From positions 1 through 64,000 of the forward strand of contig NZ_VJZZ01000008.1 in NCBI RefSeq assembly GCF_009659535.1: a stretch of DNA of 64,000 nt, written 5' to 3'. Below, piece by piece: positions 1-64,000 of the stretch; position 1 is the first letter of the stretch, and each line of letters starts with the position of its first letter. Made by a program: the position numbers and the translations under genes. Source of the DNA: Aggregicoccus sp. 17bor-14 (GTDB lineage Bacteria; Myxococcota; Myxococcia; Myxococcales; Myxococcaceae). The notes beneath the pieces were generated by a model. The model was not told the origin of the DNA and ran no database searches. It saw only the letters and a list, made by a program, of their open reading frames with translations.

Positions 1-120
1 GAGTTGCCCGAGCGCAGCTTCAGCACCCTCGACGAACTGCTCGCGGCGGTGCGGCGCGCACTGCGCCGCCACCACCTACGCCTGCGCTACCCTGGACAAC
101 ATCCGTGTCCGGGCGCTTAG
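1..120 (+). CDS. 3' end (C-terminal 39 aa) of an unidentified protein, partial
   Basis: Open frame from window edge to TAG at 118-120; no recognisable motif. Confidence 0.3.
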   Translation, partial: ELPERSFSTLDELLAAVRRALRRHHLRLRYPGQHPCPGA

Positions 121-144
121 GCGCCCCGCCCCGCGCCCCCCTTC

Positions 145-1044
145 TCAGTCCCGCAGGAGGTACTGCAGGTCGAGGGTGAAGAAGGCCGGCGTCCAGTCCG
201 GGTCCTCGATGAAGTTGCGCACGTAGACCAGGCGTCCCGCGTCCCAGAGGACGGTGGGGCTGTAGTCATCCGCGCCGGAGTTCACGCAGGGCCCGAGGTT
301 GCGCGCGGGCTCGAAGTCACCGCGGCGCGCGTGGCTCGCGTACAGGTCGCCGTAGCCGTGCGAGTCGGGACGGCTCAGCGAGGTGAAGACGAGCGTGCGG
401 CCGTCCGGAGAGATCTGCGGGTTGTACTCCCAGTAGTCCGGCGTGTTGACCCCACCGCCCACCTTCTCGGCCGGGCGGAAGTCTCCGTCCCAGCGGCGCT
501 CCGCCCGGTAGATGTCCCACTGGTCGTTGTCGCGGTTGCTCGCGAAATAGAGCGTCCCGGCGCGATCGAAGCTCGAGGACAGCTCCATGCTCGGGCTGTT
601 CACGTCCCCCTCCAGGTGCACGGGCTTCTCCCAGCCGCGCCGGCTGTAGCGCACCATCCACAGGTCGAAGTCCGCCTTCTCCTCGCCGGGATGCGTGGGA
701 CGCATCGAGTTGAAGTAGAGGGTCCCCCCATCCGGAGCGAAGGTCGGGTCCGTGTCCAGGTACGTGCCGCTGAACGGCAGCACCTCGGGCTCGCTCCAGG
801 CGGCGCCGCGCCAGTACGAGATGTACAGGGTCAGCAGGAAGCCGTTGGCCGGGTCTTGGGCCGACCACACCGCGACCCGGCGGTCCTCCGAGAAGGTGAT
901 GTGCCCCGCATAGACGCCGGGGCGCGAGATCGTCCCGTCACCGAACTTCTCGATGGCCGGGCAGCCGCGGAGCGGTGCGGCGGCGTGGGCGGTGGCACAG
1001 AAGGCCAGTGAGGCGGCAGACAAGAGACCGAGGAAGCGAGGCAT
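145..1044 (-). CDS. Periplasmic TolB-like WD40/PD40 beta-propeller repeat protein
   Basis: Signal peptide MPRFLGLLSAASLAFCATAHA; repeated PD40-like motifs (SPDG, TLYF/LVFTS, D-D-W); start moved to internal ATG 1044 to begin at the signal peptide. Confidence 0.55.
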   Translation of the reverse strand: MPRFLGLLSAASLAFCATAHAAAPLRGCPAIEKFGDGTISRPGVYAGHITFSEDRRVAVWSAQDPANGFLLTLYISYWRGAAWSEPEVLPFSGTYLDTDPTFAPDGGTLYFNSMRPTHPGEEKADFDLWMVRYSRRGWEKPVHLEGDVNSPSMELSSSFDRAGTLYFASNRDNDQWDIYRAERRWDGDFRPAEKVGGGVNTPDYWEYNPQISPDGRTLVFTSLSRPDSHGYGDLYASHARRGDFEPARNLGPCVNSGADDYSPTVLWDAGRLVYVRNFIEDPDWTPAFFTLDLQYLLRD

Positions 1045-1200
1045 GGACCCCTCCGTTGACGTGGGACTGCGGGGCCACGGTCTCCCGGTTCGCGGCGTGC
1101 GCTCCACCGCCAAGGGATGAAGTTCCGGCGCGCTGGGACGAACGCACCTCCGCGCGGGACCAACGCCACGGCAGGGACTCGCTGCAACGACCTCGGGCGC

Positions 1201-1980
1201 TCAGCGCTGCGCGGCGCGGACGAACTCGGCCACGGCCTGCAGGGCCTCCCCAGAAGCGCGCAGCATTCCCGCGTGCAGCTGGAAGACGTGCCAGAGGCCT
1301 TCGTACACCTCCAGCCGGACGCTCACACCCGCTGCCTCGGCACGGGCGGCGAGCTGCTGCACCTGAGGAAGGAGCAGCTCGTCGGTGCCCACCTGCACCA
1401 GCAGCGGAGGCAGACCGCGCAGGTCCGCGAAGAGGGGCGAGGCCAGCGGGTGCGCTGCCGGCTGCCCCGCGAGGTACGCCGCCGCGGAGGCGCGGATCCA
1501 CGCCGGGTCGAGCATCGCCTCGCCCGCGGGCGCGGCTGCGGGCAGGTGCGCGATCTCCAGATTCACCCACGGCGAGAAGAGGACGAGGCACTGCGGCAGG
1601 GACTCGCCCAGCTCGCGCAGTCGAAGCGCGGTCGCCAGCGCGAGCCCTCCGCCGGCGGAGTCCCCGGCGATGCAGAGCGGGCGCTGCGGAGCGCTCGCTC
1701 GCAGCACGCGGTACGCGGCAACAGCGTCCTCGAGTGCGGCGGGGAAGGGATGCTCGGGCGCGAGGCGGTAGTCCAGCGCGAGCACCTCCGCGTCGCAGCG
1801 CACCGCGAGCTGCGTGGTGATGGCGCGATGGGTGCGCGCGGCGCCGGAGACGTAGGCTCCGCCGTGCAGGTAGAGCAGCGAGCGCGCAGGGGGTCCCCGC
1901 GGCAGGACGCGCTCTCCCCTCTCCTCACGCAGGACGCGCGCGCCCGCAGCAGGCAGTGTGAGGCGGGCCATCGCCCCCAT
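1201..1980 (-). CDS. Alpha/beta-hydrolase fold-3 esterase/lipase
   Basis: HGGAY oxyanion motif, GDSAGG nucleophile elbow, C-terminal His region; start trimmed to ATG 1980 (long upstream extension is a GC artefact). Confidence 0.7.
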   Translation of the reverse strand: MGAMARLTLPAAGARVLREERGERVLPRGPPARSLLYLHGGAYVSGAARTHRAITTQLAVRCDAEVLALDYRLAPEHPFPAALEDAVAAYRVLRASAPQRPLCIAGDSAGGGLALATALRLRELGESLPQCLVLFSPWVNLEIAHLPAAAPAGEAMLDPAWIRASAAAYLAGQPAAHPLASPLFADLRGLPPLLVQVGTDELLLPQVQQLAARAEAAGVSVRLEVYEGLWHVFQLHAGMLRASGEALQAVAEFVRAAQR

Positions 1981-2096
1981 CCACCGGCGCTGCCACCGCA
2001 CCGGCACGCGCGGATGCAGCGCCGGCCTGAGCAGGCCCCGGAGCAGTGTGCGCAGCACGCGCGCGAGCAGCCGCTGCGCGAGCCCCTCGGGCCCTT

Positions 2097-3557
2097 TCAC
2101 GTGGCCTCGTAGTGCTCGAGCTTCGGCGCGCGCGTCTGCTGGCGGTAGCGGAAGGTGAAGCCGGGCCAGTTGTTGGTGTTCTTGCCCTCCGCCGTCTTGT
2201 ACCAGCTCGTGCAGTCCGCGCCCCACACCGAGTGCGCGAGCCCCCGCTGCAGCCGCACGTTGAAGTCGCGCTGCACCTCGGGGCGCACGTCGAGCGAGCG
2301 CAGCCCGCGCTGCTGCAGCGCGCGGATGCAGCCGAGCACGTAGCGCACCTGGCTCTCCAGCATGAAGACGATGGAGTTGTGGCCGAGGTTGGTATTGGGC
2401 CCGTAGAGGAGGAAGAGATTCGGAAAGCCGGAGACGCTGATGCCCAGGTAGGCCTCGGCACCCTCGCGCCAGGCGGCGTTGAGCTCCTTCCCCTCCAGCC
2501 CGGTGATGCGCATGGGGGCGAGGAAGTCGGTCGCCTGGAAGCCGGTGCCGAAGATGAGCGCGTCCACGGTGCGCTCGCGCCCGTCCTCGGTGACGATGCC
2601 GTGCGCCGTCACCTCGCGGATGCCGTCCGTCACCAGCTCCACGTTGGGGCGGTTGAGCGCCGGGAGGTAGTCGTTGGTGAGCAGCACGCGCTTGCAGCCG
2701 ATGGGGTCCGCGGGAGTGAGGGCCGCACGCAGCTGCGCGTCGGGGACCTCGCGCGCGAGGCGCTTGCGAAAGCCGCGCTCCAGCCACGCGCGCACCCAGC
2801 CCGGGCCCTGGAAGGCCACCACCCGCGACTCGTGGCTCCAGTACTGCGCCCAGCGGCTGAGCGCCTGCGCCCCCGGGACGCGCGCGTACAGGGCCCGCTC
2901 GGTGGCGGAGTAGGCGCGGTCCGGCTTGGGGATGACGTACGCGGGCGAGCGCTGGAACACGTGCAGCTGCGCCACGCGCGGGGCGATCTGCGGCACGAAC
3001 TGAATGGCGCTCGCGCCGGTGCCGACGACCGCCACCCGCTTGCCCTCCAGCGGGTAGCTGTGATCCCACCGGGCCGAGTGGAAGCGCGTGCCCTCGAAAC
3101 GCTCGAGCCCCGCGAGCCGCGGGTACGCGGGGCGGTTGAGCTGGCCGCACGCGGACACCAGCACCCGCGCCGCGAGCGTGCGCCCTCCCTGCAGCGAGAG
3201 GCGCCACAGGCCGGCCTCGGCGTCGAAGCTCGCTCCCGTCACCTCGGTGCGCAGGTGCACGTGACGCCGCACGCCGAATCGCTCCGCGCAGTCCCGCAGG
3301 TAGACGAGGATCTCCTCCTGCGGGGCATAGCGCCGCGACCACTCCGCCTTCGGCGCGAAGGAGAACGAGTACAGGTGCGAGGGCACGTCGCAGGCGGCGC
3401 CCGGGTACGTGTTGTCCCGCCAGCAGCCGCCGAGCGCCTCCTCCTTCTCGAGGACCACGAAGTCCTCGAGGCCCTCCTGGCGCAGGCGGATGGCCATGCA
3501 GAGGCCGCCGAAGCCGCTGCCGATGATGGCGACCTGTACCTGCTGCGGGAGCTCCAC
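2097..3557 (-). CDS. Flavin-dependent Baeyer-Villiger monooxygenase (type I BVMO/FMO family)
   Basis: Two Rossmann motifs GSGFGG and GTGASA; BVMO fingerprint FEGTRFHSARWD (FxGxxxHxxxW[P/D]). Confidence 0.75.
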   Translation of the reverse strand: MELPQQVQVAIIGSGFGGLCMAIRLRQEGLEDFVVLEKEEALGGCWRDNTYPGAACDVPSHLYSFSFAPKAEWSRRYAPQEEILVYLRDCAERFGVRRHVHLRTEVTGASFDAEAGLWRLSLQGGRTLAARVLVSACGQLNRPAYPRLAGLERFEGTRFHSARWDHSYPLEGKRVAVVGTGASAIQFVPQIAPRVAQLHVFQRSPAYVIPKPDRAYSATERALYARVPGAQALSRWAQYWSHESRVVAFQGPGWVRAWLERGFRKRLAREVPDAQLRAALTPADPIGCKRVLLTNDYLPALNRPNVELVTDGIREVTAHGIVTEDGRERTVDALIFGTGFQATDFLAPMRITGLEGKELNAAWREGAEAYLGISVSGFPNLFLLYGPNTNLGHNSIVFMLESQVRYVLGCIRALQQRGLRSLDVRPEVQRDFNVRLQRGLAHSVWGADCTSWYKTAEGKNTNNWPGFTFRYRQQTRAPKLEHYEAT

Positions 3558-3561
3558 GGGC

Positions 3562-5715
3562 CTAGGCCGCGTCCTCGAAGCGGCCGCCGGTCTCCGCCTG
3601 CTTCACCACGATCGCCGCGGGCTCGAAGCGCGCCCCGTAGCGCCGCGCCAGCTCGCGCGAGCGCTCGACGAAGCGCTGGGCGCCTACGGAGTTGATGAAC
3701 TGCAGCGCGCCGCCCTGGAAGGGCGCGAAGCCCCAACCGAAGATGGAGCCGATGTTGCCGTCCGCGACCGATCGCAGCACGCCCTCCTCGAGGCAGCGGG
3801 CCGCCTCGTTCGCCTGGGCGTACATCAGCCGGTCGATGAGCTCCGCCTGGGCGGGCTGCTGCGCTGCGGGCGGGAAGAGCCGGGTGAGCTCCGGCCAGAG
3901 AGCCTTCTCCTTGCCCTCGTAGTCGTAGAAGCCCTTCCCTGCCTTGCGGCCCACGCGCCCGTGGGTCGCGCCCACGGCGCGCAGCGGCCCCTCACCGGGG
4001 TGCTCCGGCGCGCGCTTGCCCTCGGCCTCGAGGTCCTTACGGGTCTGCTCGCCGATGTGCAGCGAGAGGCTGAGCGACACCTCGTCCTGCAGCGCGAGCG
4101 GCGGCATCGGCATGCCTGCCTTCAGCCCCGCCATCTCGATGGAACGCGGGTGCACGCCCTCGCCCAGCATCGCCATGCCCTCCATGAGGTAGGTGGCGAA
4201 GACGCGCGAGGTGTAGAAGCCGCGCGAGTCGTTCACGACGATGGGCGTCTTGCCGATCTGCAGCACGTAGTCGAAGCCGCGCGCGAGCGTGGCGTCGCTC
4301 GTGCGCTCGCCCATGATGATCTCCACCAACTGCATCTTGTCGACGGGCGAGAAGAAGTGCAGGCCGATGAAGCTCTCCGGACGGGCGCTCGCCTGCGCGA
4401 GGCCCGTGATGGGCAGCGTGGAGGTGTTCGACGCGTACACCGCGCCGGAGGGGATGACCGCCTCCGCCTTGCGGGTGCACTCCGCCTTGATGCTGCGGTC
4501 CTCGAACACCGCCTCGATGACCAGGTCGCAGCCCTCGAGGTCCTCGTAGCGCGTCGTCGTCTTGATGCGGGCGAGCAGCGCATCGCGCTTCGCCTCCGTG
4601 CTCTTGCCGCGGCTCACCGCCTTGTCGAGCAGGCCCTTCGAGTAGCCCTTGCCGCGCTCGGCGTTCTCGAGGCTGGTGTCGAGCAGCACCACGTCGATGC
4701 CCGCCTTCGCGCTCACGTACGCGATGCCCGCGCCCATCATGCCGGCGCCAAGGATGCCCACCTTGCGCACGGGGTTGACGGGCACATCCTTCGGGCGCGA
4801 CTGGCCCTTCTTGAGGGCGTTGAGCTGGTACCACAGCGTGCCGATCATGTTGCGCGACTGCTGCGACATGACACAGGCGGCGAAGTAGCGGCTCTCCACC
4901 TTCAGCGCGTTGTCGATGTCCATCAGCCCGCCCTCGAAGACGCTCGAGAGGATGTGCGTGATGGCCGGGTAGTTGCCGTGGCTCTTGGCGTTCGCCACCG
5001 AGGGGGCAATGGCCCACAGCTGCGCGATCGCCGGGTGCTTCGAGTCCCCGCCGGGGAAGCGGAAGCCGGAGGTGTCCCAGGGCTGCTTGGGGCTGGGATT
5101 CGCCAGCGCCCACGCGCGCGCCTGGGCGATCAGCTCCTCACGCGTGGAGGCGAGGCCGTTCACCAGCCCCAGCTCCTTCGCCTTCTGCGCGGAGAGCTCG
5201 TCCCCCTGGGTGATGAGCTCGAGCGCCTTCTGGATGCCCACCATGCGCGGCAGGCGCTGGGTGCCGCCGCCGCCGGGCAGCAGGCCCAGCTTCACCTCGG
5301 GCAGGCCGAGCTTGAGCTTGGGGTCGTCCAGCGCGAAGCGCGCGTGGCAGGCGAGCGCGACCTCGAGGCCGCCGCCCAGCGCGGTGCCGTTGAGGGCCGC
5401 GACCACCGGCTTGCCGCTCTTCTCCAGGCGGCGCAGCAGCCCCTTGAGCTGCTCGCACAGCGCGAAGGCCTCCTCGGCGCTCTGGATGCGCGCGAGCTGG
5501 TCGATGTCCGCGCCCACGATGAACTGGGGCTTGGCGGAGGTGAGGACGAGGCCCTTGAGCTCCGCGTCCTTCTCCAGGCGCTCGACGAGCGCCGAGAGCG
5601 GCTCGAGCAGCGAGGGGTTGAGGACGTTCATTGCCCGGCCGGGCTGGTCGAAGGTGACCAGGCCCAGGCCCTGGGCATCCACGTCGATCGTCACGGCAGT
5701 CTGGGTGTGGCTCAT
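3562..5715 (-). CDS. fadB: Fatty-acid oxidation complex alpha subunit (enoyl-CoA hydratase/3-hydroxyacyl-CoA dehydrogenase)
   Basis: N-terminal crotonase fold, central GAGMMGAGIA NAD-binding motif, 717 aa; start ATG 5715 (MSHTQTAV) 15 nt after fadA stop. Confidence 0.85.
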   Translation of the reverse strand: MSHTQTAVTIDVDAQGLGLVTFDQPGRAMNVLNPSLLEPLSALVERLEKDAELKGLVLTSAKPQFIVGADIDQLARIQSAEEAFALCEQLKGLLRRLEKSGKPVVAALNGTALGGGLEVALACHARFALDDPKLKLGLPEVKLGLLPGGGGTQRLPRMVGIQKALELITQGDELSAQKAKELGLVNGLASTREELIAQARAWALANPSPKQPWDTSGFRFPGGDSKHPAIAQLWAIAPSVANAKSHGNYPAITHILSSVFEGGLMDIDNALKVESRYFAACVMSQQSRNMIGTLWYQLNALKKGQSRPKDVPVNPVRKVGILGAGMMGAGIAYVSAKAGIDVVLLDTSLENAERGKGYSKGLLDKAVSRGKSTEAKRDALLARIKTTTRYEDLEGCDLVIEAVFEDRSIKAECTRKAEAVIPSGAVYASNTSTLPITGLAQASARPESFIGLHFFSPVDKMQLVEIIMGERTSDATLARGFDYVLQIGKTPIVVNDSRGFYTSRVFATYLMEGMAMLGEGVHPRSIEMAGLKAGMPMPPLALQDEVSLSLSLHIGEQTRKDLEAEGKRAPEHPGEGPLRAVGATHGRVGRKAGKGFYDYEGKEKALWPELTRLFPPAAQQPAQAELIDRLMYAQANEAARCLEEGVLRSVADGNIGSIFGWGFAPFQGGALQFINSVGAQRFVERSRELARRYGARFEPAAIVVKQAETGGRFEDAA

Positions 5716-5729
5716 GGTCGTTGTCCCCT

Positions 5730-6935
5730 TCAGACCCGCTCGATGATGGTGGCGATGCCCATGCCGCCGCCGACGCACAGCGTGGCGAGGCCGGTGCCCT
5801 GGCCGCTGCGCTCCAGCTCGTCCAGCAGCGTGCCGAGGATGATGGCGCCGGTGGCCCCGAGCGGGTGCCCCATGGCGATGGAGCCGCCGTTCACGTTCAC
5901 CTTCTCCAGCGGCACGCCGAGGTCGCGCGCCGTCTTGAGGGGCACGGTCGCGAAGGCCTCGTTGATCTCGTACAGGTCGATGTCGCCCGGCGTCATCCCG
6001 AGCTTGCCCAGCGCCTTGCGGCAGGCGGGCGTGGGGCCGGTGAGCATGATGGTGGGCTCGGAGCCGGTGACGGCGCACATGCGCACGCGGGCCCGCGGCT
6101 TGAGGCCCGCGCGAGCGCCCGCGTCCTTGCTGCCGAGCAACACCAGCGCCGCCCCGTCCACGATGCCCGACGAGTTGCCCGCGTGGTGCACGTGCTGGAT
6201 GCGCTCCACGGTCGTGTACTTGCCGAGCGCGGTGGCGTCGAAGCCCATCTGCCCCATCGCCTCGAAGGAGGGGCTGAGCTTCGCGAGCGACTGCACGCTG
6301 GTGCCCGGGCGGATGGTCTCGTCCTCGGAGAGCAGCGTCATGCCGTTGAGATCCTTCACCGGCACCACGGAGCTCTTGAACAGGCCCGCGGCGCGCGCGC
6401 GGGCGGCCCGCTCGTGCGAGCGCGCCGCGTACGCGTCCAGCTCCTCGCGGCCGAAGCCCTCGAGCGTGGCGATGAGGTCCGCGCTGATGCCCTGGGGAAT
6501 GAAGCCGAGCGCAGTGTTCACGCGCGGGTCCATGGCCCACGCGCCGCCGTCCGAGCCCATGGGCCAGCGGCTCATCGACTCGACGCCGCCCGCGACGACG
6601 AGGCTCTCCATGCCGCTCGCCACCTTCGCTGCGGCGAGGTTCACGGCCTCGAGCCCCGAGGCGCAGAAGCGCGAGAGCGTCACGCCCGCCACCGACTCGT
6701 GCCAGCCCGCGTCCAGCACGGCGGTGCGCGCGATGTCCGCGCCCTGCTCGCCCACCGGCGTCACGCAGCCGAGCACCACGTCGTCCACCTGGGAGGTGTC
6801 CAACGCGTGGCGCTGCTGCAGCGCCTGCAGCAGCGTGCGCAGCAGCCACACCGGCGTCGCCTGGTGCAGGCTGCCGTCCTTCTTGCCCTTGCCGCGCGGA
6901 GTGCGCACGGCGTCGTAGATGTAGATGTCGTTCAT
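5730..6935 (-). CDS. fadA: 3-ketoacyl-CoA thiolase
   Basis: [17 protein letters not shown]-terminus, active-site Cys region [11 protein letters not shown]-terminal CVGGGMG. Confidence 0.85.
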
Positions 6936-6959
6936 ATGGGGGCTCCGAGGGGGGTGCTG

Positions 6960-8114
6960 CTAGAGGAAGCGCGAGGCGAGCTCCTTCATGATCTCATTGG
7001 TCCCGCCGTAGATGCGCTGCACGCGCGCATCCGTCCACAGGCGGGCGATGAGGTACTCCTTCATGTAGCCGTAGCCGCCGAACAGCTGCAGGCACTCGTC
7101 GATGACCCGGAACTGCTGCTCGGTCACCCAGTACTTCACGAGCGCGGCCTGCTCCACGCCGAGCTGGCCCTGCAGGTGCGCCGCGATGGCGCCGTCCACC
7201 ATCGCGCGCGCGGCCAGCACGGTGGCCTGGCACTCGGCGAGCTTGAAGCGCGTGTTCTGGAACGCGAACACCGGCTTGCCGAAGGCGGTGCGCTCCTTGG
7301 TGTAGGCCACCGTCTCCTGCACGGCGAGCTCCATCGCGGCGATGCCGGCGAGCGCGACGATGAGCCGCTCCTGCGGCAGCTGCTCCATCAGCTGCACGAA
7401 GCCCTGCCCTTCCTCGGCGCCGAGCAGGTGGGCCGCGGGGACGCGCACGTCCTCGAAGAACAGCTCCGCGGTGTCCTGAGACTCCATGCCGATCTTCTCG
7501 AGGTGGCGCCCGCGGCGGAAGCCCTCGGCCCCGTCCGTCTCCACCACCAGCAGCGAGATGCCATGCGCGCCCTGCGCCTTGTCCGTTTTGCACGCGACGA
7601 TGACCAGGTTGCCCAGCTGCCCGTTGGTGATGAAGGTCTTCGCGCCGTTGAGCCGGTAGAAGTCGCCCTCGCGCAGCGCCGTCGTGCGGATGCCCTGCAG
7701 GTCCGAGCCCGTGCCCGGCTCGGTCATCGCGATGGCGCCCACCAGCTCGCCCGACGCGAGCTTGGGAAGCCAGCGCTTCTTCTGCGACTCGGTGCCGTAG
7801 TGCGAGATGTACGGCGCCACGATGCCCGAGTGCAGCGAGCCACCGAAGCCGCTGATGCCGGCGGCTCCTTGCGCGAGGATGAGCGCCGCCTCGTGGCCGA
7901 AGTCCCCGCCGCCCCCGCCGTACTCCGCCGCGGTGGACGCGCAGAGGAAGCCCTGCGCGCCCGCCTCGCGCCAGGCCTCGCGGTCCAGGCTCCCCTGTGC
8001 GCGCCAGGCCGCATCCCGCGGCGCCCACTGCTCCTTGAAGAAGCGCGTGGCCGTCTCGAGGATCATCCGGTGCTCGTCGGTCATCCAGCTGGAGGCGAAG
8101 CTGCTGATGGGCAT
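6960..8114 (-). CDS. Acyl-CoA dehydrogenase
   Basis: ACAD fold motifs (AMTEPGTGSD, YGGYGY C-terminal); start trimmed to ATG 8114. Confidence 0.8.
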   Translation of the reverse strand: MPISSFASSWMTDEHRMILETATRFFKEQWAPRDAAWRAQGSLDREAWREAGAQGFLCASTAAEYGGGGGDFGHEAALILAQGAAGISGFGGSLHSGIVAPYISHYGTESQKKRWLPKLASGELVGAIAMTEPGTGSDLQGIRTTALREGDFYRLNGAKTFITNGQLGNLVIVACKTDKAQGAHGISLLVVETDGAEGFRRGRHLEKIGMESQDTAELFFEDVRVPAAHLLGAEEGQGFVQLMEQLPQERLIVALAGIAAMELAVQETVAYTKERTAFGKPVFAFQNTRFKLAECQATVLAARAMVDGAIAAHLQGQLGVEQAALVKYWVTEQQFRVIDECLQLFGGYGYMKEYLIARLWTDARVQRIYGGTNEIMKELASRFL

Positions 8115-8126
8115 GGGGCTCTCTTC

Positions 8127-8142
8127 GGTAATCTTGATTACC
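8127..8142. promoter_or_regulatory. Perfect 16-bp palindrome GGTAATCTTGATTACC (putative TetR operator 1)
   Basis: Read directly; lies 13 nt upstream of the ACAD start in the divergent intergenic region. Confidence 0.5.
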
Positions 8143-8238
8143 GCAGTGGCGGCGTGACGCAGCGCGATGTGCATGCTGGCGGGCGGCGCTCCCCGCGTCA
8201 AGCCGCGCTGCTCGCAATGGCACTCGGAGTCGGAATAT

Positions 8239-8254
8239 GGTAATCCAGATTACC
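8239..8254. promoter_or_regulatory. Perfect 16-bp palindrome GGTAATCCAGATTACC (putative TetR operator 2)
   Basis: Second copy of the same half-sites (GGTAATC/GATTACC) 15 nt upstream of the TetR start. Confidence 0.5.
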
Positions 8255-8268
8255 ACCGGAAGACCCAC

Positions 8269-8904
8269 ATGCCCTCTCGCGCACACCGCCCCACTCCCCC
8301 GCCCGACCGCCGCGCCGCCCTGGCCGAGATGCGCCCGGACGCCCTGCGCCGCGTGGAAGAGGCGGTGCTCGCGCTGTTCTCGAGCCGCGACTTCCACGAC
8401 GTGGGCCTGGTGGAGGTGGCGCGCGCGGCGAACGTGAGCCTGCAGACGCTCTACAAGTACTTCGGCGGCAAGGAGGAGCTGGTCTACGCGGTGCTGGACA
8501 TCGCGCTGGGCCGCCTTGCCGAGCGCATGGTGGATCACCTGCAGGGCATCGACGAGCCGCGCGAGCGCCTGCGCAAGACCTGCTGGGTGACGCTGGACTT
8601 CATGGACAAGCACCCCGCCGCGATGATGCTCCTGTCCAACGCGGTGCCGGCCTCGCGCTACGGCAACATCCGCAGCTACGAGAGCCCGGAGCTGATGGGG
8701 GCGTTCCGCGGCGTGCTCGAGGACGGCCAGCGGCGCGGCGTGCTCAACGACCGGGTCTCGAGCAAGGTGCTGCTGGACGTGTTCATGGGGGTCATCGGCC
8801 GGGTGGTGTTGATGCACATCGTGCGGCGCGAGAAGCGCCCGCTCATCGAGCAGTTCGACGCGCTCTTCGACATCCTCTGGCGCGCGATGTCCCGGCCGGC
8901 GTGA
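8269..8904 (+). CDS. TetR/AcrR-family transcriptional regulator
   Basis: N-terminal helix-turn-helix (VGLVEVARAANVSLQTLYKYFGGKEEL); divergent from the beta-oxidation operon; start set to ATG 8269. Confidence 0.75.
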   Translation: MPSRAHRPTPPPDRRAALAEMRPDALRRVEEAVLALFSSRDFHDVGLVEVARAANVSLQTLYKYFGGKEELVYAVLDIALGRLAERMVDHLQGIDEPRERLRKTCWVTLDFMDKHPAAMMLLSNAVPASRYGNIRSYESPELMGAFRGVLEDGQRRGVLNDRVSSKVLLDVFMGVIGRVVLMHIVRREKRPLIEQFDALFDILWRAMSRPA

Positions 8905-8995
8905 GGCACGCGGGAGAACGACAGACCGCGCGCTGCGGGGTGGACTTCGCGGACGCGCTGACGCGAGAGTGGCCGCTCCGCACCGCGGAGCTCCC

Positions 8996-10597
8996 ATGAC
9001 GGTCGCCTCCGAGCACCAGGCCCTCGACGGCCTCCCCCTTCCGCTGCTGGTGGTGCGCACCGGGCGGGTCGTGCACGCCTCGCCGGCGCTGGAGGCGCTG
9101 GTGGGCATCTCGCGCGAGGAGCTGCTCGAGCTCACCGCCGGCGACCTCTTCGCGCGCTTCCTCCCGGCGGAGCGGGCCTGGCTCGAGCCGCGGCACGCCG
9201 CAAGCACCCGCGGCGAGCCCCTCCCGGACGACGTGTGGCTGAGCATCCGGGTGGCCGACGGGAGCGAGCGCTCGCTCTGGTGCCGCGCGCTGCCGGGACC
9301 GGGAACCGGTGAGCAGACCCTGCTCATCCTGGATGCCGAGCGCGAGGCGAGCGCAAGGCGGCTCACCGAGGCGCTTGCGACCACAGCCGGGCAGCTGATG
9401 CGCTGCCGCACGGAGGAGGCGGTGCTCGAGGCCGCAGTGGAGGTCATGCACCGCGAGGGCTTCCTCGCTGCCACCCTGCTGCTCGAGGGCGAGCTCCTGC
9501 ACCACGGCCCCATGCGCCACGACCCGGAGATGGTGCGCCTGGGCGAGCGCTTCTACGGCCGGCCCATCCCCCAGGTCCCCTTCCCGCGCGCCTCGCTGCC
9601 CTACCTGGCGAAGGTGCTCGAGACGGGCAAGGCCTGCTACCACCAGGACTACTTGCGCGAGCTGGAGGGCTTCCACCCGCCGGAGCTCATCGCGCTCTTC
9701 CGCCAGAGCTACCCGAGCATCCGCGGGCTGAGCGCGCCCTTCTTCGTGGAGGGCCGCGTGCGCGGCGTCATCGCGGTGCAGAGCCAGGCGCTCACCCCGA
9801 CGAGCGCCGCCACGCTGGGGCTCTTCGCGCAGCAGGTGGGCGCGGCCCTGGAGAACGTGCGCCACCACCGGGCAGCGGCCGCGCGCCTCGCAGAGCTGAA
9901 CCAGCTGCAGCGTGACCTGGTGGACCGCGAGCGGCTCGCCTTGCTCGGCGAGGTGGGCGCGGTCGTGGCCCACGAGGTGCGCAACCCCCTGGGTGCCATC
10001 CTGAACGCGGCCGCCATCCTGCGCCGCGAGGCGCGCCCCGGCAGCGCCTCGGCGAGCGCGGTGCAGATGCTGGAGGAGGAGGCGCTGCGGCTGGAGGCCG
10101 TGGTGCGCGACCTGCTCGAGGTGGTGCGTCCGCTGGAGCCGCGGCTGCGCCCGCTGCCACTCGGCGAGCACGTGCGGCGCGCGCTCGAGGCCGCCGAGCA
10201 GCGCGGCGAGGCGGGCCCCGGCCGGCTCACCTACGGCGAGGAGCCGGGCCTGCCGCCCGTGTCGGCGGACCCGGCGCTGCTGGAGCTCGCGCTGGAGAAC
10301 CTGCTGCGCAATTCCCTGCAGGCCTCGCCCGAAACGAGCCCGGTGGAGGTGCGGCTCGCGCGCGCGCCCGGCGGCGTGTGCCTGTCCGTGGAGGACCGTG
10401 GGCCCGAGGTGGCGGCGAGCGATGCGCTGCGCGCCTTCGAGCCCTTCTTCACCACCCGCGCCACCGGGACCGGGCTGGGGCTCGCGGTGGTGCGCCGGGT
10501 GGTGCTCGCCCAGGGCGGCAGCGTGCGCGCCGGCCCACGCGAGGGCGGCGGCGCGCGCTTCGAGCTCACCCTGCCGGCGGCGAGCGGCGAGACCTGA
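8996..10597 (+). CDS. PAS/GAF-domain sensor histidine kinase
   Basis: H-box AHEVRNPLGAI, N/G boxes (LLRNSLQAS, GTGLGLAVV); no cognate response regulator adjacent. Confidence 0.7.
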   Translation: MTVASEHQALDGLPLPLLVVRTGRVVHASPALEALVGISREELLELTAGDLFARFLPAERAWLEPRHAASTRGEPLPDDVWLSIRVADGSERSLWCRALPGPGTGEQTLLILDAEREASARRLTEALATTAGQLMRCRTEEAVLEAAVEVMHREGFLAATLLLEGELLHHGPMRHDPEMVRLGERFYGRPIPQVPFPRASLPYLAKVLETGKACYHQDYLRELEGFHPPELIALFRQSYPSIRGLSAPFFVEGRVRGVIAVQSQALTPTSAATLGLFAQQVGAALENVRHHRAAAARLAELNQLQRDLVDRERLALLGEVGAVVAHEVRNPLGAILNAAAILRREARPGSASASAVQMLEEEALRLEAVVRDLLEVVRPLEPRLRPLPLGEHVRRALEAAEQRGEAGPGRLTYGEEPGLPPVSADPALLELALENLLRNSLQASPETSPVEVRLARAPGGVCLSVEDRGPEVAASDALRAFEPFFTTRATGTGLGLAVVRRVVLAQGGSVRAGPREGGGARFELTLPAASGET

Positions 10598-10662
10598 GGC
10601 GCCGGGCCCGCGCGCCGCGCGGGGCGTGGGCCGGAGTCTGGCGGGACGCCGGGGACGTCGCT

Positions 10663-11160
10663 TCAGCGGCGAGCCACAGGGGCCGAGCGCACGTCACGCC
10701 GGGCGAGCTCGATCAGCTCCGCGAGGAGGCCACTCTTGCGCGCGAGGCTCGCGCGGTCGGTGCGCCCCTCGAGCGGCCGCAGCTCGCTCGCAATGGCGCG
10801 CAGCCGCGTGAGCTCGCGCGACTCGCGGCGCACTTCGCCTGCGCCGCGGCGCCCCGTGCTCCAGGTGGCCTCGGACACCTCGCCCCGCGTCTCGCGCAGC
10901 TCGGAGTCCAGGTAGCGCGCCAGCTCGGCATCCACCGCACGCAGCTCACGGCGGTCCACGGTGCGCCGCGCACGCTCGAAGCGCGCCTTCAGGGCCCCGA
11001 GGTCGCTGCGCTCCCAGCGCTCCTCGCGGATCGTGTTGCGCTCCGCGACGACGGGGCTCGCGGCGTGGGCGCGCGCCTGCGGGGGCGGCGTCGAGGCCGC
11101 TGCGACACCGGAGACGACGGAGCTGAAGACGAGGGCTGCAACCATCAGGGACTTGCGCAT
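10663..11160 (-). CDS. Secreted Arg/Glu-rich helical hypothetical protein
   Basis: Signal peptide MRKSLMVAALVFSSVVSGVAAA; start trimmed to ATG 11160. Confidence 0.4.
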   Translation of the reverse strand: MRKSLMVAALVFSSVVSGVAAASTPPPQARAHAASPVVAERNTIREERWERSDLGALKARFERARRTVDRRELRAVDAELARYLDSELRETRGEVSEATWSTGRRGAGEVRRESRELTRLRAIASELRPLEGRTDRASLARKSGLLAELIELARRDVRSAPVARR

Positions 11161-11378
11161 CACGGGGCACCTCCTGGGCTTCGGGTGACGCAGGACCGGA
11201 AGAGCAAGCGCGGTGCCACCCGTGCTCTCGGGCACTTGCGGCCTCCGCTCCTCGACGGACTGCGGCTCCCGCAAGCGGGGCGCTGCGGATTCCGCAGTCG
11301 CACGGAGGCCCACACGCGGCGCCATGCCCATTGCACCGTGCCGGCGGATGCCGCTATGGGGTCGCAGCGAAGGCCCCG

Positions 11379-12296
11379 ATGACGATCCGCAAGCTCACAG
11401 TCACCGCAGAGAACGCCGGCAAGCGCCTGGACCAGTTCCTGATGGTGGCGCTGCCGGGCACCGCGCTCGCCCGCGCGCGCGAGCTCATCACCCAGGGCCG
11501 CGTCCGCATCCGCGGCAAGCAGGTGAAGCCGCTGCGCCGCCTGTGGGACGGCGAGGAGGTGGAGGTGGACCTCCCCGCCCCCCGCGCCCTCTCGCAGCGC
11601 GCGGAGGGGCCGCGCCTGCCGCTGCTCTACGAGGCCCCCGCGCTCGTCATCGTGAACAAGCCCTCCGGCTATACGGTGGAGCCCGAGGGCAAGGCCCCCT
11701 CCGTGGTGACGCTGCTCGCGAGCCAGATGGGCGGCTTCGACGTGGGCGGCCAGGCGCTGCCGGGCGTCGCGCATCGGCTGGACCGGGAGACGACGGGCTG
11801 CCTCGCGCTCGCGCGCACGGATGCGGGCCTTGCGCAGCTGCAGGCGGCCTTCCAGGAGAAGCGCGTGGACAAGCGCTACCTCACGCTGGTGCTGGGCGCG
11901 CCGCCGGACTCCGCCCGCCTCGAGGGGCCCTACGCGCGCTCTCCGGACAACCCGCGCCTCTTCACCACCCGGGTGGAGTCCGCGCGCCGCGCGGCCCTCA
12001 CCTACGAGGTGCGCGAGCGCTTCGCGGGCGCGGCCCTCGTGGAGGTGAACTTGGAGACGGGCCGCACGCACCAGATCCGCGTGCAGCTCTCCGAGGCCGG
12101 CTTCCCGGTGCTCGGAGATCCGCTCTACGGCCCGCTCGAGGCCCGCGCGCACCCGGCTGCCCAGGCCCTCGGCCGCCTCGCACTGCACGCGGCCCGCCTG
12201 CGCATCGAGGGCCTCAGCGCGAAGGGTCACATCGCCGTCGAGGCGTCCCTGCCCGAGGACTTCCAGCGCGCCCTCGCCGTGCTCCGCGCTCCCTAG
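11379..12296 (+). CDS. rluD: RluA-family 23S rRNA pseudouridine synthase (RluD-like, S4 domain)
   Basis: S4-like N-terminus, catalytic HRLDRETTG motif, C-terminal GRTHQIR. Confidence 0.75.
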   Translation: MTIRKLTVTAENAGKRLDQFLMVALPGTALARARELITQGRVRIRGKQVKPLRRLWDGEEVEVDLPAPRALSQRAEGPRLPLLYEAPALVIVNKPSGYTVEPEGKAPSVVTLLASQMGGFDVGGQALPGVAHRLDRETTGCLALARTDAGLAQLQAAFQEKRVDKRYLTLVLGAPPDSARLEGPYARSPDNPRLFTTRVESARRAALTYEVRERFAGAALVEVNLETGRTHQIRVQLSEAGFPVLGDPLYGPLEARAHPAAQALGRLALHAARLRIEGLSAKGHIAVEASLPEDFQRALAVLRAP

Positions 12297-12300
12297 CCCC

Positions 12301-13875
12301 ATGCCCTCCTCACGCCCTCGCAGCCGCCCGCGCCTCACCCTCCACCGGGGCGTGAGCCTCGCGGTGCTCGCCTCCGCGCGCACCGAGGCGGAGCACCACG
12401 AGGACCTCGGCTGCAGCATCCAGGGCCCCACGGCCCGTCCGGTGCGCCGCGCGCACGCGGCCTTCAAGCGGGAGATCGCCCGGCTCGGGCCCGAGCGCGC
12501 CATCGCCCAGGCCCGCGAGCTCGTGCGGGCGCTCGAGGACAGCCCGCGCTACGCCGCGCTCTGCACGGACGGTCGCCGGCGCGCAGGCCGCCGCCCCCTG
12601 CGCCCCGAGGTGCTCTTTCCCGACGCCACCCAGCACCGCCCGCGCATCCTGCACCTGCGCCAGGGAGGCCTCGGGCTCGACGTGCCGGTCGCGCAGCGCG
12701 ACTGGCCGCACGTGGCGGATCTCCTCTCCGGCCTCGCGCGGGGGCTGACGGACGCGGAGCTGCGCGCGCACGCGCAGCACCCCGCGCTGGACGCGCTGCT
12801 CGCGGACCTCTCCGAGGCCGGCTGGCTCGAGCGCCACGAGGGCGACGCGCAGCTGCCCACGCCGGGCGCCCTCTTCGTGGGCCACAACACCGTCCTGCTG
12901 GGAAGCCCGGGCGCGCGCATCCTCGTGGACCCCTACTTCCGGCCCGCGGACGTGCTCGACCTTCCCGGCTACCAGCCCGCGCAGCCGCGCGACCTGGGCC
13001 GCGTGGACGCGGTGCTCATCACCCACTCGCATGGGGACCACTTCCACCTGGGCTCGCTGCTGCAGCTGCCGCGCGACACGCGCATCCTCGTGCCCGCGGT
13101 GGAGCGCGAGAGCCTCTTCTCCACCGACTGCGCGCTGCGGCTGCAGCAGCTGGGCTTCACGCGCGTGGAGCCCCTGCGCTGGGGCGAGTCGCGGCAGGTG
13201 GGCGACAGCCTGGTGCGCGCCCTGCCCTTCCACGGCGAGCAGCCCACGGACGGCGAGGGGCTCTACCCGGGCCTCTTCAACGAGGGCAACGCCTGGCTCG
13301 TGCGCACGCCGGACTTCTCGGCGGCCTTCTACGCGGACGCGGGGCACGACGTGCGCGGAGACATGCGCGAGGTGTCCCGCCGCGTGCGCGAGGAGGCGCC
13401 CGTGGACGTGCTCTTCTGCGGCATCCGGGGCTTTCGCCTCAAGCCCCTGTTCTTCGGCTTCACCACGCTCGAGGCCTTCCTCGTCAACGTGCCCGCGGAC
13501 GCGCTCACGCGGCCCCAGCAGCTCATGGCGGGGCCCGAGGAGGCGCTGCACTTCGGCGAGCTGCTCGGCGCGCGCTACGTGGTGCCCTGCGCGGACGGCG
13601 GCGCGCCCTGGTACTGGCGCGAGGGAATGGGCCCGCGCTACCCCGGCTACGCCGGCAGCCCCGTCGAGGGCGCGAGCCACCTCGACGAGAACCCCGACGC
13701 CGACCCCTTCCCCGAGCGCCTGCAGGACGTGGCGAAGGCGCGCGGGGCCGGCCCCCGCCCGCTCCTGCTCCGTCCCGGCGAGGCCTTCCGCTGGCGGGGG
13801 CGCAGCGCGCCAGAGCTCGTGCGCCAGCCACCGTTCGAGTGGCCGTACGAGTCGACTCCGGCCAGGCAAGCGTAG
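12301..13875 (+). CDS. Metallo-beta-lactamase-fold hydrolase with a ~190-aa N-terminal domain of unknown function
   Basis: THSHGDH zinc-binding motif. Confidence 0.6.
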
Positions 13876-13901
13876 ACGGCTGGACAGCTTCCTCACGGGA
13901 C

Positions 13902-15575
<1,674 letters not shown>

Positions 15576-15601
15576 AGGCCCCACCCAACGAAGGAGCGAC
15601 C

Positions 15602-16036
15602 ATGGCCGAGGCAAATGACGAGGCTGCGCTCCACGCGCTCATCGACGAGCGCGTGCGCGCCGTGCGGAAGAAGGACCTCGAGGGCGTCCTCGCCCAGTAC
15701 GCCGCGGACGTCACCACCTTCGACCTGGTGCTCCCGCTCGAGAACAGCGGCGTGGACGCCGTGCGCCGCCGCCTCACCGAGTGGTTCGGCTCCTTCACCA
15801 CGGACATCGGCTACGAGTTGAGGGACCTCCGGCTGCAGTGCGCGGGGGACCTCGCCTTCGATACCCACCTCACGCACGTGCACGGCACCCACCGCACGGG
15901 CCAGCGCATCGACATGTGGTTTCGCGAGACGGTGGGCTACCGCAAGCAGGGCGGCCGCTGGAGCGTCGTCCACCAGCACAGCTCGGTCCCCTTCGACATG
16001 ACCAACGGCCAGGCGCGCATCGACCTGAAGCCCTGA
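15602..16036 (+). CDS. SnoaL-like / NTF2-like (DUF4440) protein
   Basis: ATG preceded by AAGGAG Shine-Dalgarno; NTF2-like fold pattern; 144 aa. Confidence 0.5.
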   Translation: MAEANDEAALHALIDERVRAVRKKDLEGVLAQYAADVTTFDLVLPLENSGVDAVRRRLTEWFGSFTTDIGYELRDLRLQCAGDLAFDTHLTHVHGTHRTGQRIDMWFRETVGYRKQGGRWSVVHQHSSVPFDMTNGQARIDLKP

Positions 16037-16047
16037 GGGCAGACGGC

Positions 16048-16953
16048 TCAGGCGCGCGCGCTGCGCAGCACCATGACCTCGGAGTGCTCTCCGCGGAGCT
16101 CGGACAGCGCGAGCGCTCCGCCCTCGACCTCGCCGAGGAAGTGCTCGCCGAAGCCGTTGCGGGGCCCGGACGCGTACACCGTGATGTCCTTCTCGCACGC
16201 GAGCCTGCCCAGCGCCTGCGCGACGGCCTGCGCCACCTCGCCGTGGAACGGGTAGTACAGGTAGAAGATCGAGCCGCGCGAGAGGTCCACCTCGCGCACG
16301 TCCGCGTGCTCGAAGTGTGCGTTGCCCAGCCCCAGCTGCGCCGCGACGCTCCGTGCGGAGGCGACGTACGCGCCGCCGTACTCCACGCCGAGCACGCGCG
16401 TGACAGTGCTCGCAGCCACGGTGAGCGCCACCTTGCCCCCACCCGAGCCCAGATCGAACACCACGTCGTCGGCCGTGGGCTGCGTCACCGCGAGGAAGTC
16501 CGAGACGCGGCTCGCGCGCGACGACATGTTCGGCATGCCGAAGGCTGGGCGTTCCTCACCCAGCGTGTAGCGCGCGAGCTGGAAGAGCGCGTCCAGGTAG
16601 TCGTCCGCGGGCGTCCCGCCGCCCTCCGCATTCGGGATGAACCCGAGTGTCTCCCACCCCGCGCGAAAGAGCGCGGGGCCGAGCTCGCCGCGCCGCACGC
16701 AGCCGGCGAGCCGCCCGCCCTCCTGCGTCAGCGCATCGCGCACGTCATCCTCGCGCCGGACGAACGCCGCCCACACGGCCTCGGCCGCTGGGTGTGCGAG
16801 GACGTCCAGCGCGAGGAGCGCAGGCTCCACGTTCTCGCGAACGAACTGCAGGCGCTCGGCGAGGTGCCACAGCGCCCCCAGCTCGAGCGCGCTCAACTCC
16901 GAAGGCGCGAGGAGCGCGTGCACCCGCTCGATCCACCAAGGTCCGCGGGTCAT
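16048..16953 (-). CDS. Class I SAM-dependent methyltransferase
   Basis: Motif I VFDLGSGGG; start trimmed to ATG 16953 (the upstream part of the ORF runs through the tRNA). Confidence 0.55.
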   Translation of the reverse strand: MTRGPWWIERVHALLAPSELSALELGALWHLAERLQFVRENVEPALLALDVLAHPAAEAVWAAFVRREDDVRDALTQEGGRLAGCVRRGELGPALFRAGWETLGFIPNAEGGGTPADDYLDALFQLARYTLGEERPAFGMPNMSSRASRVSDFLAVTQPTADDVVFDLGSGGGKVALTVAASTVTRVLGVEYGGAYVASARSVAAQLGLGNAHFEHADVREVDLSRGSIFYLYYPFHGEVAQAVAQALGRLACEKDITVYASGPRNGFGEHFLGEVEGGALALSELRGEHSEVMVLRSARA

Positions 16954-17057
16954 GGCAGGGCACACTGAGCGCTGCGCACAGGGGTCCTCAAGGTCCGGTG
17001 TACGCCTGCGCAGCGAGCCCGTCGGCCCGGCGTGCGAGCGGGCTCCCGAAAGATCTC

Positions 17058-17088
17058 GGCCCGGTCCTCCAGAGAGGAAGACCGGGCC
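17058..17088 (-). terminator. Hairpin (GGCCCGGTC...GACCGGGCC) plus T-tract downstream of tRNA-fMet copy 1
   Basis: 9-bp stem read directly, followed on the minus strand by GAGATCTTTCGGG. Confidence 0.4.
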
Positions 17089-17095
17089 GAACCGA

Positions 17096-17170
<75 letters not shown>

Positions 17171-17297
17171 GCGCGGGAGATACAGGCCGCAGCGCGCCGG
17201 CGCAACCGCATTCGCACGCGCGCTGACGAATCTCCCGCGGCACGCGCTAGCGTGCGCAGCCCAGGGCCCCACGAGGGGGCGCCGAGGAGCGCAACCG

Positions 17298-18347
17298 ATG
17301 ACGACGTGGAGCTGGTGGCTCGCCGCGCTGATGGCGCTCGGGGCCGCGAAGGCAGGGGCGGAGGAGGACACGGCGTGGAGCGTTCAGCCCAGCGGCGTCA
17401 CCGTGCGGCTGCGCGGAGTGAGCGCGGTGAGCGACCAGGTCGCCTGGGCGAGCGGCGACAAGGGCACCTTCCTGCGCACGGTGGACGGCGGAAAGACGTG
17501 GCACTCGGGCGTGGTCCCGGACGCCGAGGGGCTCGACTTCCGCGACGTGGACGCCTTCAGCGCGAGCACCGCGTACCTGCTGTCCATCGGGCCAGGCGCG
17601 GCGAGCCGCATCTACAAGACCACCGACGGCGGGGCGCACTGGACGCTGCAGTTCACCAACCCCCTGCCCACCGGCTTCTTCGACGCGATGGCCTTCTGGG
17701 ACGAGCGCCACGGCGCCGCCTTCAGCGACCCGGTGGATGGCCGCTTCCGCGTGGCCGTCACCGAGGACGGTGGCACCACCTGGCGGCTGCTGCCTCCCGC
17801 GGCCCTGCCGCCCGCGCTGCCCGGTGAGGGTGGCTTCGCGGCGAGCGGCACCAGCCTCGCCGTCTACGGCAACACGCACGTGTGGTTCGGAACCGGTGGT
17901 CCCCAGGCCCGCGTCTTCCACTCCGCGGACCGCGGCCGCAGCTGGGGCGTGGTCACCACGCCGCTCGCCACGGGCGACGGCGCGGGCATCTTCTCGCTGA
18001 GCTTCTGGAACGAGCGCCAGGGCATCGCCGTGGGCGGCAACTACCACCGCGAGGCGGACCCTGCCGGCAACCTCGCCCTCACCCGCGACGGCGGCCGCAC
18101 GTGGACGCGCATCTCGGGTGCAGGGCCCGCGGGCTACCGCTCCGCCGTCGCGCGGCTGCCGGGCGGACGCGGCCCGGTGCTCCTCGCCGTGGGCCCCAGC
18201 GGCGCGGACCTCTCCGAGGACGGGGGCCAGCGCTGGACGCCCTGGGGCCACACCGGCTTCCACGCGGTGAGCGCCGCGCCCTCAGGCGCCGCGTGGGCCG
18301 TGGGCGAGGGCGGCCGCGTCGCGCGGCTCGTGCGCCCCTCGCGCTAG
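17298..18347 (+). CDS. BNR/Asp-box repeat beta-propeller protein (Ycf48-like), secreted
   Basis: Signal peptide MTTWSWWLAALMALGAAKAGA; repeated S-x-D-G-G-x-T-W motifs. Confidence 0.55.
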   Translation: MTTWSWWLAALMALGAAKAGAEEDTAWSVQPSGVTVRLRGVSAVSDQVAWASGDKGTFLRTVDGGKTWHSGVVPDAEGLDFRDVDAFSASTAYLLSIGPGAASRIYKTTDGGAHWTLQFTNPLPTGFFDAMAFWDERHGAAFSDPVDGRFRVAVTEDGGTTWRLLPPAALPPALPGEGGFAASGTSLAVYGNTHVWFGTGGPQARVFHSADRGRSWGVVTTPLATGDGAGIFSLSFWNERQGIAVGGNYHREADPAGNLALTRDGGRTWTRISGAGPAGYRSAVARLPGGRGPVLLAVGPSGADLSEDGGQRWTPWGHTGFHAVSAAPSGAAWAVGEGGRVARLVRPSR

Positions 18348-18368
18348 GGCGAACCCCGAAAAGGCGAA

Positions 18369-18397
18369 GGCCCCGGTACCTTGCGGTATCCGGGGCC
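18369..18397. terminator. Hairpin GGCCCCGGTACC...CCGGGGCC between the BNR gene and tRNA-fMet copy 2 (possibly bidirectional)
   Basis: 8-bp perfect stem; T-rich tract on the minus strand (CTTTTCGGGG) and TTCTTCG on the plus strand. Confidence 0.45.
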
Positions 18398-18404
18398 TTC
18401 TTCG

Positions 18405-18481
<77 letters not shown>

Positions 18482-18541
18482 GCGACGTGGGAGTGCTTCT
18501 ACGCGCCTCCCACGGGAGCGTCAACAACTTTGACGCCCGCG

Positions 18542-20518
18542 CTACTTCTTAAACTTGGCGAAGAGGTCGGCCATCGTGCCGAAGCCCTTCGCGCCGCCGC
18601 CCTGGGGCTGGCTCTTCTTCCAGGCCTCCATGTCGGCGCGCTCCTCCGCCCGCTCGGCGGCCGTGACGCTGAGGCGCACCTTGCCGGCCGGGTCCACGTC
18701 GAGCACCGCGACCTTGAGCTCCTGGCCCATCTTGTAGTGCTTCTTCATGTCGGTGCCGCGCTCGGTACCGGTCTCGCTCGCGGGGAGCAGGCCCTTGCCG
18801 CCCGGGAACGAGAGGAAGACGCCGTAGGGCTCGATGCGGTCGATCTTGCCCACCACCACCTGGCCCACCTGCGGGCGAGGCGCCTGCTCGCGCGGCGCGG
18901 CAGCAGCCCCCGGAGCGGGACGCTCGGGCGCAGGCCCGGAGGCCTCCTCCTCGGTGATGCGGCGCAGGCCGATGCGCTTGTCCGCCGGGTCGATCTTCTC
19001 GACCGAGACCCAGATCTCCTCACCCTCCTGCACCGCGTCGCGCGGGTGCGCGATGCGCCGCTCGGAGAGCGCCGAGATGTGCACGAGGCCGTCCACGCCG
19101 GGGCGCAGCTGCACGAACGCGCCGAAGGGCTGCAGGCGCACCACCTTGCCCTTGAGCCGGTCGCCTTCGTGGATCTCCTGCAGCGCCGCCTTGAAGGGGT
19201 CCTCCTGGCGCGAGCGCATGGAGAGCGTGATGCGCTCCTTCTGCTTGCTCTTGTCCGGGGAGTTGGGCTGGCCCGCCTCCATGCGGAGGATCTCCACCTC
19301 CACCTCGTCGCCCACGTTGACCACCTCGGAGGGGTGACCGATGCGGGTGTGGCTCATCTCGGAGACGGGGATCATGCCCTCCACGCCGCCCAGGTCCACG
19401 AAGGCGCCGAAGTCGCGCACGCCGGTGACCTTGCCCTTGACGACCTTGCCCACGTCCAGCGTCTTGCGCGTCTGCGCGGCGAGCGCCTTCTGCTCCTCCT
19501 CGAGGAGCGCGCGGCGGCTGAGCACCACGTTCTTCTCGCGCACCTCCGTCACGCGGAACTTGAGCTTCTCGCCCACGAACTGGTCCGGCTTCTCCACGAA
19601 GCGCAGGTCGATCTGGCTCACGGGGCAGAAGGCGCGCACGTCGCCGATCGCCACCTCGAGGCCGCCCTTGTTCACGCTGAGCACCAGGCCCTCCACGGGC
19701 ATGCCCGAGGCGCGCGCCTCGGCGAGCATGGCCATGGACGCGCTGCCCTTGGTGAGGGTGCGGGTGAGCACGATGCCGCGCGCGCCCGTCTCCACCACGT
19801 GGGCCTCGAGCGTGTCGCCCACGCCGTAGCGCAGGATGCCCTCGTCGTCCTTGAGCTCGCGCAGCTCGATCTGCGCCTCGCTCTTGCCACCGCCCAGGCT
19901 CACGAACGCGGTGTCCGCGCCGAGCTGGAAGATGGTGCCCGTGACCTTCTCACCCACGCGCACGGAGCGACGCGCCGGGAGGCCGCCCTCCTTCGCGGAG
20001 CTCTCGAACATCTCGGCGAAGCTCTCCGTCTCCGGCACCTCCTCGAAGAGGGGGCTCGGCTTGGGCGGAGGGGCCGGCGCGCGGCGCGGCGCGGGGGCCT
20101 CGGCCTGCGCAGGCTGCGGGGTCTCGCCCTGCGCCTCCACCGGGGCCTCGCTGCCGCCCTCGGCAGCCGGGGTGACACTCTCGCCCGGGGCGCGCGTCTC
20201 CACGGCGCCCGAGGCGCGCTTGATCACCACCATGGGGCCCTGGCCGCGCTTCTCACTGCCGCCCTGGCGCGCTCCACCCTCGCGGGGCTTGCGCTCCTCG
20301 CGCGGGGGCCGGGGCTCACCGCCCTGCCCGCCTGCCTGCCCCTCGGGACGCGCCGAGCGCCCCTCGGGCTTGCCGCCGCGTCCACCGCGCTCCTCGCGCT
20401 CGCCGCCGCGGCCCGCCGGGATGCCCAGCATCACGTCGCCGAAGGTGGCCTTCGGCTTCTTGGGACCAAACCCACCTGCACCGCCGCCGGAACCGGAACC
20501 GCTCTTCTCGTCGCTCAC
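18542..20518 (-). CDS. S1-domain RNA-binding protein (ribosomal protein S1-like, five S1 domains) with an N-terminal Gly/Arg-rich disordered region
   Basis: Five repeats of the S1 motif (G-x-V-x-G-x-V-x-x-x-x-x-x-G-x-F-V); GTG start at 20518 preceded by AGGAAGG Shine-Dalgarno at 8 nt. Confidence 0.6.
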   Translation of the reverse strand: MSDEKSGSGSGGGAGGFGPKKPKATFGDVMLGIPAGRGGEREERGGRGGKPEGRSARPEGQAGGQGGEPRPPREERKPREGGARQGGSEKRGQGPMVVIKRASGAVETRAPGESVTPAAEGGSEAPVEAQGETPQPAQAEAPAPRRAPAPPPKPSPLFEEVPETESFAEMFESSAKEGGLPARRSVRVGEKVTGTIFQLGADTAFVSLGGGKSEAQIELRELKDDEGILRYGVGDTLEAHVVETGARGIVLTRTLTKGSASMAMLAEARASGMPVEGLVLSVNKGGLEVAIGDVRAFCPVSQIDLRFVEKPDQFVGEKLKFRVTEVREKNVVLSRRALLEEEQKALAAQTRKTLDVGKVVKGKVTGVRDFGAFVDLGGVEGMIPVSEMSHTRIGHPSEVVNVGDEVEVEILRMEAGQPNSPDKSKQKERITLSMRSRQEDPFKAALQEIHEGDRLKGKVVRLQPFGAFVQLRPGVDGLVHISALSERRIAHPRDAVQEGEEIWVSVEKIDPADKRIGLRRITEEEASGPAPERPAPGAAAAPREQAPRPQVGQVVVGKIDRIEPYGVFLSFPGGKGLLPASETGTERGTDMKKHYKMGQELKVAVLDVDPAGKVRLSVTAAERAEERADMEAWKKSQPQGGGAKGFGTMADLFAKFKK

Positions 20519-20704
20519 TGCGAGGACCTTCCTGAACGCGTTTCGGCGAGGCGGCCACGCTGGCAACCCCACCATGGGAAAAAGGCGGCGCACTCTATAC
20601 GCACACCTCGGACGGACGGAAGCGGGTTCGGGCACACCTCGCCCGGGAGCCCACCGGGAACCCTCTGGCAACGCCGGGCCGGCTGCCCGGCTTCCCCGGG
20701 ACGC

Positions 20705-22294
20705 CTACGAGCGGCGCAGGCGGCGGGTGAAGCGGCCGAGCATCGCCCGGGACTCGGGAATACCCAGCGCCGCGGTGAGCGCGAAGTACGCGGCGCCGAA
20801 GGTCCCCAGCACGAGCACGGCCGTGATCAGCGGGTGCAGGTGGGGGGGAGCGAGCAGGCCGCCGTGCCACTCGCGAAGCACCGCCGGGTCCAGCCCCCGC
20901 CAGCGCGTGAGCAGCATCTTCAGTCCCAGGCCGAGCAGCCCGGCCCCCACCGCGGCGGCCCAGAGCCGCTGCGAATAGCCCGCCTCGAAGCCGATCCGCC
21001 CGATGCGCCGCGACAGCCCACGGCGCAGAAGCAGGAACTCCACCCAGCCCGCGAGCCCCGTGGTCGCGAGGATGAGGGCCCCGCCCAGCTCCCGTGGCAG
21101 CCCCAGCCACGCCGGCACGTAGAGCCCGAACACCCACGCACTCGCGATCGTGATCGCCACGCGCAACGTCGCTGTGTAGAGCGGCGTCCGGGTGTCCCTG
21201 AGCGCGTAGTACGCCGAGGACTGCAGCCGCCCCAGAGTGGACGCGAGCAGCCCGAAGGCCGAGCCCACCAGCAGGTACCAGACGTAGCGCGTGTCGTGCG
21301 CGTCGAAGCGCCCCGTCTGGAACAGCGCCCCGGCCACCACGTCTCCCACGAAGACGAAGGCCGCCACCGAGGGCACCACCAGGAAGGCGATGCGCCGCAT
21401 GCCCGCGTTGATGCGGGCCTGGAACTTGTGGGCCACCTCACCCTGCTCGCCCGTGGTGCGCGAGAGCTCGGGCAGCTCGGCCGCGGACACCGCCATCCCG
21501 AACAGGCTCACCGGAAGCAGGGAGAGGATCTGCGCGTAGCCCATGCTGGACACGGCGCGCGCCGAGATCTCGGTCGCGATGGCCGTGTCCACGAAGGCGC
21601 TCAGCTGCACCACCCCGCGCCCCACCAGCACCGGGCCGAAGCTGCGCAGCACCTGGCGCACGCTCGCCCGCGCGAGGTCCAGCGAGGGGCGAAAGCGCCC
21701 CAGCAGGCTGAGCACCCGCGGCAGCTGCACGCCGAACTGCAAGAGGCTCCCCACCACGCTCGCCCACGCCACGGCGATGGCGAGCCGCTCCGGTTCCAGC
21801 CGCCCGCCCAGCGCGAGCAGCGCCACGATCATCGCGAGGCTCCACAGCACCCCGGACGCGTACGAGAGGAAGAAGCGGCGGTGGCTGTTGAGGATGCCGA
21901 GGCACCACGCCGCGAGCACCATCATCCCCACCATCGGGAAGAGGATGCGCACCAGGCGGATGGTGAGCGCGCGCACCTCGCCCTCGAAGCCCGGCGCCAC
22001 CACGTCGATGAAGGCGGGCGTGAAGAGCACCCCGAGCGCCACCATCACGCCCATGGCGAGCGCGAGCAGGCCGAACACCGCGCCCGCCACCCGGTCCGCC
22101 TCCTCGCGGTCCTCCTTGGAGAGCAGCTGCGCGTAGACCGGGATGAAGGACGCGGAGAGCACGCCCTCGCCGAACAGGTTCTGCAGGAAGTTGGGGATGC
22201 GGATCGCCGCGCGGAACGCGCCCGCCACCAGGCCGTTGCCCAGGTAGTGCGCGAGCGCGCGCTCGCGCACCAGGCCCATCACGCGCGAGGCCAT
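20705..22294 (-). CDS. murJ: Lipid II flippase MurJ (MviN)
   Basis: MurJ N-terminal signature RVMGLVRERALAHYLG...FRAAIRIPNFLQNLF and multi-pass TM profile; start set to ATG 22294 (an alternative GTG lies at 22312; the ORF extends to 22474 through a Pro/Ser-rich frame that is probably untranslated). Confidence 0.75.
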   Translation of the reverse strand: MASRVMGLVRERALAHYLGNGLVAGAFRAAIRIPNFLQNLFGEGVLSASFIPVYAQLLSKEDREEADRVAGAVFGLLALAMGVMVALGVLFTPAFIDVVAPGFEGEVRALTIRLVRILFPMVGMMVLAAWCLGILNSHRRFFLSYASGVLWSLAMIVALLALGGRLEPERLAIAVAWASVVGSLLQFGVQLPRVLSLLGRFRPSLDLARASVRQVLRSFGPVLVGRGVVQLSAFVDTAIATEISARAVSSMGYAQILSLLPVSLFGMAVSAAELPELSRTTGEQGEVAHKFQARINAGMRRIAFLVVPSVAAFVFVGDVVAGALFQTGRFDAHDTRYVWYLLVGSAFGLLASTLGRLQSSAYYALRDTRTPLYTATLRVAITIASAWVFGLYVPAWLGLPRELGGALILATTGLAGWVEFLLLRRGLSRRIGRIGFEAGYSQRLWAAAVGAGLLGLGLKMLLTRWRGLDPAVLREWHGGLLAPPHLHPLITAVLVLGTFGAAYFALTAALGIPESRAMLGRFTRRLRRS

Positions 22295-22530
22295 GATGCC
22301 CGCGGCCACCAGCAGGGCGCCGCGGCCGGCAGGCGGCGTGGTGCGCGCGGGCGCGGAGGGAGGGGACGAAGCGGTCGAGGGGCGCTGGGGCTCGGAGGGC
22401 GAAGTGCTCACGGGAGCGCGGACTGTACGCACACGAACGCGGCCGCCAGAAGCGCGAAGCTCGCCGCCGGTCATCTGCCGGCTCTTTCCCTTGACGGGCG
22501 AGGCTTCGCGCAGTGAAGGTCAGGAGCGCC

Positions 22531-22983
22531 ATGGCCGCCTCCTCCGACATGCCCGTGCTCGGCGAGCTGCTCCCCGGCGAGCTGCTGGAAGACATCGCGC
22601 GGGTGCGCCGGGTGCTGGCGCGGGAGCTGGAGACCATCAACGAGTACGAGGCCTTCGCCGCGCGCTCGAGCAGCCCCGAGGTGCGCGCCTTCTTCAGCCA
22701 CCTCGCCCAGGAAGAGAAGGAGCACGTGGCCGAGGCCACCGCCATGCTCCGCCGCCTGGACGCCGGCCAGGAAGCGCACTTCGCCCGGGGCCTTGCTCCC
22801 GGCCACTTCGAGGGGGCCCCCTCCCCTGCCGCCCCGGCCCCTGCGCCCGACACCGGCCTGGAGGGCTCGCGCGTGGCGCTGCAGCCGCAGCGCGTGGTGT
22901 ACGGGCTCGCCGCCCCTCCTGCCGCCCGCGCGGCGCCGCTCACCGTGGGCTCGCTCAAGCCGCCGCGCGGCGGCAGCCGCTGA
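22531..22983 (+). CDS. encB: Ferritin-like (EncFtn/EncB-type hemiferritin) encapsulin cargo protein with a C-terminal cargo-loading peptide
   Basis: EYEA and EEKEH di-iron ligand motifs on two helices; Pro/Ala-rich linker; C-terminal LTVGSLKPPRGGSR; AGGAG Shine-Dalgarno 4 nt before the ATG. Confidence 0.7.
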   Translation: MAASSDMPVLGELLPGELLEDIARVRRVLARELETINEYEAFAARSSSPEVRAFFSHLAQEEKEHVAEATAMLRRLDAGQEAHFARGLAPGHFEGAPSPAAPAPAPDTGLEGSRVALQPQRVVYGLAAPPAARAAPLTVGSLKPPRGGSR

Positions 22984-23013
22984 CCCGCCTTTCCCGCCTG
23001 AAGGAGCACGCCG

Positions 23014-23883
23014 ATGCCTGACTTCCTGGGACACGCCGAGAACCCGCTGCGCGAGGAGGAGTGGGCGCGCCTCAACGAGACCGTCATCCAGGTGGCCCGC
23101 CGCTCGCTCGTGGGGCGCCGCATCCTGGACATCTACGGCCCGCTGGGCGCCGGGGTGCAGACGGTGCCTCACGACGAGTACCAGGGCGTCTCCCCGGGCG
23201 CGGTGGACATCGTGGGCGAGCAGGAGACGGCGCCGGTGTTCACGGACGTGCGGCGCTTCAAGACCATCCCGCTCATCTACAAGGACTTCCTGCTGCACTG
23301 GCGCGACATCGAGGCGGCGCGCACGCACAACATGCCGCTGGACGTCTCGGCCGCCGCGGGCGCCGCCGCCTTCTGCGCGCAGCAGGAGGACGAGCTCATC
23401 TTCTACGGCGACCCCAAGCTGGGCCACGAGGGGCTGATGAACGCGGCCGGGCGGCTCACGGCGACGCTCGGGGACTGGAGCCAGCCGGGCAACGCGTACC
23501 TCTCCATCGTGGAGGCCACGCGCCAGCTCAACGAGCACGGCCACTACGGGCCCTACGCCGTCGTCGTCAGCCCCCGCCTCTACTCGCTCATGCACCGCAT
23601 CTACGAGAAGACGGGCGTGCTGGAGATCGAGACCATCCGCCAGCTCGCGGCGGACGGCGTGTACCAGTCCAACCGCCTGCGCGGCGATGCGGGCGTGGTG
23701 GTTTCCACGGGCCGTGAGAACATGGACCTGGCCGTGTCCATGGACATGGTGGCGGCGTACCTCGGTGCCGCCCAGATGAACCACCCCTTCCGCGTGCTCG
23801 AGGCGCTCATCCTGCGCATCAAGCACCCGGACTCCATCTGCACCCTCGAGCCGGCAGCAGCGGCGCCCGCGGCGCTGCGCTAG
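23014..23883 (+). CDS. encA: Family 1 encapsulin nanocompartment shell protein (HK97 fold, linocin M18-like)
   Basis: 289 aa; N-terminus [24 protein letters not shown] and C-terminal region closely match Myxococcus-type EncA (from memory); AAGGAG Shine-Dalgarno 7 nt upstream. Confidence 0.85.
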
Positions 23884-23897
23884 GAGCGGTGACGTAC

Positions 23898-25364
<1,467 letters not shown>

Positions 25365-25394
25365 CTCCGCGAAGGGTAAAGACGGCGAAATATC

Positions 25395-25430
25395 CGGCGC
25401 GCGCCAGAGGTTCGGCCCGCGCCAGTTTTT
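25395..25430 (+). terminator. Weak hairpin followed by a TTTTT tract after the NtrC-like gene
   Basis: GGCGCG...CGCGCC stem followed by AGTTTTTC. Confidence 0.3.
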
Positions 25431-25456
25431 CACCTCTGCCCCCTCGGGAGCTATGC

Positions 25457-26569
25457 ATGCGGCCGTCTCTTCCCACCCTCGGCGCCCCCCCCAAGAAGAG
25501 TCCCATGGGGTCCGTCGTCCTCGTCTCTCTCGTACTCGGAGGGGCGGCCGGTGGAGCCTGGTGGTGGAAGCACAAGGGTCCGGGCGCGCTGCCCGGCATG
25601 GGCCAGCAGGCGAACGCGGGCAGCGGCGCTGCGCCTGACGCGGGCTCGGCCACGGCGGCAGCTGCCCCCACCGTGGCGCCGGTGCCGCACGCACCCCCGG
25701 ACGCGCTCACCCAGGCGGGCATGAAGCGCGCCGTCATCTCCATCGACGGTCCGCTGGAGACTGCGCTCGTCGGCGCCGCCGGCGCCCAGACCGGCCCCGC
25801 GCTCGCCCAGGTGGTGACGCGCACGCTGGTGTGGTGGGTGGAGGTGCCGCGCGATCTGCTGCGCGGCGACAAGCTCGAGGTGCTCTACCAGGAGCGCCCC
25901 AACGAGGAGCCGCTGGTGCACGCGGTGCGCTTCACCAGCCTGAAGAACAACCAGACCTACCGCGCCTACCGCGTGCAGCCCGAGGGTGAGAAGTACGCGC
26001 GCTACTACCAGCCCTCCGGCGAGGAGCTGGAGATGCGCCTCGAGCACAGCCCGGTGGACGACTTCGAGCAGATCACCTCGCTGCTCAAGGACGGCCGCCA
26101 CCACAAGGGCGTGGACTTCAAGACCGCCGTGGGCACCCCGGTGAAGGCGCCCTTCAACGGCGTCATCGTCCGCAAGAACTGGAGCTGGCGCGCCAACGGC
26201 AACTGCCTGGACCTCCAGGAGAGCGGCGGCAAGGGCCGCCACGCCTTCTTCCTGCACCTGGAGGAGCTGCCCAAGACCCTCAAGGTGGGCGACCGCTTCA
26301 CCCAGGGCGCCGTGCTCGCCCGCTCGGGCAACACCGGCCACAGCTTCGCGCCCCACCTGCACTACCAGATGATGAGCGCGGCGGACGCGGTCATCGATCC
26401 CTACGACAACCACCGCACCTACCGCCGCTCGCTCTCGAACCTGCAGCGCGCGACCTTCGACGCCGAGGTGCGCCGCCTGGACGCGCTGCTCTCGCCGAGC
26501 CCGGCTGCGCCCGCGGGCGGCGCCACCGCCGCGGCCGCGCCCACCGCCACGGCGAAGAGCACCCCGTAG
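25457..26569 (+). CDS. Membrane-anchored M23-family (LytM-domain) peptidase
   Basis: N-terminal TM segment; HKGVDF and NTGHSFAPHLHYQ zinc-ligand motifs of M23 peptidases. Confidence 0.65.
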   Translation: MRPSLPTLGAPPKKSPMGSVVLVSLVLGGAAGGAWWWKHKGPGALPGMGQQANAGSGAAPDAGSATAAAAPTVAPVPHAPPDALTQAGMKRAVISIDGPLETALVGAAGAQTGPALAQVVTRTLVWWVEVPRDLLRGDKLEVLYQERPNEEPLVHAVRFTSLKNNQTYRAYRVQPEGEKYARYYQPSGEELEMRLEHSPVDDFEQITSLLKDGRHHKGVDFKTAVGTPVKAPFNGVIVRKNWSWRANGNCLDLQESGGKGRHAFFLHLEELPKTLKVGDRFTQGAVLARSGNTGHSFAPHLHYQMMSAADAVIDPYDNHRTYRRSLSNLQRATFDAEVRRLDALLSPSPAAPAGGATAAAAPTATAKSTP

Positions 26570-26693
26570 CCCAGGGCGGCACCCGCCGCCCCACCCCGGA
26601 GGCTGTCCGCGCGTGTGCGCGGGCAGCCTCTTCTTGTATCCGCCGCAGCCCCTGGCTAGCGTCCCTCGCCCACGTCTGGGCAGTGGAGGTCGG

Positions 26694-27953
26694 ATGCAAG
26701 GGGTTCGCGTCGTTCTCGCCGCGCTCGTGCTGGGCGCGCCGCTCACCGCAGGGGCCGCGGAGGTCACCCGGCTCGCGTCCTCCTTCGAGGAAAACGATCC
26801 ATTCGGGCTGTTCGTGGACCTGGGCTTCGAGCGCACGCAGCGCAACGCGAGCATCACCCACGAGACCCAGGCGGGCGGCGCCCCCGCGGACCGCGCCGAG
26901 CTGAACTTCCGCGGCGTGGACTCGCGGCTGAACATCGACGTGAAGGTGGGGCTGTACCGCGACCTGCAGCTGTCCTTCCGCCTGCCGGTGATCATCCAGC
27001 AGAACCAGCGCTGGGACTACGCCGCGGGCAACACGGCGGCCACCTCCACCATCACGAACAACTGCCTCAACGCGGACGGCACGTCGGCGGCGCCCGGCTG
27101 CCAGCCCCTGTACGGCGTGCCCGCGGAGAGCTTCCGCGGCGGCCTGGGCAACATGACCTTCGGGCTCGCCTACGCGTTCTTCAACCAGGACCGCGACGAG
27201 ACCAAGCCCACCTGGGTGGTGGCCTTCGACTACGAGGCCCCCACCGCCGCGCTGCTCAACCCCACCGAGGACACCTCGGACGCGGACTCGCGCGGCGGGG
27301 TGGGCGACCGCACCCACAAGTACACCTTCTCCACCGCGCTCTCGCGCCGCATCGGCGTGGCCGAGCCCTACTTCCGCGCGAGCTACACCCTGCCCTACCG
27401 CGGGCCGGGCTGGTACTCGAACTGCGACGATCCGGACCCGAGCCGCATGGCGCACCCGGAGAACTGCAACACCGCCGCATGGACCCGCGAGGACACCGGC
27501 ATCCGCATGCCCCACGAGGCCGGCGTGCTCTTCGGCTCGGAGTTCGCCGTGTGGGACAACCCGGCGAAGCAGCAGAAGGTGCGCCTGGATGCGCGGCTCA
27601 TCGGCAACTACGTGTCCTCGGGCCGCTACGCGAACGAGCTGAGCCAGCTCGCGCACAAGCTGCTGGACACCCAGGACTACCTGCAGCTGGGCGGCCGGGT
27701 GGGCTTCTACGCGAGCGCCACCGACTTCTTCCAGCTGCGGCTCGGCACCGGGCTCGTCTACAACACCGCGCACGATCTCACCCGCGCCGAGCTGGGCAAG
27801 GACGTGAACGGCGACGGCAAGGTGGACAGCTCGGCGGGCAGCGACGAGCTCAACCCCGACTTCGACTTCCGCGCGGACCTGCCGGGCCGCCGCTTCCGCA
27901 TCAACGCGGAGTACGACTTCTCGGTGGACCTGACGCTGGCCTTCAACTTCTAG
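26694..27953 (+). CDS. Outer-membrane beta-barrel protein, function unknown
   Basis: Signal peptide MQGVRVVLAALVLGAPLTAGAA; alternating amphipathic strands; C-terminal LAFNF aromatic terminus typical of OMPs. Confidence 0.45.
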   Translation: MQGVRVVLAALVLGAPLTAGAAEVTRLASSFEENDPFGLFVDLGFERTQRNASITHETQAGGAPADRAELNFRGVDSRLNIDVKVGLYRDLQLSFRLPVIIQQNQRWDYAAGNTAATSTITNNCLNADGTSAAPGCQPLYGVPAESFRGGLGNMTFGLAYAFFNQDRDETKPTWVVAFDYEAPTAALLNPTEDTSDADSRGGVGDRTHKYTFSTALSRRIGVAEPYFRASYTLPYRGPGWYSNCDDPDPSRMAHPENCNTAAWTREDTGIRMPHEAGVLFGSEFAVWDNPAKQQKVRLDARLIGNYVSSGRYANELSQLAHKLLDTQDYLQLGGRVGFYASATDFFQLRLGTGLVYNTAHDLTRAELGKDVNGDGKVDSSAGSDELNPDFDFRADLPGRRFRINAEYDFSVDLTLAFNF

Positions 27954-28780
27954 CGCTTGAGCCCCAGGCCCAGCCGGTACACCTCCTGGCCGGGCCAGCC
28001 CGCGCGCTTCGCGAGCTCGGTGGACAGGGCCTTGAGCTTCTCGCCGCGCCCGAGCCCCGCCTCGAGCGCGCGCAGCAGCTCCTCCTCGCTCCAGCGCGTG
28101 GAGCCGGTGCGCCCCTCCACCACCAGCACCACCTCGCCGCGCGGCTCCTCCGCCGCGTAGCGCTGGGCGAGCTCCCCGAGGGTGCCGCGCGCGAACTCCT
28201 CGTGCAGCTTGGTCAGCTCGCGCGCCACGCAGGCGCGGCGCTCCGGGCCCCACACCTCCTTCAGGTCCTCCAGGGTCTCGCCGAGCCGCCGCGGGCTCTC
28301 GTAGAGCACGAGCGAGGCAGAGAGCGGCGCCACCTCCTCGAGCATGGCGCGCCGCTCGGGCCCCTTTCGCGGCAGGAAGCCCAGGAAGTGGAAGCGCCCG
28401 GTGGGCAGCCCCGAGGCGCTGAGCGCGGCCACCAGCGCGGTGGGCCCGGGCACGGGCACCACCGTGAGCCCGCGCTCGAGCGCCTCGGCCACGAGCTTCT
28501 CGCCGGGGTCACTGATGCCGGGGCTCCCGGCGTCCGTCACGAGCGCGCAGTCCTCGCCCGCCTCCACCCGCTCGAGGATGCGGCCTGCGCGCTGGCCCTC
28601 CGCGAAGGCGGGCAGGCTCACCGTGTCCTTCTGCAGCCCGAAGTGCTCGAGCAGCACGCGCGAGTGGCGCGTGTCCTCGCAGGCCACGAAGCCCACCTGG
28701 CGCAGCGTCTCCAGCGCCCGGCTGCTCAGGTCCCCGAGGTTCCCGATGGGCGTCGCCACCAGGTAGAGCTTGCCTGCCAT
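27950..28780 (-). CDS. rsmI: 16S rRNA (cytidine1402-2'-O)-methyltransferase
   Basis: LYLVATPIGNLGDLS N-terminus, tetrapyrrole-methylase fold motifs. Confidence 0.8.
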   Translation of the reverse strand: MAGKLYLVATPIGNLGDLSSRALETLRQVGFVACEDTRHSRVLLEHFGLQKDTVSLPAFAEGQRAGRILERVEAGEDCALVTDAGSPGISDPGEKLVAEALERGLTVVPVPGPTALVAALSASGLPTGRFHFLGFLPRKGPERRAMLEEVAPLSASLVLYESPRRLGETLEDLKEVWGPERRACVARELTKLHEEFARGTLGELAQRYAAEEPRGEVVLVVEGRTGSTRWSEEELLRALEAGLGRGEKLKALSTELAKRAGWPGQEVYRLGLGLKR

Positions 28781-28803
28781 GCCTTGCGTCTCCCCTGCTC
28801 GAG

Positions 28804-29190
28804 TCACATGCCTGCGTCGAAGGCGGCGGGCAGGTGCTCCACCCGCGCGCGCTCTCCGCGCCCCAACACCGTCACCACGTCGAAGCGGACCATGCGCCCC
28901 TGCAGCCCCGAGCGGAAGAGGAAGTGCAGCGCGGCCTTCACCACGCGGCGCTGCTTCGCGAAGGACACGGTGTGCGAGGGGTCTCCCCACACGGCGCTCG
29001 AGCGCATCCGCACCTCCACGAACGCGAGCACCTCGCCCTTCTCCGCCACCACGTCCAGCTCCCCGTAGCGGCAGGTGAAGTTGCGCGCGACGATGCGGTA
29101 GCCCTCCCGCAGCAGCAGCGCGACCGCCGCCTCCTCGCCCGCCTCGCCCCGGTCCCACCGCCCGCCGTCCCGCCGCGCTCCCAGCCCCAT
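28804..29190 (-). CDS. yraN: YraN-family (UPF0102) putative endonuclease
   Basis: YRIVARNF...GELDVVA...FVEVR motif order matches the YraN family; start trimmed to ATG 29190. Confidence 0.65.
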   Translation of the reverse strand: MGLGARRDGGRWDRGEAGEEAAVALLLREGYRIVARNFTCRYGELDVVAEKGEVLAFVEVRMRSSAVWGDPSHTVSFAKQRRVVKAALHFLFRSGLQGRMVRFDVVTVLGRGERARVEHLPAAFDAGM

Positions 29191-29249
29191 CTCCCACCCC
29201 CGCCCGTGCACCTCGCGGCCCGCGCCCCGTGCGCGCGCCGCTCCGGGCG

Positions 29250-31145
29250 CTAGACGCTAGCGGAGGCGTCTGCCATCTGGGCGAAGCCCGGGTGCGCGGT
29301 GGCGTGCACCACCTGGGTGAGCGTGCCCAGGTGCTTGAGCATGCGGGCCACCAGCGGCAGCTTCACCTCGTCCAGCAGCCCCTGGAACACGTCCTCCACC
29401 AGGAAGGGCACCTTCACCCGGGCGCTCGCGCGCTCCACCACCGTGAGGCGCAGCGCGATGGCGTAGAGGTCCAGGTCGCGCGGGGGCAGCTCGCCCGCGC
29501 CCACCTTGCGGCCGCCCGCGGCCACCAGCACCTGGGCGCGGCCCGCCGCATCCCACTCCACCTGCGGGTAGCGGCGGTCCGTGAGGGCGGTGAAGTACTG
29601 CAGGCAGCGATCGCGCAGCAGCTGCGCCGCCGCCCGCGCGTCCACGCCCAGCAGGTCCGCGGCGAGCGCGAGCAGCGCGGGCGTGGGGTCCTCGAGCGCG
29701 TCCGAGCCGGGTGCGCCCGGCCCTGCCGCGCCCGCGGCCGGCTGCAGCGCGAGCGCGATGGACTCGCGCGTGCGGGCGAGCTCGCGCTCCACCTCGCGCG
29801 CGTCGCGGGTGTAGGCGCCCTGCTGCTCGATGCGGGCGTTGAGCTCGGCGAGCTGCACGCGCAGCTCCTCCTTGCGCGCACGCGCCTGCGCGAGCTCCTG
29901 CGAGCGCTCCTCCCGCATGAACTCGGCCTCGAGCTGCAGGGCGCGCTGGCGCACCTCCTCGCGCCGCGCGAGCGCCGGCACCACGTCCTTGGGCTCGTCC
30001 ACGTCGAGCGCCCGCACGGCGTTGAGCACCGCGGAGACCTCGGCCTCGAAGTCCTCGAGGATCTTCTTCTCGCGCGCGGCGCTGCGCCCGCCGCGCCCCG
30101 TCTCGCGCGCGTGGTACTGCAGCTCCTCCACGTAGCGCAGCGCCAGCACCGCCGCGACGCCGAAGAGCGGCACGTCCAGCAGCGCCACGTACTTGCCGGG
30201 GCCCTGCAGCAGGAAGCCCAGCAGCAGCGCCGCGGCGCCCGCGGCCGTCCAGCCCCAGAAAGCCTGGTCCTTCCAGAGCGGCGGCACCTTGCTGCCCACC
30301 GCCGAGGGGTCCAGCTCGTCGCGCTCGGCGCGCACCTTGGCGAGCGCCTCGTCCCGCCGGCTCTTCGCCGAGGGATAGCGCGTGGCGCGCGCCACGATGT
30401 CCTGGGGCAGGCCCAGCGCCTCGGGACCCGGCGTGGCCTGGGCCTCGGCGCGCGCCGCCTCGGCGCGGGCCCGCAGGGCCTCGTGCGCCTCGAAGCGCCG
30501 GTCCAGCTCGAAGAGCTGCGAGGTCATCCCGTCCGCCTCGAACTGCATCGCCTCCACCTCGCGCGCGAGCGTGAGCTCCTGCTCGAGCACGCCCGCGCGC
30601 GCCTGGGCCGCGGGGACGTCGCGGGCCGGCGTCACCGGCGTCCCGAGGCCCCCGGGCGCCACGGCCGGAAGCCCCGAGGCGCTCGCGCGCGGCGGCGGCT
30701 CGGGCGCGGCGCGGGGCTTGCGCGAGGGCAGCTGCCCGGGGCGCAGGCAGTACACCTGCTCGAAGACGCCGCGCGTGGGGGCGCCCGCCTGCGCGCGCAG
30801 CACCTGCACCATCTCGGCCGCGTCCTGGGAGACGAGCTCGGGCTTCTGCGTCTCCGGGTTGAGCCGGTGCAGGCCGCCCGCACCGCCCAGCTCGCGCAGC
30901 ACGCGGTAGGTGACGCCGTCGTTGCCCTGCAGGCTCAGCGCGGCCTTGCCCGTGCGCTGTCCCGGGGCCACCAGCGCGGCGTCGCCGCCGCGCCCGTCCG
31001 GGTAGAGCAGCGCCATGGCCAGCTGCGCGATGGGCGCCGTCTCGGCGGAGGGGCCGCGCAGCACGACGTAGCCCAGCTTGAGCGGATGGCGGCCCGCCGG
31101 GGTGAAGCCGCGCACGTTCTGGACCGCGAGCTCGAGGAGGTGCAT
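29250..31145 (-). CDS. SMC/RecN-like coiled-coil protein with degenerate ATPase motifs and an internal transmembrane hairpin
   Basis: N-terminus MHLLELAVQNVRGF resembles an SMC head but Walker A is degenerate (LRGPSAETAP); long coiled coils; two hydrophobic helices (GWTAAGAAALLLGFLL, LLDVPLFGVAAVLAL); C-terminal PFLVEDVFQGL resembles a decayed Walker B/D-loop. Confidence 0.5.
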   Translation of the reverse strand: MHLLELAVQNVRGFTPAGRHPLKLGYVVLRGPSAETAPIAQLAMALLYPDGRGGDAALVAPGQRTGKAALSLQGNDGVTYRVLRELGGAGGLHRLNPETQKPELVSQDAAEMVQVLRAQAGAPTRGVFEQVYCLRPGQLPSRKPRAAPEPPPRASASGLPAVAPGGLGTPVTPARDVPAAQARAGVLEQELTLAREVEAMQFEADGMTSQLFELDRRFEAHEALRARAEAARAEAQATPGPEALGLPQDIVARATRYPSAKSRRDEALAKVRAERDELDPSAVGSKVPPLWKDQAFWGWTAAGAAALLLGFLLQGPGKYVALLDVPLFGVAAVLALRYVEELQYHARETGRGGRSAAREKKILEDFEAEVSAVLNAVRALDVDEPKDVVPALARREEVRQRALQLEAEFMREERSQELAQARARKEELRVQLAELNARIEQQGAYTRDAREVERELARTRESIALALQPAAGAAGPGAPGSDALEDPTPALLALAADLLGVDARAAAQLLRDRCLQYFTALTDRRYPQVEWDAAGRAQVLVAAGGRKVGAGELPPRDLDLYAIALRLTVVERASARVKVPFLVEDVFQGLLDEVKLPLVARMLKHLGTLTQVVHATAHPGFAQMADASASV

Positions 31146-31166
31146 GCCCCCGGCATCCTAGCGTCC

Positions 31167-31207
31167 AGAAACGAAAAAGGAGCGTCCGCGCGCAGGGCGG
31201 ACCCTCC
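31167..31207 (-). terminator. Rho-independent terminator downstream of rplS
   Basis: Minus-strand hairpin GGAGGGTCCGC...GCGGACGCTCC followed by TTTTTCGTTTCT. Confidence 0.45.
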
Positions 31208-31260
31208 TCTTGCGGGGGGCGCGCTCCGGAGACCGGAGCGCACCTTCCGGGGACGAGGCC

Positions 31261-31617
31261 TTAGGCCTTGTCCTCCTGGGTGTTCACGCGGCTCGCCTTG
31301 CCCTTGAGGTCGCGGAGGTAGAAGAGGCGGTTGCGGTTCACGTCGCCGCGGCTCAGCACCTCGATCTTCTCGTAGCGCGGGCTGTGCGTCGGGAAGATGC
31401 GCTCCACGCCGATGCCGTAGGAGACCTTGCGCACGGTGAAGGTGGCGCGGTTCTGGCCCTCCTTCTTGCGGATGACGATGCCCTCGAACGGCTGCACGCG
31501 CTCCTTCTCGCCCTCCTTGACCTTCCAGTGGACGCGAACGGTGTCGCCGGTGCGGAACTGGGTCACGTCCGTCCGCTGGTTCTTCGACTCGATGAAAGCG
31601 ATGGCGCTGGGGCGCAT
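31261..31617 (-). CDS. rplS: 50S ribosomal protein L19
   Basis: Strong similarity to L19 ([13 protein letters not shown]...FTVRK); GGAG Shine-Dalgarno 8 nt before ATG 31617. Confidence 0.9.
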
Positions 31618-31742
31618 GAATGTCACTCCGGTTATGCAGGTACGAAAGCTAAGAGGCGGGGGGTACTAGCAGAGACCCGCGGGGTGGACAAGTGTGCAGA
31701 ATGCCTCGGCACTCCCTTGGCACTTGAGAGGCAACGCCTGGG

Positions 31743-32510
31743 CTAGAGATCTTCCTCCCGCCGGGCGAGCAGCTTGAGGTCCGCCGGGGTGAGGGTCAGG
31801 CGGGCGTAGAGGTCCGGGCGCCGCTCCCGGGTGAGCTGCAGGGCCTTCCAGCGCCGCCAGCGGGCGATGCGGGCGTGGTCCCCACTCTGGAGCACCTCGG
31901 GTACCCCCGCCCCCCGGAAGCTCACGGGGCGCGTGTACTGGGGGTGCTCCAGGAGCCCCTCCTCGAAGCTCTCCGTCACGCTGGAGACCTCGTTGCCCAG
32001 CACCCCGGGCAGCAGGCGGGCGACTGCATCCACGACCGCCAGGGCGGCGACCTCCCCGCCCATCAGGATGAAGTCCCCGAGCGACAGCTCCCCGTCGAGG
32101 TAGGGCATCACCCGCTCGTCCACGCCCTCGTAGCGGCCGCACACGAGGATGAGGCCGCCCGCGTGGGCCGCGAGCTCGCGCGCCCGGGCCTGGGTGAAGG
32201 TGGGCCCCCGCGGGCTCATCAGCAGCGCCAGGGCGCCCGGGGCGCGCGCACGCGCGGCCTCCAGGGCCGCCACCAGCGGGTCCACCTTCATCACCATGCC
32301 CGCCCCGCCCCCGTAGGGCGTGTCGTCGGTGACGCGGTGCTTGCCCTCCGCGTACTGGCGCAGGTCCGTCACCGTGACGCCCAGCTGCCCGCGCTCCTGC
32401 GCCTTCCCCAGGATGCTCGAGGAGAGGTAGCCGCTCACCATCCCGGGAAAGAGCGTGACGAGCTCCACCGGGTACGGGGACGGCTTCACCGGGGCGCTGG
32501 CGTCATCCAT
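31743..32510 (-). CDS. trmD: tRNA (guanine37-N1)-methyltransferase
   Basis: TrmD signature [10 protein letters not shown] and SPRG loop. Confidence 0.9.
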
Positions 32511-32516
32511 GGGCCG

Positions 32517-33053
32517 CTAGCCCTTGTCCTCGATGAACTCGGGCGGGCGCACCACGAGCCGCCCCTGCTCCAGGTCCACGCTGACCACGAAGTCGTCCGC
32601 GAAGGGCAGCACCAGCTCGGAAGCCGCGTCGCCGGCCTTGCGGATGACCAGGTTGGGCACCTCGCCCGTCTCCCAGATCTCCTCCACCTGGCCCAGCTCC
32701 GCGCCCTGCTCGTCCACGGCGCGCAGGCCCACGAGGTCGCCCTGGAAGTACTCGCCCTCCTCGGGGGCCTCCAGGTCCTCGCGGAACGCGAGCACGCTGG
32801 CACCCACCAGGGCCTCGGCGTCGCTGCGCCCCTGCACCGCCTCGAAGGAGACCAGGGTCTCCTTGGAGGCGCCGCGCACGCTCTCGATGGCCAGCACGCG
32901 CTCGGGGCCCACGCGCGGGCGCACCAGCACGCGCGGCACGTAGTCGAGCGCATCCGAGGCGGGGTCGAAGGTGCGCACCGCCACCTCTCCCTGCAGGCCG
33001 TGCGCGCGGGCCACGTAGCCCAGCGCGAGGTGCGGCGCCGGCGTGCGGCTCAC
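32517..33053 (-). CDS. rimM: Ribosome maturation factor RimM
   Basis: HGLQGEV...PRB barrel pattern; conserved gene order with trmD. Confidence 0.85.
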   Translation of the reverse strand: MSRTPAPHLALGYVARAHGLQGEVAVRTFDPASDALDYVPRVLVRPRVGPERVLAIESVRGASKETLVSFEAVQGRSDAEALVGASVLAFREDLEAPEEGEYFQGDLVGLRAVDEQGAELGQVEEIWETGEVPNLVIRKAGDAASELVLPFADDFVVSVDLEQGRLVVRPPEFIEDKG

Positions 33054-33358
33054 GAGCCTGAATCCGAGCCCGGACCCGGGGACGGCGGCGAGCCCGGAGC
33101 AGCACCGGGAGCCCCGCCGGGGCGCCGGTCGTCCGCGATCTCCAGCCGCACCTTCTGCCCGTCCTTCTGGGCCGCGGCGCCGAGCAGCGTCCGGAGGGCG
33201 CCCACGGTGCGCCCATCACGGCCGATGACCTTGCCGATGTCCTCGGGGGCCACCCGCAGCTCATAGAGCCGGGCACCCTCCACGTCGGACACACGGAGGC
33301 TCACCTGGTCGGGTTTGTCGACCAGGGCCTGCGCCAGGTAGGTGAGAAGCCTCTCCAC
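33050..33358 (-). CDS. KH-domain RNA-binding protein (YlqC-like) with a Pro/Gly-rich C-terminal tail
   Basis: GKVIGRDGRTV KH GXXG loop; overlaps the rimM start by 4 nt (ATGA). Confidence 0.6.
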   Translation of the reverse strand: MERLLTYLAQALVDKPDQVSLRVSDVEGARLYELRVAPEDIGKVIGRDGRTVGALRTLLGAAAQKDGQKVRLEIADDRRPGGAPGAAPGSPPSPGPGSDSGS

Positions 33359-33379
33359 GTCCGGAAGTCCGGGCGGGAG

Positions 33380-33634
33380 TTAGGCCGGGGTCTGCGTCTT
33401 CGGCGTGCGCTTGATGAGGTCCGCCACCGTCTCGGAGGGGGTCGCGCCCGTCTTGAGCCAGTACTCGAGGCGGTCGTAGTCGAACTCCACCTTCGCGGGG
33501 GTCTGGTTCGGGTCGTACGCACCGACCGCCTCGATGAACTTACCGTCGCGGGGGTTGCGCGAGTCGGTCGCAACCACGTGGTAGTACGGCATCTTCTTGG
33601 CGCCCGCGCGGGCAAGACGGAGAACAACGGCCAT
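33380..33634 (-). CDS. rpsP: 30S ribosomal protein S16
   Basis: MAVVLRLARAGAKKMPYYHVVATDSRNPRDG matches S16; start trimmed to ATG 33634. Confidence 0.9.
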   Translation of the reverse strand: MAVVLRLARAGAKKMPYYHVVATDSRNPRDGKFIEAVGAYDPNQTPAKVEFDYDRLEYWLKTGATPSETVADLIKRTPKTQTPA

Positions 33635-33693
33635 GGTCTGCTCCAACCAGTTGGGGAAAGGGGCAGCGTCCATATTCGGCGCCGCCCGGATTG

Positions 33694-34845
33694 TCAAGTA
33701 ACAACGGGTGCTTGGGTCTGTGCTGTGGGGCTCTGATCACCCCGGTTGGCCAGCTGCCCGCAGGCGCCGGCAATGTCTCGGCCCCGGTTGCGGCGGATGT
33801 AGGCCGCCACGTGGCCGTCGGAGAGGATGGCGCGGAACTCCTCGGCGCGCTGCTCCGGGGTGCTCTCGAAGGGCTGCCCGTCCACGCCCAGGCCGGGGTT
33901 CGCGTTGTACGGGATGAGGTTCACCTTCGCCGGGATGCCTGCGAGCAGCTTCACCAGCCGGTGCGCGTCCTCGTCCGCGTCGTTGAAGCCCTTGATGAGC
34001 ACGTACTCGAAGGTGATGCGCCGGCCCTGGCGCAGGGGGAACTTGCGGCAGGCGTCCATGAGCGCCGCGATGTTCCACTTGCGGTTGACCGGCATGCTCT
34101 TGCTGCGCTGCTCGTCGGTGCTCGCGTTGAGGCTGATGGCGAGCTTCACGTCCGTCTCGGCGCCGAAGCGCTCGATCATCGGCACCAGGCCCACCGTGCT
34201 CACGGTGATGTGCCGGTGGCTGAAGTTCGGCCCCTCCTTGTGCTTCAGGATGGAGAGCGCCGTCTTGAGGTTCTCGAAGTTGTGCAGGGGCTCGCCCATG
34301 CCCATGAAGACGAGGTTCGAGAGGGGGCGGAAGGTCTCGTGCCCCTCCTCCTCGCGCACCGCGCGGTTCACCGCGTGCACCTGGGCGACGATCTCGCCAG
34401 CCGTCAGGTTGCGCTTGAGCCCCATGGTGCCCGTCATGCAGAAGGTGCACGCCATCGCGCAGCCCACCTGCGTGCTCACGCACAGGGTGCGCCGGTCCTC
34501 CGAGGGCATGTACACGCTCTCGATGTAGCGCCCGTCGTGCGTCTTGAAGCGGAACTTGATGGTGCCGTCCACGCTGCGCTGCTCGAGGTCCTTCACGAGC
34601 GGGGCAATCTGCGCGTGCTCCTTGAGCTTCTCGCGCAGCACCTTGGACAGGTCCGTCATCTCCTCGAAGCTCACCGCCCCGCGCTGGTGCATCCAGCGGA
34701 ACAGCTGCGCCGCGCGGAAGGGACGCTCGCCCAGCTCCTCGGTGAGGTAGCGGGTGAGCGCCTCGAGCGAGAGCGCAGACACGTCCACCCGCTTGGCCGG
34801 CGGCGGGGCGGGGATGGGCGTGGTGTCAGGAAGGGTGAGCGACAT
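33694..34845 (-). CDS. rlmN: 23S rRNA/tRNA (adenine-C2)-methyltransferase, radical SAM
   Basis: CxxxCxxC radical-SAM cluster motif (CAMACTFC), RlmN fold; start trimmed to ATG 34845. Confidence 0.85.
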   Translation of the reverse strand: MSLTLPDTTPIPAPPPAKRVDVSALSLEALTRYLTEELGERPFRAAQLFRWMHQRGAVSFEEMTDLSKVLREKLKEHAQIAPLVKDLEQRSVDGTIKFRFKTHDGRYIESVYMPSEDRRTLCVSTQVGCAMACTFCMTGTMGLKRNLTAGEIVAQVHAVNRAVREEEGHETFRPLSNLVFMGMGEPLHNFENLKTALSILKHKEGPNFSHRHITVSTVGLVPMIERFGAETDVKLAISLNASTDEQRSKSMPVNRKWNIAALMDACRKFPLRQGRRITFEYVLIKGFNDADEDAHRLVKLLAGIPAKVNLIPYNANPGLGVDGQPFESTPEQRAEEFRAILSDGHVAAYIRRNRGRDIAGACGQLANRGDQSPTAQTQAPVVT

Positions 34846-35006
34846 CGCGGGAGTCTTAACGGCGAGGTGACGGAGAGGCTTCCCACAGCGGGAGGCGGGC
34901 GTCAAAGCCCCCTGCCCTCCGCGCACTGAAACGGCGGCGGCCCGGCCTCTGCCCCCCGCCTGGCGGGGAGCGGAGCGGCCGGGCCGCGCAGGCCGGAGGG
35001 ACGGGC

Positions 35007-35444
35007 CTACTTCTGGACCGTGTAGGTCTGGATCTCGGTCTCGCGGAAGAAGTACGCGACCTCGATCTTCGCGTTCTCCAGGCTGTCCGAGCCGTGCACG
35101 GTGTTCTTGTCGATGCTGGTGGCGAAGTCCTTGCGGATGGTGCCGGGGGCGGCGTTCGCAGGGTTGGTCGCGCCCATGATGTCGCGGTTCTTGAGCACCG
35201 CGCCCTCGCCCTCGAGCACCATGAGGACCACGGGGCCGGAGATCATGAAGGACACCAGGTCCTTGAAGAAGGGGCGCTCCTTGTGCACCGCGTAGAAGCC
35301 CTCGGCCTCCTTCTGCGAGAGCTGCTGCAGGCGGATGGCAACGGGCTTGAGACCCTTCTCCTCGAAGCGGGAGATGATCTTGCCGATGACGCCCTTCTCG
35401 AGACCGTCCGGCTTGATGATCGACAGCGTGCGCTCAATGGCCAT
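35007..35444 (-). CDS. ndk: Nucleoside diphosphate kinase
   Basis: NTVHGSDS active-site His motif, 145 aa. Confidence 0.9.
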
Positions 35445-35481
35445 GTTCGTGTGGCTCCTGTGTAGTGGGTGGTGAAGTGAC

Positions 35482-36378
35482 TTAGCGGCGCTTCGCGGGG
35501 CCGCGCTTCACGGCCTCCTGCAGGGTGGTCCCGAGCTCGGTGGGGCTCGCGGCCATCACCACGCCCGCGGCCTCCATCGCCTTGATCTTCTCGGCGGCGG
35601 TGCCCTTGCCGCCCGAGATGATGGCGCCCGCGTGGCCCATGCGCTTGCCCGGAGGGGCGCTGCCACCGGCGATGAAGCCCGCCACCGGCTTGGTGAACTC
35701 CTTCGCGATGTACTCGGCGCCCGCCTCCTCCGCGCTGCCGCCGATCTCGCCGATCATGATGACCGCGTCGGTCTCGGGGTCCGCGTTGAAGAGCTTGAGC
35801 ACGTCCACGAAGTCGGTGCCGTTCACCGGGTCACCGCCGATGCCCACCGCGGTGGACTGGCCGAGCCCCAGCTGCGTGAGCTGGTACACCGCCTCGTAGG
35901 TGAGCGTGCCGGAGCGGCTCACCACGCCGATGCGGCCCGGCTTGTGGATGAAGCCCGGCATGATGCCGATCTTGCACTTGGCGCCGGGGGTGATGACGCC
36001 GGGGCAGTTGGGGCCCACCAGGCGCACGTTCTTGCCGGCGAGGTAGCGCTTCGCGCGCACCATGTCGTTCACCGGGATGCCCTCGGTGATGGTGATGATC
36101 AGGGACACGCCCGCGTCGGCGGCCTCCATGATCGAGTCCGCGGCGAAGGCCGGGGGCACGAAGATGCAGCTGGTGTTGGCGCCGGTCTGCTTCACCGCCT
36201 CGCTGACGGTGTTGAAGACGGGGACCTTGTTCTCGAAGGTGGTGCCGCCCTTGCCGGGGGTCATGCCGGCCACGATCTTCGTGCCGTACTCCAGCATCTG
36301 CTTCGCGTGGAAGGAGCCGGCCGAGCCCGTGATGCCGTGGACGATGACCTTGGTGTCTTGGTTGACGAGGATGCTCAT
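35482..36378 (-). CDS. sucD: Succinyl-CoA synthetase alpha subunit
   Basis: CoA-binding Rossmann fold and MGHAGAI phospho-histidine motif. Confidence 0.9.
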
Positions 36379-36425
36379 GGTCTACCTGGGGTGAGTCGAA
36401 AGGGTTGGGAAGGGAGCGCGGGCGA

Positions 36426-37595
<1,170 letters not shown>

Positions 37596-37716
37596 CGGGG
37601 CTCCGGGTGAATCGAGGGGGGGGCGCCGCCACGACGGAGGGGGCGCCTACGCGTGGGGCCCTCTCTCCCGCAATACGGCCCCGATGGCAAGCATCTTGAA
37701 GGCCCGCAAAGGCGAA

Positions 37717-37751
37717 GGCCCCGCCCCGGCGACACGCCGGAGAGCGGGGCC
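37717..37751 (-). terminator. Hairpin GGCCCCGC...GCGGGGCC between sdhB and sucC
   Basis: 8-bp stem, weak T-tract on the minus strand (TTCGCCTTTGC). Confidence 0.3.
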
Positions 37752-37787
37752 CTCGTTCCTCGCGGGGGACTGCAGCAGCGCGAGCGC

Positions 37788-38591
37788 CTAGCCCGGACCG
37801 GCCGAGGCCTTCTGCTCGCCTTCCTGGAAGAAGATGTCCTTGAAGAGCTGCTTGCTCACCTCGCGGTTCATCACCGAGATGGAGGTGGTGAGCGGGATCT
37901 CCTTCGGGCAGACCTTCACGCAGTTCTGCGCCTTGCCGCACTCCTGGATGCCGCCGGGGCCCATCAGCGCGCGCACCCGCTCCTCGGCGTTGAGCTTGCC
38001 GGTGGGATGCATGTTGAAGAGCCGCGCCTGGCTGATGGCGGCCGCGCCGATGAAGTCGTTGTCCAGCGTCACCTGGGGGCAGGCCTCGAGGCAGCTGCCG
38101 CAGGTCATGCACGTGGAGAGCACGTACATCGTGGACTGATCCTTCGGGCTCTGGCGCGGGCCCGGCCCCAGGTTGTGGGTGCCGTCCACGTTGATCCAGC
38201 CCTTCACCCGCTTGAGCGCGCCGAACATGCGCTCGCGGTCCACGGCGAGGTCGCGCACCACCGGGAACTTCTTCATCGGCTCGAGCGTGATGGGCTGCTC
38301 GAGCTTGTCGATGAGGGCCGAGCACGCCATGCGCACGCGCCCGTTGATGTTCATCGCGCAGCTGCCGCACACCTCCTCGAGGCACGCGGAGTCCCACACC
38401 ACCGGCGGCACGCGCTTGCCATCGGTGGTGACGGGGTTGCGCTGGATCTCCATGAGGCAGGAGATCACGTTCGCGCCCTTCGCATACGGGATGCGGAACT
38501 CGTCGAAGCGCCCCTCCTTGCCCTCCTCCTGCCGCCAGATGCGGAAGGTCACGGTCTTGGTGGTGACGGCGCTCGCCTGTGCAGTGTCCAT
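37788..38591 (-). CDS. sdhB: Succinate dehydrogenase/fumarate reductase iron-sulfur subunit
   Basis: Three Cys clusters (CxxGxCGxC, CxxCxxC...CP). Confidence 0.85.
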   Translation of the reverse strand: MDTAQASAVTTKTVTFRIWRQEEGKEGRFDEFRIPYAKGANVISCLMEIQRNPVTTDGKRVPPVVWDSACLEEVCGSCAMNINGRVRMACSALIDKLEQPITLEPMKKFPVVRDLAVDRERMFGALKRVKGWINVDGTHNLGPGPRQSPKDQSTMYVLSTCMTCGSCLEACPQVTLDNDFIGAAAISQARLFNMHPTGKLNAEERVRALMGPGGIQECGKAQNCVKVCPKEIPLTTSISVMNREVSKQLFKDIFFQEGEQKASAGPG

Positions 38592-38621
38592 GGTTGGCTC
38601 TCGCTTCCTAAGAGGGGTGGC

Positions 38622-40499
38622 TTACGCGTACCAGCGCGGCTCGGGATCCAGGACCGGGGTCGGGATCTCGTCGTAGGTGATCTGCGGGCCGGAGACGTCG
38701 TGGCGGGCCATGGTGGTCTTCGCCCACTTCTGGTGGCGCGCCTTCCACAGCTCCATCCACGCCGGATCCTGGCGCGGGTCCTTGGTCTTGGGCTCGGGCA
38801 GCTGGAAGTCCGGCTTGTAGTGGGCGCCGCGGCTCTCGTCGCGCAGCAGCGCGCTCTTGGCGATCACCTCGCCCAGCTCGAACATGTTCCACAGCTGGTT
38901 GGTGAAGGAGAGCGAGCGGTTGGCCAGGTTGCCCGTGTCCAGCACGTTGCAGCGGCTCCAGCGCTCCTTCAGCTCGCGGATCTGCTCCACGGTCTTCTTG
39001 AGCTTCGCGTTGTAGCGAACCACCGTGCAGTTCTCGGTCATGAGCTCGCCGAGCTCCTTGGCGAGGCCGTAGGGGTTCTCCGAGCCGTTCATCTTGCGGA
39101 TGCCCTCGAAGCGCTCCTTCCAGTACTTCTGCGCGCTCTGGAAGTGGCGCTCGTTGCCGTCCGTGGCGCTCTTCGCGTTGTTGTACGCGTAGGCGGCCAT
39201 GGCGGGCCCGCCGATCTGGCCCGAGTAGATGCAGGAGAGCAGCGAGTTCGCACCCAGGCGGTTCGCGCCGTGGAAGGCGTAGTCCGCCTCGCCCGTGGCG
39301 TAGAGGCCCGGGATGGCGGTGGACTGGTTCTTCGGGCTGCCCACCAGCGGGGTCTGGGTCTTGCTGTCCGCCTCGAAGGAGACGTGCAGGCCGCCCATCG
39401 AGTAGTGCATGCCCGGGAAGATGACCATCGGGGTGTGGCGCGGGTCATCGCCCACGAACTTCTCGTAGATCTCCATGACGCCCTTGATCTTGGCGTCCAG
39501 GGTCTTGGCCGGGATGTGCGTGACGTCCAGGTACACGCCGTCCTTGCCGTTGATGCCCATGCCCAGCTCGCGGCACACCGCGAAGATCTCGCGGGTCGCG
39601 ACGTCGCGCGGCACCAGGTTCTTGTACTTGGGGTACTTCTCCTCGAGGAAGTACCAGCGCTCGCTCTCGGGGATGTCCGCCGGCTTGCGCGGGTCCGCCT
39701 TCTTCTTGGGCACCCAGACGCGGCCGCCCTCGCCGCGCACGCTCTCGCTCATCAGGCGCAGCTTGTCCTCGCCCGGGATGGAGGTCGGGTGCACCTGGAT
39801 GAACTCGCCGTTCGCGTAGACGGCGCCCTCCATGTAGGCGCGGCCCGCCGCGGTGCCGGTGTTGATGATGGAGTTGGTGGAGCGGCCGAACACGATGCCG
39901 GGGCCACCGGTGGCGAGGCACACGGCCTCCGCCGGGAAGGTGCGGATCTCCATGGTGCGCAGGTCGATGGCCACGCTGCCGATGCAGCGGCCGCCCTCGT
40001 CCTTCACCGTGCCGAGCCACTCCCAGTACTCGTACTTGGTGACCTTGCCCTCGGCCTCGTAGCGGCGCACCTGCTCGTCCAGCGCGTAGAGCAGCTGCTG
40101 GCCGGTGGTGGCGCCCGCGAACGCGGTGCGGTGGTGCAGGGTGCCGCCGAAGCGGCGGAAGTCGAGCAGGCCCTCGCTGGTGCGGTTGAAGGTCACGCCC
40201 ATGCGGTCCAGCATGTAGATGATGCCGGGGGCCGCGTAGCACATGCCCTTCACGGACACCTGCTCCGCGAGGAAGTCGCCGCCGCGCAGCGTGTCCATCA
40301 CGTGGATGTCCGGGTGGTCGCCCTCACCCTTGGTGTTCACCGCGCCGTTGATGCCGCCCTGCGCGCACACCGAGTGGGACCGCTTCACCGGCACGATCGA
40401 CAGCACGTCGACGTGGTGCCCTGCCTCGGCCAGCTTGATGGTCGTCATCAGTCCGGCGAGTCCGCCGCCGACCACCGTGAATCGCGCTGCTGCAGCCAT
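38622..40499 (-). CDS. sdhA: Succinate dehydrogenase/fumarate reductase flavoprotein subunit (type B/Bacillus-like)
   Basis: FAD-binding GGGLAG, covalent-FAD His region, 625 aa. Confidence 0.85.
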   Translation of the reverse strand: MAAAARFTVVGGGLAGLMTTIKLAEAGHHVDVLSIVPVKRSHSVCAQGGINGAVNTKGEGDHPDIHVMDTLRGGDFLAEQVSVKGMCYAAPGIIYMLDRMGVTFNRTSEGLLDFRRFGGTLHHRTAFAGATTGQQLLYALDEQVRRYEAEGKVTKYEYWEWLGTVKDEGGRCIGSVAIDLRTMEIRTFPAEAVCLATGGPGIVFGRSTNSIINTGTAAGRAYMEGAVYANGEFIQVHPTSIPGEDKLRLMSESVRGEGGRVWVPKKKADPRKPADIPESERWYFLEEKYPKYKNLVPRDVATREIFAVCRELGMGINGKDGVYLDVTHIPAKTLDAKIKGVMEIYEKFVGDDPRHTPMVIFPGMHYSMGGLHVSFEADSKTQTPLVGSPKNQSTAIPGLYATGEADYAFHGANRLGANSLLSCIYSGQIGGPAMAAYAYNNAKSATDGNERHFQSAQKYWKERFEGIRKMNGSENPYGLAKELGELMTENCTVVRYNAKLKKTVEQIRELKERWSRCNVLDTGNLANRSLSFTNQLWNMFELGEVIAKSALLRDESRGAHYKPDFQLPEPKTKDPRQDPAWMELWKARHQKWAKTTMARHDVSGPQITYDEIPTPVLDPEPRWYA

Positions 40500-40801
40500 G
40501 CGTGTCGCTCCTTCTGCGGTCTGAGCCTGCCGCTCGCGCCCCCAGGTGAGGAGGTCCCCTCACCTGCTCCCGCGGCGTCTGGCCCCCCGGGGCCCTGTGC
40601 GGCGGCCCTCGCCGCGCAGGTCTACAAAGGCTTGATAACTTGGGTGAACTTTGCCGCAAAGACGGCTGTTCAGGGGGAGATTAGTGCCCCCCATTTGCAA
40701 CATTAGGCCCCGGGCCACGCGGGGTTCATTCCGCGCGCGGCCGGGGCCTGGAACCGCACCGTGGCCCCGAGCGAGCGCTCGGGAGCCCCGGTCGGAGAGG
40801 A

Positions 40802-43074
<2,273 letters not shown>

Positions 43075-43247
43075 GCGCGGGAGCTCCTGGAGGCTGTGTT
43101 TGAGTCGCGTTTCTCGAAGGCGCGGGGATACTCAGGAACCGGACTCCCTGCGTCAAGGAGTTTGGCCCGGGTGCGCCTTGCCCGCGCTTATCGCTTCCAC
43201 GCGTCGAGAAGGGAACGAATGCGGGCCCGAAAATCGCGCCCGGCGGC

Positions 43248-44708
43248 TCAGGCGCCGAGCAGCGCGCGCAGCGCCACCCGGTCCACCTTGCCCATCGCGT
43301 TGCGCGGCAGCTCCCCCGTCTGCAGGAAGCGGCGCGGCACCTTGTAGCCGGCGAGCCGCGCGCGGCAGAAGGCCTCGAGCGCCTCGGCGCCGGGCCACGC
43401 GTGCCCCTCGCGCAGGGCCACCGCCGCCACCGGCACCTGGCCCCAGCGCGGGTCCGGCACGCCCCCCACCGCCGCCTCGCGCACCGCGGGGTGCGCGGCG
43501 AGCACCGCTTCGATCTCCGCCGGGTACACGTTCTCGCCGCCGCACACGAGCAGGTCCGTGCGCCGCGAGAGCACCGTGAGGCGCCCCTCGGAGTCCAGCA
43601 CGCCCACGTCGCGCGTGCGCAGCCAGCCGTCGCGCAGGGCCTCGCGCGTGGCCTCGGGCTGACGGAAGTAGCCCTTCATCACGGTAGGGCCGCGCACCTC
43701 GATCTCCCCCTCTGCCCCGGCAGGCAGGGGGGCGCCGTCCGCCCCCACCACGCGCAGGGCGAGCCCCGGCAGGGCCCGGCCCGCGTTCTGTCCCGTGGCC
43801 TCGTCCGGGCGCTCGGTCGCCGCCTGGGCGCAGGCTTCGGTCAGCCCGTAGGTCTGCAGCGCGAGCAGGCCGACGGCGCGGGCGCGCGCCACGAGCGGCG
43901 GGGGCACCGGCCCTCCCCCCAGCAGCGCGAGCCGGAAGCTGGGCGGCACGGGTCGGTCCCCGCGCGCGTCGAGCACCCTCTCCAGCGTGGTGGCCACGAA
44001 GCTCGCGTGGCTCGCCCCGTCCTCGTCGATGGCGCGGTTCACTGCCGCGGCGTCGAAGCGCTCGTGCAGGAGCAGCGCCCCGCCCGCGTAGGCGCTGCGC
44101 GTGAGCATGGTGAGGCCGCCCACGTGGAAGAGCGGCAGCAGGCCCAGCCAGCGCGGCGCGGGCCGGGCGCCGAGGTTCGCCGCCGAGGCGCGCGCGGCCG
44201 CGCGGAAGTTTCCCTCCGTGAGCACCGCGCCCTTGGGCACGCCCGTGGTGCCGGAGGTGAAGAGGATGACGCGCTCGGCATCGTCCGTCAGGGCTTCACG
44301 GCGCGCAGAGCCCGGAAGGGCGCGCGCCTCCTCGGCGAGCGCCTCGAGCGACTCGGCCCCGGGGAGTCGCTCTCGCAGTGCTTCGAGCGCCAGCGTGAGC
44401 CGGGGCTGCAGGCGCTGCAGCAGCGGGGAGAGCTCGCTCGCGGTGAGGCGCGCATTCAGCGGCGCCGCCACCGCCCGCAGGCGCCCCAGCGCGAAGAAGA
44501 GCGGAACGACGAGCGGATGGCTGCCGGCGAGCACTGCCACGCGATCGCCCTCCCCCACCCCGCGCCGCTCGAGCAGCGCCGTCCACTGCGCGACGTCGGC
44601 GTCGAGTGCCGCGTAGCTCCAGCGCCGGGCGCCTGCGCTGAGCGCGAGGGCCTCGGGGTGACGCTCAGCGCCCTGGCGGATGGGACAGAGGTGGGGCGTG
44701 GGCGTCAC
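43248..44708 (-). CDS. menE: O-succinylbenzoate-CoA ligase (AMP-dependent synthetase family)
   Basis: AMP-binding motifs (TSGTTGVPKG, YGLTE); GTG start overlaps the menC stop (GTGA); operon context. Confidence 0.7.
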   Translation of the reverse strand: MTPTPHLCPIRQGAERHPEALALSAGARRWSYAALDADVAQWTALLERRGVGEGDRVAVLAGSHPLVVPLFFALGRLRAVAAPLNARLTASELSPLLQRLQPRLTLALEALRERLPGAESLEALAEEARALPGSARREALTDDAERVILFTSGTTGVPKGAVLTEGNFRAAARASAANLGARPAPRWLGLLPLFHVGGLTMLTRSAYAGGALLLHERFDAAAVNRAIDEDGASHASFVATTLERVLDARGDRPVPPSFRLALLGGGPVPPPLVARARAVGLLALQTYGLTEACAQAATERPDEATGQNAGRALPGLALRVVGADGAPLPAGAEGEIEVRGPTVMKGYFRQPEATREALRDGWLRTRDVGVLDSEGRLTVLSRRTDLLVCGGENVYPAEIEAVLAAHPAVREAAVGGVPDPRWGQVPVAAVALREGHAWPGAEALEAFCRARLAGYKVPRRFLQTGELPRNAMGKVDRVALRALLGA

Positions 44709-45763
44709 CGCGGCGGCTCCAGTCCGAGCCCCGGGCCCGGCGGCAATGGGATACGCCCCTGCACGGGCGAATAGGCGTGCACGGGCTCGCCGACGAAGAG
44801 GTGACCCACCGCGAGCCCCGAGGCCAGCGCGCCGGAGGGGAGTGCCGCGGCGAGCTGCGCTGCACCGGCGCGCGCCACCACCCCGTCGAGCGAGCTGGTG
44901 ACGTACGCCTCGAGCCCCCGCGCGGATGCACGCCGGGCGAGCGCGAGCGCCGGCAGAAGTCCGCCGAGGACCATTGGCTTGAGCACCAGCACATCCACGA
45001 CGCGCTCGGCGAGCAGTGCTTCGAGGGCGTCGGGCACGGCGAGGGACTCGTCCGCGGCGAGACGGCACGCGGAATCCGCCGCCACTCTGCGGAAGCCCGC
45101 GAGGTCATCCGCCGCCACGGGCTGTTCGCACAGCTCGAGCCCCAGGGGCTGCAGGCCCGCGAGCGCCTCGAGGGCCTCGTCCGCCGACCAGGCCCCGTTC
45201 GCGTCGACGCGCAGACACACGCGGCTTCCCACGGCCTCGCGCACCACCGAGAGACGGGCGACGTCGTCCGCGCGGCCGACCTTCACCTTGAGGGTGCGAA
45301 AGCCGCGCTGCACGGCGTCGCGCGCCTCGGCAGCGAGCGCCCCTGGCTCGCTTGCGCCGAGTAGCGCATTGACCTCCACTGCGTCACGCGCCGTGGGCGA
45401 GAGCCAGCGCGCAACGGACTCGCCGCGGGCCTGGGCGCCGAGGTCCAGCAGCGCGAGCTCCAGCGCGTGGCGCGCCGCCGAGGGGAGCGCGGTGCCGAGA
45501 GCCGCGGTGATGGCCGCGAGCTCGGGCGCGACGCTCGCGCCCTGGAGCGCCGCGCACGCCTCGCGCAGTGCGCGGCCACAGGCCTCGAGCGACTCGGTGC
45601 CGAACTCGGGCAGGGGCATCGCCTCCCCCTGCCCCACCGCGCCTCCCACCTCGTGCACGCGCAGGACGAAGCCCTCGCGCCGCGCGTAGGCACCGCGCGC
45701 GGTCCGCAGCGGCGTGCGGAACTCCAGCGCGAGCGGCGCGAGCTCGAGGCGCGTCAGCCGCAC
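44705..45763 (-). CDS. menC: O-succinylbenzoate synthase (enolase superfamily)
   Basis: Enolase-superfamily KxK and metal-ligand pattern (LKVKVG, VDANGAW); GTG start. Confidence 0.7.
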   Translation of the reverse strand: MRLTRLELAPLALEFRTPLRTARGAYARREGFVLRVHEVGGAVGQGEAMPLPEFGTESLEACGRALREACAALQGASVAPELAAITAALGTALPSAARHALELALLDLGAQARGESVARWLSPTARDAVEVNALLGASEPGALAAEARDAVQRGFRTLKVKVGRADDVARLSVVREAVGSRVCLRVDANGAWSADEALEALAGLQPLGLELCEQPVAADDLAGFRRVAADSACRLAADESLAVPDALEALLAERVVDVLVLKPMVLGGLLPALALARRASARGLEAYVTSSLDGVVARAGAAQLAAALPSGALASGLAVGHLFVGEPVHAYSPVQGRIPLPPGPGLGLEPPR

Positions 45764-45767
45764 CGGC

Positions 45768-46691
45768 TCACCTCAGGCACAGGCCCACGGCGAAGAGCAC
45801 GCTGTACACCATCTGCAGGCGCGCACTGCCGCCAAGCGCAGGGCCCAGCGCCCCGCCCTCGCCGCGCATGACGAGCCGCAGGGGTGGAAGGGCCGCAGGC
45901 AGCGAGAGCAGCGGCAGCAGCACCCAGCGGCTCGCGAGTCCCAGGGCGAGCATGGCCACCGGCGTGAGGAAGGCGAGCAGGAGCAGCGCCACGTACTCGC
46001 CGCGCCCGGCCGGGATGCCGAAGCGCACGATCAGCGTGCGCTTGTTCGCCTTCGCATCCGTGCGCGCGTCACGCAGGTTGTTCGCGACCAGGATGCAGGT
46101 GCCCAGCGCGCCCACCGGCAGCGCCGCCCACCACGCGGCGGTGCTCACGGAGAGCGCCTGCACGTAGTAGGTGCCCGTCACCGCCACGAGGCCGAAGAAG
46201 ACGAACACGAACACGTCCCCCAGCCCGTTGTACGCGAGGGGGAAGGGCCCGCCCGTGTACGCGTAGCCGCACAGCACCGAGGCGAGGCCGATGGCCACGA
46301 TGGGCCAGCCGCCGATGACGACGAGGTAGATGCCGCTGACGATGGCGAGCGCGAAGCAGCCCAGCGCCGCGGCGAGCACGGTCGAAGGTGCGATGAGCCC
46401 GCTCTGCGTCACGCGCGTGGGCCCGAGCCGCTCGTGCGTGTCCGCGCCCTTCTTGAAGTCGTAGTAGTCGTTCGTGAAGTTGGTGCCGATCTGGATCAGC
46501 ATCGCACCGAGCAGCGCCGCGAGCGCGGGAAGCCAGTGGCCCACGCCCTCGCCGAATGCGAGCCCGGTGCCCACCACCACGGGGGCGGCGGCAGCGGTGA
46601 GCGTCTTGGGCCGGGCGGCCATCACCCAGGTGCCGAGCGTGGGGCGGGGCTTCGCGGAGAGCGTCTGCATCGAGGGAGCGGAAGAGGTCAT
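45768..46691 (-). CDS. menA: 1,4-dihydroxy-2-naphthoate polyprenyltransferase
   Basis: UbiA-family NDYYDFKKG motif, multi-TM; start trimmed to ATG 46691. Confidence 0.8.
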   Translation of the reverse strand: MTSSAPSMQTLSAKPRPTLGTWVMAARPKTLTAAAAPVVVGTGLAFGEGVGHWLPALAALLGAMLIQIGTNFTNDYYDFKKGADTHERLGPTRVTQSGLIAPSTVLAAALGCFALAIVSGIYLVVIGGWPIVAIGLASVLCGYAYTGGPFPLAYNGLGDVFVFVFFGLVAVTGTYYVQALSVSTAAWWAALPVGALGTCILVANNLRDARTDAKANKRTLIVRFGIPAGRGEYVALLLLAFLTPVAMLALGLASRWVLLPLLSLPAALPPLRLVMRGEGGALGPALGGSARLQMVYSVLFAVGLCLR

Positions 46692-46702
46692 GGGCTGTGG
46701 GG

Positions 46703-47544
46703 TTAGGAGGCGCGCACGCTGACGGCGGCCGGTTCGAACTCGGCCGGCGCTTCGTACCAGGGCGTCTGCAGGAAGGAGAGCACCTCGCGCGCGTACACCT
46801 CGGGGGCCTCCAGGTGCGGCGCGTGGCCGCAGCCCGCGAGCGCGTGGCGCCACACCACCGGGAGGTCCGCGGCCATGCGGCGGGCAATCTGCGTGAACTT
46901 CGCGTCCTGCGCGCCCGTGAGCAGCAGCGTGGGCAAGCGCTGGCGGTGCAGGCTGGGCCAGTAGTCCGGCTGCGCACCGAGGCCGAGGCACTCCAGCGCG
47001 CCCGCCAGTCCCTCCGCGTTGCCACTGCCGCGGCGCGCGCGCAGAGCCTGCTGCAGCGCGGGCGGCAGCTGGCGCAAGCCGTCGAAGAGCGGCAGCGCCT
47101 CCCAGCGCTCGACGAAGGCCTCCACGCCCTGGGTGCGGATGAAGGCCGCGAGCTTCGCGTCCGCGAGCCGTCGCTCGGCGCGCTCCTGGCGACGGTGCAG
47201 GCCCGGCGAGCCGCTCTCCATGATGAGCCGTCCGAAGCGCTCCGGTGCCCGCACCGCGAGGGCCAGCGCGAGCCGCGCGCCCTGCGAGTAGCCCAGCAGG
47301 TCCACCGAGGGGTGGCCCAGGCGCGTGACGAGCGCGAGCAGCGCCTCCACCGTCTCGATGAAGCCGTCGCGCCCCGTACGGGTGGGCAGCGGCGTCTCGC
47401 CGTGGCCGGGCAGGTCCACCGCGATGGCTCGAATGGAGGGGCCGAGCAGCGGGCGCAGGTGATCGAACGCGCTGCGGTTGCCCGTGAAGCCGTGCAGCAG
47501 CAGCAGCGGCCGCGTCCCCTCGCCCCACGTCTCGTACGCCAGCG
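46703..47544 (-). CDS. menH: 2-succinyl-6-hydroxy-2,4-cyclohexadiene-1-carboxylate (SHCHC) synthase, alpha/beta hydrolase
   Basis: HGFTG and GYSQGAR nucleophile-elbow motifs; position between menD and menA. Confidence 0.7.
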
Positions 47545-49305
47545 TCACGCCCATGGTCCGTCTCCCAGTGCGGCTGCCATCTTCGCGAACAGCGCGCGGT
47601 GTGCCTCGACGTTGCCGCCGCGCTCGGTGCGCACCTCCACCAGGTGCAGCCCGCCCTCGAGTCCCGCCTGCACCGCGGCGCGCAGGGCGCCCGGCGTGGC
47701 GGGGCGCTCGAAGCGGGCGCCGTACAGCGCCGCCGCGTGCGCGAGGTCCACGCCGTGCGGCGTGCCGAACAGCGGCTCGAAGTGGCGGGTGGTGCCGGCG
47801 AGCGGCAGGAAGCTGAAGATGCCGCCGCCGTCGTTGTTCACCACGACGACGGTGAGCGACACGCCCTGGCGGCGCGCCGTGAGCAGTCCGCCCACGTCGT
47901 GCAGGAAGGCGAGGTCTCCGGTGAGCAGCGCGGTGGGCCGCCCGGAGGAAGCCGCTGCGCCGAGCGCCGTGGACACGATGCCGTCGATGCCGTTCGCCCC
48001 GCGGTTCGCGAGCACGCGCAGCGCGGCGCCGGAGGCGGGCGCGAAGGCGTCCACGTCCCGGATGGGCATGCTGCTGGAGATGAAGAGCTGGGCGCCGGCC
48101 GGTAGCGCCGCCACGACCTCGCGCGCCACCCGCGGCTCGCTCAGGTCCTGCTGCGCGGCGAACGCCGCCTCGAGTGCGCCGAGGGCGCGTCGCTCCGCCT
48201 GCTGGAAGCTGGAGGCCCAGGCCCCGAGGCCTCGCGAGAGGCCCTGCGCGAGCGCGCGTGCGGCGAGCACCGCGGAGCCCTCGAGGATGCGCGAGGCGCG
48301 GTGCGCGGGGTCCACCAGCGCGCCCTCGTCGCTGAAGAGCACGACGTCCGCGCCCGACGCGTCCAGCCAGGCCTGCGGCACTTTCGGCGTGAGCCCTCCG
48401 CCGAAGCGCAGGACCACGTCGGGACGGTGCGCCTGCGCAAAGGGCGGATGGCGCAGCAGCGCGTCGTAGAGCGAGAGCACAGGAGCGCCGCTGCCGCCGA
48501 AGCGCACCTGGGAGCTCGCCTCGGCGAGCACCGGATAGCCGCTCGCGCGCGACAGCACTTCGATGGCCTCGCGAAAGCCGTCCTCCGCATCGCGCGGTCC
48601 GCACACGATGACGCCGCGCGGCTTCGCCTCCACGAGCGCACGCACCTCGGCGAGCGCGGCCGCGTCCGGCGCGCGCGCGGACTGCAGGATGCGCACGAAG
48701 GGCTGAGCGCCCCTCCCCTCGCGGGCGAGCGGCGCGAGGCGCTCCTCGCCGAAGGGCTCGGGCACCGGCGCGAGCGGCTCGCGCAGCGGGACGTTGAGCT
48801 GCACGGCGCCGCGGGGGGCGCGCAGCGAGGTGGCCACCGCGCGCGCCGCCGTGGCGCGCAGGTGCGCGAGGGAGACCGTGGTGGCCTCGGGCAGACCCAC
48901 GTCCGCGTACGCGCGCGCGAAGTCTCCGAAGAGGCGCGCCTGCGGGATGGTCTGCGGTGCGCCCCAGCCCTGCAGCTCGAGCGGACGGTCCGCGGTGAGC
49001 ACCACCAGGGGCACGCCCGTCATCGCGGCCTCGATGACGGCCGGGTAGAAGTGTGCGCCCGCCGTGCCGCTGGTGGCGACCAGCAGCGCCGGGGCACCGC
49101 TCTCCTTCGCGAGGCCCAGAGCGAAGAAGCCCGCCGAGCGCTCGTCGATGACCGACCACAGCCGCAGCCCCGGCACCTCCGCGCAGGCAAGCGCGAGCGG
49201 CGTGGACCGAGAGCCCGGGCACACCACCGCCTCGCGCGCGCCGCCGCGCACCAGCTCCTCCACCAGCGCGCGGGCCCAGAGCTGATTCAGGTTCGCGTCA
49301 GACAT
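47545..49305 (-). CDS. menD: 2-succinyl-5-enolpyruvyl-6-hydroxy-3-cyclohexene-1-carboxylate (SEPHCHC) synthase, ThDP-dependent
   Basis: ThDP-binding GDLAFLHD...NNDGGGIF motif, 586 aa. Confidence 0.85.
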
Positions 49306-50617
49306 TCGCCTCTCCGAGCGCGCGCCGCATGGCCACGCCCTTGATCTCCGTCTCGCGCCACTCGGCCGCGGGGTCCGAGCCGCGCACGATGCCCGCCCCC
49401 ACGAAGAGCCGCGCCCGCGCGCCCTCCACCAGCGCCGAGCGCAGCGCCACTACCAGGTGCGCGCGCCCCGGCCCCACCCAGCCCACCGGCCCCGCGTACC
49501 AGCCGCGATCCAGCGCCTCGTGCTCGCGCAGGAAGTGCAGCGCGCGCTCGCGAGGGCTGCCGCCCACCGCGGGCGTCGGGTGCAGCGCGGACACCAGGGC
49601 CGCGGGGCCCACACCCTCCTTCAGCTCCGCCTCGATGCCCGTACGCAGGTGCACCACGTTCTTCAGCGCGAGCAGCGCGGGCGCTTCGTCCGCGTGCACC
49701 GCGCTGGACAGCGGCGCGAGCGCCTCGCGGATGCCGTCCACGACCGAGCGGTGCTCGCGCAGGTCCTTGTCGCTTCCCGCGAGCGCCCCCGCCTGCGCGG
49801 GCGACGCCGAGCCCGCGAGCGCCTCGGTGCTCAGGCGGGCGCCCTCCATGCGGCACAGCGTCTCGGGCGTCGCCCCCACGAAGGCGGTGCCGCCCGGCGC
49901 GCGCAGCAGGAAGGTCGCGCAGCGCGGGTTCTGCTCGCGCAGCCGCGCGAGCACGTCCACCAGAGAGAAGGGCTGCTCGGCCTGGGCGTCGATGGCGCGC
50001 GCCATCACCACCTTCTGCAACGCCCCCGACCCGATGGCCTCGAGCGCCCGGCTCACCCGCGCCTCGAAGCCCTCGCGCGAGGAGCGCAGCTGCAGGTGCT
50101 GCGCGCCTTCTCTGGCGTGCCGGTACCGCTCTGGAAAGGCATTGCGCACGCGCTCGAGGCGCGAGCGCACCCGGTCCTCGCCGCCCGCGTCCTCCGGGGC
50201 GAAGGCCGCGGCGCGCAGGCCGCCCTCCACACGCCACACCAGCAGCTCGGGCAGCACCCAGCGCCCGTGGCCGAAGCTGTCCCAGCCCAGCGCGCCGCCC
50301 GCGTAGTCGGGCCCCTGCGAGGCCGCGAAGCGCATGCCGCCGAACCACGGACCGGGCATCGCCTCGGCCGCACCGCCCAGCCAGCGCACCGCGCCATCCG
50401 AGGCGAGCGCCTCGAGCACGCGCAGGGCGCCCGCGGCGTCGTCCGCGCCGACGGCCGCTGCCTCGCCCCACCCTGCGGCCGCCTCCTGCGCGAGCGGGCG
50501 CTCCCAGTATACCGAGGGCAGCCCCAGCACGTCCGCGCCCGCGAGCGGATCCACCGCGGGCAGGGACAGGGTCCCGGCCACGTAGCGGCGTCCGTCAAGC
50601 GGAGTGTGCGTCGTCAT
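49298..50617 (-). CDS. menF: Isochorismate synthase
   Basis: Chorismate-binding fold ([15 protein letters not shown]); overlaps the menD start by 8 nt. Confidence 0.8.
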
Positions 50618-50657
50618 CAGCGGTCCTCATGGGCGGGCTGGCCCGCGTCACCATCGG

Positions 50658-50685
50658 TTGTCTTCTATTCCAATCCGGCTATACA
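50658..50685 (+). promoter_or_regulatory. Candidate sigma70-type promoter (TTGTCT-16 nt-TATACA) for the aro/menG operon
   Basis: Only AT-rich stretch in the 118-nt divergent intergenic region. Confidence 0.35.
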
Positions 50686-50696
50686 TGCATCACGGA

Positions 50697-50723
50697 GTTC
50701 AAAACGGCTTGAACTCGTTGAAC
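50697..50723. promoter_or_regulatory. Inverted repeat GTTCAA-6 nt-TTGAAC plus a third TTGAAC direct repeat, between the -10 element and the DAHP synthase start
   Basis: Read directly: gTTCAAaacggcTTGAACtcgTTGAACtgg. Confidence 0.4.
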
Positions 50724-50734
50724 TGGAGCGACCG

Positions 50735-51652
50735 GTGAGCGGCAAGCGGGCAGACGACACGCAGGTGAGCGGGGGCGGCAAGGTCCGCGACCCGGGACCG
50801 CGGCTCGTCTGGCGCGAGGCCCATCCGGAGGACACCCGCGTGCGCGTGGGCACGCAGGGGCTGGAGATCGGCGGCGCGGGCTTCGTGGTGATGGCGGGCC
50901 CCTGTGCGGTGGAGGGCGTGGAGCAGACCGAGACGGCGGCCGCCGCGGTGGCGCGCTCGGGCGCGCACCTGCTGCGCGGCGGCGTCTTCAAGCCGCGCAC
51001 CAGCCCCTACGCGTTCCAGGGCATGGGCGAGCCGGGCCTGCGCATCCTCGCCGAGGCGGGGCGCAAGAACGGGCTCCCGGTCATCAGCGAGGTGATGGAC
51101 ACCGCGCAGATCCCGATGATGCTCGAGCACGCGGACGTGCTGCAGGTGGGCGCGCGCAACATGCAGAACTTCGCGCTGCTGCGGGCGCTGGGCAAGGTGA
51201 GGAAGCCCGTGCTGGTGAAGCGCGGCCTCTCCGCCACGGTGCAGGAGTGGTTCCTCGCCGCGGAGTACCTGCTCGCGGGCGGCAACGAGCAGGTCATCCT
51301 GTGCGAGCGCGGCATCCGCACCTTCGAGACCGAGACGCGCAACACGCTGGATCTCGCGGCGGTGGCGCTCGCCAAGCAGCGCACGCACCTGCCCGTCATC
51401 GTGGACCCCTCGCACGCGACCGGCAACGCGGACCTCATCCTGCCCATGGCCCTGGCGGCCGTGGCGGCGGGCGCGGACGGGCTGCTCATCGAGGTGCACC
51501 CGCGCCCCGAGCAGGCCCTGTGTGACGGCCACCAGGCCCTCACCCCCGAGCGCTTCGACGCCGTGATGCGGCGGCTGCCGCCCATCCTCGCGGCGATGAA
51601 CCGACACCTCACGCGGCCGGTGCAGCCGGCCCACGCAGCGGGAGCCCGATGA
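50735..51652 (+). CDS. 3-deoxy-7-phosphoheptulonate (DAHP) synthase, class I-beta, without a regulatory domain
   Basis: GPCAVEG...KPRTSPY...GARNMQNF...[11 protein letters not shown]...IVDPSHA motifs; GTG start with GGAG Shine-Dalgarno 6 nt upstream. Confidence 0.75.
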
Positions 51653-52341
51653 GCACCGAAGTGCGCCAGATGTTCTCCTCCATCGCCACGCGCTACGACG
51701 TGACGAACGAGGTCCTGTCTTTCGGCATCCACCGCCTGTGGCGCCGCAAGGCCATCCAGCTCTCGGGCGCGAAGCCGGGCGACGCGGTGCTCGACTGCGC
51801 CACCGGCACGGGTGACCTGGCCATCGCCTTCAAGCACACCGTGGGCGGCGACGGGCGCGTGGTGGGCACGGACTTCTGCCCCGAGATGCTCGACAGCGCG
51901 CCGGCGAAGGCCTCGCGCGAGGGGCTGGAGATCGAGTTCGCGGTCGCCGACGCGATGGACCTGCGCCAGTACGCGGACGCCACCTTCGACGTGGCCTCCA
52001 TCTCCTTCGGCATCCGCAACGTGGATGACCCGGTGAAGTGCCTCAAGGAGATGGCCCGGGTGGTGAAGCCGGGCGGGCGCGTGGTGGTGCTGGAGTTCGG
52101 CCAGCCGCGCGGGCTCTTCGGCGGCCTCTTCCGCTTCTACAGCAAGGTGCTGATGCCCTTCGTGGGCGGCCTGATCACCGGCAACCGCGCCGCCTACGAG
52201 TACCTGCCGCGCACGGCCGCCGCCTTCCCCGCGGGCGAGAAGTTCCTCGAGCTGATGGACCGCTCGGGGGCCTACCGCAAGCGTGCGGCGCACCCGCTCA
52301 CGTTCGGGACGGCCTACGTGTATGTCGGCACGGTGCGCTGA
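51649..52341 (+). CDS. ubiE: Demethylmenaquinone/ubiquinone C-methyltransferase
   Basis: [19 protein letters not shown]...[12 protein letters not shown] motif; start overlaps the DAHP synthase stop (ATGA). Confidence 0.85.
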
Positions 52342-52381
52342 GGGGCCTCCCCCTTCCCTCTCCGGGGACGTCGCGCACCTC

Positions 52382-52945
52382 GTGAGCGCGGTGCTCGACG
52401 CGGTGGACCCGCGGCTCGCGCCCGCGCTGCGCGAGGAGCTCGCCCGGCCAGGCGCCGCGCTCGCGCCCGCCGCCACCCAGACCCTGGCCATCGCCGGCCA
52501 CCGCGCCGCGGGCAAGACGCGGCTGCTGCCGCTGCTCTCGGCCCTCACCGGGCGCCCGGGCGTGGACCTGGATGCCGAGCTCGCGCGCCAGCACGGCCGC
52601 GCGCTGCGCGACTGGGTGCGCGAGGACGTGGCGGGTTTCCGCGCCGCCGAGCGCGCCGCCTTCGCGCAGCTTCCGCCCGGCTCGCTCGTGGCGCTGGGCG
52701 GGGGCTTCCTCTCGCACCACCCGGACGCGCTCGCCGGCACCTTCACGGTGCTGGTGCCCCTGAGCGCGGAGACCTACCGCGAGCGCCTCCTGGCGGACCG
52801 CGAGCGGCCGCGGCTGCGTCCCGAGCTGAGCCTCGAGGAGGAGATTTCCCGCGTCTGGGCCGAGCGCGAGGCGCTGCACGCGCGCGTGCCCACCGTCCCG
52901 CTCGTGCACCTGCTGCGCGCGCTGCTGCCCCCGAGGTCCGCGTGA
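52382..52945 (+). CDS. aroK: Shikimate kinase (start codon uncertain: GTG 52382, ATG 52322 or GTG 52403)
   Basis: P-loop IAGHRAAGKT, LID/GGG region LVALGGGFL; stop overlaps the aroDE GTG start (GTGA). Confidence 0.55.
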   Translation: MSAVLDAVDPRLAPALREELARPGAALAPAATQTLAIAGHRAAGKTRLLPLLSALTGRPGVDLDAELARQHGRALRDWVREDVAGFRAAERAAFAQLPPGSLVALGGGFLSHHPDALAGTFTVLVPLSAETYRERLLADRERPRLRPELSLEEEISRVWAEREALHARVPTVPLVHLLRALLPPRSA

Positions 52946-54177
52946 GCTCCTGCCGCGTCGTCACCCTTCCTCCCTCGGTGCGCGCAGAGGCGGCCCGCCT
53001 CTTCGCCGAGGAGGCGCGCCGCCGCGGCGCACAGCTGCTCGAGCTGCGCACGGACCTGCACCACGATGCGGACGTGGACGCGGGCGCCCTCGCCCGCGTG
53101 CTGCCCCTGCTCGTGTCCGAGCGCGGCGCGCCCGTGCCACCGCGCTGGCTTCAGGCCGCACGGCTCGTGGACCTCCCGGTGGAGGGGGCGCTGGAGGCAG
53201 GCGGGCCGCAGCTGCTCGCCTCGCACCACGCGGAGCGTCCGCTCATGACGGAGGAGGCGCTGCAGCTCTGGGCGCGCCCGCTGCCGCCCGGGGCGCAGGT
53301 GAAGCACGTGGAGCCCCTCGGCGCTCCTTCGCGCTTACCCGAGCTGCTCGAGACGCAAGCCCGGCTCGTGGCCCGCTTCGGCGAGGGCCGGGTGACGGTG
53401 CTCGCGATGGGGCCGCTCGCCCTGCCGGTGCGCGCGGTGCTCGCGGTGCACAACACGCTCGACTACGTGGCGGCGGGCGGCGCCTGGAGCGCCGCGGTGG
53501 GGCAGCGCCTGCTCGAGGACGTGGTGCGCGAGAGCGCGCGCGGCGCCGGTGGCCTTCGCCGCGGCATCCTCGGCACCGGCATCGCGCACTCCCGCTCGCC
53601 GCGCATCCACCGCCAGCCCTTCGATCGCATCGACCTTCCGGAGGACGCGGACGTGGAGGCGCTGGTGGACGCGCTGCGGCCCCACTACGCGGGCTTCGCC
53701 ATCACCAGCCCCTTCAAGAAGCACCTCGCGCGGCACGCGGGCAGCGCGCTCGAGGCGGTGAACACGCTGGTGCGCCGCGGCGAGCGCTGGGAGGCCTTCA
53801 ACACGGACCACGAGGGCGCCCGCGAGGTGCTGCAGCGGCTGCGCGTCTCCGAGGCCTTCGTGCTCGGAGACGGCGGGGCGAGCGCGGCGCTGCGCGCGGT
53901 GGCCCCAGAGGTCGGGACGGCACTGCGGGTGCTGCGGCGCGCGGACGTGGACGCGCCCCTGCGCGGCGCGGGCGTGTGGACCTGGCCCGAGCGCGTGGAG
54001 GTTCCCCCGGGCCTGCGCTTCGAGGGAGCGCGCGTGGCGGTGATCGCCTACGGTGCTCCGGGCCGGCGCATCGCCGCGGAGATCCGCCGCCGCGGCGGGG
54101 AGCCCGTGCCCCTGGGCGCGGCCTGGTTCGTCGCGCAGGCCCGCCGGCAGCGCAGCCTCTGGGAGACCGCCACATGA
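52942..54177 (+). CDS. Bifunctional type I 3-dehydroquinate dehydratase-like domain / shikimate dehydrogenase fusion
   Basis: N-terminal LELRTDL...VKHVEP (type I DHQase-like); C-terminal GILGTGIAHSRSPRIH and NTDHEG (AroE motifs). Confidence 0.55.
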   Translation: MSSCRVVTLPPSVRAEAARLFAEEARRRGAQLLELRTDLHHDADVDAGALARVLPLLVSERGAPVPPRWLQAARLVDLPVEGALEAGGPQLLASHHAERPLMTEEALQLWARPLPPGAQVKHVEPLGAPSRLPELLETQARLVARFGEGRVTVLAMGPLALPVRAVLAVHNTLDYVAAGGAWSAAVGQRLLEDVVRESARGAGGLRRGILGTGIAHSRSPRIHRQPFDRIDLPEDADVEALVDALRPHYAGFAITSPFKKHLARHAGSALEAVNTLVRRGERWEAFNTDHEGAREVLQRLRVSEAFVLGDGGASAALRAVAPEVGTALRVLRRADVDAPLRGAGVWTWPERVEVPPGLRFEGARVAVIAYGAPGRRIAAEIRRRGGEPVPLGAAWFVAQARRQRSLWETAT

Positions 54178-55193
54178 ACACGCTGGGTACCCTCTTCCGC
54201 CTCACCACCTTCGGCGAGAGCCACGGCGTGGCGCTGGGCGCCGTGGTGGACGGCTGCCCCGCCGGAGTGCCGCTCGAGACGGCCGACATCCAGCGCGCGC
54301 TCGACCGGCGCCGCCCCGGTCAGTCGGCCCTCACCACGGCGCGCGCCGAGGCGGACCAGGTGGAGATCCTCTCGGGCGTCTTCGAGGGGCGCACCCTGGG
54401 CACGCCGCTTGCCGCCATCGTGCGCAACCAGAACCAGCGCTCGCAGGACTACGACGCACTCAAGGCGCAGGATCGGCCGGGCCACGCGGATGCCGTGTGG
54501 CGCGAGCGCTTCAAGCACCGCGATCACCGCGGTGGCGGGCGCACCAGCGGCCGGGAGACCCTCTGCCGCGTCATCGGCGGCGCGGTGGCGGAGGCCTACC
54601 TCGCGCAGGCGCTGCCCTCCTTGCGCACCGTGGCGTGGGTGAGCCAGGTGGGCCCGCTCGCCGCAGCGCCCCCCTCGGTGGGGCTCACGCGCGCCCAGGT
54701 GGATGCGCACGCGACGCGCTGCCCCGACCCGGTGGCCGCCGAGCAGATGGCCGCGCGCATCCTCGCCGCGAAGCAGGCGGGTGACAGCCTCGGCGGCGCC
54801 ATCGACTTGCGCATCGAGGGGCTGCCCGTGGGGCTCGGCGAGCCCATCTTCAGCAAGCTCAAGAGCCTGCTCGCGCACGCCATGGGCAGCGTGGGCGCGG
54901 TGACGGGCGTGCTCTGGGGGCCGCCCGACTTGATGACCCGCCTCGAGCAGCCGGGCACCGTCTTCCACTCCGGGAAGGACACCTACGGCGGCATCCAGGG
55001 CGGGCTCGCCAACGGAGAGCCGGTGGAGCTGCGGGTGCTCTTCAAGCCGCCTGCGACGCTGCTGGACCACGCCAAGGCGGGCCGTCACGACCCCTGCATC
55101 CTGCCGCGCGCCGTCCCGGTGCTCGAGGCGATGGCCTCCCTCGTGCTCGCGGACCTGCACCTCCACCTCGACGCCCGCCCGCACCACGCATGA
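54174..55193 (+). CDS. aroC: Chorismate synthase
   Basis: FGESHG, RPGHAD, GGGRTSGRET signatures; ATGA overlap with the upstream gene. Confidence 0.9.
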   Translation: MNTLGTLFRLTTFGESHGVALGAVVDGCPAGVPLETADIQRALDRRRPGQSALTTARAEADQVEILSGVFEGRTLGTPLAAIVRNQNQRSQDYDALKAQDRPGHADAVWRERFKHRDHRGGGRTSGRETLCRVIGGAVAEAYLAQALPSLRTVAWVSQVGPLAAAPPSVGLTRAQVDAHATRCPDPVAAEQMAARILAAKQAGDSLGGAIDLRIEGLPVGLGEPIFSKLKSLLAHAMGSVGAVTGVLWGPPDLMTRLEQPGTVFHSGKDTYGGIQGGLANGEPVELRVLFKPPATLLDHAKAGRHDPCILPRAVPVLEAMASLVLADLHLHLDARPHHA

Positions 55194-56260
55194 GCCCGCT
55201 CCCGCCTGGCGCCTACCGCCCCGCCGAGGACCGCTGGGGCCCCTTTCCCCGGCTCGCGCGCGCGCTGCCCGAGGGCAGCCTCGTCGTGGTGGACCGCAAG
55301 GTGGCGCGCCTGCATCCCGCGCTCATGACGGCCCTGCGCGCGCGGGAGCCCCGCGCGGTCGTGCCGCTCACCGGCGGCGAGGGCGCGAAGAGCTTCCGTG
55401 CGCTGGAGCAGGTGCTCGCCGCGGGCCTCACCCTGCCCCGCTCCGGCACGCTGCTCGCCATCGGCGGCGGCACCGTGGGGGACGTGAGCACGGTCGCCGC
55501 GCACCTGCTCAAGCGCGGCGTGCGCCTGGTGCAGGTGCCGAGCACGCTGCTCGCGGCGGTGGACAGCAGCCTCGGTGGCAAGGGCGCGGTGGACCTCACG
55601 GTGCGCGGGCGTGTGGTGAAGAACCCCGCGGGCGTCTTCCACTACGCGGACGAGGCCTGGGTGTGCCCGGAGCTGTTCACCACGCTGACGGATGCCCAGC
55701 GGCGCGAGGGGGCCATCGAGGCCTGGAAGATGGTGGTCTGCCTCGACGCCGCCCTCTTCGCGCGCTACCTGCGCCGCCCGCCTGCCCTGCCCGCGCTGGT
55801 GCGCGACGCGCGCCGGCTCAAGGAGAGCGTCTGCGCGCAGGACCCCTACGAGCAGTCGGGCCTGCGGCGCGTGCTCAACTTCGGCCACTCCTTCGGCCAC
55901 GTGCTGGAGAGCCTCAGCGCCTTCCGCCTCTCGCACGGAGACGCCGTGGGGCTCGGCATGCTGTGCGCGCTGGACGCGGGCCGCGCGCTCGGGGTGACGC
56001 CTCCCGAGGTCGCCACGCAGGTGGAGGAGGCGCTCACGCAGAAGGTGGGCGTGCTGGGCCGCGCGGCGCTCGCGCGCTTCGCCCGCCGGGGCACGCCCGG
56101 GGAGGTGCGGGCCCTGCTCGCGGCGGACAAGAAGGCGGGCGCCGCGGGGCAGCTGCGCATGGTGCTGCTCACGGGCGTGGGGAGCACCTGCGTGAGGGAC
56201 GTGGAAGAGGCCGCCTGGCGCGCGCTGTGGCCCGCGTGGACCCGCGAGGTGCGGCCGTGA
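55190..56260 (+). CDS. aroB: 3-dehydroquinate synthase
   Basis: GGGTVGD NAD motif and metal-binding His residues (FGHSFGH). Confidence 0.85.
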   Translation: MSPLPPGAYRPAEDRWGPFPRLARALPEGSLVVVDRKVARLHPALMTALRAREPRAVVPLTGGEGAKSFRALEQVLAAGLTLPRSGTLLAIGGGTVGDVSTVAAHLLKRGVRLVQVPSTLLAAVDSSLGGKGAVDLTVRGRVVKNPAGVFHYADEAWVCPELFTTLTDAQRREGAIEAWKMVVCLDAALFARYLRRPPALPALVRDARRLKESVCAQDPYEQSGLRRVLNFGHSFGHVLESLSAFRLSHGDAVGLGMLCALDAGRALGVTPPEVATQVEEALTQKVGVLGRAALARFARRGTPGEVRALLAADKKAGAAGQLRMVLLTGVGSTCVRDVEEAAWRALWPAWTREVRP

Positions 56261-57522
56261 CCGTCCTGCGGGTGGATCCCTCCGCTCTCCAAGCGGCGCA
56301 GCTCACCCCGCCGCTGTCCAAGTCGGACGCGCAGCGCGCGCTGGTGCTCGCCCACCTCTCGGGCGCTCGCACGCTGGAGGGCCTCGAGTCGGAGCCGGTG
56401 GAGTCCTTGCCCGCGGACGTGCGCACGCTGCTGCGTGGGCTCGACGCACTGCGCCTGCCGCCCGGCCCCCGGCGCGAGCTGGACTGCGCCGACGGAGGCG
56501 CGCCGTTCCGCATCCTCCTCACCCAGGCAGCGACGACGCCGGGCTTTCGCGGCGGCTTCCGCGGCACGCCGCGGCTGGGCGAGCGCCCCCACGCACCACT
56601 GCTCGAGGCGCTGCGCGAGGCGCTGGGGCCGGTGGGGCTTCGGCTCGAGGAGGGACGGCCCTGGCCGCTGGAGCTGTGGGCGCCGCAGGACAGCGTGGGT
56701 GCCCCTCCCCGCTTCCGCGTGCGTTCGGAGCAGAGCAGCCAGTACGCCTCGAGCCTCCTGCTGGGCGCGGCCGCGCTGTACCTGCGCGAGCGGCGCCCGT
56801 GGAGCGTGGAGCTGGAGGGAGGGCTCACCAGCCCGGGCTACCTCGAGCTCACGCTCGCGTGGATGGCGCGCTTCGGCTTCGACGTGCGCCGCGAGCCCGG
56901 CCGGCTCACGGTGACGGGACACACGCCGCCCGCGCAGCTGCCCGCGCTGCCCGGCGACTGGTCCTCGCTGGGCTACCTGTTGCTCGTGGCGTGGCGCTCC
57001 GGCGGCAGCGTGGAGCGCGTGGACCTGGCGAGCGCGCAGCCGGACCAGGCCCTGCTCGAGATCGTGCGCGAGGCCGGGCTGCGCACGGCCTCGCCGGCCC
57101 CGGGCGTGCTGCGGCTGGAGGGTGAGGCCCTGCGCGGCGTGCGCGCCTCGGGCACGCGCTGCCCCGACCTGCTGCCCACGCTGGCCGCGCTCGCGATGGT
57201 GCTGCCGGGCCCCTCGGTGCTCTCGGACGTGGGCGTGCTGCGGCTCAAGGAGAGCGATCGCCTCGAGGGCATCCGCGCGCTCGTCTCGGCGTTCGGCGGC
57301 AGCAGCGCGCTCGAGGGCGAGGGGCTGACGCTGCAGGCCCCGGCCTCGCGCCCCGCGCACTTCGAGGTGGACAGCCGGGAGGACCACCGCCTCGCGATGT
57401 CCGCGGCCACCCTCAGCGTGCTCTCCGGGGTGCCGCTCACGCTGCACGGGCCGGAGTGCGTGGCGAAGAGCTTTCCGGGCTTCTGGACGCAGCTTCAGCG
57501 CACCGGCGTGCGCCTCACGTAG
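56257..57522 (+). CDS. aroA: 3-phosphoshikimate 1-carboxyvinyltransferase (EPSP synthase)
   Basis: LPxSKSDAQR N-terminal motif; GTG start overlapping the aroB stop. Confidence 0.85.
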   Translation: MTVLRVDPSALQAAQLTPPLSKSDAQRALVLAHLSGARTLEGLESEPVESLPADVRTLLRGLDALRLPPGPRRELDCADGGAPFRILLTQAATTPGFRGGFRGTPRLGERPHAPLLEALREALGPVGLRLEEGRPWPLELWAPQDSVGAPPRFRVRSEQSSQYASSLLLGAAALYLRERRPWSVELEGGLTSPGYLELTLAWMARFGFDVRREPGRLTVTGHTPPAQLPALPGDWSSLGYLLLVAWRSGGSVERVDLASAQPDQALLEIVREAGLRTASPAPGVLRLEGEALRGVRASGTRCPDLLPTLAALAMVLPGPSVLSDVGVLRLKESDRLEGIRALVSAFGGSSALEGEGLTLQAPASRPAHFEVDSREDHRLAMSAATLSVLSGVPLTLHGPECVAKSFPGFWTQLQRTGVRLT

Positions 57523-57894
57523 CGGCGCCACAGGCGCGGCCCGTAGGTGAGCACGAGCAGCAGCGCGCCGGCGCAGAGCACCTGCACGAGCGCGCGCCGC
57601 TCGGCGCCGGCCACGCCCGCGACGAGCAAGAGGGCCCGCCGGCCGCCCCCTCGGCGTTCGCGTTTTTCAACGGTGATCGAAGCGGGGCTCATGGGCCACG
57701 CAACCTCGCGGAAAGGGACGGCTTTCCGGAGGCGCTCGCGCCGTCCTGGCAGGCGACCGTGCAGGCGGGGCCCCGCGGGAGGGGCGCAAAGTACCCCGCG
57801 GATGTCAGCGCGTGTGCAGCGCGACTGTCGCTCGTTGCCGCAGTGCGCCCTTTTTTAGTTGAAAGCTTTGAGGGCCATGTGAAATCTCCCGCCC

Positions 57895-59205
57895 ATGCCC
57901 AAGGACACGCTGACGATCACGGACAATCGGACCGGCAAGACCTATGAGGTCCCGATTGAGGACGGCTGCATCCGCACCAAGGCGCTCAATCAGATCAAGG
58001 TGGATGAGAACGACTTCGGGTTGATGGGATACGACCCGGCGTTCCTCAACACGGCGAACTGCAAGAGCGCCATCACGTACATCGATGGTGACAAGGGCAT
58101 CCTCGAGTACCGGGGCTACCCCATCGAGCAGCTGGCGGAGAAGTCGACCTTCCTCGAGGTCGCCTACCTGCTGCTCAACGGCGAGCTGCCCACGCCCAAG
58201 GAGCTCGAGCAGTTCATCCACCTCGTCACGCACCACACGTACGTGCACGAGAACATCAAGACCTTCATGGACGGGTTCCGCTACGACGCGCACCCCATGT
58301 CCATCCTCTCGTCCACCGTCGCGGCGCTCTCGGGCTTCTACCCGGACGCGAAGCACACCAAGGACGAGCGCAGCCGCCGCATCCAGATGACCCGGCTCAT
58401 CGCGAAGATGCCGACCATCGCGGCCTTCAGCTACCGCCACAGCCTCGGTCTGCCGTACGTCTACCCGAACAACGACCTGAGCTACGTCGGCAACTTCCTC
58501 GCGATGATCAAGAAGATCGGCACCACCAACTACAAGGTGGACCCGGTCCTCGAGCGCGCGCTGGACGTGCTCTTCATCCTGCACGCGGACCACGAGCAGA
58601 ACTGCAGCACCACGTCGGTGCGCGTGGTCGGCTCCTCGGAAGTGGACCCCTACTCCGCCTGCGCCGCGGGCATCACCGCGCTCTACGGCCCGCTGCACGG
58701 CGGCGCCAACGAGGCCGTGCTGCGCATGCTGCGCGAGATCGGCCACATCTCGAAGGTCCCCGAGTTCATCCGCCAGGTGAAGAGCGGCGAGGCCGGCAGC
58801 CGCCTGATGGGCTTCGGCCACCGCGTCTACAAGTCCTACGACCCGCGCGCGAAGGTGATCAAGCGCGTGGCGGACGAGGTCTTCGAGGTGACGGGCAAGA
58901 ACCCGCTGCTCGAGATCGCCGTCGAGCTCGAGCGCATCGCGCTGCAGGACGAGTACTTCGTGAAGCGCAAGCTGTACCCGAACGTCGACTTCTACTCGGG
59001 CCTCATCTACGAGGCGATGGGCTTCCAGGCGGAGATGTTCCCCGTGCTCTTCGCCATCCCGCGCACCGTGGGCTGGGTGAGCCAGTGGGAGGAGATGGTG
59101 AAGGATCCCGAGCAGAAGATCGCCCGCCCGCGCCAGGTGTACACGGGCGCGAAGCGCCGCGACTACCTGCCCAACGAGAAGCGCGGCCAGGGCGGCGCCC
59201 GCTAG
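57895..59205 (+). CDS. gltA: Citrate synthase (type II, hexameric-type)
   Basis: GFGHRVYK and HADHEQN catalytic signatures. Confidence 0.9.
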   Translation: MPKDTLTITDNRTGKTYEVPIEDGCIRTKALNQIKVDENDFGLMGYDPAFLNTANCKSAITYIDGDKGILEYRGYPIEQLAEKSTFLEVAYLLLNGELPTPKELEQFIHLVTHHTYVHENIKTFMDGFRYDAHPMSILSSTVAALSGFYPDAKHTKDERSRRIQMTRLIAKMPTIAAFSYRHSLGLPYVYPNNDLSYVGNFLAMIKKIGTTNYKVDPVLERALDVLFILHADHEQNCSTTSVRVVGSSEVDPYSACAAGITALYGPLHGGANEAVLRMLREIGHISKVPEFIRQVKSGEAGSRLMGFGHRVYKSYDPRAKVIKRVADEVFEVTGKNPLLEIAVELERIALQDEYFVKRKLYPNVDFYSGLIYEAMGFQAEMFPVLFAIPRTVGWVSQWEEMVKDPEQKIARPRQVYTGAKRRDYLPNEKRGQGGAR

Positions 59206-59352
59206 GCGCACGGGAGCCCCCGGGCTCCCTGCCGAGCAGGTCCTGAAGGGGTGGGTGCCCACGGGGCGCTCACCCCTTCGCCTTTGCGGGGGCAAACGCC
59301 GCACGGCGGCGTTGACAGCGCGCGGGGTGCTGAGTATCTCGCGCACCGCGCC

Positions 59353-59730
59353 ATGACCATCGACTTCACGTGCCAGAAGTGCGAGGCCAGCTTCGAGCTG
59401 GACGCCCAGGACCTCATCGACGGGACCGAGAAGCTGGTGTGCCCGCACTGTGATGCGAAGGCGCCCGCCGCGCTCGCCGCGGACTTCACCGCTGCCCTGG
59501 CCGAGATGCGCCTCCAGATCGCCACGCTCGGCAAGAAGGCCTTCTCCGTGAGCCTCGCGCTCGAGACCGAGGACGTGGAGGAGGAGGTCGACGCGGACGA
59601 CGACGAGGACGAGTCGGACGAGGACGCCGACGCGGACGAGGACCTCGAGTTCGACGAGGACGACGAGGACGAGTCGGACGACGACGACGAGGACGAGGAC
59701 TATGACGAGGAGGACAGCGAGGAGCCCTGA
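59353..59730 (+). CDS. Zinc-ribbon (CxxC...CPHC, FmdB-like) protein with a ~55-residue poly-Asp/Glu C-terminal tail
   Basis: CQKCEASF...CPHCDAK; the tail is ~85% D/E; candidate TTGACA-17 nt-TATCTC promoter at 59312-59340. Confidence 0.5.
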   Translation: MTIDFTCQKCEASFELDAQDLIDGTEKLVCPHCDAKAPAALAADFTAALAEMRLQIATLGKKAFSVSLALETEDVEEEVDADDDEDESDEDADADEDLEFDEDDEDESDDDDEDEDYDEEDSEEP

Positions 59731-59833
59731 GCTCCCTCCGCCTGCCCCCTCACCGGCCTGGCTCCCGGCCCCGCGCGGGCCTCCACCCTCGTCCCGGCCT
59801 CCAGGAACAGTGCCAGGTGTCTAGCTTTGGAGG

Positions 59834-60523
59834 GTGAAAGCGCCCCCTCCCGCTGGCCTCGTCCTCGCTCCGTTCACCGCGGTGGTTGCGGCGCTGGGCG
59901 CCCTGTTCCTCCTGCCTGCGCTGAGCAGCTCGCACGCCGCCGAGCCCGAGCCGCTCGCGCGCCCGAGCTGCGTGCCCAAGAAGGGCAGCGACCCCCGGGT
60001 TTGTACCGAGCTCATCGAGCTCACCGTGCGCGACGTGGTCCCGCTGCGCGAGGCGCACACGCACGCGGTGGTGCTCGCCACGCGCGACGGCGCCACGGTG
60101 CTGCCCATCTTCGTGGACGAGGGCGCGGCCGTCGCGATCGCGTTCCGGCTCGCGCACCGCGACCCGCCCCACCCGCTCTCGCAGGACCTGCTCGCCTCCG
60201 TGGTGCAGCAGATGGGAGGCCGGGTGACGGAGGTGCGCATCGACGATCTGCACGACGACATCTACACGGGCCGCCTCTTCATCCAGCAGGGTGAGCGGCG
60301 CCTCACCATCGATGCGCGTCCCTCGGACTCCATCGCGCTCGCGCTGCGCGGCGAGGCGCGCATCCTGGTCACCCGCAAGGTGCTGAGCGAGGCGGGCATC
60401 GCGCGCGAGGAGATCGACTCGCTGCGCGGCGGCGGCGGCCCCGGCGTGGGCGGCAGCGGCCCCGCGCCCCTGCCCGAGGGCTCGCGAGATCCCAAGGGCA
60501 AGGACACGACGATCGATCTCTAG
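59834..60523 (+). CDS. Secreted bifunctional-nuclease-domain (DUF151/BFN) protein
   Basis: Signal peptide; motif block HAVVLATRDGATVLPIFVDEGAAVAIA...DSIALALR typical of DUF151; Gly-rich C-terminus. Confidence 0.55.
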   Translation: MKAPPPAGLVLAPFTAVVAALGALFLLPALSSSHAAEPEPLARPSCVPKKGSDPRVCTELIELTVRDVVPLREAHTHAVVLATRDGATVLPIFVDEGAAVAIAFRLAHRDPPHPLSQDLLASVVQQMGGRVTEVRIDDLHDDIYTGRLFIQQGERRLTIDARPSDSIALALRGEARILVTRKVLSEAGIAREEIDSLRGGGGPGVGGSGPAPLPEGSRDPKGKDTTIDL

Positions 60524-60527
60524 AAAA

Positions 60528-60568
60528 GCGAAAGCCCGGCCCCCCCTCCCGGAGTGCCAGGCTTTCGC
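60528..60568. terminator. Hairpin GCGAAAGCC...GGCTTTCGC (9-bp stem, long loop) after the DUF151 gene
   Basis: Read directly; preceded by AAAA and so could function on either strand. Confidence 0.3.
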
Positions 60569-60704
60569 CACATCCAATAGCAGCTGCAGGTTGCGTGGAT
60601 CCCGGCAGCGCGCGCGCCTGCGCGCGTTGTCGGGAAGACGGGCCGAAGTATTGCGGACCTCGCGCAGGAGTCAAGGCACCCCCCAGCGCGTAGAGTGCCC
60701 GCAC

Positions 60705-62105
60705 ATGCGCAAGGCGAAGATGATCTGTACCCTCGGTCCTTCCTCCGACTCGCTCGAGGTGATCGAGGGCCTGATGCGGGCGGGCATGGACGTGGCCCGC
60801 CTCAACTTCTCGCACGGCACGCACGACGAGCACCGACGGCGAGTGGAGTTGCTGCGCAAGGCATCGCGGCGCCTGCGCCTCCCGGTGGCCGTGCTCCAGG
60901 ACGTGCAGGGGCCGAAAATCCGGCTCGGGAGCTTCGTGGGCGGCAGCCTCACGGTGCGCACGGGCCAGCGGGTGACGGTGACCACGCGCAGCGTGCTTGG
61001 CGAGGGCAGCGTCATCCCCACCCCGGTGCAGAGTCTGCCGCGCGACGTGGCGAAGGGAGACCTCATCCTCCTGGACGATGGGCGCGTGCGACTTCGCGTG
61101 CAGTCCGTGACGCGCCGGGACGTGACATGCCGGGTGGAAGTGGGCGGGGTGCTCAAGGATCACAAGGGCCTGAACCTCCCGGGCGCGGAGGTCAGCGTCC
61201 CCTGCCTCACCCCCAAGGACATCGAGGACCTGGCGCTCGGGCAGGAGCTGGGCGTGGACTACGTGGCGCTCTCCTTCGTGCGCTCCGCCGAGGACGTGCG
61301 CGCGGCGCGCCCCCACGTGGCCCGGCTCGCCACGCCCCTCATCGCGAAGATCGAGAAGCCCCAGGCGGTGGAGCGCCTGGAGTCCATCGCGGCCGAGGCG
61401 GACGGGGTGATGATCGCCCGCGGCGACCTCGGGGTGGAGATGCCCCTGGAGCAGCTGCCCTCCATCCAGAAGCGCGCGGTGCGCGCGGTCAACCGCATGG
61501 GCGGCATCGTGATCGTGGCCACCGAGATGCTCGAGAGCATGGTGAACAGCCAGCGCCCCACCCGCGCCGAGGTCAGCGACGTGGCCAACGCCATCCTGGA
61601 CGGCGCGGACGCGGTGATGCTCTCGGGCGAGACGGCCGCGGGGAAGTACCCCATCGAGGCGGCCTCCACCATGGCGCGCATCGTGGAGGAGACCGAGAAG
61701 GGCTCGCCGCGCGAGATGTTCATCCCGGACTTCCGCCGCCCGGACGACGTGTCCACGGGCGTCGCGGCGGCGGCCGTGGCGGCTGCGCGCCAGCTGGGCA
61801 TCGACACCATCATCACCTACACCGAGAGCGGCCACACGGCGCGGCTCATCTCCGAGTTCCGCCCGCACGCGCGCATCGTGGCGCTCACGCCCAACGAGCG
61901 CACGGTGGACCGCGTGAACATGTACTGGGGCGTGCGGGGCCTGCGCGTGGGGCGCCTGCAGTCCACGGACGCGATGATCCGCCAGGTGCGCCGGCTGTGC
62001 GCGACCCAGGGGCTGTGCGCCCCCGGCGCGGCCGTGATCGTGGTGGCCGGCGTGCCGCTCAACCAGCCCGGCCGCACGAACATGCTGTCCGTGCACCGGC
62101 TCTAG
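60705..62105 (+). CDS. pyk: Pyruvate kinase
   Basis: MRKAKMICTLGPSS N-terminus, MIARGDLGVE, MLSGETAAGKYP motifs. Confidence 0.9.
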   Translation: MRKAKMICTLGPSSDSLEVIEGLMRAGMDVARLNFSHGTHDEHRRRVELLRKASRRLRLPVAVLQDVQGPKIRLGSFVGGSLTVRTGQRVTVTTRSVLGEGSVIPTPVQSLPRDVAKGDLILLDDGRVRLRVQSVTRRDVTCRVEVGGVLKDHKGLNLPGAEVSVPCLTPKDIEDLALGQELGVDYVALSFVRSAEDVRAARPHVARLATPLIAKIEKPQAVERLESIAAEADGVMIARGDLGVEMPLEQLPSIQKRAVRAVNRMGGIVIVATEMLESMVNSQRPTRAEVSDVANAILDGADAVMLSGETAAGKYPIEAASTMARIVEETEKGSPREMFIPDFRRPDDVSTGVAAAAVAAARQLGIDTIITYTESGHTARLISEFRPHARIVALTPNERTVDRVNMYWGVRGLRVGRLQSTDAMIRQVRRLCATQGLCAPGAAVIVVAGVPLNQPGRTNMLSVHRL

Positions 62106-62120
62106 ATCCGCGGCGCGCGC

Positions 62121-62780
62121 CTAGAGGGTCTTCTGCTCGAAGTCGTAGATCTTCTCGACGGAGATCTGCTTGTAGCGCTCGAGGTTGAGCGCGCGCCGGG
62201 CGCACTCCCACGCGAACTCGCGCGCGCTGCGCTCCGGCTCCTTCTTCTTGCGCCGCTTGATCTCGCTCTTGATGGCCTTGGCCACCACGCGCGGGTGGAA
62301 GCAGAAGGCCGCCGAGAAGAGCAGGTGCCCGCCGAAGGGGATGAGGCGCGCCTCGAGGATGTCGCCCGCCTCGAGCCCCGCCGTGGTGCGGCGCTCGGTG
62401 ACGTCGAAGTCCTTGCCGCTGAAGAGCTCGCGCAGGCGCACCATGCCCTTCGCGATCTTGCGCACCTCGAAGAGGCCGTGGACCGTCTCCGTGAAGGAGC
62501 GGAAGGCGTTGACCTCCTCGGGCGCGGCCACGCCCTGGCGCTGGCGGTACAGCTCCTGCGCGGGCGTCACCCCGGCGAGGGGCGAGGGCCGGTCGAAGAG
62601 GTAGTAGTCGAGGAAGGACGCCATCCTCGGCTCGAACATCTTGTCGTCCTCGAACACCTCGCCGGTGGCGCGGAAGTACTCCGCCTTGGCCGAGATGAGG
62701 TCCGCCTTGCGCGGCTCCTCACTCGCGAAGGCGATGAGCTGATCGAGGTAGGGCTGATAGGAGAGCGACTGCGCGTCCAT
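62121..62780 (-). CDS. Hypothetical protein with a Lys-rich C-terminal segment
   Basis: Intact 219-aa ORF, coding-like composition, convergent with pyk; no recognisable domain. Confidence 0.4.
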   Translation of the reverse strand: MDAQSLSYQPYLDQLIAFASEEPRKADLISAKAEYFRATGEVFEDDKMFEPRMASFLDYYLFDRPSPLAGVTPAQELYRQRQGVAAPEEVNAFRSFTETVHGLFEVRKIAKGMVRLRELFSGKDFDVTERRTTAGLEAGDILEARLIPFGGHLLFSAAFCFHPRVVAKAIKSEIKRRKKKEPERSAREFAWECARRALNLERYKQISVEKIYDFEQKTL

Positions 62781-62794
62781 GGGTGCGGAGGATC

Positions 62795-63910
62795 CTACCC
62801 TGCCATCAGCTTCGCGAAGCGGCCGAAGAGATAGCGCGCGTCGTGAGGGCCGGGCGAGGACTCGGGGTGGTACTGCACGCTGAAGGCGCGGGCGTCCGGG
62901 AGGCTGAGACCCTCCACCGTGCCGTCGTTGAGGTTGAGGTGGCTCACCAGTGCCTTGCCCTTCACGCTCGCATCATCCACCGCGAAGCCGTGGTTCTGCG
63001 CCGTAATCTCGACCCGGCCGGTAGCCAGGTCCTTGACCGGCTGGTTGGCGCCCCGGTGACCGAACTTCATCTTGTAGGTGCGGCCCCCCAGCGCGAGCGC
63101 CAGGATCTGGTGGCCGAGGCAGATGCCGAAGATGGGCACCTTGCCCAGCAGCGCCGCCACCGTCTTGTCCGCACCCACCACGGCGGCCGGGTCTCCGGGG
63201 CCGTTGGCGAGGAACACGCCGTGCGGCTTCTTCGCGAGCACCTCCTGCGCCGTGGTCCCCGCCGGCACCACCGTCACCCGGCAGCCCACGTCCACGAGGA
63301 AGTGCAGCATCGAGCGCTTGAGGCCGTAGTCGTAGGCCACCACGTCGTACTTCAGCTCGGGCGCCTTCGCGGGCGCCCCCCACACGTCCTGCGAGGGCGT
63401 GGTGAAGGTGTAGGCCTGCTTCGTGGAGACGCCGGTCGCGAGGTCCAGCCCCTCCATGCCGTGGGCCGCCCGGGCGCGCTCCACCAGCGCCTGGGGCGAG
63501 TGGCCCTCGCTGGAGATGACGCCCATCTGGGCGCCGTGCGTGCGCAGGTGGCGCACGAGGCGGCGGGTGTCCAGCCCCTCGATGCCCGCGATGCCATGGC
63601 GCTTGAGGTAGGCGTCCAGCGACTCCTTCGAGCGCCAGTTGGAGGGGGTGCCGCTGAAGGCGCGCACCACCATGCCCACCGCGTGCGGCTGCGGCGCCTC
63701 CTCGTCCTCGGGCGTGGTGCCCACGTTGCCCATCTCCGGATAGGCCATGGTCACGATCTGCCCGACGTACGAGGGGTCCGTGAGGATCTCCTGGTAGCCG
63801 TACATGGACGTGTTGAAGACCACCTCGCCCACCCGCTCTCCGGTGGCGCCGAAGGCCTGACCCTCGAACACGGTCCCGTCTGCCAGCGCGAGCCTTGCCT
63901 GCTTCGTCAC
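62795..63910 (-). CDS. carA: Carbamoyl-phosphate synthase small (glutaminase) subunit
   Basis: GICLGHQ catalytic Cys and HPE motifs; GTG start overlapping the upstream stop. Confidence 0.9.
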
Positions 63911-64000
63911 GTCGACTCCTTGGGCTCCCGCCCTTCAAAGACACAGCGACCGCCCACCCAGACCTGGACGGCGCGGCCCTTCAGCTTGCGCCCGTGGAAG
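63907..64000 (-). CDS. pyrC: Dihydroorotase, 3' end (partial)
   Basis: C-terminal [23 protein letters not shown] resembles the PyrC C-terminus; pyrC-carA order; stop overlaps the carA start. Confidence 0.45.

Follow-up and report, generated by a model that had tools for sequence, protein, structure and literature searches.

Introduction

Paired genes for a Baeyer-Villiger monooxygenase (BVMO) and an esterase are known from subterminal alkane, secondary-alcohol and methyl-ketone catabolism. For instance, they include SadD/SadA/SadB of the Acinetobacter sad cluster, the ADH-BVMO-esterase genes of P. fluorescens DSM 50106, and the BVMO and esterase of Thalassolituus that respond to long alkanes (PMC12753306, PMC6304351). 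In addition, the cyclohexanol/cyclohexanone pathway (chnB-chnC) and the system of the monoterpene lactone hydrolase MlhB, like the locus described here, have a BVMO plus an HSL-family hydrolase. The mymA operon of M. tuberculosis includes a flavin monooxygenase, the esterase LipR and the fatty-acid-activating FadD13. This operon (Rv3083-Rv3089) has an AraC-type activator, VirS, and a role in cell-envelope lipid remodelling (PMC10272862). Meanwhile, in the systems of the TetR-type FadR proteins (B. subtilis FadR/YsiA, T. thermophilus FadR and P. aeruginosa PsrA), a TetR-family repressor adjoins beta-oxidation genes, as it does here.

In this study, we analysed a window of 64 kb (the whole stretch of DNA) from Aggregicoccus sp. 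17bor-14, a myxobacterium that is also named Simulacricoccus. We propose, with a probability of about 0.55, that it carries a composite catabolic operon which arose by module fusion, would be controlled by TetR and read as one transcript, and would combine the cleavage of a ketone through an ester to an acid with beta-oxidation. The new points are the join of a fad cassette with a BVMO-esterase pair and the candidate operators, and both halves are ordinary and already known.

Organization of the locus

Five genes occupy the minus strand at 1201-8114, and the TetR gene is divergent from them across a 154-nt control region. The genes of the locus are as follows.

8269..8904, plus strand: TetR-family regulator, 211 aa from the likely start ATG 8269 (the ORF opens at 8167); Pfam TetR_N, 41.5 bits
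6960..8114, minus strand: acyl-CoA dehydrogenase (ACAD), LCAD-like, 384 aa; Pfam Acyl-CoA_dh_N/M/1
5730..6935, minus strand: 3-ketoacyl-CoA thiolase, 401 aa; Pfam Thiolase_N and Thiolase_C
3562..5715, minus strand: FadB/FadJ-type enoyl-CoA hydratase / 3-hydroxyacyl-CoA dehydrogenase, 717 aa; ECH_1, 3HCDH_N and 3HCDH
2097..3557, minus strand: type I BVMO, short form, 486 aa, GTG start; Pfam FMO-like/Pyr_redox_3, both fingerprints and both Rossmann motifs
1201..2100, minus strand: family IV (HSL, GDSAG-type) carboxylesterase or lactone hydrolase, 299 aa, GTG start; Abhydrolase_3, E 3e-58
145..1047, minus strand: secreted PD40 beta-propeller protein, a conserved neighbour downstream of the esterase; Pfam PD40

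All six genes from TetR to the esterase lie where the original prediction had placed them; the GC3 frame plot bears them out on all frames, and Pfam confirms every family. The spacing from ACAD through thiolase, FadB and BVMO to the esterase is 24, 14, 4 and -4 nt. The predicted gaps of 4-25 nt are thus essentially right for the first three junctions, whereas the BVMO and esterase genes overlap by 4 nt. With a gap of only 4 nt before the BVMO and this overlap behind it, the claim that the operon extends into the BVMO and esterase is supported. In addition, the GenBank protein numbers of the esterase and FadB are two apart, as expected with a single gene between them, and the FadB here is 100% identical to the one on record for Aggregicoccus sp. 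17bor-14.

A sequence scan of 900..9100 found no terminator-like sites, and a consensus scan gave one promoter-like match inside fadB, at chance level. The five genes share one strand and short or overlapping junctions, with no internal terminator-like site. Judged from this spacing, ACAD-thiolase-FadB-BVMO-esterase is most likely one TetR-repressed transcript. The PD40 gene has a counterpart in the relative L173 (83% identical, with the same order and strand, a gap of about 155 nt and conserved spacer blocks). No terminator-like fold was found after the esterase, and the PD40 gene is probably a separate transcription unit.

Beta-oxidation genes and their cassette

Among solved structures, the ACAD is closest to 2pg0 (E 4e-111) and to human long-chain ACAD (E 1e-107), and the next follows at 4e-69. 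The thiolase scores 678 bits against NCBIfam NF006090, over the cut-off of 514 bits. The FadB-type protein has the multifunctional domain architecture (ECH_1 at 15-203, 3HCDH_N at 318-496, 3HCDH at 499-599) and matches both the FadJ and FadB models over its full length, in both cases under the equivalog cut-off (FadJ, 606 versus 869 bits). It is predicted to be an enzyme that shares the FadB/FadJ architecture, not a strict FadJ equivalog. Its C-terminus (...GGRFEDAA*) is the native end, as in the metagenome-assembled genome (MAG) L086 and in Rhodanobacter glycinis (L088).

TetR<>ACAD-thiolase-FadB is conserved as a separate cassette in Burkholderiales and Rhodanobacter. The four window proteins are 66-89% identical to those of L086 and the Burkholderiales/Rhodanobacter loci. 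In two Burkholderiales MAG loci (L087 and L171) and R. glycinis, the same four genes occur in the same order, at 66-81% identity and with the same operator at the same position. However, FadB is followed there by a family III CoA-transferase (CoA_transf_3), and in the window by the BVMO-esterase pair. L086 carries only the cassette, and a hairpin follows its FadB. We know of no published characterisation of the cassette with this CoA-transferase; the arrangement is typical of dicarboxylate routes. Because its nearest named relatives are beta- and gamma-proteobacterial, the cassette was probably acquired horizontally.

BVMO and esterase

The motifs quoted in the original prediction are present in both proteins. 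In the BVMO, the fingerprint FxGxxxHxxxW[P/D] occurs as FEGTRFHSARWD at residues 154-165, between two Rossmann motifs of the form GxGxx[G/A] (GSGFGG at 13-18 and GTGASA at 179-184), and the second motif, [A/G]GxWxxxx[F/Y]P[G/M]xxxD, as GGCWRDNTYPGAACD at 43-57. Arg290 of the CKR motif aligns with the active-site AKR arginine of T. municipale CHMO and is invariant in 12 homologues. The protein is 25-33% identical to solved BVMOs and matches CHMO, PAMO and STMO with E values of 1e-70 to 1e-73. Furthermore, its AF2 model (pLDDT 78.5, pTM 0.80) matches, at a probability of 1.00, the folds of CHMO, PAMO, STMO and OTEMO, and the TM values are 0.69-0.76. Compared with CHMO the linker is about 34 residues shorter (residues 214-263 align to CHMO 220-303), and the C-terminus is shorter too. 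Another short BVMO is BVMO-Lepto of Leptospira biflexa, which has 488 aa and in which about 52 residues of the helical insertion of CHMO are missing (PMC5407406). By its length and its shorter linker, our protein may belong to this short subclade (about 486-491 aa, with a shortened region after the second Rossmann fold). By its motifs and modelled fold, the protein is a type I BVMO with predicted ketone-oxidising activity.

The esterase has the family IV motifs: HGG at 79, GDSAG at 146, D/E at 240-241 in GTDELL (238) and H271 in WHVF (270). These align with those of EstD11 (E 1e-59), including its catalytic Ser144. All NCBIfam HSL subfamily models score under their cut-offs. Homologues carry the source names acetyl esterase or epsilon-lactone hydrolase, and many at 52-57% identity carry the latter. 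Its GTG start and the BVMO stop share the letters GTGA, an overlap by which the esterase is predicted to be translationally coupled to the BVMO. The length of 299 aa and the 4-nt overlap are the same in the relatives L090 and L173, and GenBank holds a 299-aa version.

In 27 of 137 loci, among them one of P. aeruginosa, the gene right after the BVMO homologue encodes a homologous esterase, which supports the earlier view of the two enzymes as a functional pair. The pair is widespread, with examples in Pseudomonas, Burkholderia, Alcanivorax and actinomycetes. In the other myxobacterial sequences closest to our BVMO, from Archangium gephyra and from two metagenomic contigs whose neighbouring genes resemble those of myxobacteria, the BVMO gene stands alone in an unrelated setting.

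Regulator and candidate operators

The best NCBIfam match of the TetR protein is the Bacillus-type FadR model NF053878, a weak one (45 bits against a cut-off of 200). Its PDB matches include B. subtilis FadR/YsiA (1vi0, 3whb), over almost the full length, and the TetR-family structure 3vpr, which we take to be T. thermophilus FadR, over residues 28-160; their E values reach only about 1e-6. Since the score is far below the FadR cut-off, we assign the protein to the TetR family and suggest that it may work like FadR. It is 85, 72 and 66% identical to the TetR proteins of the cassette loci L086, L088 and L087.

The control region contains three elements.

8239..8254, no strand: palindrome O2, GGTAATCCAGATTACC, a perfect inverted repeat 15 nt upstream of the TetR start codon
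8173..8201, minus strand: tentative sigma-70-like promoter TTGACG-17 nt-CAGCAT, read by eye, between O1 and O2
8127..8142, no strand: palindrome O1, GGTAATCTTGATTACC, 12 nt upstream of the ACAD start codon

Both palindromes are perfect 16-bp copies of GGTAATCnnGATTACC (GGTAATC-N2-GATTACC). Only two palindromes of this type occur in the whole window, against 0.01 expected, and both are in the TetR/ACAD intergenic region. The O1 core, GGTAAT-N4-ATTACC, is found 12-56 nt upstream of ACAD in L086 and L088, and with one mismatch in L087 and L171. By comparison, 2.26 Mb of unrelated control loci contain only one site with at most one mismatch. A degenerate counterpart of O2 adjoins TetR in the same four loci, and the half-sites are the invariant columns of the operator alignment (A2). 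Because four related loci keep them in this position, the two palindromes are probably TetR operators. Thus, the predicted control by TetR is supported, and the divergent TetR is probably the repressor of the operon. O2 is a candidate operator for autoregulation of TetR, and O1 a candidate for a roadblock or for occlusion of the 5' UTR. The TTGACG-17 nt-CAGCAT site was not flagged in the consensus scan and is put forward tentatively as the operon promoter.

The FadR-like repressor would bind the two palindromes, and, by analogy with TetR-type FadR proteins, an acyl-CoA or fatty-acid ligand would release it. The release would then allow transcription of the five genes as a single message.

Junction of the two modules

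At the border between the fad genes and the BVMO-esterase pair, the sequence is seamless.

3557..3565, minus strand: module junction, with the FadB stop TAG, GCCC and the BVMO start GTG

The BVMO of L090 is preceded by a Shine-Dalgarno sequence of its own (AAAGGAGCGCCC-ATG) and by a region unrelated to FadB, and its homology to the window sets in just 4 nt ahead of the start codon. The window BVMO lacks this Shine-Dalgarno sequence. Since its start has no ribosome-binding site of its own, it is expected to depend on upstream translation and transcription. As far as gene order and sequence tell, two modules that are each conserved on their own, TetR<>ACAD-thiolase-FadB and BVMO-esterase, make up a chimeric cluster. 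We suggest that a BVMO-esterase(-PD40) unit, as seen in the two close relatives L173 and L090, was fused to the cassette; in the window the pair stands in the slot of the family III CoA-transferase of the proteobacterial cassettes. A dedicated pathway had been suggested; with the modules separate in the nearest relatives (L086, L090 and L173), we see instead a lineage-specific fusion.

The closest relatives keep the modules apart, so the fusion could also be functionally neutral. A horizontally acquired fad cassette may have landed just ahead of BVMO-esterase genes already resident there, or the intervening DNA may have been deleted. The substrates of the two halves would then be unrelated, with general fatty acids for one and the detoxification of miscellaneous ketones or esters for the other, and read-through would be incidental. 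FadB or thiolase lies upstream in only two of 142 other BVMO loci, and no activation or dehydrogenase genes link the modules among 22 neighbouring ORFs, which fits this explanation. However, the junction is exact to the nucleotide and leaves the BVMO start without its own ribosome-binding site. Moreover, the same gene order arose in two unrelated, lower-GC contigs: the metagenomic contig L160 has thiolase-FadB-BVMO-esterase-GMC oxidoreductase-ADC-like, and another, L168, has FadB-BVMO. We regard neutral juxtaposition as a real, if unlikely, alternative to a composite operon.

Proposed pathway and its alternatives

In the composite operon, the BVMO would insert oxygen next to the ketone carbonyl with NADPH and O2, giving an ester or lactone, which would in turn be hydrolysed by the family IV esterase to an acid and an alcohol, or to a hydroxy-acid. 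The acid would be CoA-activated by an enzyme encoded elsewhere and then shortened by ACAD, thiolase and FadB. The substrate class may be an aliphatic ketone or lactone. The 22 neighbouring ORFs, scanned to about 40.5 kb, included no acyl-CoA ligase, alcohol/aldehyde dehydrogenase or hydroxylase, and wherever Pfam gave a hit, the gene was a housekeeping or regulatory one. Therefore, the pathway is incomplete at the locus.

Another interpretation takes fatty-acyl ligands as the switch for ketone cleavage. Here the acquired proteobacterial cassette with its FadR-like TetR would have taken over a resident BVMO-esterase pair through the nucleotide-exact junction, as an integral branch of beta-oxidation and not a stand-alone hydrocarbon pathway. 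In this predator, its role may be the salvage of methyl ketones and oxidised lipids from prey membranes, or else action on oxo-acyl-CoA intermediates. We consider this improbable. If it were true, FadB-BVMO-esterase in L160 and L168 would mark a general, unrecognised accessory module of beta-oxidation.

An alicyclic route has a similarly small chance. From a cycloalkanone or terpenoid ketone the BVMO would make a lactone, for which the esterase would serve as a hydrolase of ChnC/MlhB type, and the hydroxy-acid, later a dicarboxylate, would be beta-oxidised. The esterase homologues at 52-57% identity that are source-named epsilon-lactone or monoterpene epsilon-lactone hydrolases point this way, as do the best solved BVMO relatives, which are cyclohexanone monooxygenases, and the CoA-transferase next in the proteobacterial cassette. 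However, no hydroxy-acid or oxo-acid dehydrogenase genes (ChnD/ChnE equivalents) are nearby, and the SDR of the P. aeruginosa locus and the GMC alcohol oxidoreductase of L160 fit open-chain secondary-alcohol or alkyl-ester routes as well. In addition, BVMO-Lepto, which lacks the same helices and to whose clade our BVMO may belong, was screened with aliphatic ketones, both linear and branched, and accepted substituted cyclobutanones poorly (PMC5407406).

A repair branch of the fad operon, instead of an entry route, is a long shot. The BVMO would act on methyl ketones from decarboxylated, leaked 3-keto acids, or directly on oxo-acyl-CoA species that stall beta-oxidation. This fits the tight coupling of the BVMO to fadB and the acetoacetate-decarboxylase-family protein that ends the L160 operon, and it needs no acyl-CoA ligase, which matches the absence of that gene from the locus. 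OTEMO, a solved relative that matches our BVMO at E 2e-57, acts on a CoA ester. However, this idea is inference throughout, and the pair mostly occurs without fad genes. Finally, myxobacteria release volatile ketones, but nothing supports the earlier suggestion that the operon degrades a signalling or secondary-metabolite ketone, which is very improbable given a pair shared with other bacteria, a cassette of proteobacterial type, the lone genes of the closest other myxobacterial BVMOs, and no adjacent biosynthetic genes.

Comparison with known systems

One known locus with the gene pair is the P. aeruginosa locus AraC<>BVMO-esterase(Abhydrolase_3)-SDR, presumably PA2096-PA2099. It shares gene order and strand with the window pair, and the identities are 62% for the BVMO and 51% for the esterase. 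However, it has an AraC-type regulator and an SDR without fad genes, where the window has TetR and fad genes. A literature search found no functional data on this locus.

By gene content, the sad, DSM 50106 and Thalassolituus systems share with the window a type I BVMO followed directly by a hydrolase, a route from ketone through ester to acid and alcohol, and products that pass to beta-oxidation. Instead of being joined to an AraC regulator with an alcohol dehydrogenase, the window pair has no promoter region of its own and is fused to fadB under TetR, with no secondary-alcohol dehydrogenase or alkane hydroxylase at the locus. Compared with the chn pathway, the locus lacks chnD/chnE-type dehydrogenases, and its BVMO is about 30% identical to CHMOs and without part of the helical insertion. 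The mymA operon resembles it by gene composition only, as a monooxygenase, an esterase and a fatty-acid enzyme in one operon; it has no ACAD, thiolase or FadB, and its regulator is the AraC-type VirS and not TetR. Meanwhile, the similarity of the window TetR to B. subtilis FadR is weak and far under the family cut-off (45 versus 200 bits), and the window operator presumably differs from the published FadR and PsrA boxes.

Gene Organization and Protein Families

Real genes were told from spurious ORFs by a plot of GC content at the third codon position and by ORF translations (the GC content of the window is ~72%). The original prediction had placed six genes here, and all six were found at the positions claimed, with every family borne out by Pfam.

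The six genes (families confirmed by Pfam) and the palindromes of the ACAD/TetR control region
1201..2100, minus strand: esterase, GTG start overlapping the BVMO stop as GTGA
2097..3557, minus strand: type I Baeyer-Villiger monooxygenase (BVMO), GTG start
3562..5715, minus strand: FadB/FadJ-type enzyme (FadB)
5730..6935, minus strand: thiolase
6960..8114, minus strand: LCAD-like acyl-CoA dehydrogenase (ACAD)
8127-8142: palindrome GGTAATCTTGATTACC, inside the control region
8239-8254: palindrome GGTAATCCAGATTACC, inside the control region
8167..8904, plus strand: TetR ORF, likely start ATG 8269

From ACAD through thiolase, FadB and BVMO to the esterase, the genes are spaced by 24, 14, 4, and -4 nt. 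One RefSeq entry, WP_228530872.1, gives the esterase as 256 aa from an internal ATG (1971). It therefore misses 43 residues at the N-terminus, which are conserved both in GenBank's version and among the 299-aa homologues. FadB of the window is 100% identical to a deposited protein of Aggregicoccus (also called Simulacricoccus) sp. 17bor-14, family Myxococcaceae, and the accession numbers of deposited esterase and FadB are two apart. The BVMO had no exact match among deposited proteins, probably owing to a different start codon in the deposited version.

In the BVMO, the two fingerprints of type I BVMOs, the two Rossmann motifs, and the active-site Arg are all present. Its E values against CHMO, PAMO, and steroid monooxygenase were ~1e-70, and its AF2 model (pLDDT 78.5) superposed on solved BVMOs with TM scores of 0.69-0.76 at an identity of only 25-33%. 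The motifs quoted beforehand were also recovered, namely FEGTRFHSARWD at BVMO residues 154-165, and HGG (79) and GDSAG (146) in the esterase. With 486 aa, the BVMO is ~55 residues shorter than the matched BVMOs, and the shortfall lies mostly after the second Rossmann fold. The same deletion is described for a characterised 488-aa Leptospira BVMO, whose screening covered aliphatic ketones with linear and branched chains (PMC5407406). The window BVMO is a candidate member of this poorly explored short group, which may be of use for biocatalysis. EthA and AlmA proteins have a GGTWDLFRYPGIRSDSD-type motif, whereas the motif here is GGCWRDNTYPGAACD, and membership of that group was dropped. No functional lead was taken from the JGI source name "CzcO, cation-diffusion-facilitator-associated flavoprotein", which is a generic COG label.

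The esterase belongs to family IV (HSL) with an intact Ser/acid/His triad. Among solved structures, it is closest to the metagenomic carboxylesterases EstD11, EstE5/E7, and E40. ACAD is clearly nearest to long-chain ACADs (2pg0 and human LCAD, E values of 1e-107 to 1e-111; next best 4e-69). The thiolase scored above the NF006090 cut-off, FadB has the complete FadB/FadJ architecture, and the TetR protein weakly resembles TetR-type FadR proteins.

Control Region and Candidate Operators

The start codons of ACAD and TetR are 154 nt apart, and this interval contains two perfect 16-bp palindromes that are absent elsewhere in the 64-kb window (chance expectation 0.01). The exact 16-mer GGTAATCNNGATTACC had no match in the other loci compared, and only its relaxed core, GGTAAT-N4-ATTACC, is conserved. 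We found this core 12-56 nt upstream of ACAD in four of the four retrieved cassette loci (L086, L087, L088, and L171), each of which has a second, more degenerate site adjoining the TetR gene. In 2.26 Mb of unrelated loci there was only one comparable site. Furthermore, the half-sites were the invariant columns in an alignment of five control regions. This phylogenetic footprint across the cassette loci makes a good case for the palindromes as TetR operators, and the TetR protein is predicted to bind them and to respond to a ligand. To our knowledge, the fad cassette with this motif, which is common in Burkholderiales and Xanthomonadales, is uncharacterised, and GGTAAT-N4-ATTACC with TetR offers an easily testable candidate operator/repressor pair.

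In addition, a GAF-HisKA-HATPase sensor kinase gene (8969-10597, plus strand) begins 65 nt past the TetR stop on the same strand, and no response regulator gene is adjacent to it.

The FadB-BVMO Junction and the End of the Proposed Operon

Consensus scans of 900-9100 found no terminator-like site and no convincing promoter, with one promoter-like match at chance level. FadB keeps its native C-terminus (...GGRFEDAA and stop, the same in L086 and L088), and the TAG is followed by GCCC and the GTG start of the BVMO. In L090, a relative with BVMO-esterase apart from the fad cassette, the BVMO (87% identical) is preceded by a Shine-Dalgarno sequence of its own (AAAGGAGCGCCC-ATG), and homology between the window and L090 starts only 4 nt ahead of the BVMO start codon. 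As read from the junction, the window BVMO has neither a ribosome-binding site of its own nor space for a promoter. It should depend on fadB transcription, and it is probably translationally coupled to fadB.

L090 and L173, another relative with a BVMO-esterase pair, share the GTGA overlap with the window, and their esterases are likewise 299 aa long. No significant RNA structure was found after the esterase (z = 0.68). In L173, the same PD40 beta-propeller gene as in the window follows the esterase, with an equal gap. The esterase-PD40 spacers (window 1048-1200; L173 1501-1657) share near-identical blocks, such as GTGCGTTCGTCCCAGCGCGCCGG and CAGTCCCACGyCAACGGAGGGGTyCATG, at an esterase identity of only 81%. 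This pattern points to a conserved element that regulates the secreted PD40 protein.

The fad Cassette in Other Genomes

The divergent TetR and ACAD-thiolase-FadB arrangement was also seen, with proteins 66-89% identical to those of the window, in an unclassified MAG (L086), two Burkholderiales-type contigs (L087 and L171), and Rhodanobacter glycinis (L088). The TetR, ACAD, thiolase, and FadB proteins of the window are 66-81% identical to the Burkholderiales and Rhodanobacter versions. In the three proteobacterial-type loci (L087, L088, and L171), FadB is followed by a family III CoA-transferase. In L086, unrelated genes follow FadB, and no PD40 or histidine kinase homologues flank the cassette.

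All named sequences among the best 120 FadB matches, except that of the window, are beta- or gamma-proteobacterial (76-80% identical), with no other named Myxococcota among these 120. Since the host is a myxobacterium, the cassette was probably acquired horizontally between phyla. Base composition and GC3 gave no foreign signature in either module, the composition being fully host-adapted, and the case for transfer is one of protein identity only.

In the R. glycinis locus (1-17100), the cassette lies amid genes for two GMC oxidoreductases, an aldehyde dehydrogenase, two family III CoA-transferases, a second ACAD, an SCP2 protein, an AMP-binding ligase, and an OmpW porin. This region looks like a larger island for catabolism of alcohol or hydrocarbon-derived acids.

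The BVMO-Esterase Module and Its Proposed Meeting with the Cassette

Among the matches listed, 167 loci had BVMO homologues that were 45-96% identical. A homologous esterase lay directly downstream of the BVMO in 27 of the 137 listed loci with enough downstream sequence, and directly upstream in 5 of 142. Such loci occur in Pseudomonas, Alcanivorax, Burkholderia, Aquabacterium, and actinomycetes; in one P. aeruginosa locus, the order is AraC divergent from BVMO-esterase-SDR. In the literature, PA2097 was found in expression tables only. A genome scan with the BVMO alignment gave no myxobacterial locus among the matches listed.

The nearest relatives (87-96% identical) retain the BVMO-esterase pair, and in contig P0001 (BVMO 91% identical) a same-strand gene ends 11 nt ahead of the BVMO. 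The other myxobacterial BVMOs nearest to that of the window are 75-79% identical and stand as lone genes, in Archangium gephyra and in two metagenomic contigs whose neighbouring genes are myxobacteria-like. The lone BVMOs of A. gephyra (L081, 8843-11524) and a related contig (L084, 1442-3918) are 75-77% identical and N-terminally extended (501-519 aa). An ApbA-like reductase gene adjoins the BVMO in both, with a TauD dioxygenase gene between them in L081. These two loci place the same BVMO clade in other surroundings.

The BVMO-esterase pair of the window fills the slot of the CoA-transferase in the proteobacterial cassettes. The simplest history suggested by these comparisons is that the cassette came to sit immediately ahead of a BVMO-esterase-PD40 unit that was already resident. 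Such a meeting could also be a neutral juxtaposition of the two modules. The FadB-BVMO association is not unique to the window: one unrelated metagenomic contig (L160) has thiolase (64%)-FadB (54%)-BVMO (50%)-esterase (37%)-GMC oxidoreductase-ADC-like protein, with GC of ~57% across these genes, and another (L168) has FadB-BVMO. In both, the FadB-BVMO spacer is ~150-190 nt long and full of REP-like repeats.

In the FadB-BVMO spacers of these unrelated contigs and of L161, REP-like direct and inverted repeats were located at 6850-6990 of L160, 1-70 of L161, and 860-960 of L168. The unit CGTAGGCTGGGATGCA is present in L160 and L161 in three forward and two inverted copies, and GGTGCAATAnnATTGCACC palindromes are present in the L168 spacer.

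Proposed Function

In the best-supported reading, one TetR-repressed transcript would tie ketone cleavage to beta-oxidation. The predicted steps are oxidation of a ketone to an ester or lactone by the BVMO, followed by hydrolysis of this product to acid and alcohol by the esterase. Aliphatic ketones are favoured as substrates, because SDR and GMC-oxidoreductase genes are partners in homologous loci and because of the literature on BVMO-esterase routes. However, many esterase homologues are named epsilon-lactone hydrolase, which counts against this preference, and an alicyclic-ketone route is a rival. The genes could also form a salvage or CoA-bound-substrate branch of beta-oxidation. Among 22 neighbouring ORFs scanned to ~40.5 kb, there was no acyl-CoA ligase, alcohol/aldehyde dehydrogenase, or hydroxylase, and those with Pfam matches were housekeeping or regulatory (PD40 protein, histidine kinase, pseudouridine synthase, phosphoglucomutase, S1, MurJ, encapsulin, NtrC-type activator, TrmD, RlmN, succinyl-CoA synthetase, and succinate dehydrogenase). 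The original prediction was supported in part, by the conserved BVMO-esterase pairing, the tight gene spacing, and the candidate TetR operators, but no evidence was found for its suggestion of signalling ketones.

In the same neighbourhood, a gene for an EncFtn-like protein (156 aa) and, directly after it, one for an encapsulin shell protein (Linocin_M18, 289 aa) lie at 22513-23883 (plus strand), and an NtrC-type sigma-54 activator gene comes next (23889-25364). This group looks like an encapsulated-ferritin nanocompartment locus.

Significance and Comparison with Known Systems

If the five genes form one TetR-controlled transcript, they show, in a clean natural case, how an operon can grow when modules fuse. 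A widespread pair for turning ketones into esters and then acids would have lost its ribosome-binding site and promoter and passed under the regulator of a beta-oxidation cassette. The locus also hints that, in myxobacteria, oxidised lipids or aliphatic ketones may be metabolised alongside fatty acids. Predation by M. xanthus was reported to be supported by fatty-acid degradation (PMC11804543).

BVMO-esterase pairs are well established in the catabolism of subterminally oxidised alkanes, secondary alcohols, and methyl ketones, with examples in the sad cluster, P. fluorescens DSM 50106, and Thalassolituus (PMC12753306, PMC6304351). Pairs of BVMO and lactone hydrolase and TetR-regulated fad operons are likewise well known. 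The operon involves no new kind of enzyme and no new pathway, and it is not surprising. We found no title or abstract describing a BVMO and an esterase with a beta-oxidation operon and TetR. What is new is the specific architecture, in which fadB and BVMO-esterase are seamlessly fused and share a FadR-like TetR, together with the operator motif and the signs that two mobile modules have fused. The mymA operon of M. tuberculosis brings together a flavin monooxygenase, an esterase, and FadD, and the window operon is like mymA in uniting a flavin monooxygenase with an esterase.

Follow-up and report, generated by a model that had tools for sequence, protein, structure and literature searches.

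The two 16-bp palindromes between a TetR-family regulator gene and a divergent beta-oxidation operon of Aggregicoccus sp. 17bor-14 are best read, on comparative sequence grounds, as conserved operators of a fatty-acid-type TetR repressor, in an architecture that would follow the TetR/tetO paradigm at a wider spacing. We consider it quite probable that they serve the adjacent TetR, which would thereby both autoregulate its own gene and block the beta-oxidation operon.

Twin palindromes between a tetR gene and a beta-oxidation operon

The locus lies within a 64-kb window (the whole stretch of DNA that was analysed, 64,000 nt), where the following features flank the palindromes:

1201-2100, minus strand: alpha/beta-hydrolase esterase gene (Pfam Abhydrolase_3)
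2097-3557, minus strand: flavin (Baeyer-Villiger-type) monooxygenase gene (Pfam FMO-like/Pyr_redox_3)
3562-5715, minus strand: FadB/FadJ-type enoyl-CoA hydratase / 3-hydroxyacyl-CoA dehydrogenase gene (Pfam ECH_1 + 3HCDH_N + 3HCDH)
5730-6935, minus strand: thiolase (acetyl-CoA C-acyltransferase) gene (NCBIfam PRK08242, 678 bits vs a cut-off of 514)
6960-8114, minus strand: acyl-CoA dehydrogenase (ACAD) gene, the first of the operon (Pfam Acyl-CoA_dh_N/M/1)
8126-8119, minus strand: Shine-Dalgarno-like GAAGAGAG of the ACAD gene, read from the sequence
8258-8263, plus strand: Shine-Dalgarno-like GGAAGA of the TetR gene, read from the sequence
8269-8904, plus strand: TetR-family repressor gene, 211 aa (Pfam TetR_N PF00440, E 1.1e-10, 41.5 bits vs a cut-off of 24), the presumed cognate binder

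The Pfam matches bear out the divergent TetR and beta-oxidation genes that the first-pass annotation had placed on either side of the palindromes, with an intergenic region of 154 nt. That annotation had also described two perfect palindromes 112 nt apart, and we found them as such: an exact 16-bp palindrome on the ACAD side, O_dist (GGTAATCTTGATTACC, 8127-8142), and another on the TetR side, O_prox (GGTAATCCAGATTACC, 8239-8254), with a start-to-start distance of 112 nt and 96 bp from edge to edge. When the whole 64-kb window was searched for the 16-bp palindrome pattern with up to two mismatches, O_dist and O_prox were the only two matches, while 100 dinucleotide-preserving shuffles gave a chance expectation of 0.01 matches and no shuffle (0/100) contained two. 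The pair is thus unique in the window and far beyond the shuffle expectation, and the earlier view that such a duplication could hardly arise by chance holds. A search with the shorter 12-base core GGTAAT/ATTACC at the same tolerance returned one extra match, the intragenic GGTGATCATCATCACC at 24122.

Both sites are retained in orthologous loci

To gather orthologous loci, we looked up exact proteins and scanned metagenomes with the TetR protein sequence, and we selected sites with at most two mismatches to GGTAAT-N4-ATTACC. The TetR orthologs recovered, at 61-93% identity, came from Myxococcota, Sphaerotilaceae, Comamonadaceae and Rhodanobacter, and in all of them the TetR gene was divergent from the ACAD-thiolase-FadB genes, the ACAD being absent from one locus. 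Two sites were present between the divergent genes in nearly every locus that covered the upstream region and encoded a TetR of at least 61% identity. In total, more than 30 distinct orthologous intergenic regions, from Myxococcota as well as Beta- and Gammaproteobacteria, keep both sites while the surrounding sequence has diverged, and the core columns are conserved in 28-32 of the 32 distinct paired loci. An equivalent of O_dist, mostly with a perfect GGTAAT-N4-ATTACC core, was found in all 32 paired loci, and the orthologous consensus of O_prox is cattTGGTAATATnnATTTCC, which contains TGnTAATAT. ACAD and thiolase themselves are 73-85% and 77-89% identical, respectively, to the genes at the same position in the relatives, whose operon also includes a family III CoA-transferase gene.

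This comparison redefines the site. The central four bases vary across orthologs, with a weak preference at the ACAD-side sites for Y at position 7 and R at position 10, and the conserved unit is therefore GGTAAT-N4-ATTACC (6+4+6), for which the family-wide operator pattern GGTAATYNNRATTACC carries 12 unambiguous bases. The half-sites of 7+2+7 proposed from the first reading are present in this genome but are not what the family conserves; judged from the aligned sites, a perfect 7+2+7 palindrome is peculiar to this genome. A similar correction applies to the position of the sites, which had been said to abut the two start codons: here O_dist does lie 12 nt from the ACAD ATG (8114, minus strand) and O_prox 14 nt from the TetR ATG (8269), but this closeness is incidental, since the ACAD-side site lies ~25-70 nt from the ACAD start codon in relatives.

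In the sequences compared here, the motif is also confined to this place. In ~0.3 Mb of related loci, no further core matches were found beyond a few scattered two-mismatch ones outside the intergenic region, and neither the 4-7 kb flanks of the relatives nor the 64-kb window held further sites, apart from the two-mismatch match at 24122. Upstream of more distant TetRs, at ~35% identity, GGTAAT-N4-ATTACC was absent and a different conserved repeat was present instead.

Changes at the sites do not preserve base pairing

A palindrome may also act as nucleic-acid structure, and the conservation data allow this to be judged. If the palindromes worked as RNA hairpins in the leaders, affecting stability or translation, or as DNA cruciforms, one would look to their folding: each can form a hairpin with 7 bp and a folding energy of -5.6 to -7.8 kcal/mol, a 26-mer around the first site folds with z = -3.6 vs shuffles, and O_dist is predicted to be transcribed. 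Yet the pattern of change speaks strongly against such a role. Among 62 distinct sites and six core pairs, we counted 0 compensatory changes and 41 one-sided ones, 35 of which break pairing. The lack of compensatory changes is meaningful because the two-mismatch threshold would admit compensatory doubles. Changes that are one-sided and never compensatory point to a constraint on base identity, as for a protein site, and not to a hairpin. Moreover, the commonest right half of O_prox is ATTTCC, in which pairing is broken; the predicted ACAD leader, folded whole, is no more stable than its shuffles (z = -0.39); and the palindrome lies anywhere from ~12 to ~70 nt from the start codon. There was no Rfam match. 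The RNA-element reading was rejected on Rfam, folding and absent covariation together, and we regard a structural role as extremely unlikely.

Even less credible, to the point of being negligible, is the reading of the palindromes as dispersed-repeat copies or mobile-element ends. Two identical arms within one region might suggest this, as might the at least 120 exact matches in many phyla that a scan of the collection's genome contigs with the pattern GGTAATCNNGATTACC returned; Aggregicoccus was not among the matches listed. However, the 64 kb contain no more than two copies, and the sites occupy conserved positions at one orthologous locus. Of 13 proteobacterial matches that we examined, all lay inside open reading frames except those in two genuine loci (L153 and L198) and one in an AT-rich MAG contig. 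For a 14-base pattern in 596 Gb, roughly 2,000 matches are estimated to occur by chance, with which the mostly intra-ORF matches in unrelated phyla are consistent. Throughout the 64-kb window and the related loci, the motif does not occur as a dispersed repeat.

The recognition helix of the adjacent TetR tracks the motif

The protein encoded next to the sites has the traits of its family, namely a TetR_N domain in a chain of 211 aa and palindromic sites, the predicted operators, in the divergent region; at 16 bp, each palindrome is as long as the site of one TetR dimer. Beyond TetR_N, the window TetR gave weak Pfam matches to TetR_C_29 and TetR_C_24, and it matched 47 TetR-family chains in the PDB at E <= 1e-3.

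What ties this protein to the motif is its recognition helix. All motif-bearing TetRs share the segment VSLQT[LI]YKY without change, even a protein of Stutzerimonas stutzeri with 46% identity that the pattern scan brought up, and the motif-less TetR group reads VSFS[TS]IY at the recognition helix. In S. stutzeri, the motif lies upstream of a TetR-ACAD-ACAD operon, and two further copies, separated by 167 bp, lie between the gene for a 4HBT thioesterase and one for a thiolase that is 78% identical to that of the window. In S. stutzeri, at least two operons with beta-oxidation genes thus carry the motif; the 64-kb window shows it at no additional operon. Since the recognition helix tracks the motif and the motif has travelled with the TetR across three classes, we infer that the adjacent TetR is its cognate binder.

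It could be argued that the sites are bound by another regulator encoded elsewhere and that the adjacent TetR recognises something else. In favour of this, the thioesterase/thiolase motif pair of S. stutzeri lies ~3 kb from the TetR gene. Nevertheless, we judge this alternative very unlikely: the TetR subfamily is accompanied by the motif in three bacterial classes, with a horizontal transfer apparently among these cases; the recognition helix follows the motif; and one site always overlaps the predicted promoter of the TetR gene itself.

Predicted promoters place one operator over tetR and the other in the ACAD leader

In a plain scan for the sigma-70 consensus, the GC-rich region of the window yielded no canonical promoter, and one other locus (L004) gave a single weak match. 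Both promoters were instead predicted from conservation across loci, with the following elements:

8196-8201, minus strand: putative -35 of the ACAD-operon promoter, TTGACG (TTGNNN 36-38 nt from O_prox in 31/32 loci; a conserved island in the window-clade alignment)
8173-8178, minus strand: putative -10 of that promoter, CAGCAT (spaced 17 nt from its -35; (C)ANNAT at 17-18 nt spacing in 31/32 loci)
8217-8222, plus strand: tentative -35 candidate for tetR, ATGGCA (18-nt spacing to the -10; placed by reading the sequence; TGGC block invariant in four window-clade sequences)
8238-8246, plus strand: extended -10 candidate for tetR, TG-g-TAATCC (inside O_prox; TGgTAATAT conserved in betaproteobacterial orthologs)

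Across the loci, the ACAD -10 takes the forms CAAGAT, CAACAT, CAATAT, CAGCAT and others. From the positions of the ACAD -35 and -10, the start site of the operon is predicted near 8166, and the start site of tetR is predicted near 8253 on the plus strand. Accordingly, O_dist would lie at about +24 to +40 from the putative ACAD start here and at +13 to +116 in relatives, whereas the centre of O_prox would lie at -80 to -82 in all loci with a detected promoter. The arrangement that emerges is one of back-to-back promoters for tetR and ACAD-thiolase-FadB, in which O_prox would cover the tetR -10 and start site and O_dist would sit in the ACAD leader. In many betaproteobacterial loci, the TetR ATG directly follows the operator, which suggests a leaderless or very short-leader tetR mRNA in those loci.

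On this basis, we propose that one TetR dimer would occupy each 16-bp site through the core GGTAAT-N4-ATTACC. Bound to O_prox, TetR would occlude the tetR promoter and block RNA polymerase, yielding autoregulation, while on O_dist it would act as a roadblock that stops promoter escape or elongation into the beta-oxidation operon. Binding of a fatty acid or acyl-CoA in the C-terminal domain may then release the repressor, by analogy with Bacillus/Thermus FadR and PsrA, and a fatty-acid/acyl-CoA-responsive repressor is the best reading that this analogy offers. The conserved trait of O_dist is its position downstream of the putative ACAD promoter, which makes a roadblock (or a loop) likely and not promoter occlusion. 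An operator at +24 to +116 would be unusual as the sole means of repression, so that looping or an unrecognised second promoter may contribute.

Operator spacing and a possible loop

Looping would let the two operators act jointly. TetR dimers at O_prox (~-81) and O_dist (~+32) could bridge into a tetramer, with a loop of the gal OE/OI type enclosing the ACAD promoter and repressing both units. The operators bracket the putative ACAD promoter in 31 of the 31 loci where a promoter was detected, and the gal loop is close in size to the 112-bp operator separation. Assuming an in-vivo repeat of ~11.1 bp, the spacing clusters at 102, 112, 157, 178 and 188 bp fall within ~0.2 turn of an integer, and the Rayleigh R of the operator spacing is 0.56 at 11.0 bp vs 0.41 at 10.5 bp. 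Against this, the spacing is not conserved but ranges across orthologs from 102 to 189 bp in six clusters (102, 110-113, 148-151, 156-157, 175-180 and 187-189 bp), of which the one at 148-151 bp is out of phase, and at 10.5 bp there is no common phase. Because the repeat length was chosen post hoc and the loci are phylogenetically non-independent, the helical-phase signal cannot be called significant. The TetR showed no identifiable tetramerisation feature, and, to our knowledge, TetR-family loops of the gal type are not an established mechanism. We thus hold the loop to be rather unlikely; if it did form, the spacing classes at ~112, 157 and 178 bp would represent alternative in-phase solutions in different lineages.

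The same numbers bear on the dimer-of-dimers operator pair that the first-pass annotation had put forward. The part of that proposal in which the pair serves both divergent units has gained from the conservation in more than 30 orthologous regions and from the matching recognition helix, but a fixed dimer-of-dimers is not supported by spacings of 102-189 bp that lack a common helical phase.

The cassette appears to have been horizontally transferred

The window has a GC content of 72% and contains core housekeeping genes, among them SucC. Like FadB, SucC is 100% identical to its counterpart in Aggregicoccus sp. 17bor-14, and its next relatives are those of Corallococcus and Myxococcus at 84-86%. 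A different picture was obtained for the cassette. TetR and FadB had a few matches at 83-93%, one of which was labelled a Myxococcaceae MAG, and the rest of the best 120 relatives stood at ~70-80% identity. Named organisms among these best 120 were Burkholderiales (Aquabacterium, Leptothrix, Rubrivivax and Giesbergeria) and, for FadB, also Rhodanobacter; other myxobacteria did not occur among the best 120 relatives of either protein. ACAD, thiolase and FadB are 73-82% identical to Aquabacterium and Leptothrix genes that stand in the same order. With proteobacterial relatives for the cassette and myxobacterial relatives for SucC, the cassette appears to have passed horizontally between Proteobacteria and the Aggregicoccus lineage, with the myxobacterium as the apparent recipient. 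What was transferred would be a complete switch, made up of the repressor with its two operators and two promoters, and it was apparently preserved as the intergenic DNA around it drifted to 70+% GC, which would make it an example of cis-regulatory sites that outlast horizontal transfer and GC amelioration. A tblastn search of the window TetR against annotated plasmids returned nothing above 39% identity, and partial lengths only.

Comparison with known TetR-family regulators

Divergent pairs of a TetR gene and its target with twin palindromic operators are textbook, and the present pair therefore challenges no current concept. The closest system described so far is FadP, a TetR-family regulator of fatty-acid degradation that Kazakov et al. 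2009 are said to have predicted by comparative genomics. FadP, also covered by RegPrecise and by Leyn et al. 2016, is placed in Burkholderia, Ralstonia and Comamonadaceae, with a regulon core of fadP, acdH, acdA/fadA, acdB/fadB, etfAB and etfD (PMC5343134). The likeness to the window is considerable: FadP is a TetR-family, autoregulated protein whose core of ACAD, thiolase and hydratase/dehydrogenase is that of the window operon (where site placement points to the regulation), and the nearest relatives of the window cassette are Burkholderiales, including a Comamonadaceae genus. In contrast, descriptions of FadP restrict it to Betaproteobacteria and give it ~18 target genes per genome, among them etfAB, etfD and fadD, whereas the window host is a myxobacterium in which the analysis covered the two local sites. 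Deletion of fadP in Ralstonia derepresses an adjacent beta-oxidation operon (PMC12543098), which shows that regulators of this type act as repressors; FadP is described there as regulating 12 operons, which implies a global role (PMC12543098). Judged by gene content and taxon, the window TetR is possibly a member of the predicted FadP group.

Tn10 TetR/tetO, the archetype of the family, offers a parallel in layout, with a repressor divergent from its target, two palindromes of 15-16 bp that take one dimer each, and repression of both genes (PMC9736018). It differs in that tetO1 and tetO2 are 11 bp apart and both lie over promoters, whereas the window sites are separated by 96 bp and one would be in a transcribed leader, and in that its target is an efflux pump, whereas the target in the window and, by analogy, the effector are metabolic.

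Among regulators of fatty-acid metabolism, the FadR proteins of Bacillus (YsiA) and Thermus repress beta-oxidation genes and are released by long-chain acyl-CoA. They provided the best profile and PDB sequence matches to the window TetR over its full length: the best NCBIfam match was the Bacillus-type FadR NF053878, and PDB 1vi0 and 3whb, both FadR-type, matched at E ~1e-6. An ortholog of Bacillus FadR was nevertheless rejected, as the score of 45.1 bits against a cut-off of 200 is below equivalog level and both operator sequence and taxon differ. PsrA and Smlt2053, of Pseudomonas and Stenotrophomonas, are autoregulated TetR repressors of a fadBA-type operon that long-chain fatty acids release in EMSA (PMC10304680). 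Unlike the divergent window TetR, these regulators are co-directional with their operon, and identity with them was rejected on the basis of their operator, G/CAAAC(N2-4)GTTTG/C, which is unrelated to GGTAAT-N4-ATTACC (PMC10304680); the window TetR scored 26.5 bits against the PsrA profile NF053516, whose cut-off is 300.

PA3973 of P. aeruginosa is a TetR encoded beside an ACAD and a thioesterase, with two 14-bp (pseudo)palindromes over the -10 of its own promoter (PMC9736018). Its site TGAATCCGGATTCA and O_prox of the window have a central AATCCnGATT in common. However, the outer conserved bases are TGAAT in PA3973 and GGTAAT in the window family, the four central bases that produce the resemblance are not conserved in the window family, and the ChIP-seq consensus of PA3973, SAAGRNMTGAACG, is unrelated to the window motif. 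PA3973 was accordingly rejected as a characterised ortholog, its operator being different. In the searchable literature, we found no experimentally characterised member of this TetR subfamily.

The comparison thereby provides a defined operator, GGTAAT-N4-ATTACC, together with the helix VSLQT[LI]YKY, for a widespread TetR subfamily that would control the ACAD-thiolase-FadB genes of Burkholderiales, Rhodanobacter, some Pseudomonadales and, via apparent transfer, a myxobacterium. Such a pair can be used for regulon annotation and possibly for fatty-acid or acyl-CoA biosensors. Beyond the textbook layout, the system is notable for a predicted leader operator at variable promoter distance and for a family-wide motif with a matching recognition helix.

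Finally, two more genes of the window lie downstream of fadB. The monooxygenase gene starts after a 4-nt gap 3' of fadB, and the monooxygenase and esterase genes overlap by 4 nt, so that the two probably extend the operon in this lineage and would form a lineage-specific tail that is co-transcribed with the beta-oxidation genes.

Origin of the cassette and its putative divergent promoters

The window stems from the myxobacterium Aggregicoccus sp. 17bor-14, to whose SucC and FadB the proteins encoded here are 100% identical. Beyond a small clade, the closest relatives of the window's cassette, in which a TetR gene (plus strand) diverges from an operon encoding an acyl-CoA dehydrogenase (ACAD), thiolase, and FadB (minus strand), are found in Burkholderiales and Rhodanobacter at ~70-82% identity, and other Myxococcaceae were absent from the best 120 matches. 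Because of this distribution, the whole switch (3562-8904) looks to have been horizontally transferred. The intergenic DNA between the divergent genes is GC-rich today, with the exception of the two AT-rich operators, i.e., 16-bp palindromes located on the TetR side (O_prox, 8239-8254) and on the ACAD side (O_dist, 8127-8142).

We infer back-to-back divergent promoters, one on the minus strand at 8173-8201 and one on the plus strand at 8217-8246, assigned solely on the basis of conservation across loci. In 31 of the 32 loci, the ACAD strand showed the element TTGNNN-N17/18-(C)ANNAT at a constant distance of 36-38 nt from the operator on the TetR side. The start codon of TetR immediately adjoins the operator and the -10 element in many orthologs from Betaproteobacteria (e.g., 3326-3342 of L208, a Giesbergeria MAG), which implies that their tetR mRNA would be leaderless or near-leaderless. 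Unlike these orthologs, the clade of the window displays a 14-nt gap between operator and start codon, with a Shine-Dalgarno-like GGAAGA.

The operator motif in other locus layouts

The motif of this TetR subfamily, GGTAAT-N4-ATTACC, also occurred in other gene arrangements. Stutzerimonas stutzeri CLN100 (L153) carries three copies within 8 kb (at 4238, 7357, and 7524), one of them upstream of a TetR-ACAD-ACAD operon whose TetR is 46% identical, and two located 167 bp apart in the stretch that separates a thiolase gene from a gene for a 4HBT thioesterase. The twin-site layout is thus also found without the regulator as a flanking gene. At L060 (61% identity; 3260-4000), a locus where ACAD is absent, the TetR gene is set off from both operators by ~700 bp of extra DNA, and the two operators lie directly upstream of thiolase.

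A palindrome in the promoter of P. aeruginosa PA3973, TGAATCCGGATTCA, was experimentally bound (PMC9736018) and has the central AATCCnGATT in common with O_prox; PA3973, too, adjoins an ACAD, plus a thioesterase. The resemblance of the two palindromes is nevertheless probably coincidental, since the common bases fall in the nonconserved center of the family motif. More distant TetRs, at ~35% identity (L052-L058 and L062), showed a different conserved upstream box, CTTGACAA...(G/A)GAACATTGTTTC(G/T)C, which stands in AT-rich surroundings and presumably constitutes the promoter and operator of these TetR genes themselves.

A probable operon tail and other genes of the window

Two further genes lie 3' of fadB:

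1201-3557, minus strand: flavin (Baeyer-Villiger-type) monooxygenase and alpha/beta-hydrolase esterase

The monooxygenase gene follows fadB after a 4-nt gap and overlaps the esterase gene by 4 nt, a spacing that suggests a lineage-specific extension of the fadB operon, whereas in relatives this position is taken by a family III CoA-transferase plus a second ACAD. The two enzymes suggest a route in which a ketone is converted to an ester and the ester is split into an acid and an alcohol, supplying beta-oxidation.

Elsewhere, at 22513-25364, the window contains genes for an EncFtn-like protein and a Linocin_M18 encapsulin shell, directly followed by a sigma-54-dependent response regulator of the NtrC type.

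Follow-up and report, generated by a model that had tools for sequence, protein, structure and literature searches.

We conclude that this chromosomal region is very probably a menaquinone (vitamin K2) cluster of the Myxococcaceae placed head to head with a complete shikimate (chorismate) operon. Within the window, the 64-kb stretch of Aggregicoccus sp. 17bor-14 (Myxococcaceae) DNA that was analysed, a 13-gene block comprises menF-D-H-A-C-E on the minus strand, running from 50617 down to 43248, and, on the plus strand (50735–57522), genes for a DAHP synthase (DAHPS), ubiE/menG, aroK, an aroD-aroE fusion, aroC, aroB and aroA. The two halves are parted by 117 nt (50618–50734), and not by 118 nt as given in an earlier note on this DNA. 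Genes were identified by Pfam and NCBIfam profile searches, with start codons inspected separately; the gene content and coordinates of that note proved correct, as did its gene names, including the hard call of the aroD-aroE fusion, which is borne out by invariant catalytic motifs and a confident structure model. The cluster is real but largely ordinary, a variant of known operon types.

All six men genes, together with the DAHPS gene, ubiE and aroC, pass their NCBIfam cutoffs. On the minus strand, menF (49298–50617; isochorismate synthase, 439 aa) matches Pfam Chorismate_bind and TIGR00543 (307 bits, cutoff 225) and begins at an ATG with a GAGGA ribosome-binding site. It is followed by menD (47545–49305; SEPHCHC synthase, 586 aa; TIGR00173 462 bits, cutoff 244), menH (46703–47554; SHCHC synthase, 283 aa; TIGR03695 249 bits, cutoff 209), menA (45768–46691; DHNA polyprenyltransferase, 307 aa; NF004751 360 bits, cutoff 264; Pfam UbiA), menC (44705–45763; o-succinylbenzoate synthase, 352 aa; TIGR01927 133.3 bits, cutoff 130.6; Pfam MR_MLE_C and MenC_N) and menE (43248–44708; o-succinylbenzoate-CoA ligase, 486 aa; TIGR01923 343 bits, cutoff 330). 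These genes encode six steps on the way to demethylmenaquinone, namely those that lead from chorismate by isochorismate formation up to OSB-CoA, and the prenylation; the short DAHP synthase and the products of aroK, the aroD-aroE fusion, aroC, aroB and aroA make chorismate, and ubiE/menG encodes the final methyltransferase. Instead of respiratory menaquinone, the product might be a secondary metabolite of the naphthoquinone type, in keeping with the richness of myxobacteria in secondary-metabolite clusters and with the missing menB, unusual in a primary men operon. This is highly improbable, however, as every men enzyme scores above its equivalog cutoff, the prenyltransferase MenA and the methyltransferase among them; the whole family has the cluster, which sits amid TCA-cycle genes (sucCD, sdhAB, mdh, icd, gltA); myxochelin, a siderophore of M. 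xanthus, has separate isochorismate synthase and DAHPS genes; and no genes of PKS, NRPS or tailoring type lie next to the cluster.

Consistent with the earlier note, menB is missing from the cluster: no MenB is encoded anywhere in the window, where the only crotonase-like match is a FadB-type gene (3562–5715, 30% identity). The earlier note also gave a DHNA-CoA thioesterase as missing, and a search of the window for homologs of the 4HBT thioesterase from locus L076 was negative. That menB would be encoded elsewhere, as had been predicted, is the case in M. xanthus, where MXAN_3154, a DHNA-CoA synthase by annotation, lies at 3.695 Mb, ~407 kb from the cluster at 4.10–4.11 Mb (supplements of PMC6791715 and PMC9548883). 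Among deeper-branching relatives, menB is found between menH and menA (L062, L073, L079, L082, L084, L085, L088 and L089); in 38 related loci, as in the window, menH adjoins menA without it, and an 11-nt gap (46692–46702, minus strand) occupies the menB site of the deeper relatives. The cultured ("crown") genera have lost menB from the menH/menA junction. The same enzymes, in nearly the same order (menF-menD-menH ... menC/menE) and densely packed on one strand, make up the classical men operons of E. coli (menFDHBCE) and B. subtilis (menFDHBEC), and the deeper Myxococcaceae relatives likewise keep menB after menH. In contrast to those operons, menA here lies within the operon, menB has been excised to leave the 11-nt gap, and the divergent partner is DAHPS-ubiE together with an entire shikimate operon.

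The plus-strand half opens with a type I-beta DAHP synthase core without a regulatory domain (50735–51652; 305 aa; NF006421 419 bits, cutoff 335), which starts at a GTG with a GGAG ribosome-binding site and matches model positions 70–336 of 338, the N-terminal ~70 positions being absent. Core-only type I-beta enzymes, for example those of Pyrococcus furiosus and Aeropyrum pernix, are not known to be regulated. The enzyme here is like them in having no N-terminal ferredoxin-like/chorismate-mutase regulatory domain and, going by domain content only, would be feedback insensitive; it would thus supply carbon for quinone synthesis without feedback inhibition, and other DAHP synthase paralogs, such as those seen in M. 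xanthus, would serve other branches. The next gene, ubiE/menG (51649–52341), overlaps that of DAHPS by ATGA and encodes a demethylmenaquinone methyltransferase (230 aa; TIGR01934 226, cutoff 158; NF001244 223.5, cutoff 216). A divergent shikimate kinase (~187 aa) is encoded by aroK (52382–52945), whose start is uncertain (alternatives at 52322 and 52283); it matches Pfam SKI at 47 bits and its best NCBIfam model at 40 bits (cutoff 161), and it possesses a P-loop (GHRAAGKT) and the DLD, GGG and RP motifs. The block ends, after the fusion gene, with aroC (54174–55193; chorismate synthase, 339 aa; NF003793 351 bits, cutoff 321; ATGA overlap), aroB (55190–56260; 3-dehydroquinate synthase, 356 aa; Pfam DHQ_synthase and DHQS_C; TIGR01357 207 bits, below the cutoff of 305; ATGA overlap) and aroA (56257–57522; EPSP synthase, 421 aa; Pfam EPSP_synthase 120 bits; TIGR01356 188 bits, below the cutoff of 287; GTGA overlap). 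With all seven shikimate steps present, the claim that a complete chorismate pathway is co-localised with the men genes stands. In the B. subtilis aro-trp supraoperon and the mycobacterial aroC-aroK-aroB-aroQ cluster, aro genes are co-transcribed with a chorismate-consuming branch and have overlapping junctions. The present cluster shares with these the joining of shikimate genes to such a branch and the overlapping junctions; it differs in holding all seven steps in one unit and, relative to the aro-trp supraoperon, in having menaquinone, not tryptophan, as the linked branch, joined by way of a divergent promoter region.

The fusion gene (52942–54177) encodes a 411-aa protein with a type I dehydroquinase at ~1–200 and a shikimate dehydrogenase at ~206–411. 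The shikimate dehydrogenase portion scores 61 bits against an NCBIfam cutoff of 235, and Pfam finds no DHquinase_I match in the N-terminal domain even at E=1. Invariant residues nevertheless include E34/R36/D38, H95/H96, K121, R164 and Q188 in the N-terminal domain and S217/S219, K259, N287/D289, G309-G312 and Q399 in the C-terminal domain. A structure model (pLDDT 88.8) has as its best Foldseek matches Arabidopsis DHQ-SDH (PDB 2gpt/2o7q; TM 0.71–0.74), fungal AROM and Salmonella AroD, and a PDB profile search returned the same families. Residue conservation and the predicted fold thus confirm that this "shikimate dehydrogenase" carries an N-terminal type I dehydroquinase domain missed by Pfam, which is newly recognised here. 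Domain order and the two-domain fold are those of plant DHQ-SDH, the DHQase-SDH module of AROM and bacterial AroDE (NF006802); the similarity to DHQ-SDH (TM 0.71–0.74 to 2gpt/2o7s) extends to the catalytic Lys/His of type I dehydroquinase and the Lys/Asp of shikimate dehydrogenase. However, identity to these structures is about 19–20%, the fusion is far shorter (411 aa as compared to about 500), and it scores 28 bits against the NF006802 cutoff of 598. A pattern scan turned it up only in Myxococcaceae-type genomes.

The products of aroK, aroE, aroB and aroA match the correct families, all of them far below NCBIfam cutoffs, and this could mean that the aro block is a second, menaquinone-dedicated shikimate copy, with a canonical set elsewhere supplying aromatic amino acids. 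The dehydroquinase domain missed by Pfam and the loss of DAHPS from the cluster in some genera would fit such an explanation, as would additional M. xanthus genes, namely two for DAHP synthases (aroF, MXAN_6061, and the class II MXAN_3642 of the myxochelin cluster) and one for a class II dehydroquinase (MXAN_1400). Yet a complete aroK-aroDE-aroC-aroB-aroA block is present in 62 loci, intact in all (62/62) with enough sequence, among them lineages in which it is unlinked to men genes, and the aroDE catalytic residues are invariant. GC1 is ~0.8 and GC2 ~0.55 in the aro genes and the neighbouring men genes as compared to 0.6 and 0.4 in the TCA-cycle neighbours, and since the men genes are equally skewed at these codon positions, the aro divergence looks like a regional composition effect. 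A second aro set, which the earlier note had raised, was encountered in M. xanthus only in part, as the further DAHP synthases and dehydroquinase; no second aroB, aroK, aroE, aroA or aroC was seen in the gene tables searched, which are incomplete. We therefore regard a dedicated second copy as unlikely.

Each side of the cluster would be transcribed as one polycistronic unit, with translational coupling where genes overlap. The earlier note had described overlapping stop and start codons at nearly every junction and, from this, tight coupling. This describes the plus strand well, where 4-nt ATGA/GTGA overlaps occur at five of six junctions and M. stipitatus gene calls give identical 4-nt overlaps; the exception is ubiE/aroK, with a 40-nt gap in the window and, in 12 related loci, 13–16 nt from ubiE to the first aligned aroK residue. 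For the minus strand it was overstated, as junctions there vary between overlaps of up to 10 nt and gaps of up to 11 nt: menC/menE is the sole certain 4-nt overlap (GTGA), menD and menH share 10 nt (only 4 nt should menH begin at GTG 47548), menF and menD share 8 nt, and gaps of 4 and 11 nt separate menA/menC and menH/menA, respectively. A consensus scan of 42900–58000 detected neither promoter nor terminator at a 9-of-12 promoter threshold.

Among the loci fetched, 28 related ones, including that of M. xanthus (matched genes MXAN_3521-3527), have the full set of 13 genes with order and orientation unchanged, an arrangement far beyond chance; median identity to the window is 52–80% for cluster genes as compared to 87% for the neighbouring gltA. 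The description of menG as lying inside an aro operon likely reverses the history. DAHPS-ubiE facing menF is a widespread core (L082, L084, L085), kept also without an adjacent aro block, and the aroK-to-aroA block stands alone in deeper lineages (e.g., L076), so the latter was probably appended to the former. An ancestral core of DAHPS-ubiE facing menFDH-B-ACE (with or without a following polyprenyl synthase and MarR gene) would first have acquired the aroK-to-aroA block behind ubiE; at a later stage menB would have been lost to other loci, as would the genes for the polyprenyl synthase and the regulator.

The spacer between the two halves is about 110–135 nt long, and both its length and its core are conserved across genera. 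Intergenic alignments place in it a sigma-70-like promoter directed toward DAHPS (TTGTCT, 16 nt, TATACA; 50659–50686, plus strand), conserved across genera and putatively functional; it agrees with consensus at 8 of 12 positions, under the scan threshold. Downstream, in the DAHPS leader, lies a tripartite repeat, GTTCA-N8-TGAAC-N4-TGAAC (50697–50723, plus strand), a candidate operator. GTTCA-N(6-10)-TGAAC has a single match in the window as compared to 0.05 expected by chance, and the element is present in 54 of 85 fetched loci. Across 1.5 Mb the exact tripartite form occurs just 23 times; every copy lies in a DAHPS/ubiE, aroK or polyprenyl synthase leader and points toward the gene that follows.

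That the two pathways are co-regulated, as the earlier note proposed, is plausible given the conserved promoter and repeat in the shared region. In M. xanthus developmental RNA-seq, however, aroC, ubiE (MXAN_3525) and menF fall into different groups (1, 8 and 10, respectively), which speaks against a single, simply regulated transcript on each side. Taken further, this could mean that the two gene sets are mere inherited neighbours under separate regulation and that "supra-operon" is a functionally empty label, a view with which it also agrees that promoter and repeat face the DAHPS side only, that the menF-proximal spacer is not conserved, and that aro and men blocks are apart in deeper lineages (L074-L078, L082, L085). 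We find this quite unlikely, because the spacer length and core have been kept across genera, DAHPS-ubiE facing menF is retained where no aro block adjoins, and the same repeat at the free-standing aroK operon of one deeper lineage (L076) and at the polyprenyl synthase operon points to common control.

Five complete polyprenyl synthase-MarR operons were examined (L082, L085, L086, L088, L089) and the repeat precedes each of them; its presence both there and before DAHPS suggests a putative shared menaquinone regulon. A dedicated regulator may bind the repeat, the candidate being the regulator protein of this operon, a Pfam MarR_2 match that NCBI and JGI both call GbsR/MarR; the source organism encodes an ortholog (P0358, 63% identity). 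Going by gene neighbourhood, this protein would have the repeat as its operator and would keep the genes for the head group, chorismate supply and prenyl tail in step. There is a lesser, though not small, chance that the repeat acts instead as a 5'-leader RNA structure, either as a stabilising hairpin or as two alternative hairpins that could gate access to the ribosome-binding site. Its place past the -10 box means that it would be transcribed; in the window, the leader folds at -17.6 kcal/mol with an 8-bp hairpin, and the third repeat directly adjoins the GGAG ribosome-binding site of DAHPS; in L088 and L089 the element lies, at the end of menE, a few nt before the polyprenyl synthase start codon; and the only arm substitution seen, a left-arm A-to-G change in the Archangium group, keeps a G-U pair while breaking the DNA palindrome. 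Against this, the fold has a z-score of just -1.4, an Rfam search gave no match, the arms are conserved in sequence without compensatory changes, the strictly kept 8- and 4-nt spacings with variable spacer sequence are typical of protein half-sites, and a winged-helix regulator gene accompanies the element in each of those five operons.

For a protein-bound operator, a site directly upstream of the regulator's own operon is the usual autoregulatory layout in the GbsR/MarR family, for which the literature searched yielded no menaquinone-linked member; the candidate site differs in having three half-sites rather than a simple palindrome. The M. xanthus polyprenyl synthetase MXAN_3678, equated with the regulator-linked enzyme by annotation and length only, shares developmental group 8 with ubiE. 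Cluster composition is not invariant across loci: DAHPS is deleted or decayed in L007, L023, L036, L054 and L067, and ubiE is absent from L004 and has an internal deletion in L006.

The divergent menaquinone-shikimate cluster is real, and the interpretation offered in the earlier note is largely right; it is also a conserved and already annotated locus of primary metabolism. Men and aro operons, fusions of AroD with AroE and divergent promoter regions are each known in kind, and because men and aro operons are textbook matter and reference genomes annotate this locus gene by gene (MXAN_3521-3527 in Myxococcus xanthus), the basic finding is unsurprising. What is new is the combination of genes, the stepwise loss of menB, a cryptic dehydroquinase domain and a candidate operator-regulator pair; literature searches for a description of the men/aro cluster found nothing relevant.

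At the G+C content of the window (68-76%) most long open reading frames are spurious; reading frames were chosen by third-position GC and family matches, and the map is based on Pfam and NCBIfam matches with inspection of start codons. The minus strand carries menF (49298-50617), menD (47545-49305), menH (46703-47554), menA (45768-46691), menC (44705-45763) and menE (43248-44708), and the plus strand carries the genes for DAHP synthase (50735-51652), ubiE/menG (51649-52341), aroK (about 52382-52945), a 411-residue aroD-aroE fusion (52942-54177), aroC (54174-55193), aroB (55190-56260) and aroA (56257-57522). The fusion product has 100% identity to a protein from Aggregicoccus sp. 17bor-14. The gene list and coordinates of the earlier note were thus correct, save that the spacer between the two units measures 117 nt rather than 118 nt. 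Its statement that nearly every junction overlaps holds for the plus strand, where 4-nt ATGA/GTGA overlaps occur at five of six junctions and the sixth, ubiE/aroK, is a 40-nt gap (in 12 related loci, 13-16 nt separate the ubiE stop from the first aligned AroK residue), but it is somewhat overstated for the minus strand. There, 4-nt overlaps occur at one or two of five junctions, namely menC/menE and, if an alternative GTG start is used, menD/menH, which otherwise overlap by 10 nt; menF and menD overlap by 8 nt, and gaps of 11 nt and 4 nt follow menH and menA, respectively. Gene calls in M. stipitatus show the same overlaps. Scanning 42900-58000 for sigma-70 and terminator consensus sequences gave no promoter and no terminator, the interiors of the units included, and folding of the sequence 3' of menE and of aroA gave no convincing terminator (z-scores -0.45 and -1.37).

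All six men genes, the DAHP synthase gene, ubiE and aroC score above their NCBIfam cutoffs. MenF reaches 307 bits against a cutoff of 225 with a subfamily model, and equivalog models match MenD (462 against 244), MenH (249 against 209), MenC (133.3 against 130.6) and MenE (343 against 330); the MenA prenyltransferase (NF004751, 360 against 264) and the MenG/UbiE methyltransferase (TIGR01934, 226 against 158; NF001244, 223.5 against 216) are likewise present. For the classical o-succinylbenzoate route to menaquinone the cluster therefore holds MenF, MenD, MenH, MenC, MenE, MenA and MenG, with MenB absent from it. Four shikimate enzymes fall in the right family but below cutoff: AroK (40 against 161 bits), AroE (61 against 235), AroB (207 against 305) and AroA (188 against 287). 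AroK nevertheless retains its P-loop and the DLD, GGG and RP motifs. Comparison of 42001-58000 with the sequence on either side shows the men and aro genes to be much richer in GC at the first and second positions of codons (about 0.8 and 0.55, versus about 0.6 and 0.4 in the adjacent TCA-cycle genes). The cluster genes have a median identity of 52-80% to those of relatives, versus 87% for gltA, and the cluster is, as judged from such comparisons, evolving faster than the neighbouring TCA-cycle genes. Given this codon skew and faster evolution, the low scores look like general divergence rather than loss of function. Each of the seven shikimate steps (DAHP synthase, AroB, AroD, AroE, AroK, AroA and AroC) has a family match, AroD by motifs and structure only, so that the complete chorismate pathway described in the earlier note appears to be encoded, its AroD step as read from motifs and a structure model.

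The AroD assignment required more than domain searches, as the N-terminal 205 residues of the 411-residue fusion have no Pfam match even at E=1. In 21 orthologs this domain has invariant ELRTDL, SHH (H95/H96), VKHVEP (K121), R164 and PGQ, which fit a type I dehydroquinase, and the shikimate dehydrogenase domain has invariant S217/S219, K259, NTD (N287/D289), GDGG (G309-D310-G311-G312) and Q399, covering the catalytic Lys and Asp, the substrate-binding Ser pair and the Gly-rich dinucleotide loop. A profile search of PDB sequences returned the Arabidopsis DHQ-SDH and fungal AROM enzymes in register, and AroE structures at E-values down to 3e-12. In the AlphaFold model (pLDDT 88.8), residues 4-200 form eight beta/alpha units of a TIM barrel, with K121 placed on strand six and H95/H96 where strand five ends. 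The best fold match over both domains is Arabidopsis DHQ-SDH (TM 0.71-0.74), of which the N-terminal domain resembles the dehydroquinase half (2gpt); AROM comes next, then AroE as a single protein and Salmonella AroD (3m7w). Alignment by hhalign to E. coli AroD extended only to the ELRTDL/EWRVDH motif, and the equivalence of AroD residues therefore rests on the structure model and strand positions. Together the motifs, profile search and predicted fold bear out the aroDE call, and the N-terminal half is, on the modelled structure, a compact type I dehydroquinase domain, so divergent that standard models of the domain miss it. Because they miss it, pathway reconstructions could falsely show a gap at the dehydroquinase step.

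Against the I-beta model (338 positions), the DAHP synthase of the cluster aligns only from position 70 onward, indicating that it lacks the N-terminal regulatory domain. We infer that it would escape feedback inhibition and serve quinone synthesis, and such a dedicated, unregulated enzyme would explain its loss in some genera. The earlier note held that a second complete aro set elsewhere would make this one redundant. For M. xanthus the answer is partial: the genome encodes two further DAHP synthases, aroF MXAN_6061 and MXAN_3642, which is a class II enzyme of the myxochelin cluster (PMC9548883), and the 924-nt gene MXAN_1400 is annotated as a class II dehydroquinase, beside the type I domain that the fusion carries, but no second aroB, aroK, aroE, aroA or aroC was seen in the supplement tables, which are incomplete. 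DAHP synthases in M. xanthus number three in all, the third, MXAN_3526, being assigned by its position in the cluster.

The reported absence of menB from the cluster was upheld, since tblastn of the 64-kb window with two MenB queries found none, the only crotonase-like match being a FadB-type gene at 3562-5715. In deeper-branching lineages known from metagenome-assembled genomes (MAGs), menB lies within the cluster, and its product is 69-77% identical to E. coli MenB, an identity at which a copy in the window would not have escaped the search. The in-cluster MenB of locus L073 has at least 120 homologs at 82% identity or more, those listed being all from MAGs or metagenomes. That menB must be encoded elsewhere, as the earlier note had it, holds for the model species: M. 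xanthus MXAN_3154, annotated as DHNA-CoA synthase, lies some 407 kb away from the cluster (PMC6791715, PMC9548883). This protein has 297 residues versus 272-275 for in-cluster MenB, and on one side its gene neighbours MXAN_3153, an ethanolamine ammonia-lyase gene; a literature search on menB in Myxococcus found nothing relevant. Lineages in which the aro block stands alone (L076; also L069, L071, L074 and L075) have, about 1.5 kb upstream and on the opposite strand, a 4HBT (hotdog) thioesterase gene (7368-7856 in L076) adjoining a TetR-family gene and a metallophosphoesterase gene. This 4HBT gene is a possible candidate for the DHNA-CoA thioesterase; used as a query, the L076 protein found no homolog in the window.

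To compare relatives, tblastn with the window proteins was combined with a pattern scan in which each species was represented by one genome and which gave 80 loci, all of Myxococcaceae/Archangiaceae type. All 13 genes occur in identical order and orientation in 28 loci; menH adjoins menA in 38, and the complete aroK-aroDE-aroC-aroB-aroA block is found in 62. In M. xanthus DK1622 the locus includes aroB MXAN_3521, aroC MXAN_3522, ubiE MXAN_3525 and menF MXAN_3527 (supplement tables of PMC6791715 and PMC9548883). Deeper-branching MAG lineages depart from this layout. The divergent arrangement is retained in L073 and L079, with menB lying between menH and menA; in L082, L084 and L085 DAHP synthase, with or without ubiE, faces menF-D-H-B-A-C-E with no aro block adjoining; in L088 and L089 menF-D-H-B-A-C-E is followed by genes for a polyprenyl synthase and a MarR-family protein; and in L074-L078, among others, no men genes lie close to the aro block. 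The simplest history would begin with an ancestral core of DAHP synthase-ubiE facing menFDHBACE, possibly continued by polyprenyl synthase and regulator genes, to which the aro block would have been added 3' of ubiE, before menB, polyprenyl synthase and the regulator left the cluster in the cultured genera. A clear evolutionary series would thus be visible in one family: it starts with a men core that includes menB and has a regulator linked to it, and ends with men and shikimate genes fused into one cluster that lacks both.

The make-up of the cluster also varies within the cultured genera. DAHP synthase is deleted in L007, L036, L054 and L067 (Cystobacter fuscus and some Hyalangium and Archangium genomes), so that ubiE comes directly under the promoter, and in Archangium minus (L023) only fragments of it are left. 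Hyalangium versicolor (L004) lacks ubiE and has an insertion of about 5 kb between menD and menF; in L006 ubiE is internally deleted and the promoter/repeat region is present in two copies; and L008 has no menF, menE or DAHP synthase match at the cluster site.

Aligned across genera, the spacer is variable in the half next to menF and strongly conserved in the half next to DAHP synthase. The conserved half contains a sigma-70-like promoter facing DAHP synthase (TTGTCT-16 nt-TATACA, 50659-50686; eight of 12 consensus positions) and, 10 nt past TATACA, the tripartite repeat GTTCA-N8-TGAAC-N4-TGAAC (50697-50723), followed by GGAG as ribosome-binding site and then by the GTG start. A loose palindrome version matches once in the window, against 0.05 matches expected by chance, and 54 of the 85 loci fetched contain it; matches in L051 and L053 were dropped because their flanks are unrelated. 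The exact repeat has 23 matches in 1.5 Mb of loci, all of them in leaders and all pointing to the downstream gene. These leaders belong to DAHP synthase or ubiE, deep lineages included; to aroK of L076, whose aro block is alone; and to polyprenyl synthase-GbsR/MarR operons in L082, L085, L088, L089 and Pyxidicoccus L086 (five of five such operons), that of L086 being unlinked to men genes. A LexA-type box was considered and rejected, as the site reads GTTC-N10-GAAC, not GAAC-N4-GTTC, nor does it match the reported Myxococcus LexA box.

Less probably, the repeat acts as an RNA hairpin in the leader instead of as a protein-binding site. The leader folds at -17.6 kcal/mol and the single arm substitution seen keeps a G-U pair, as a hairpin would predict, but the z-score of the fold is only -1.4. 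An alignment of the repeat-bearing leaders showed no shared sequence outside the half-sites, and an Rfam search of the window found two tRNAs only, leaving the intergenic region empty. We read the repeat as the putative operator of the GbsR/MarR protein, with autoregulation, a reading drawn from gene neighbourhood and motif distribution only: the shared cis-element is found before candidate target operons and before the regulator's own operon. The Aggregicoccus ortholog of the regulator, P0358, lies on another contig (63% identity). Under the mechanism we propose, this protein, encoded beside polyprenyl diphosphate synthase, would bind GTTCA-N8-TGAAC-N4-TGAAC just 3' of the DAHP synthase-ubiE(-aro) promoter in the divergent men region, and also before its own operon, and would thereby coordinate the supply of chorismate, of the naphthoquinone head group and of the prenyl tail. 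As a second part of this account, the cultured genera may have exchanged the ancestral in-cluster menB (272 residues) for a different, distant menB (297 residues in M. xanthus). Taken jointly, a Myxococcaceae menaquinone regulon under an autoregulated GbsR/MarR protein with a putative three-half-site operator, and replacement of menB in cultured genera, form a tentative account that we regard as plausible but somewhat short of probable. It supplies a concrete candidate for transcriptional control of menaquinone synthesis, with a defined DNA element and a named regulator family, and literature searches on GbsR-type control of menaquinone found nothing relevant.

In M. xanthus RNA-seq data, ubiE (MXAN_3525) and the polyprenyl synthetase gene MXAN_3678, which at 999 nt has the same length as the L086 polyprenyl synthase gene, belong to one developmental expression group, each with a two- to three-fold increase. 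menF rises about two-fold, and aroC drops and then recovers in part (PMC6791715); expression groups differ inside the units.

The cluster is embedded in central metabolism. Minus-strand sucD (by reading), sucC, sdhB, sdhA, mdh and icd occupy 35482-43104, and gltA, a zinc-ribbon protein gene, a BFN-domain nuclease gene and pyruvate kinase occupy 57895-62105. In deeper relatives gltA, icd, mdh and sucC also lie beside men genes, and genes for a 2-oxoacid:ferredoxin oxidoreductase and complex I directly adjoin the men cluster of L088 and L089. The aroA-gltA spacer (57523-57894) is 372 nt long versus 76 nt in M. stipitatus; a minus-strand ATG at 57692 opens a reading frame running into the end of aroA that is probably not a gene. 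Elsewhere in the window, a minus-strand fatty-acid beta-oxidation operon (3562-8174) comprises the FadB-type enoyl-CoA hydratase/3-hydroxyacyl-CoA dehydrogenase gene identified by Pfam, the window's only crotonase-fold gene, and apparent thiolase and acyl-CoA dehydrogenase genes recognized by eye. Two minus-strand tRNA-Met (CAT) genes with equal Rfam scores (17096-17170 and 18405-18481) lie on either side of a BNR/Asp-box repeat protein gene (17319-18347) of the plus strand. A gene for an EncFtn-like/rubrerythrin cargo protein (22513-22983) precedes one for an encapsulin shell (Linocin_M18, 23020-23883); MXAN_3556 is an M. xanthus gene of the encapsulin Pfam family PF04454 (PMC9548883).
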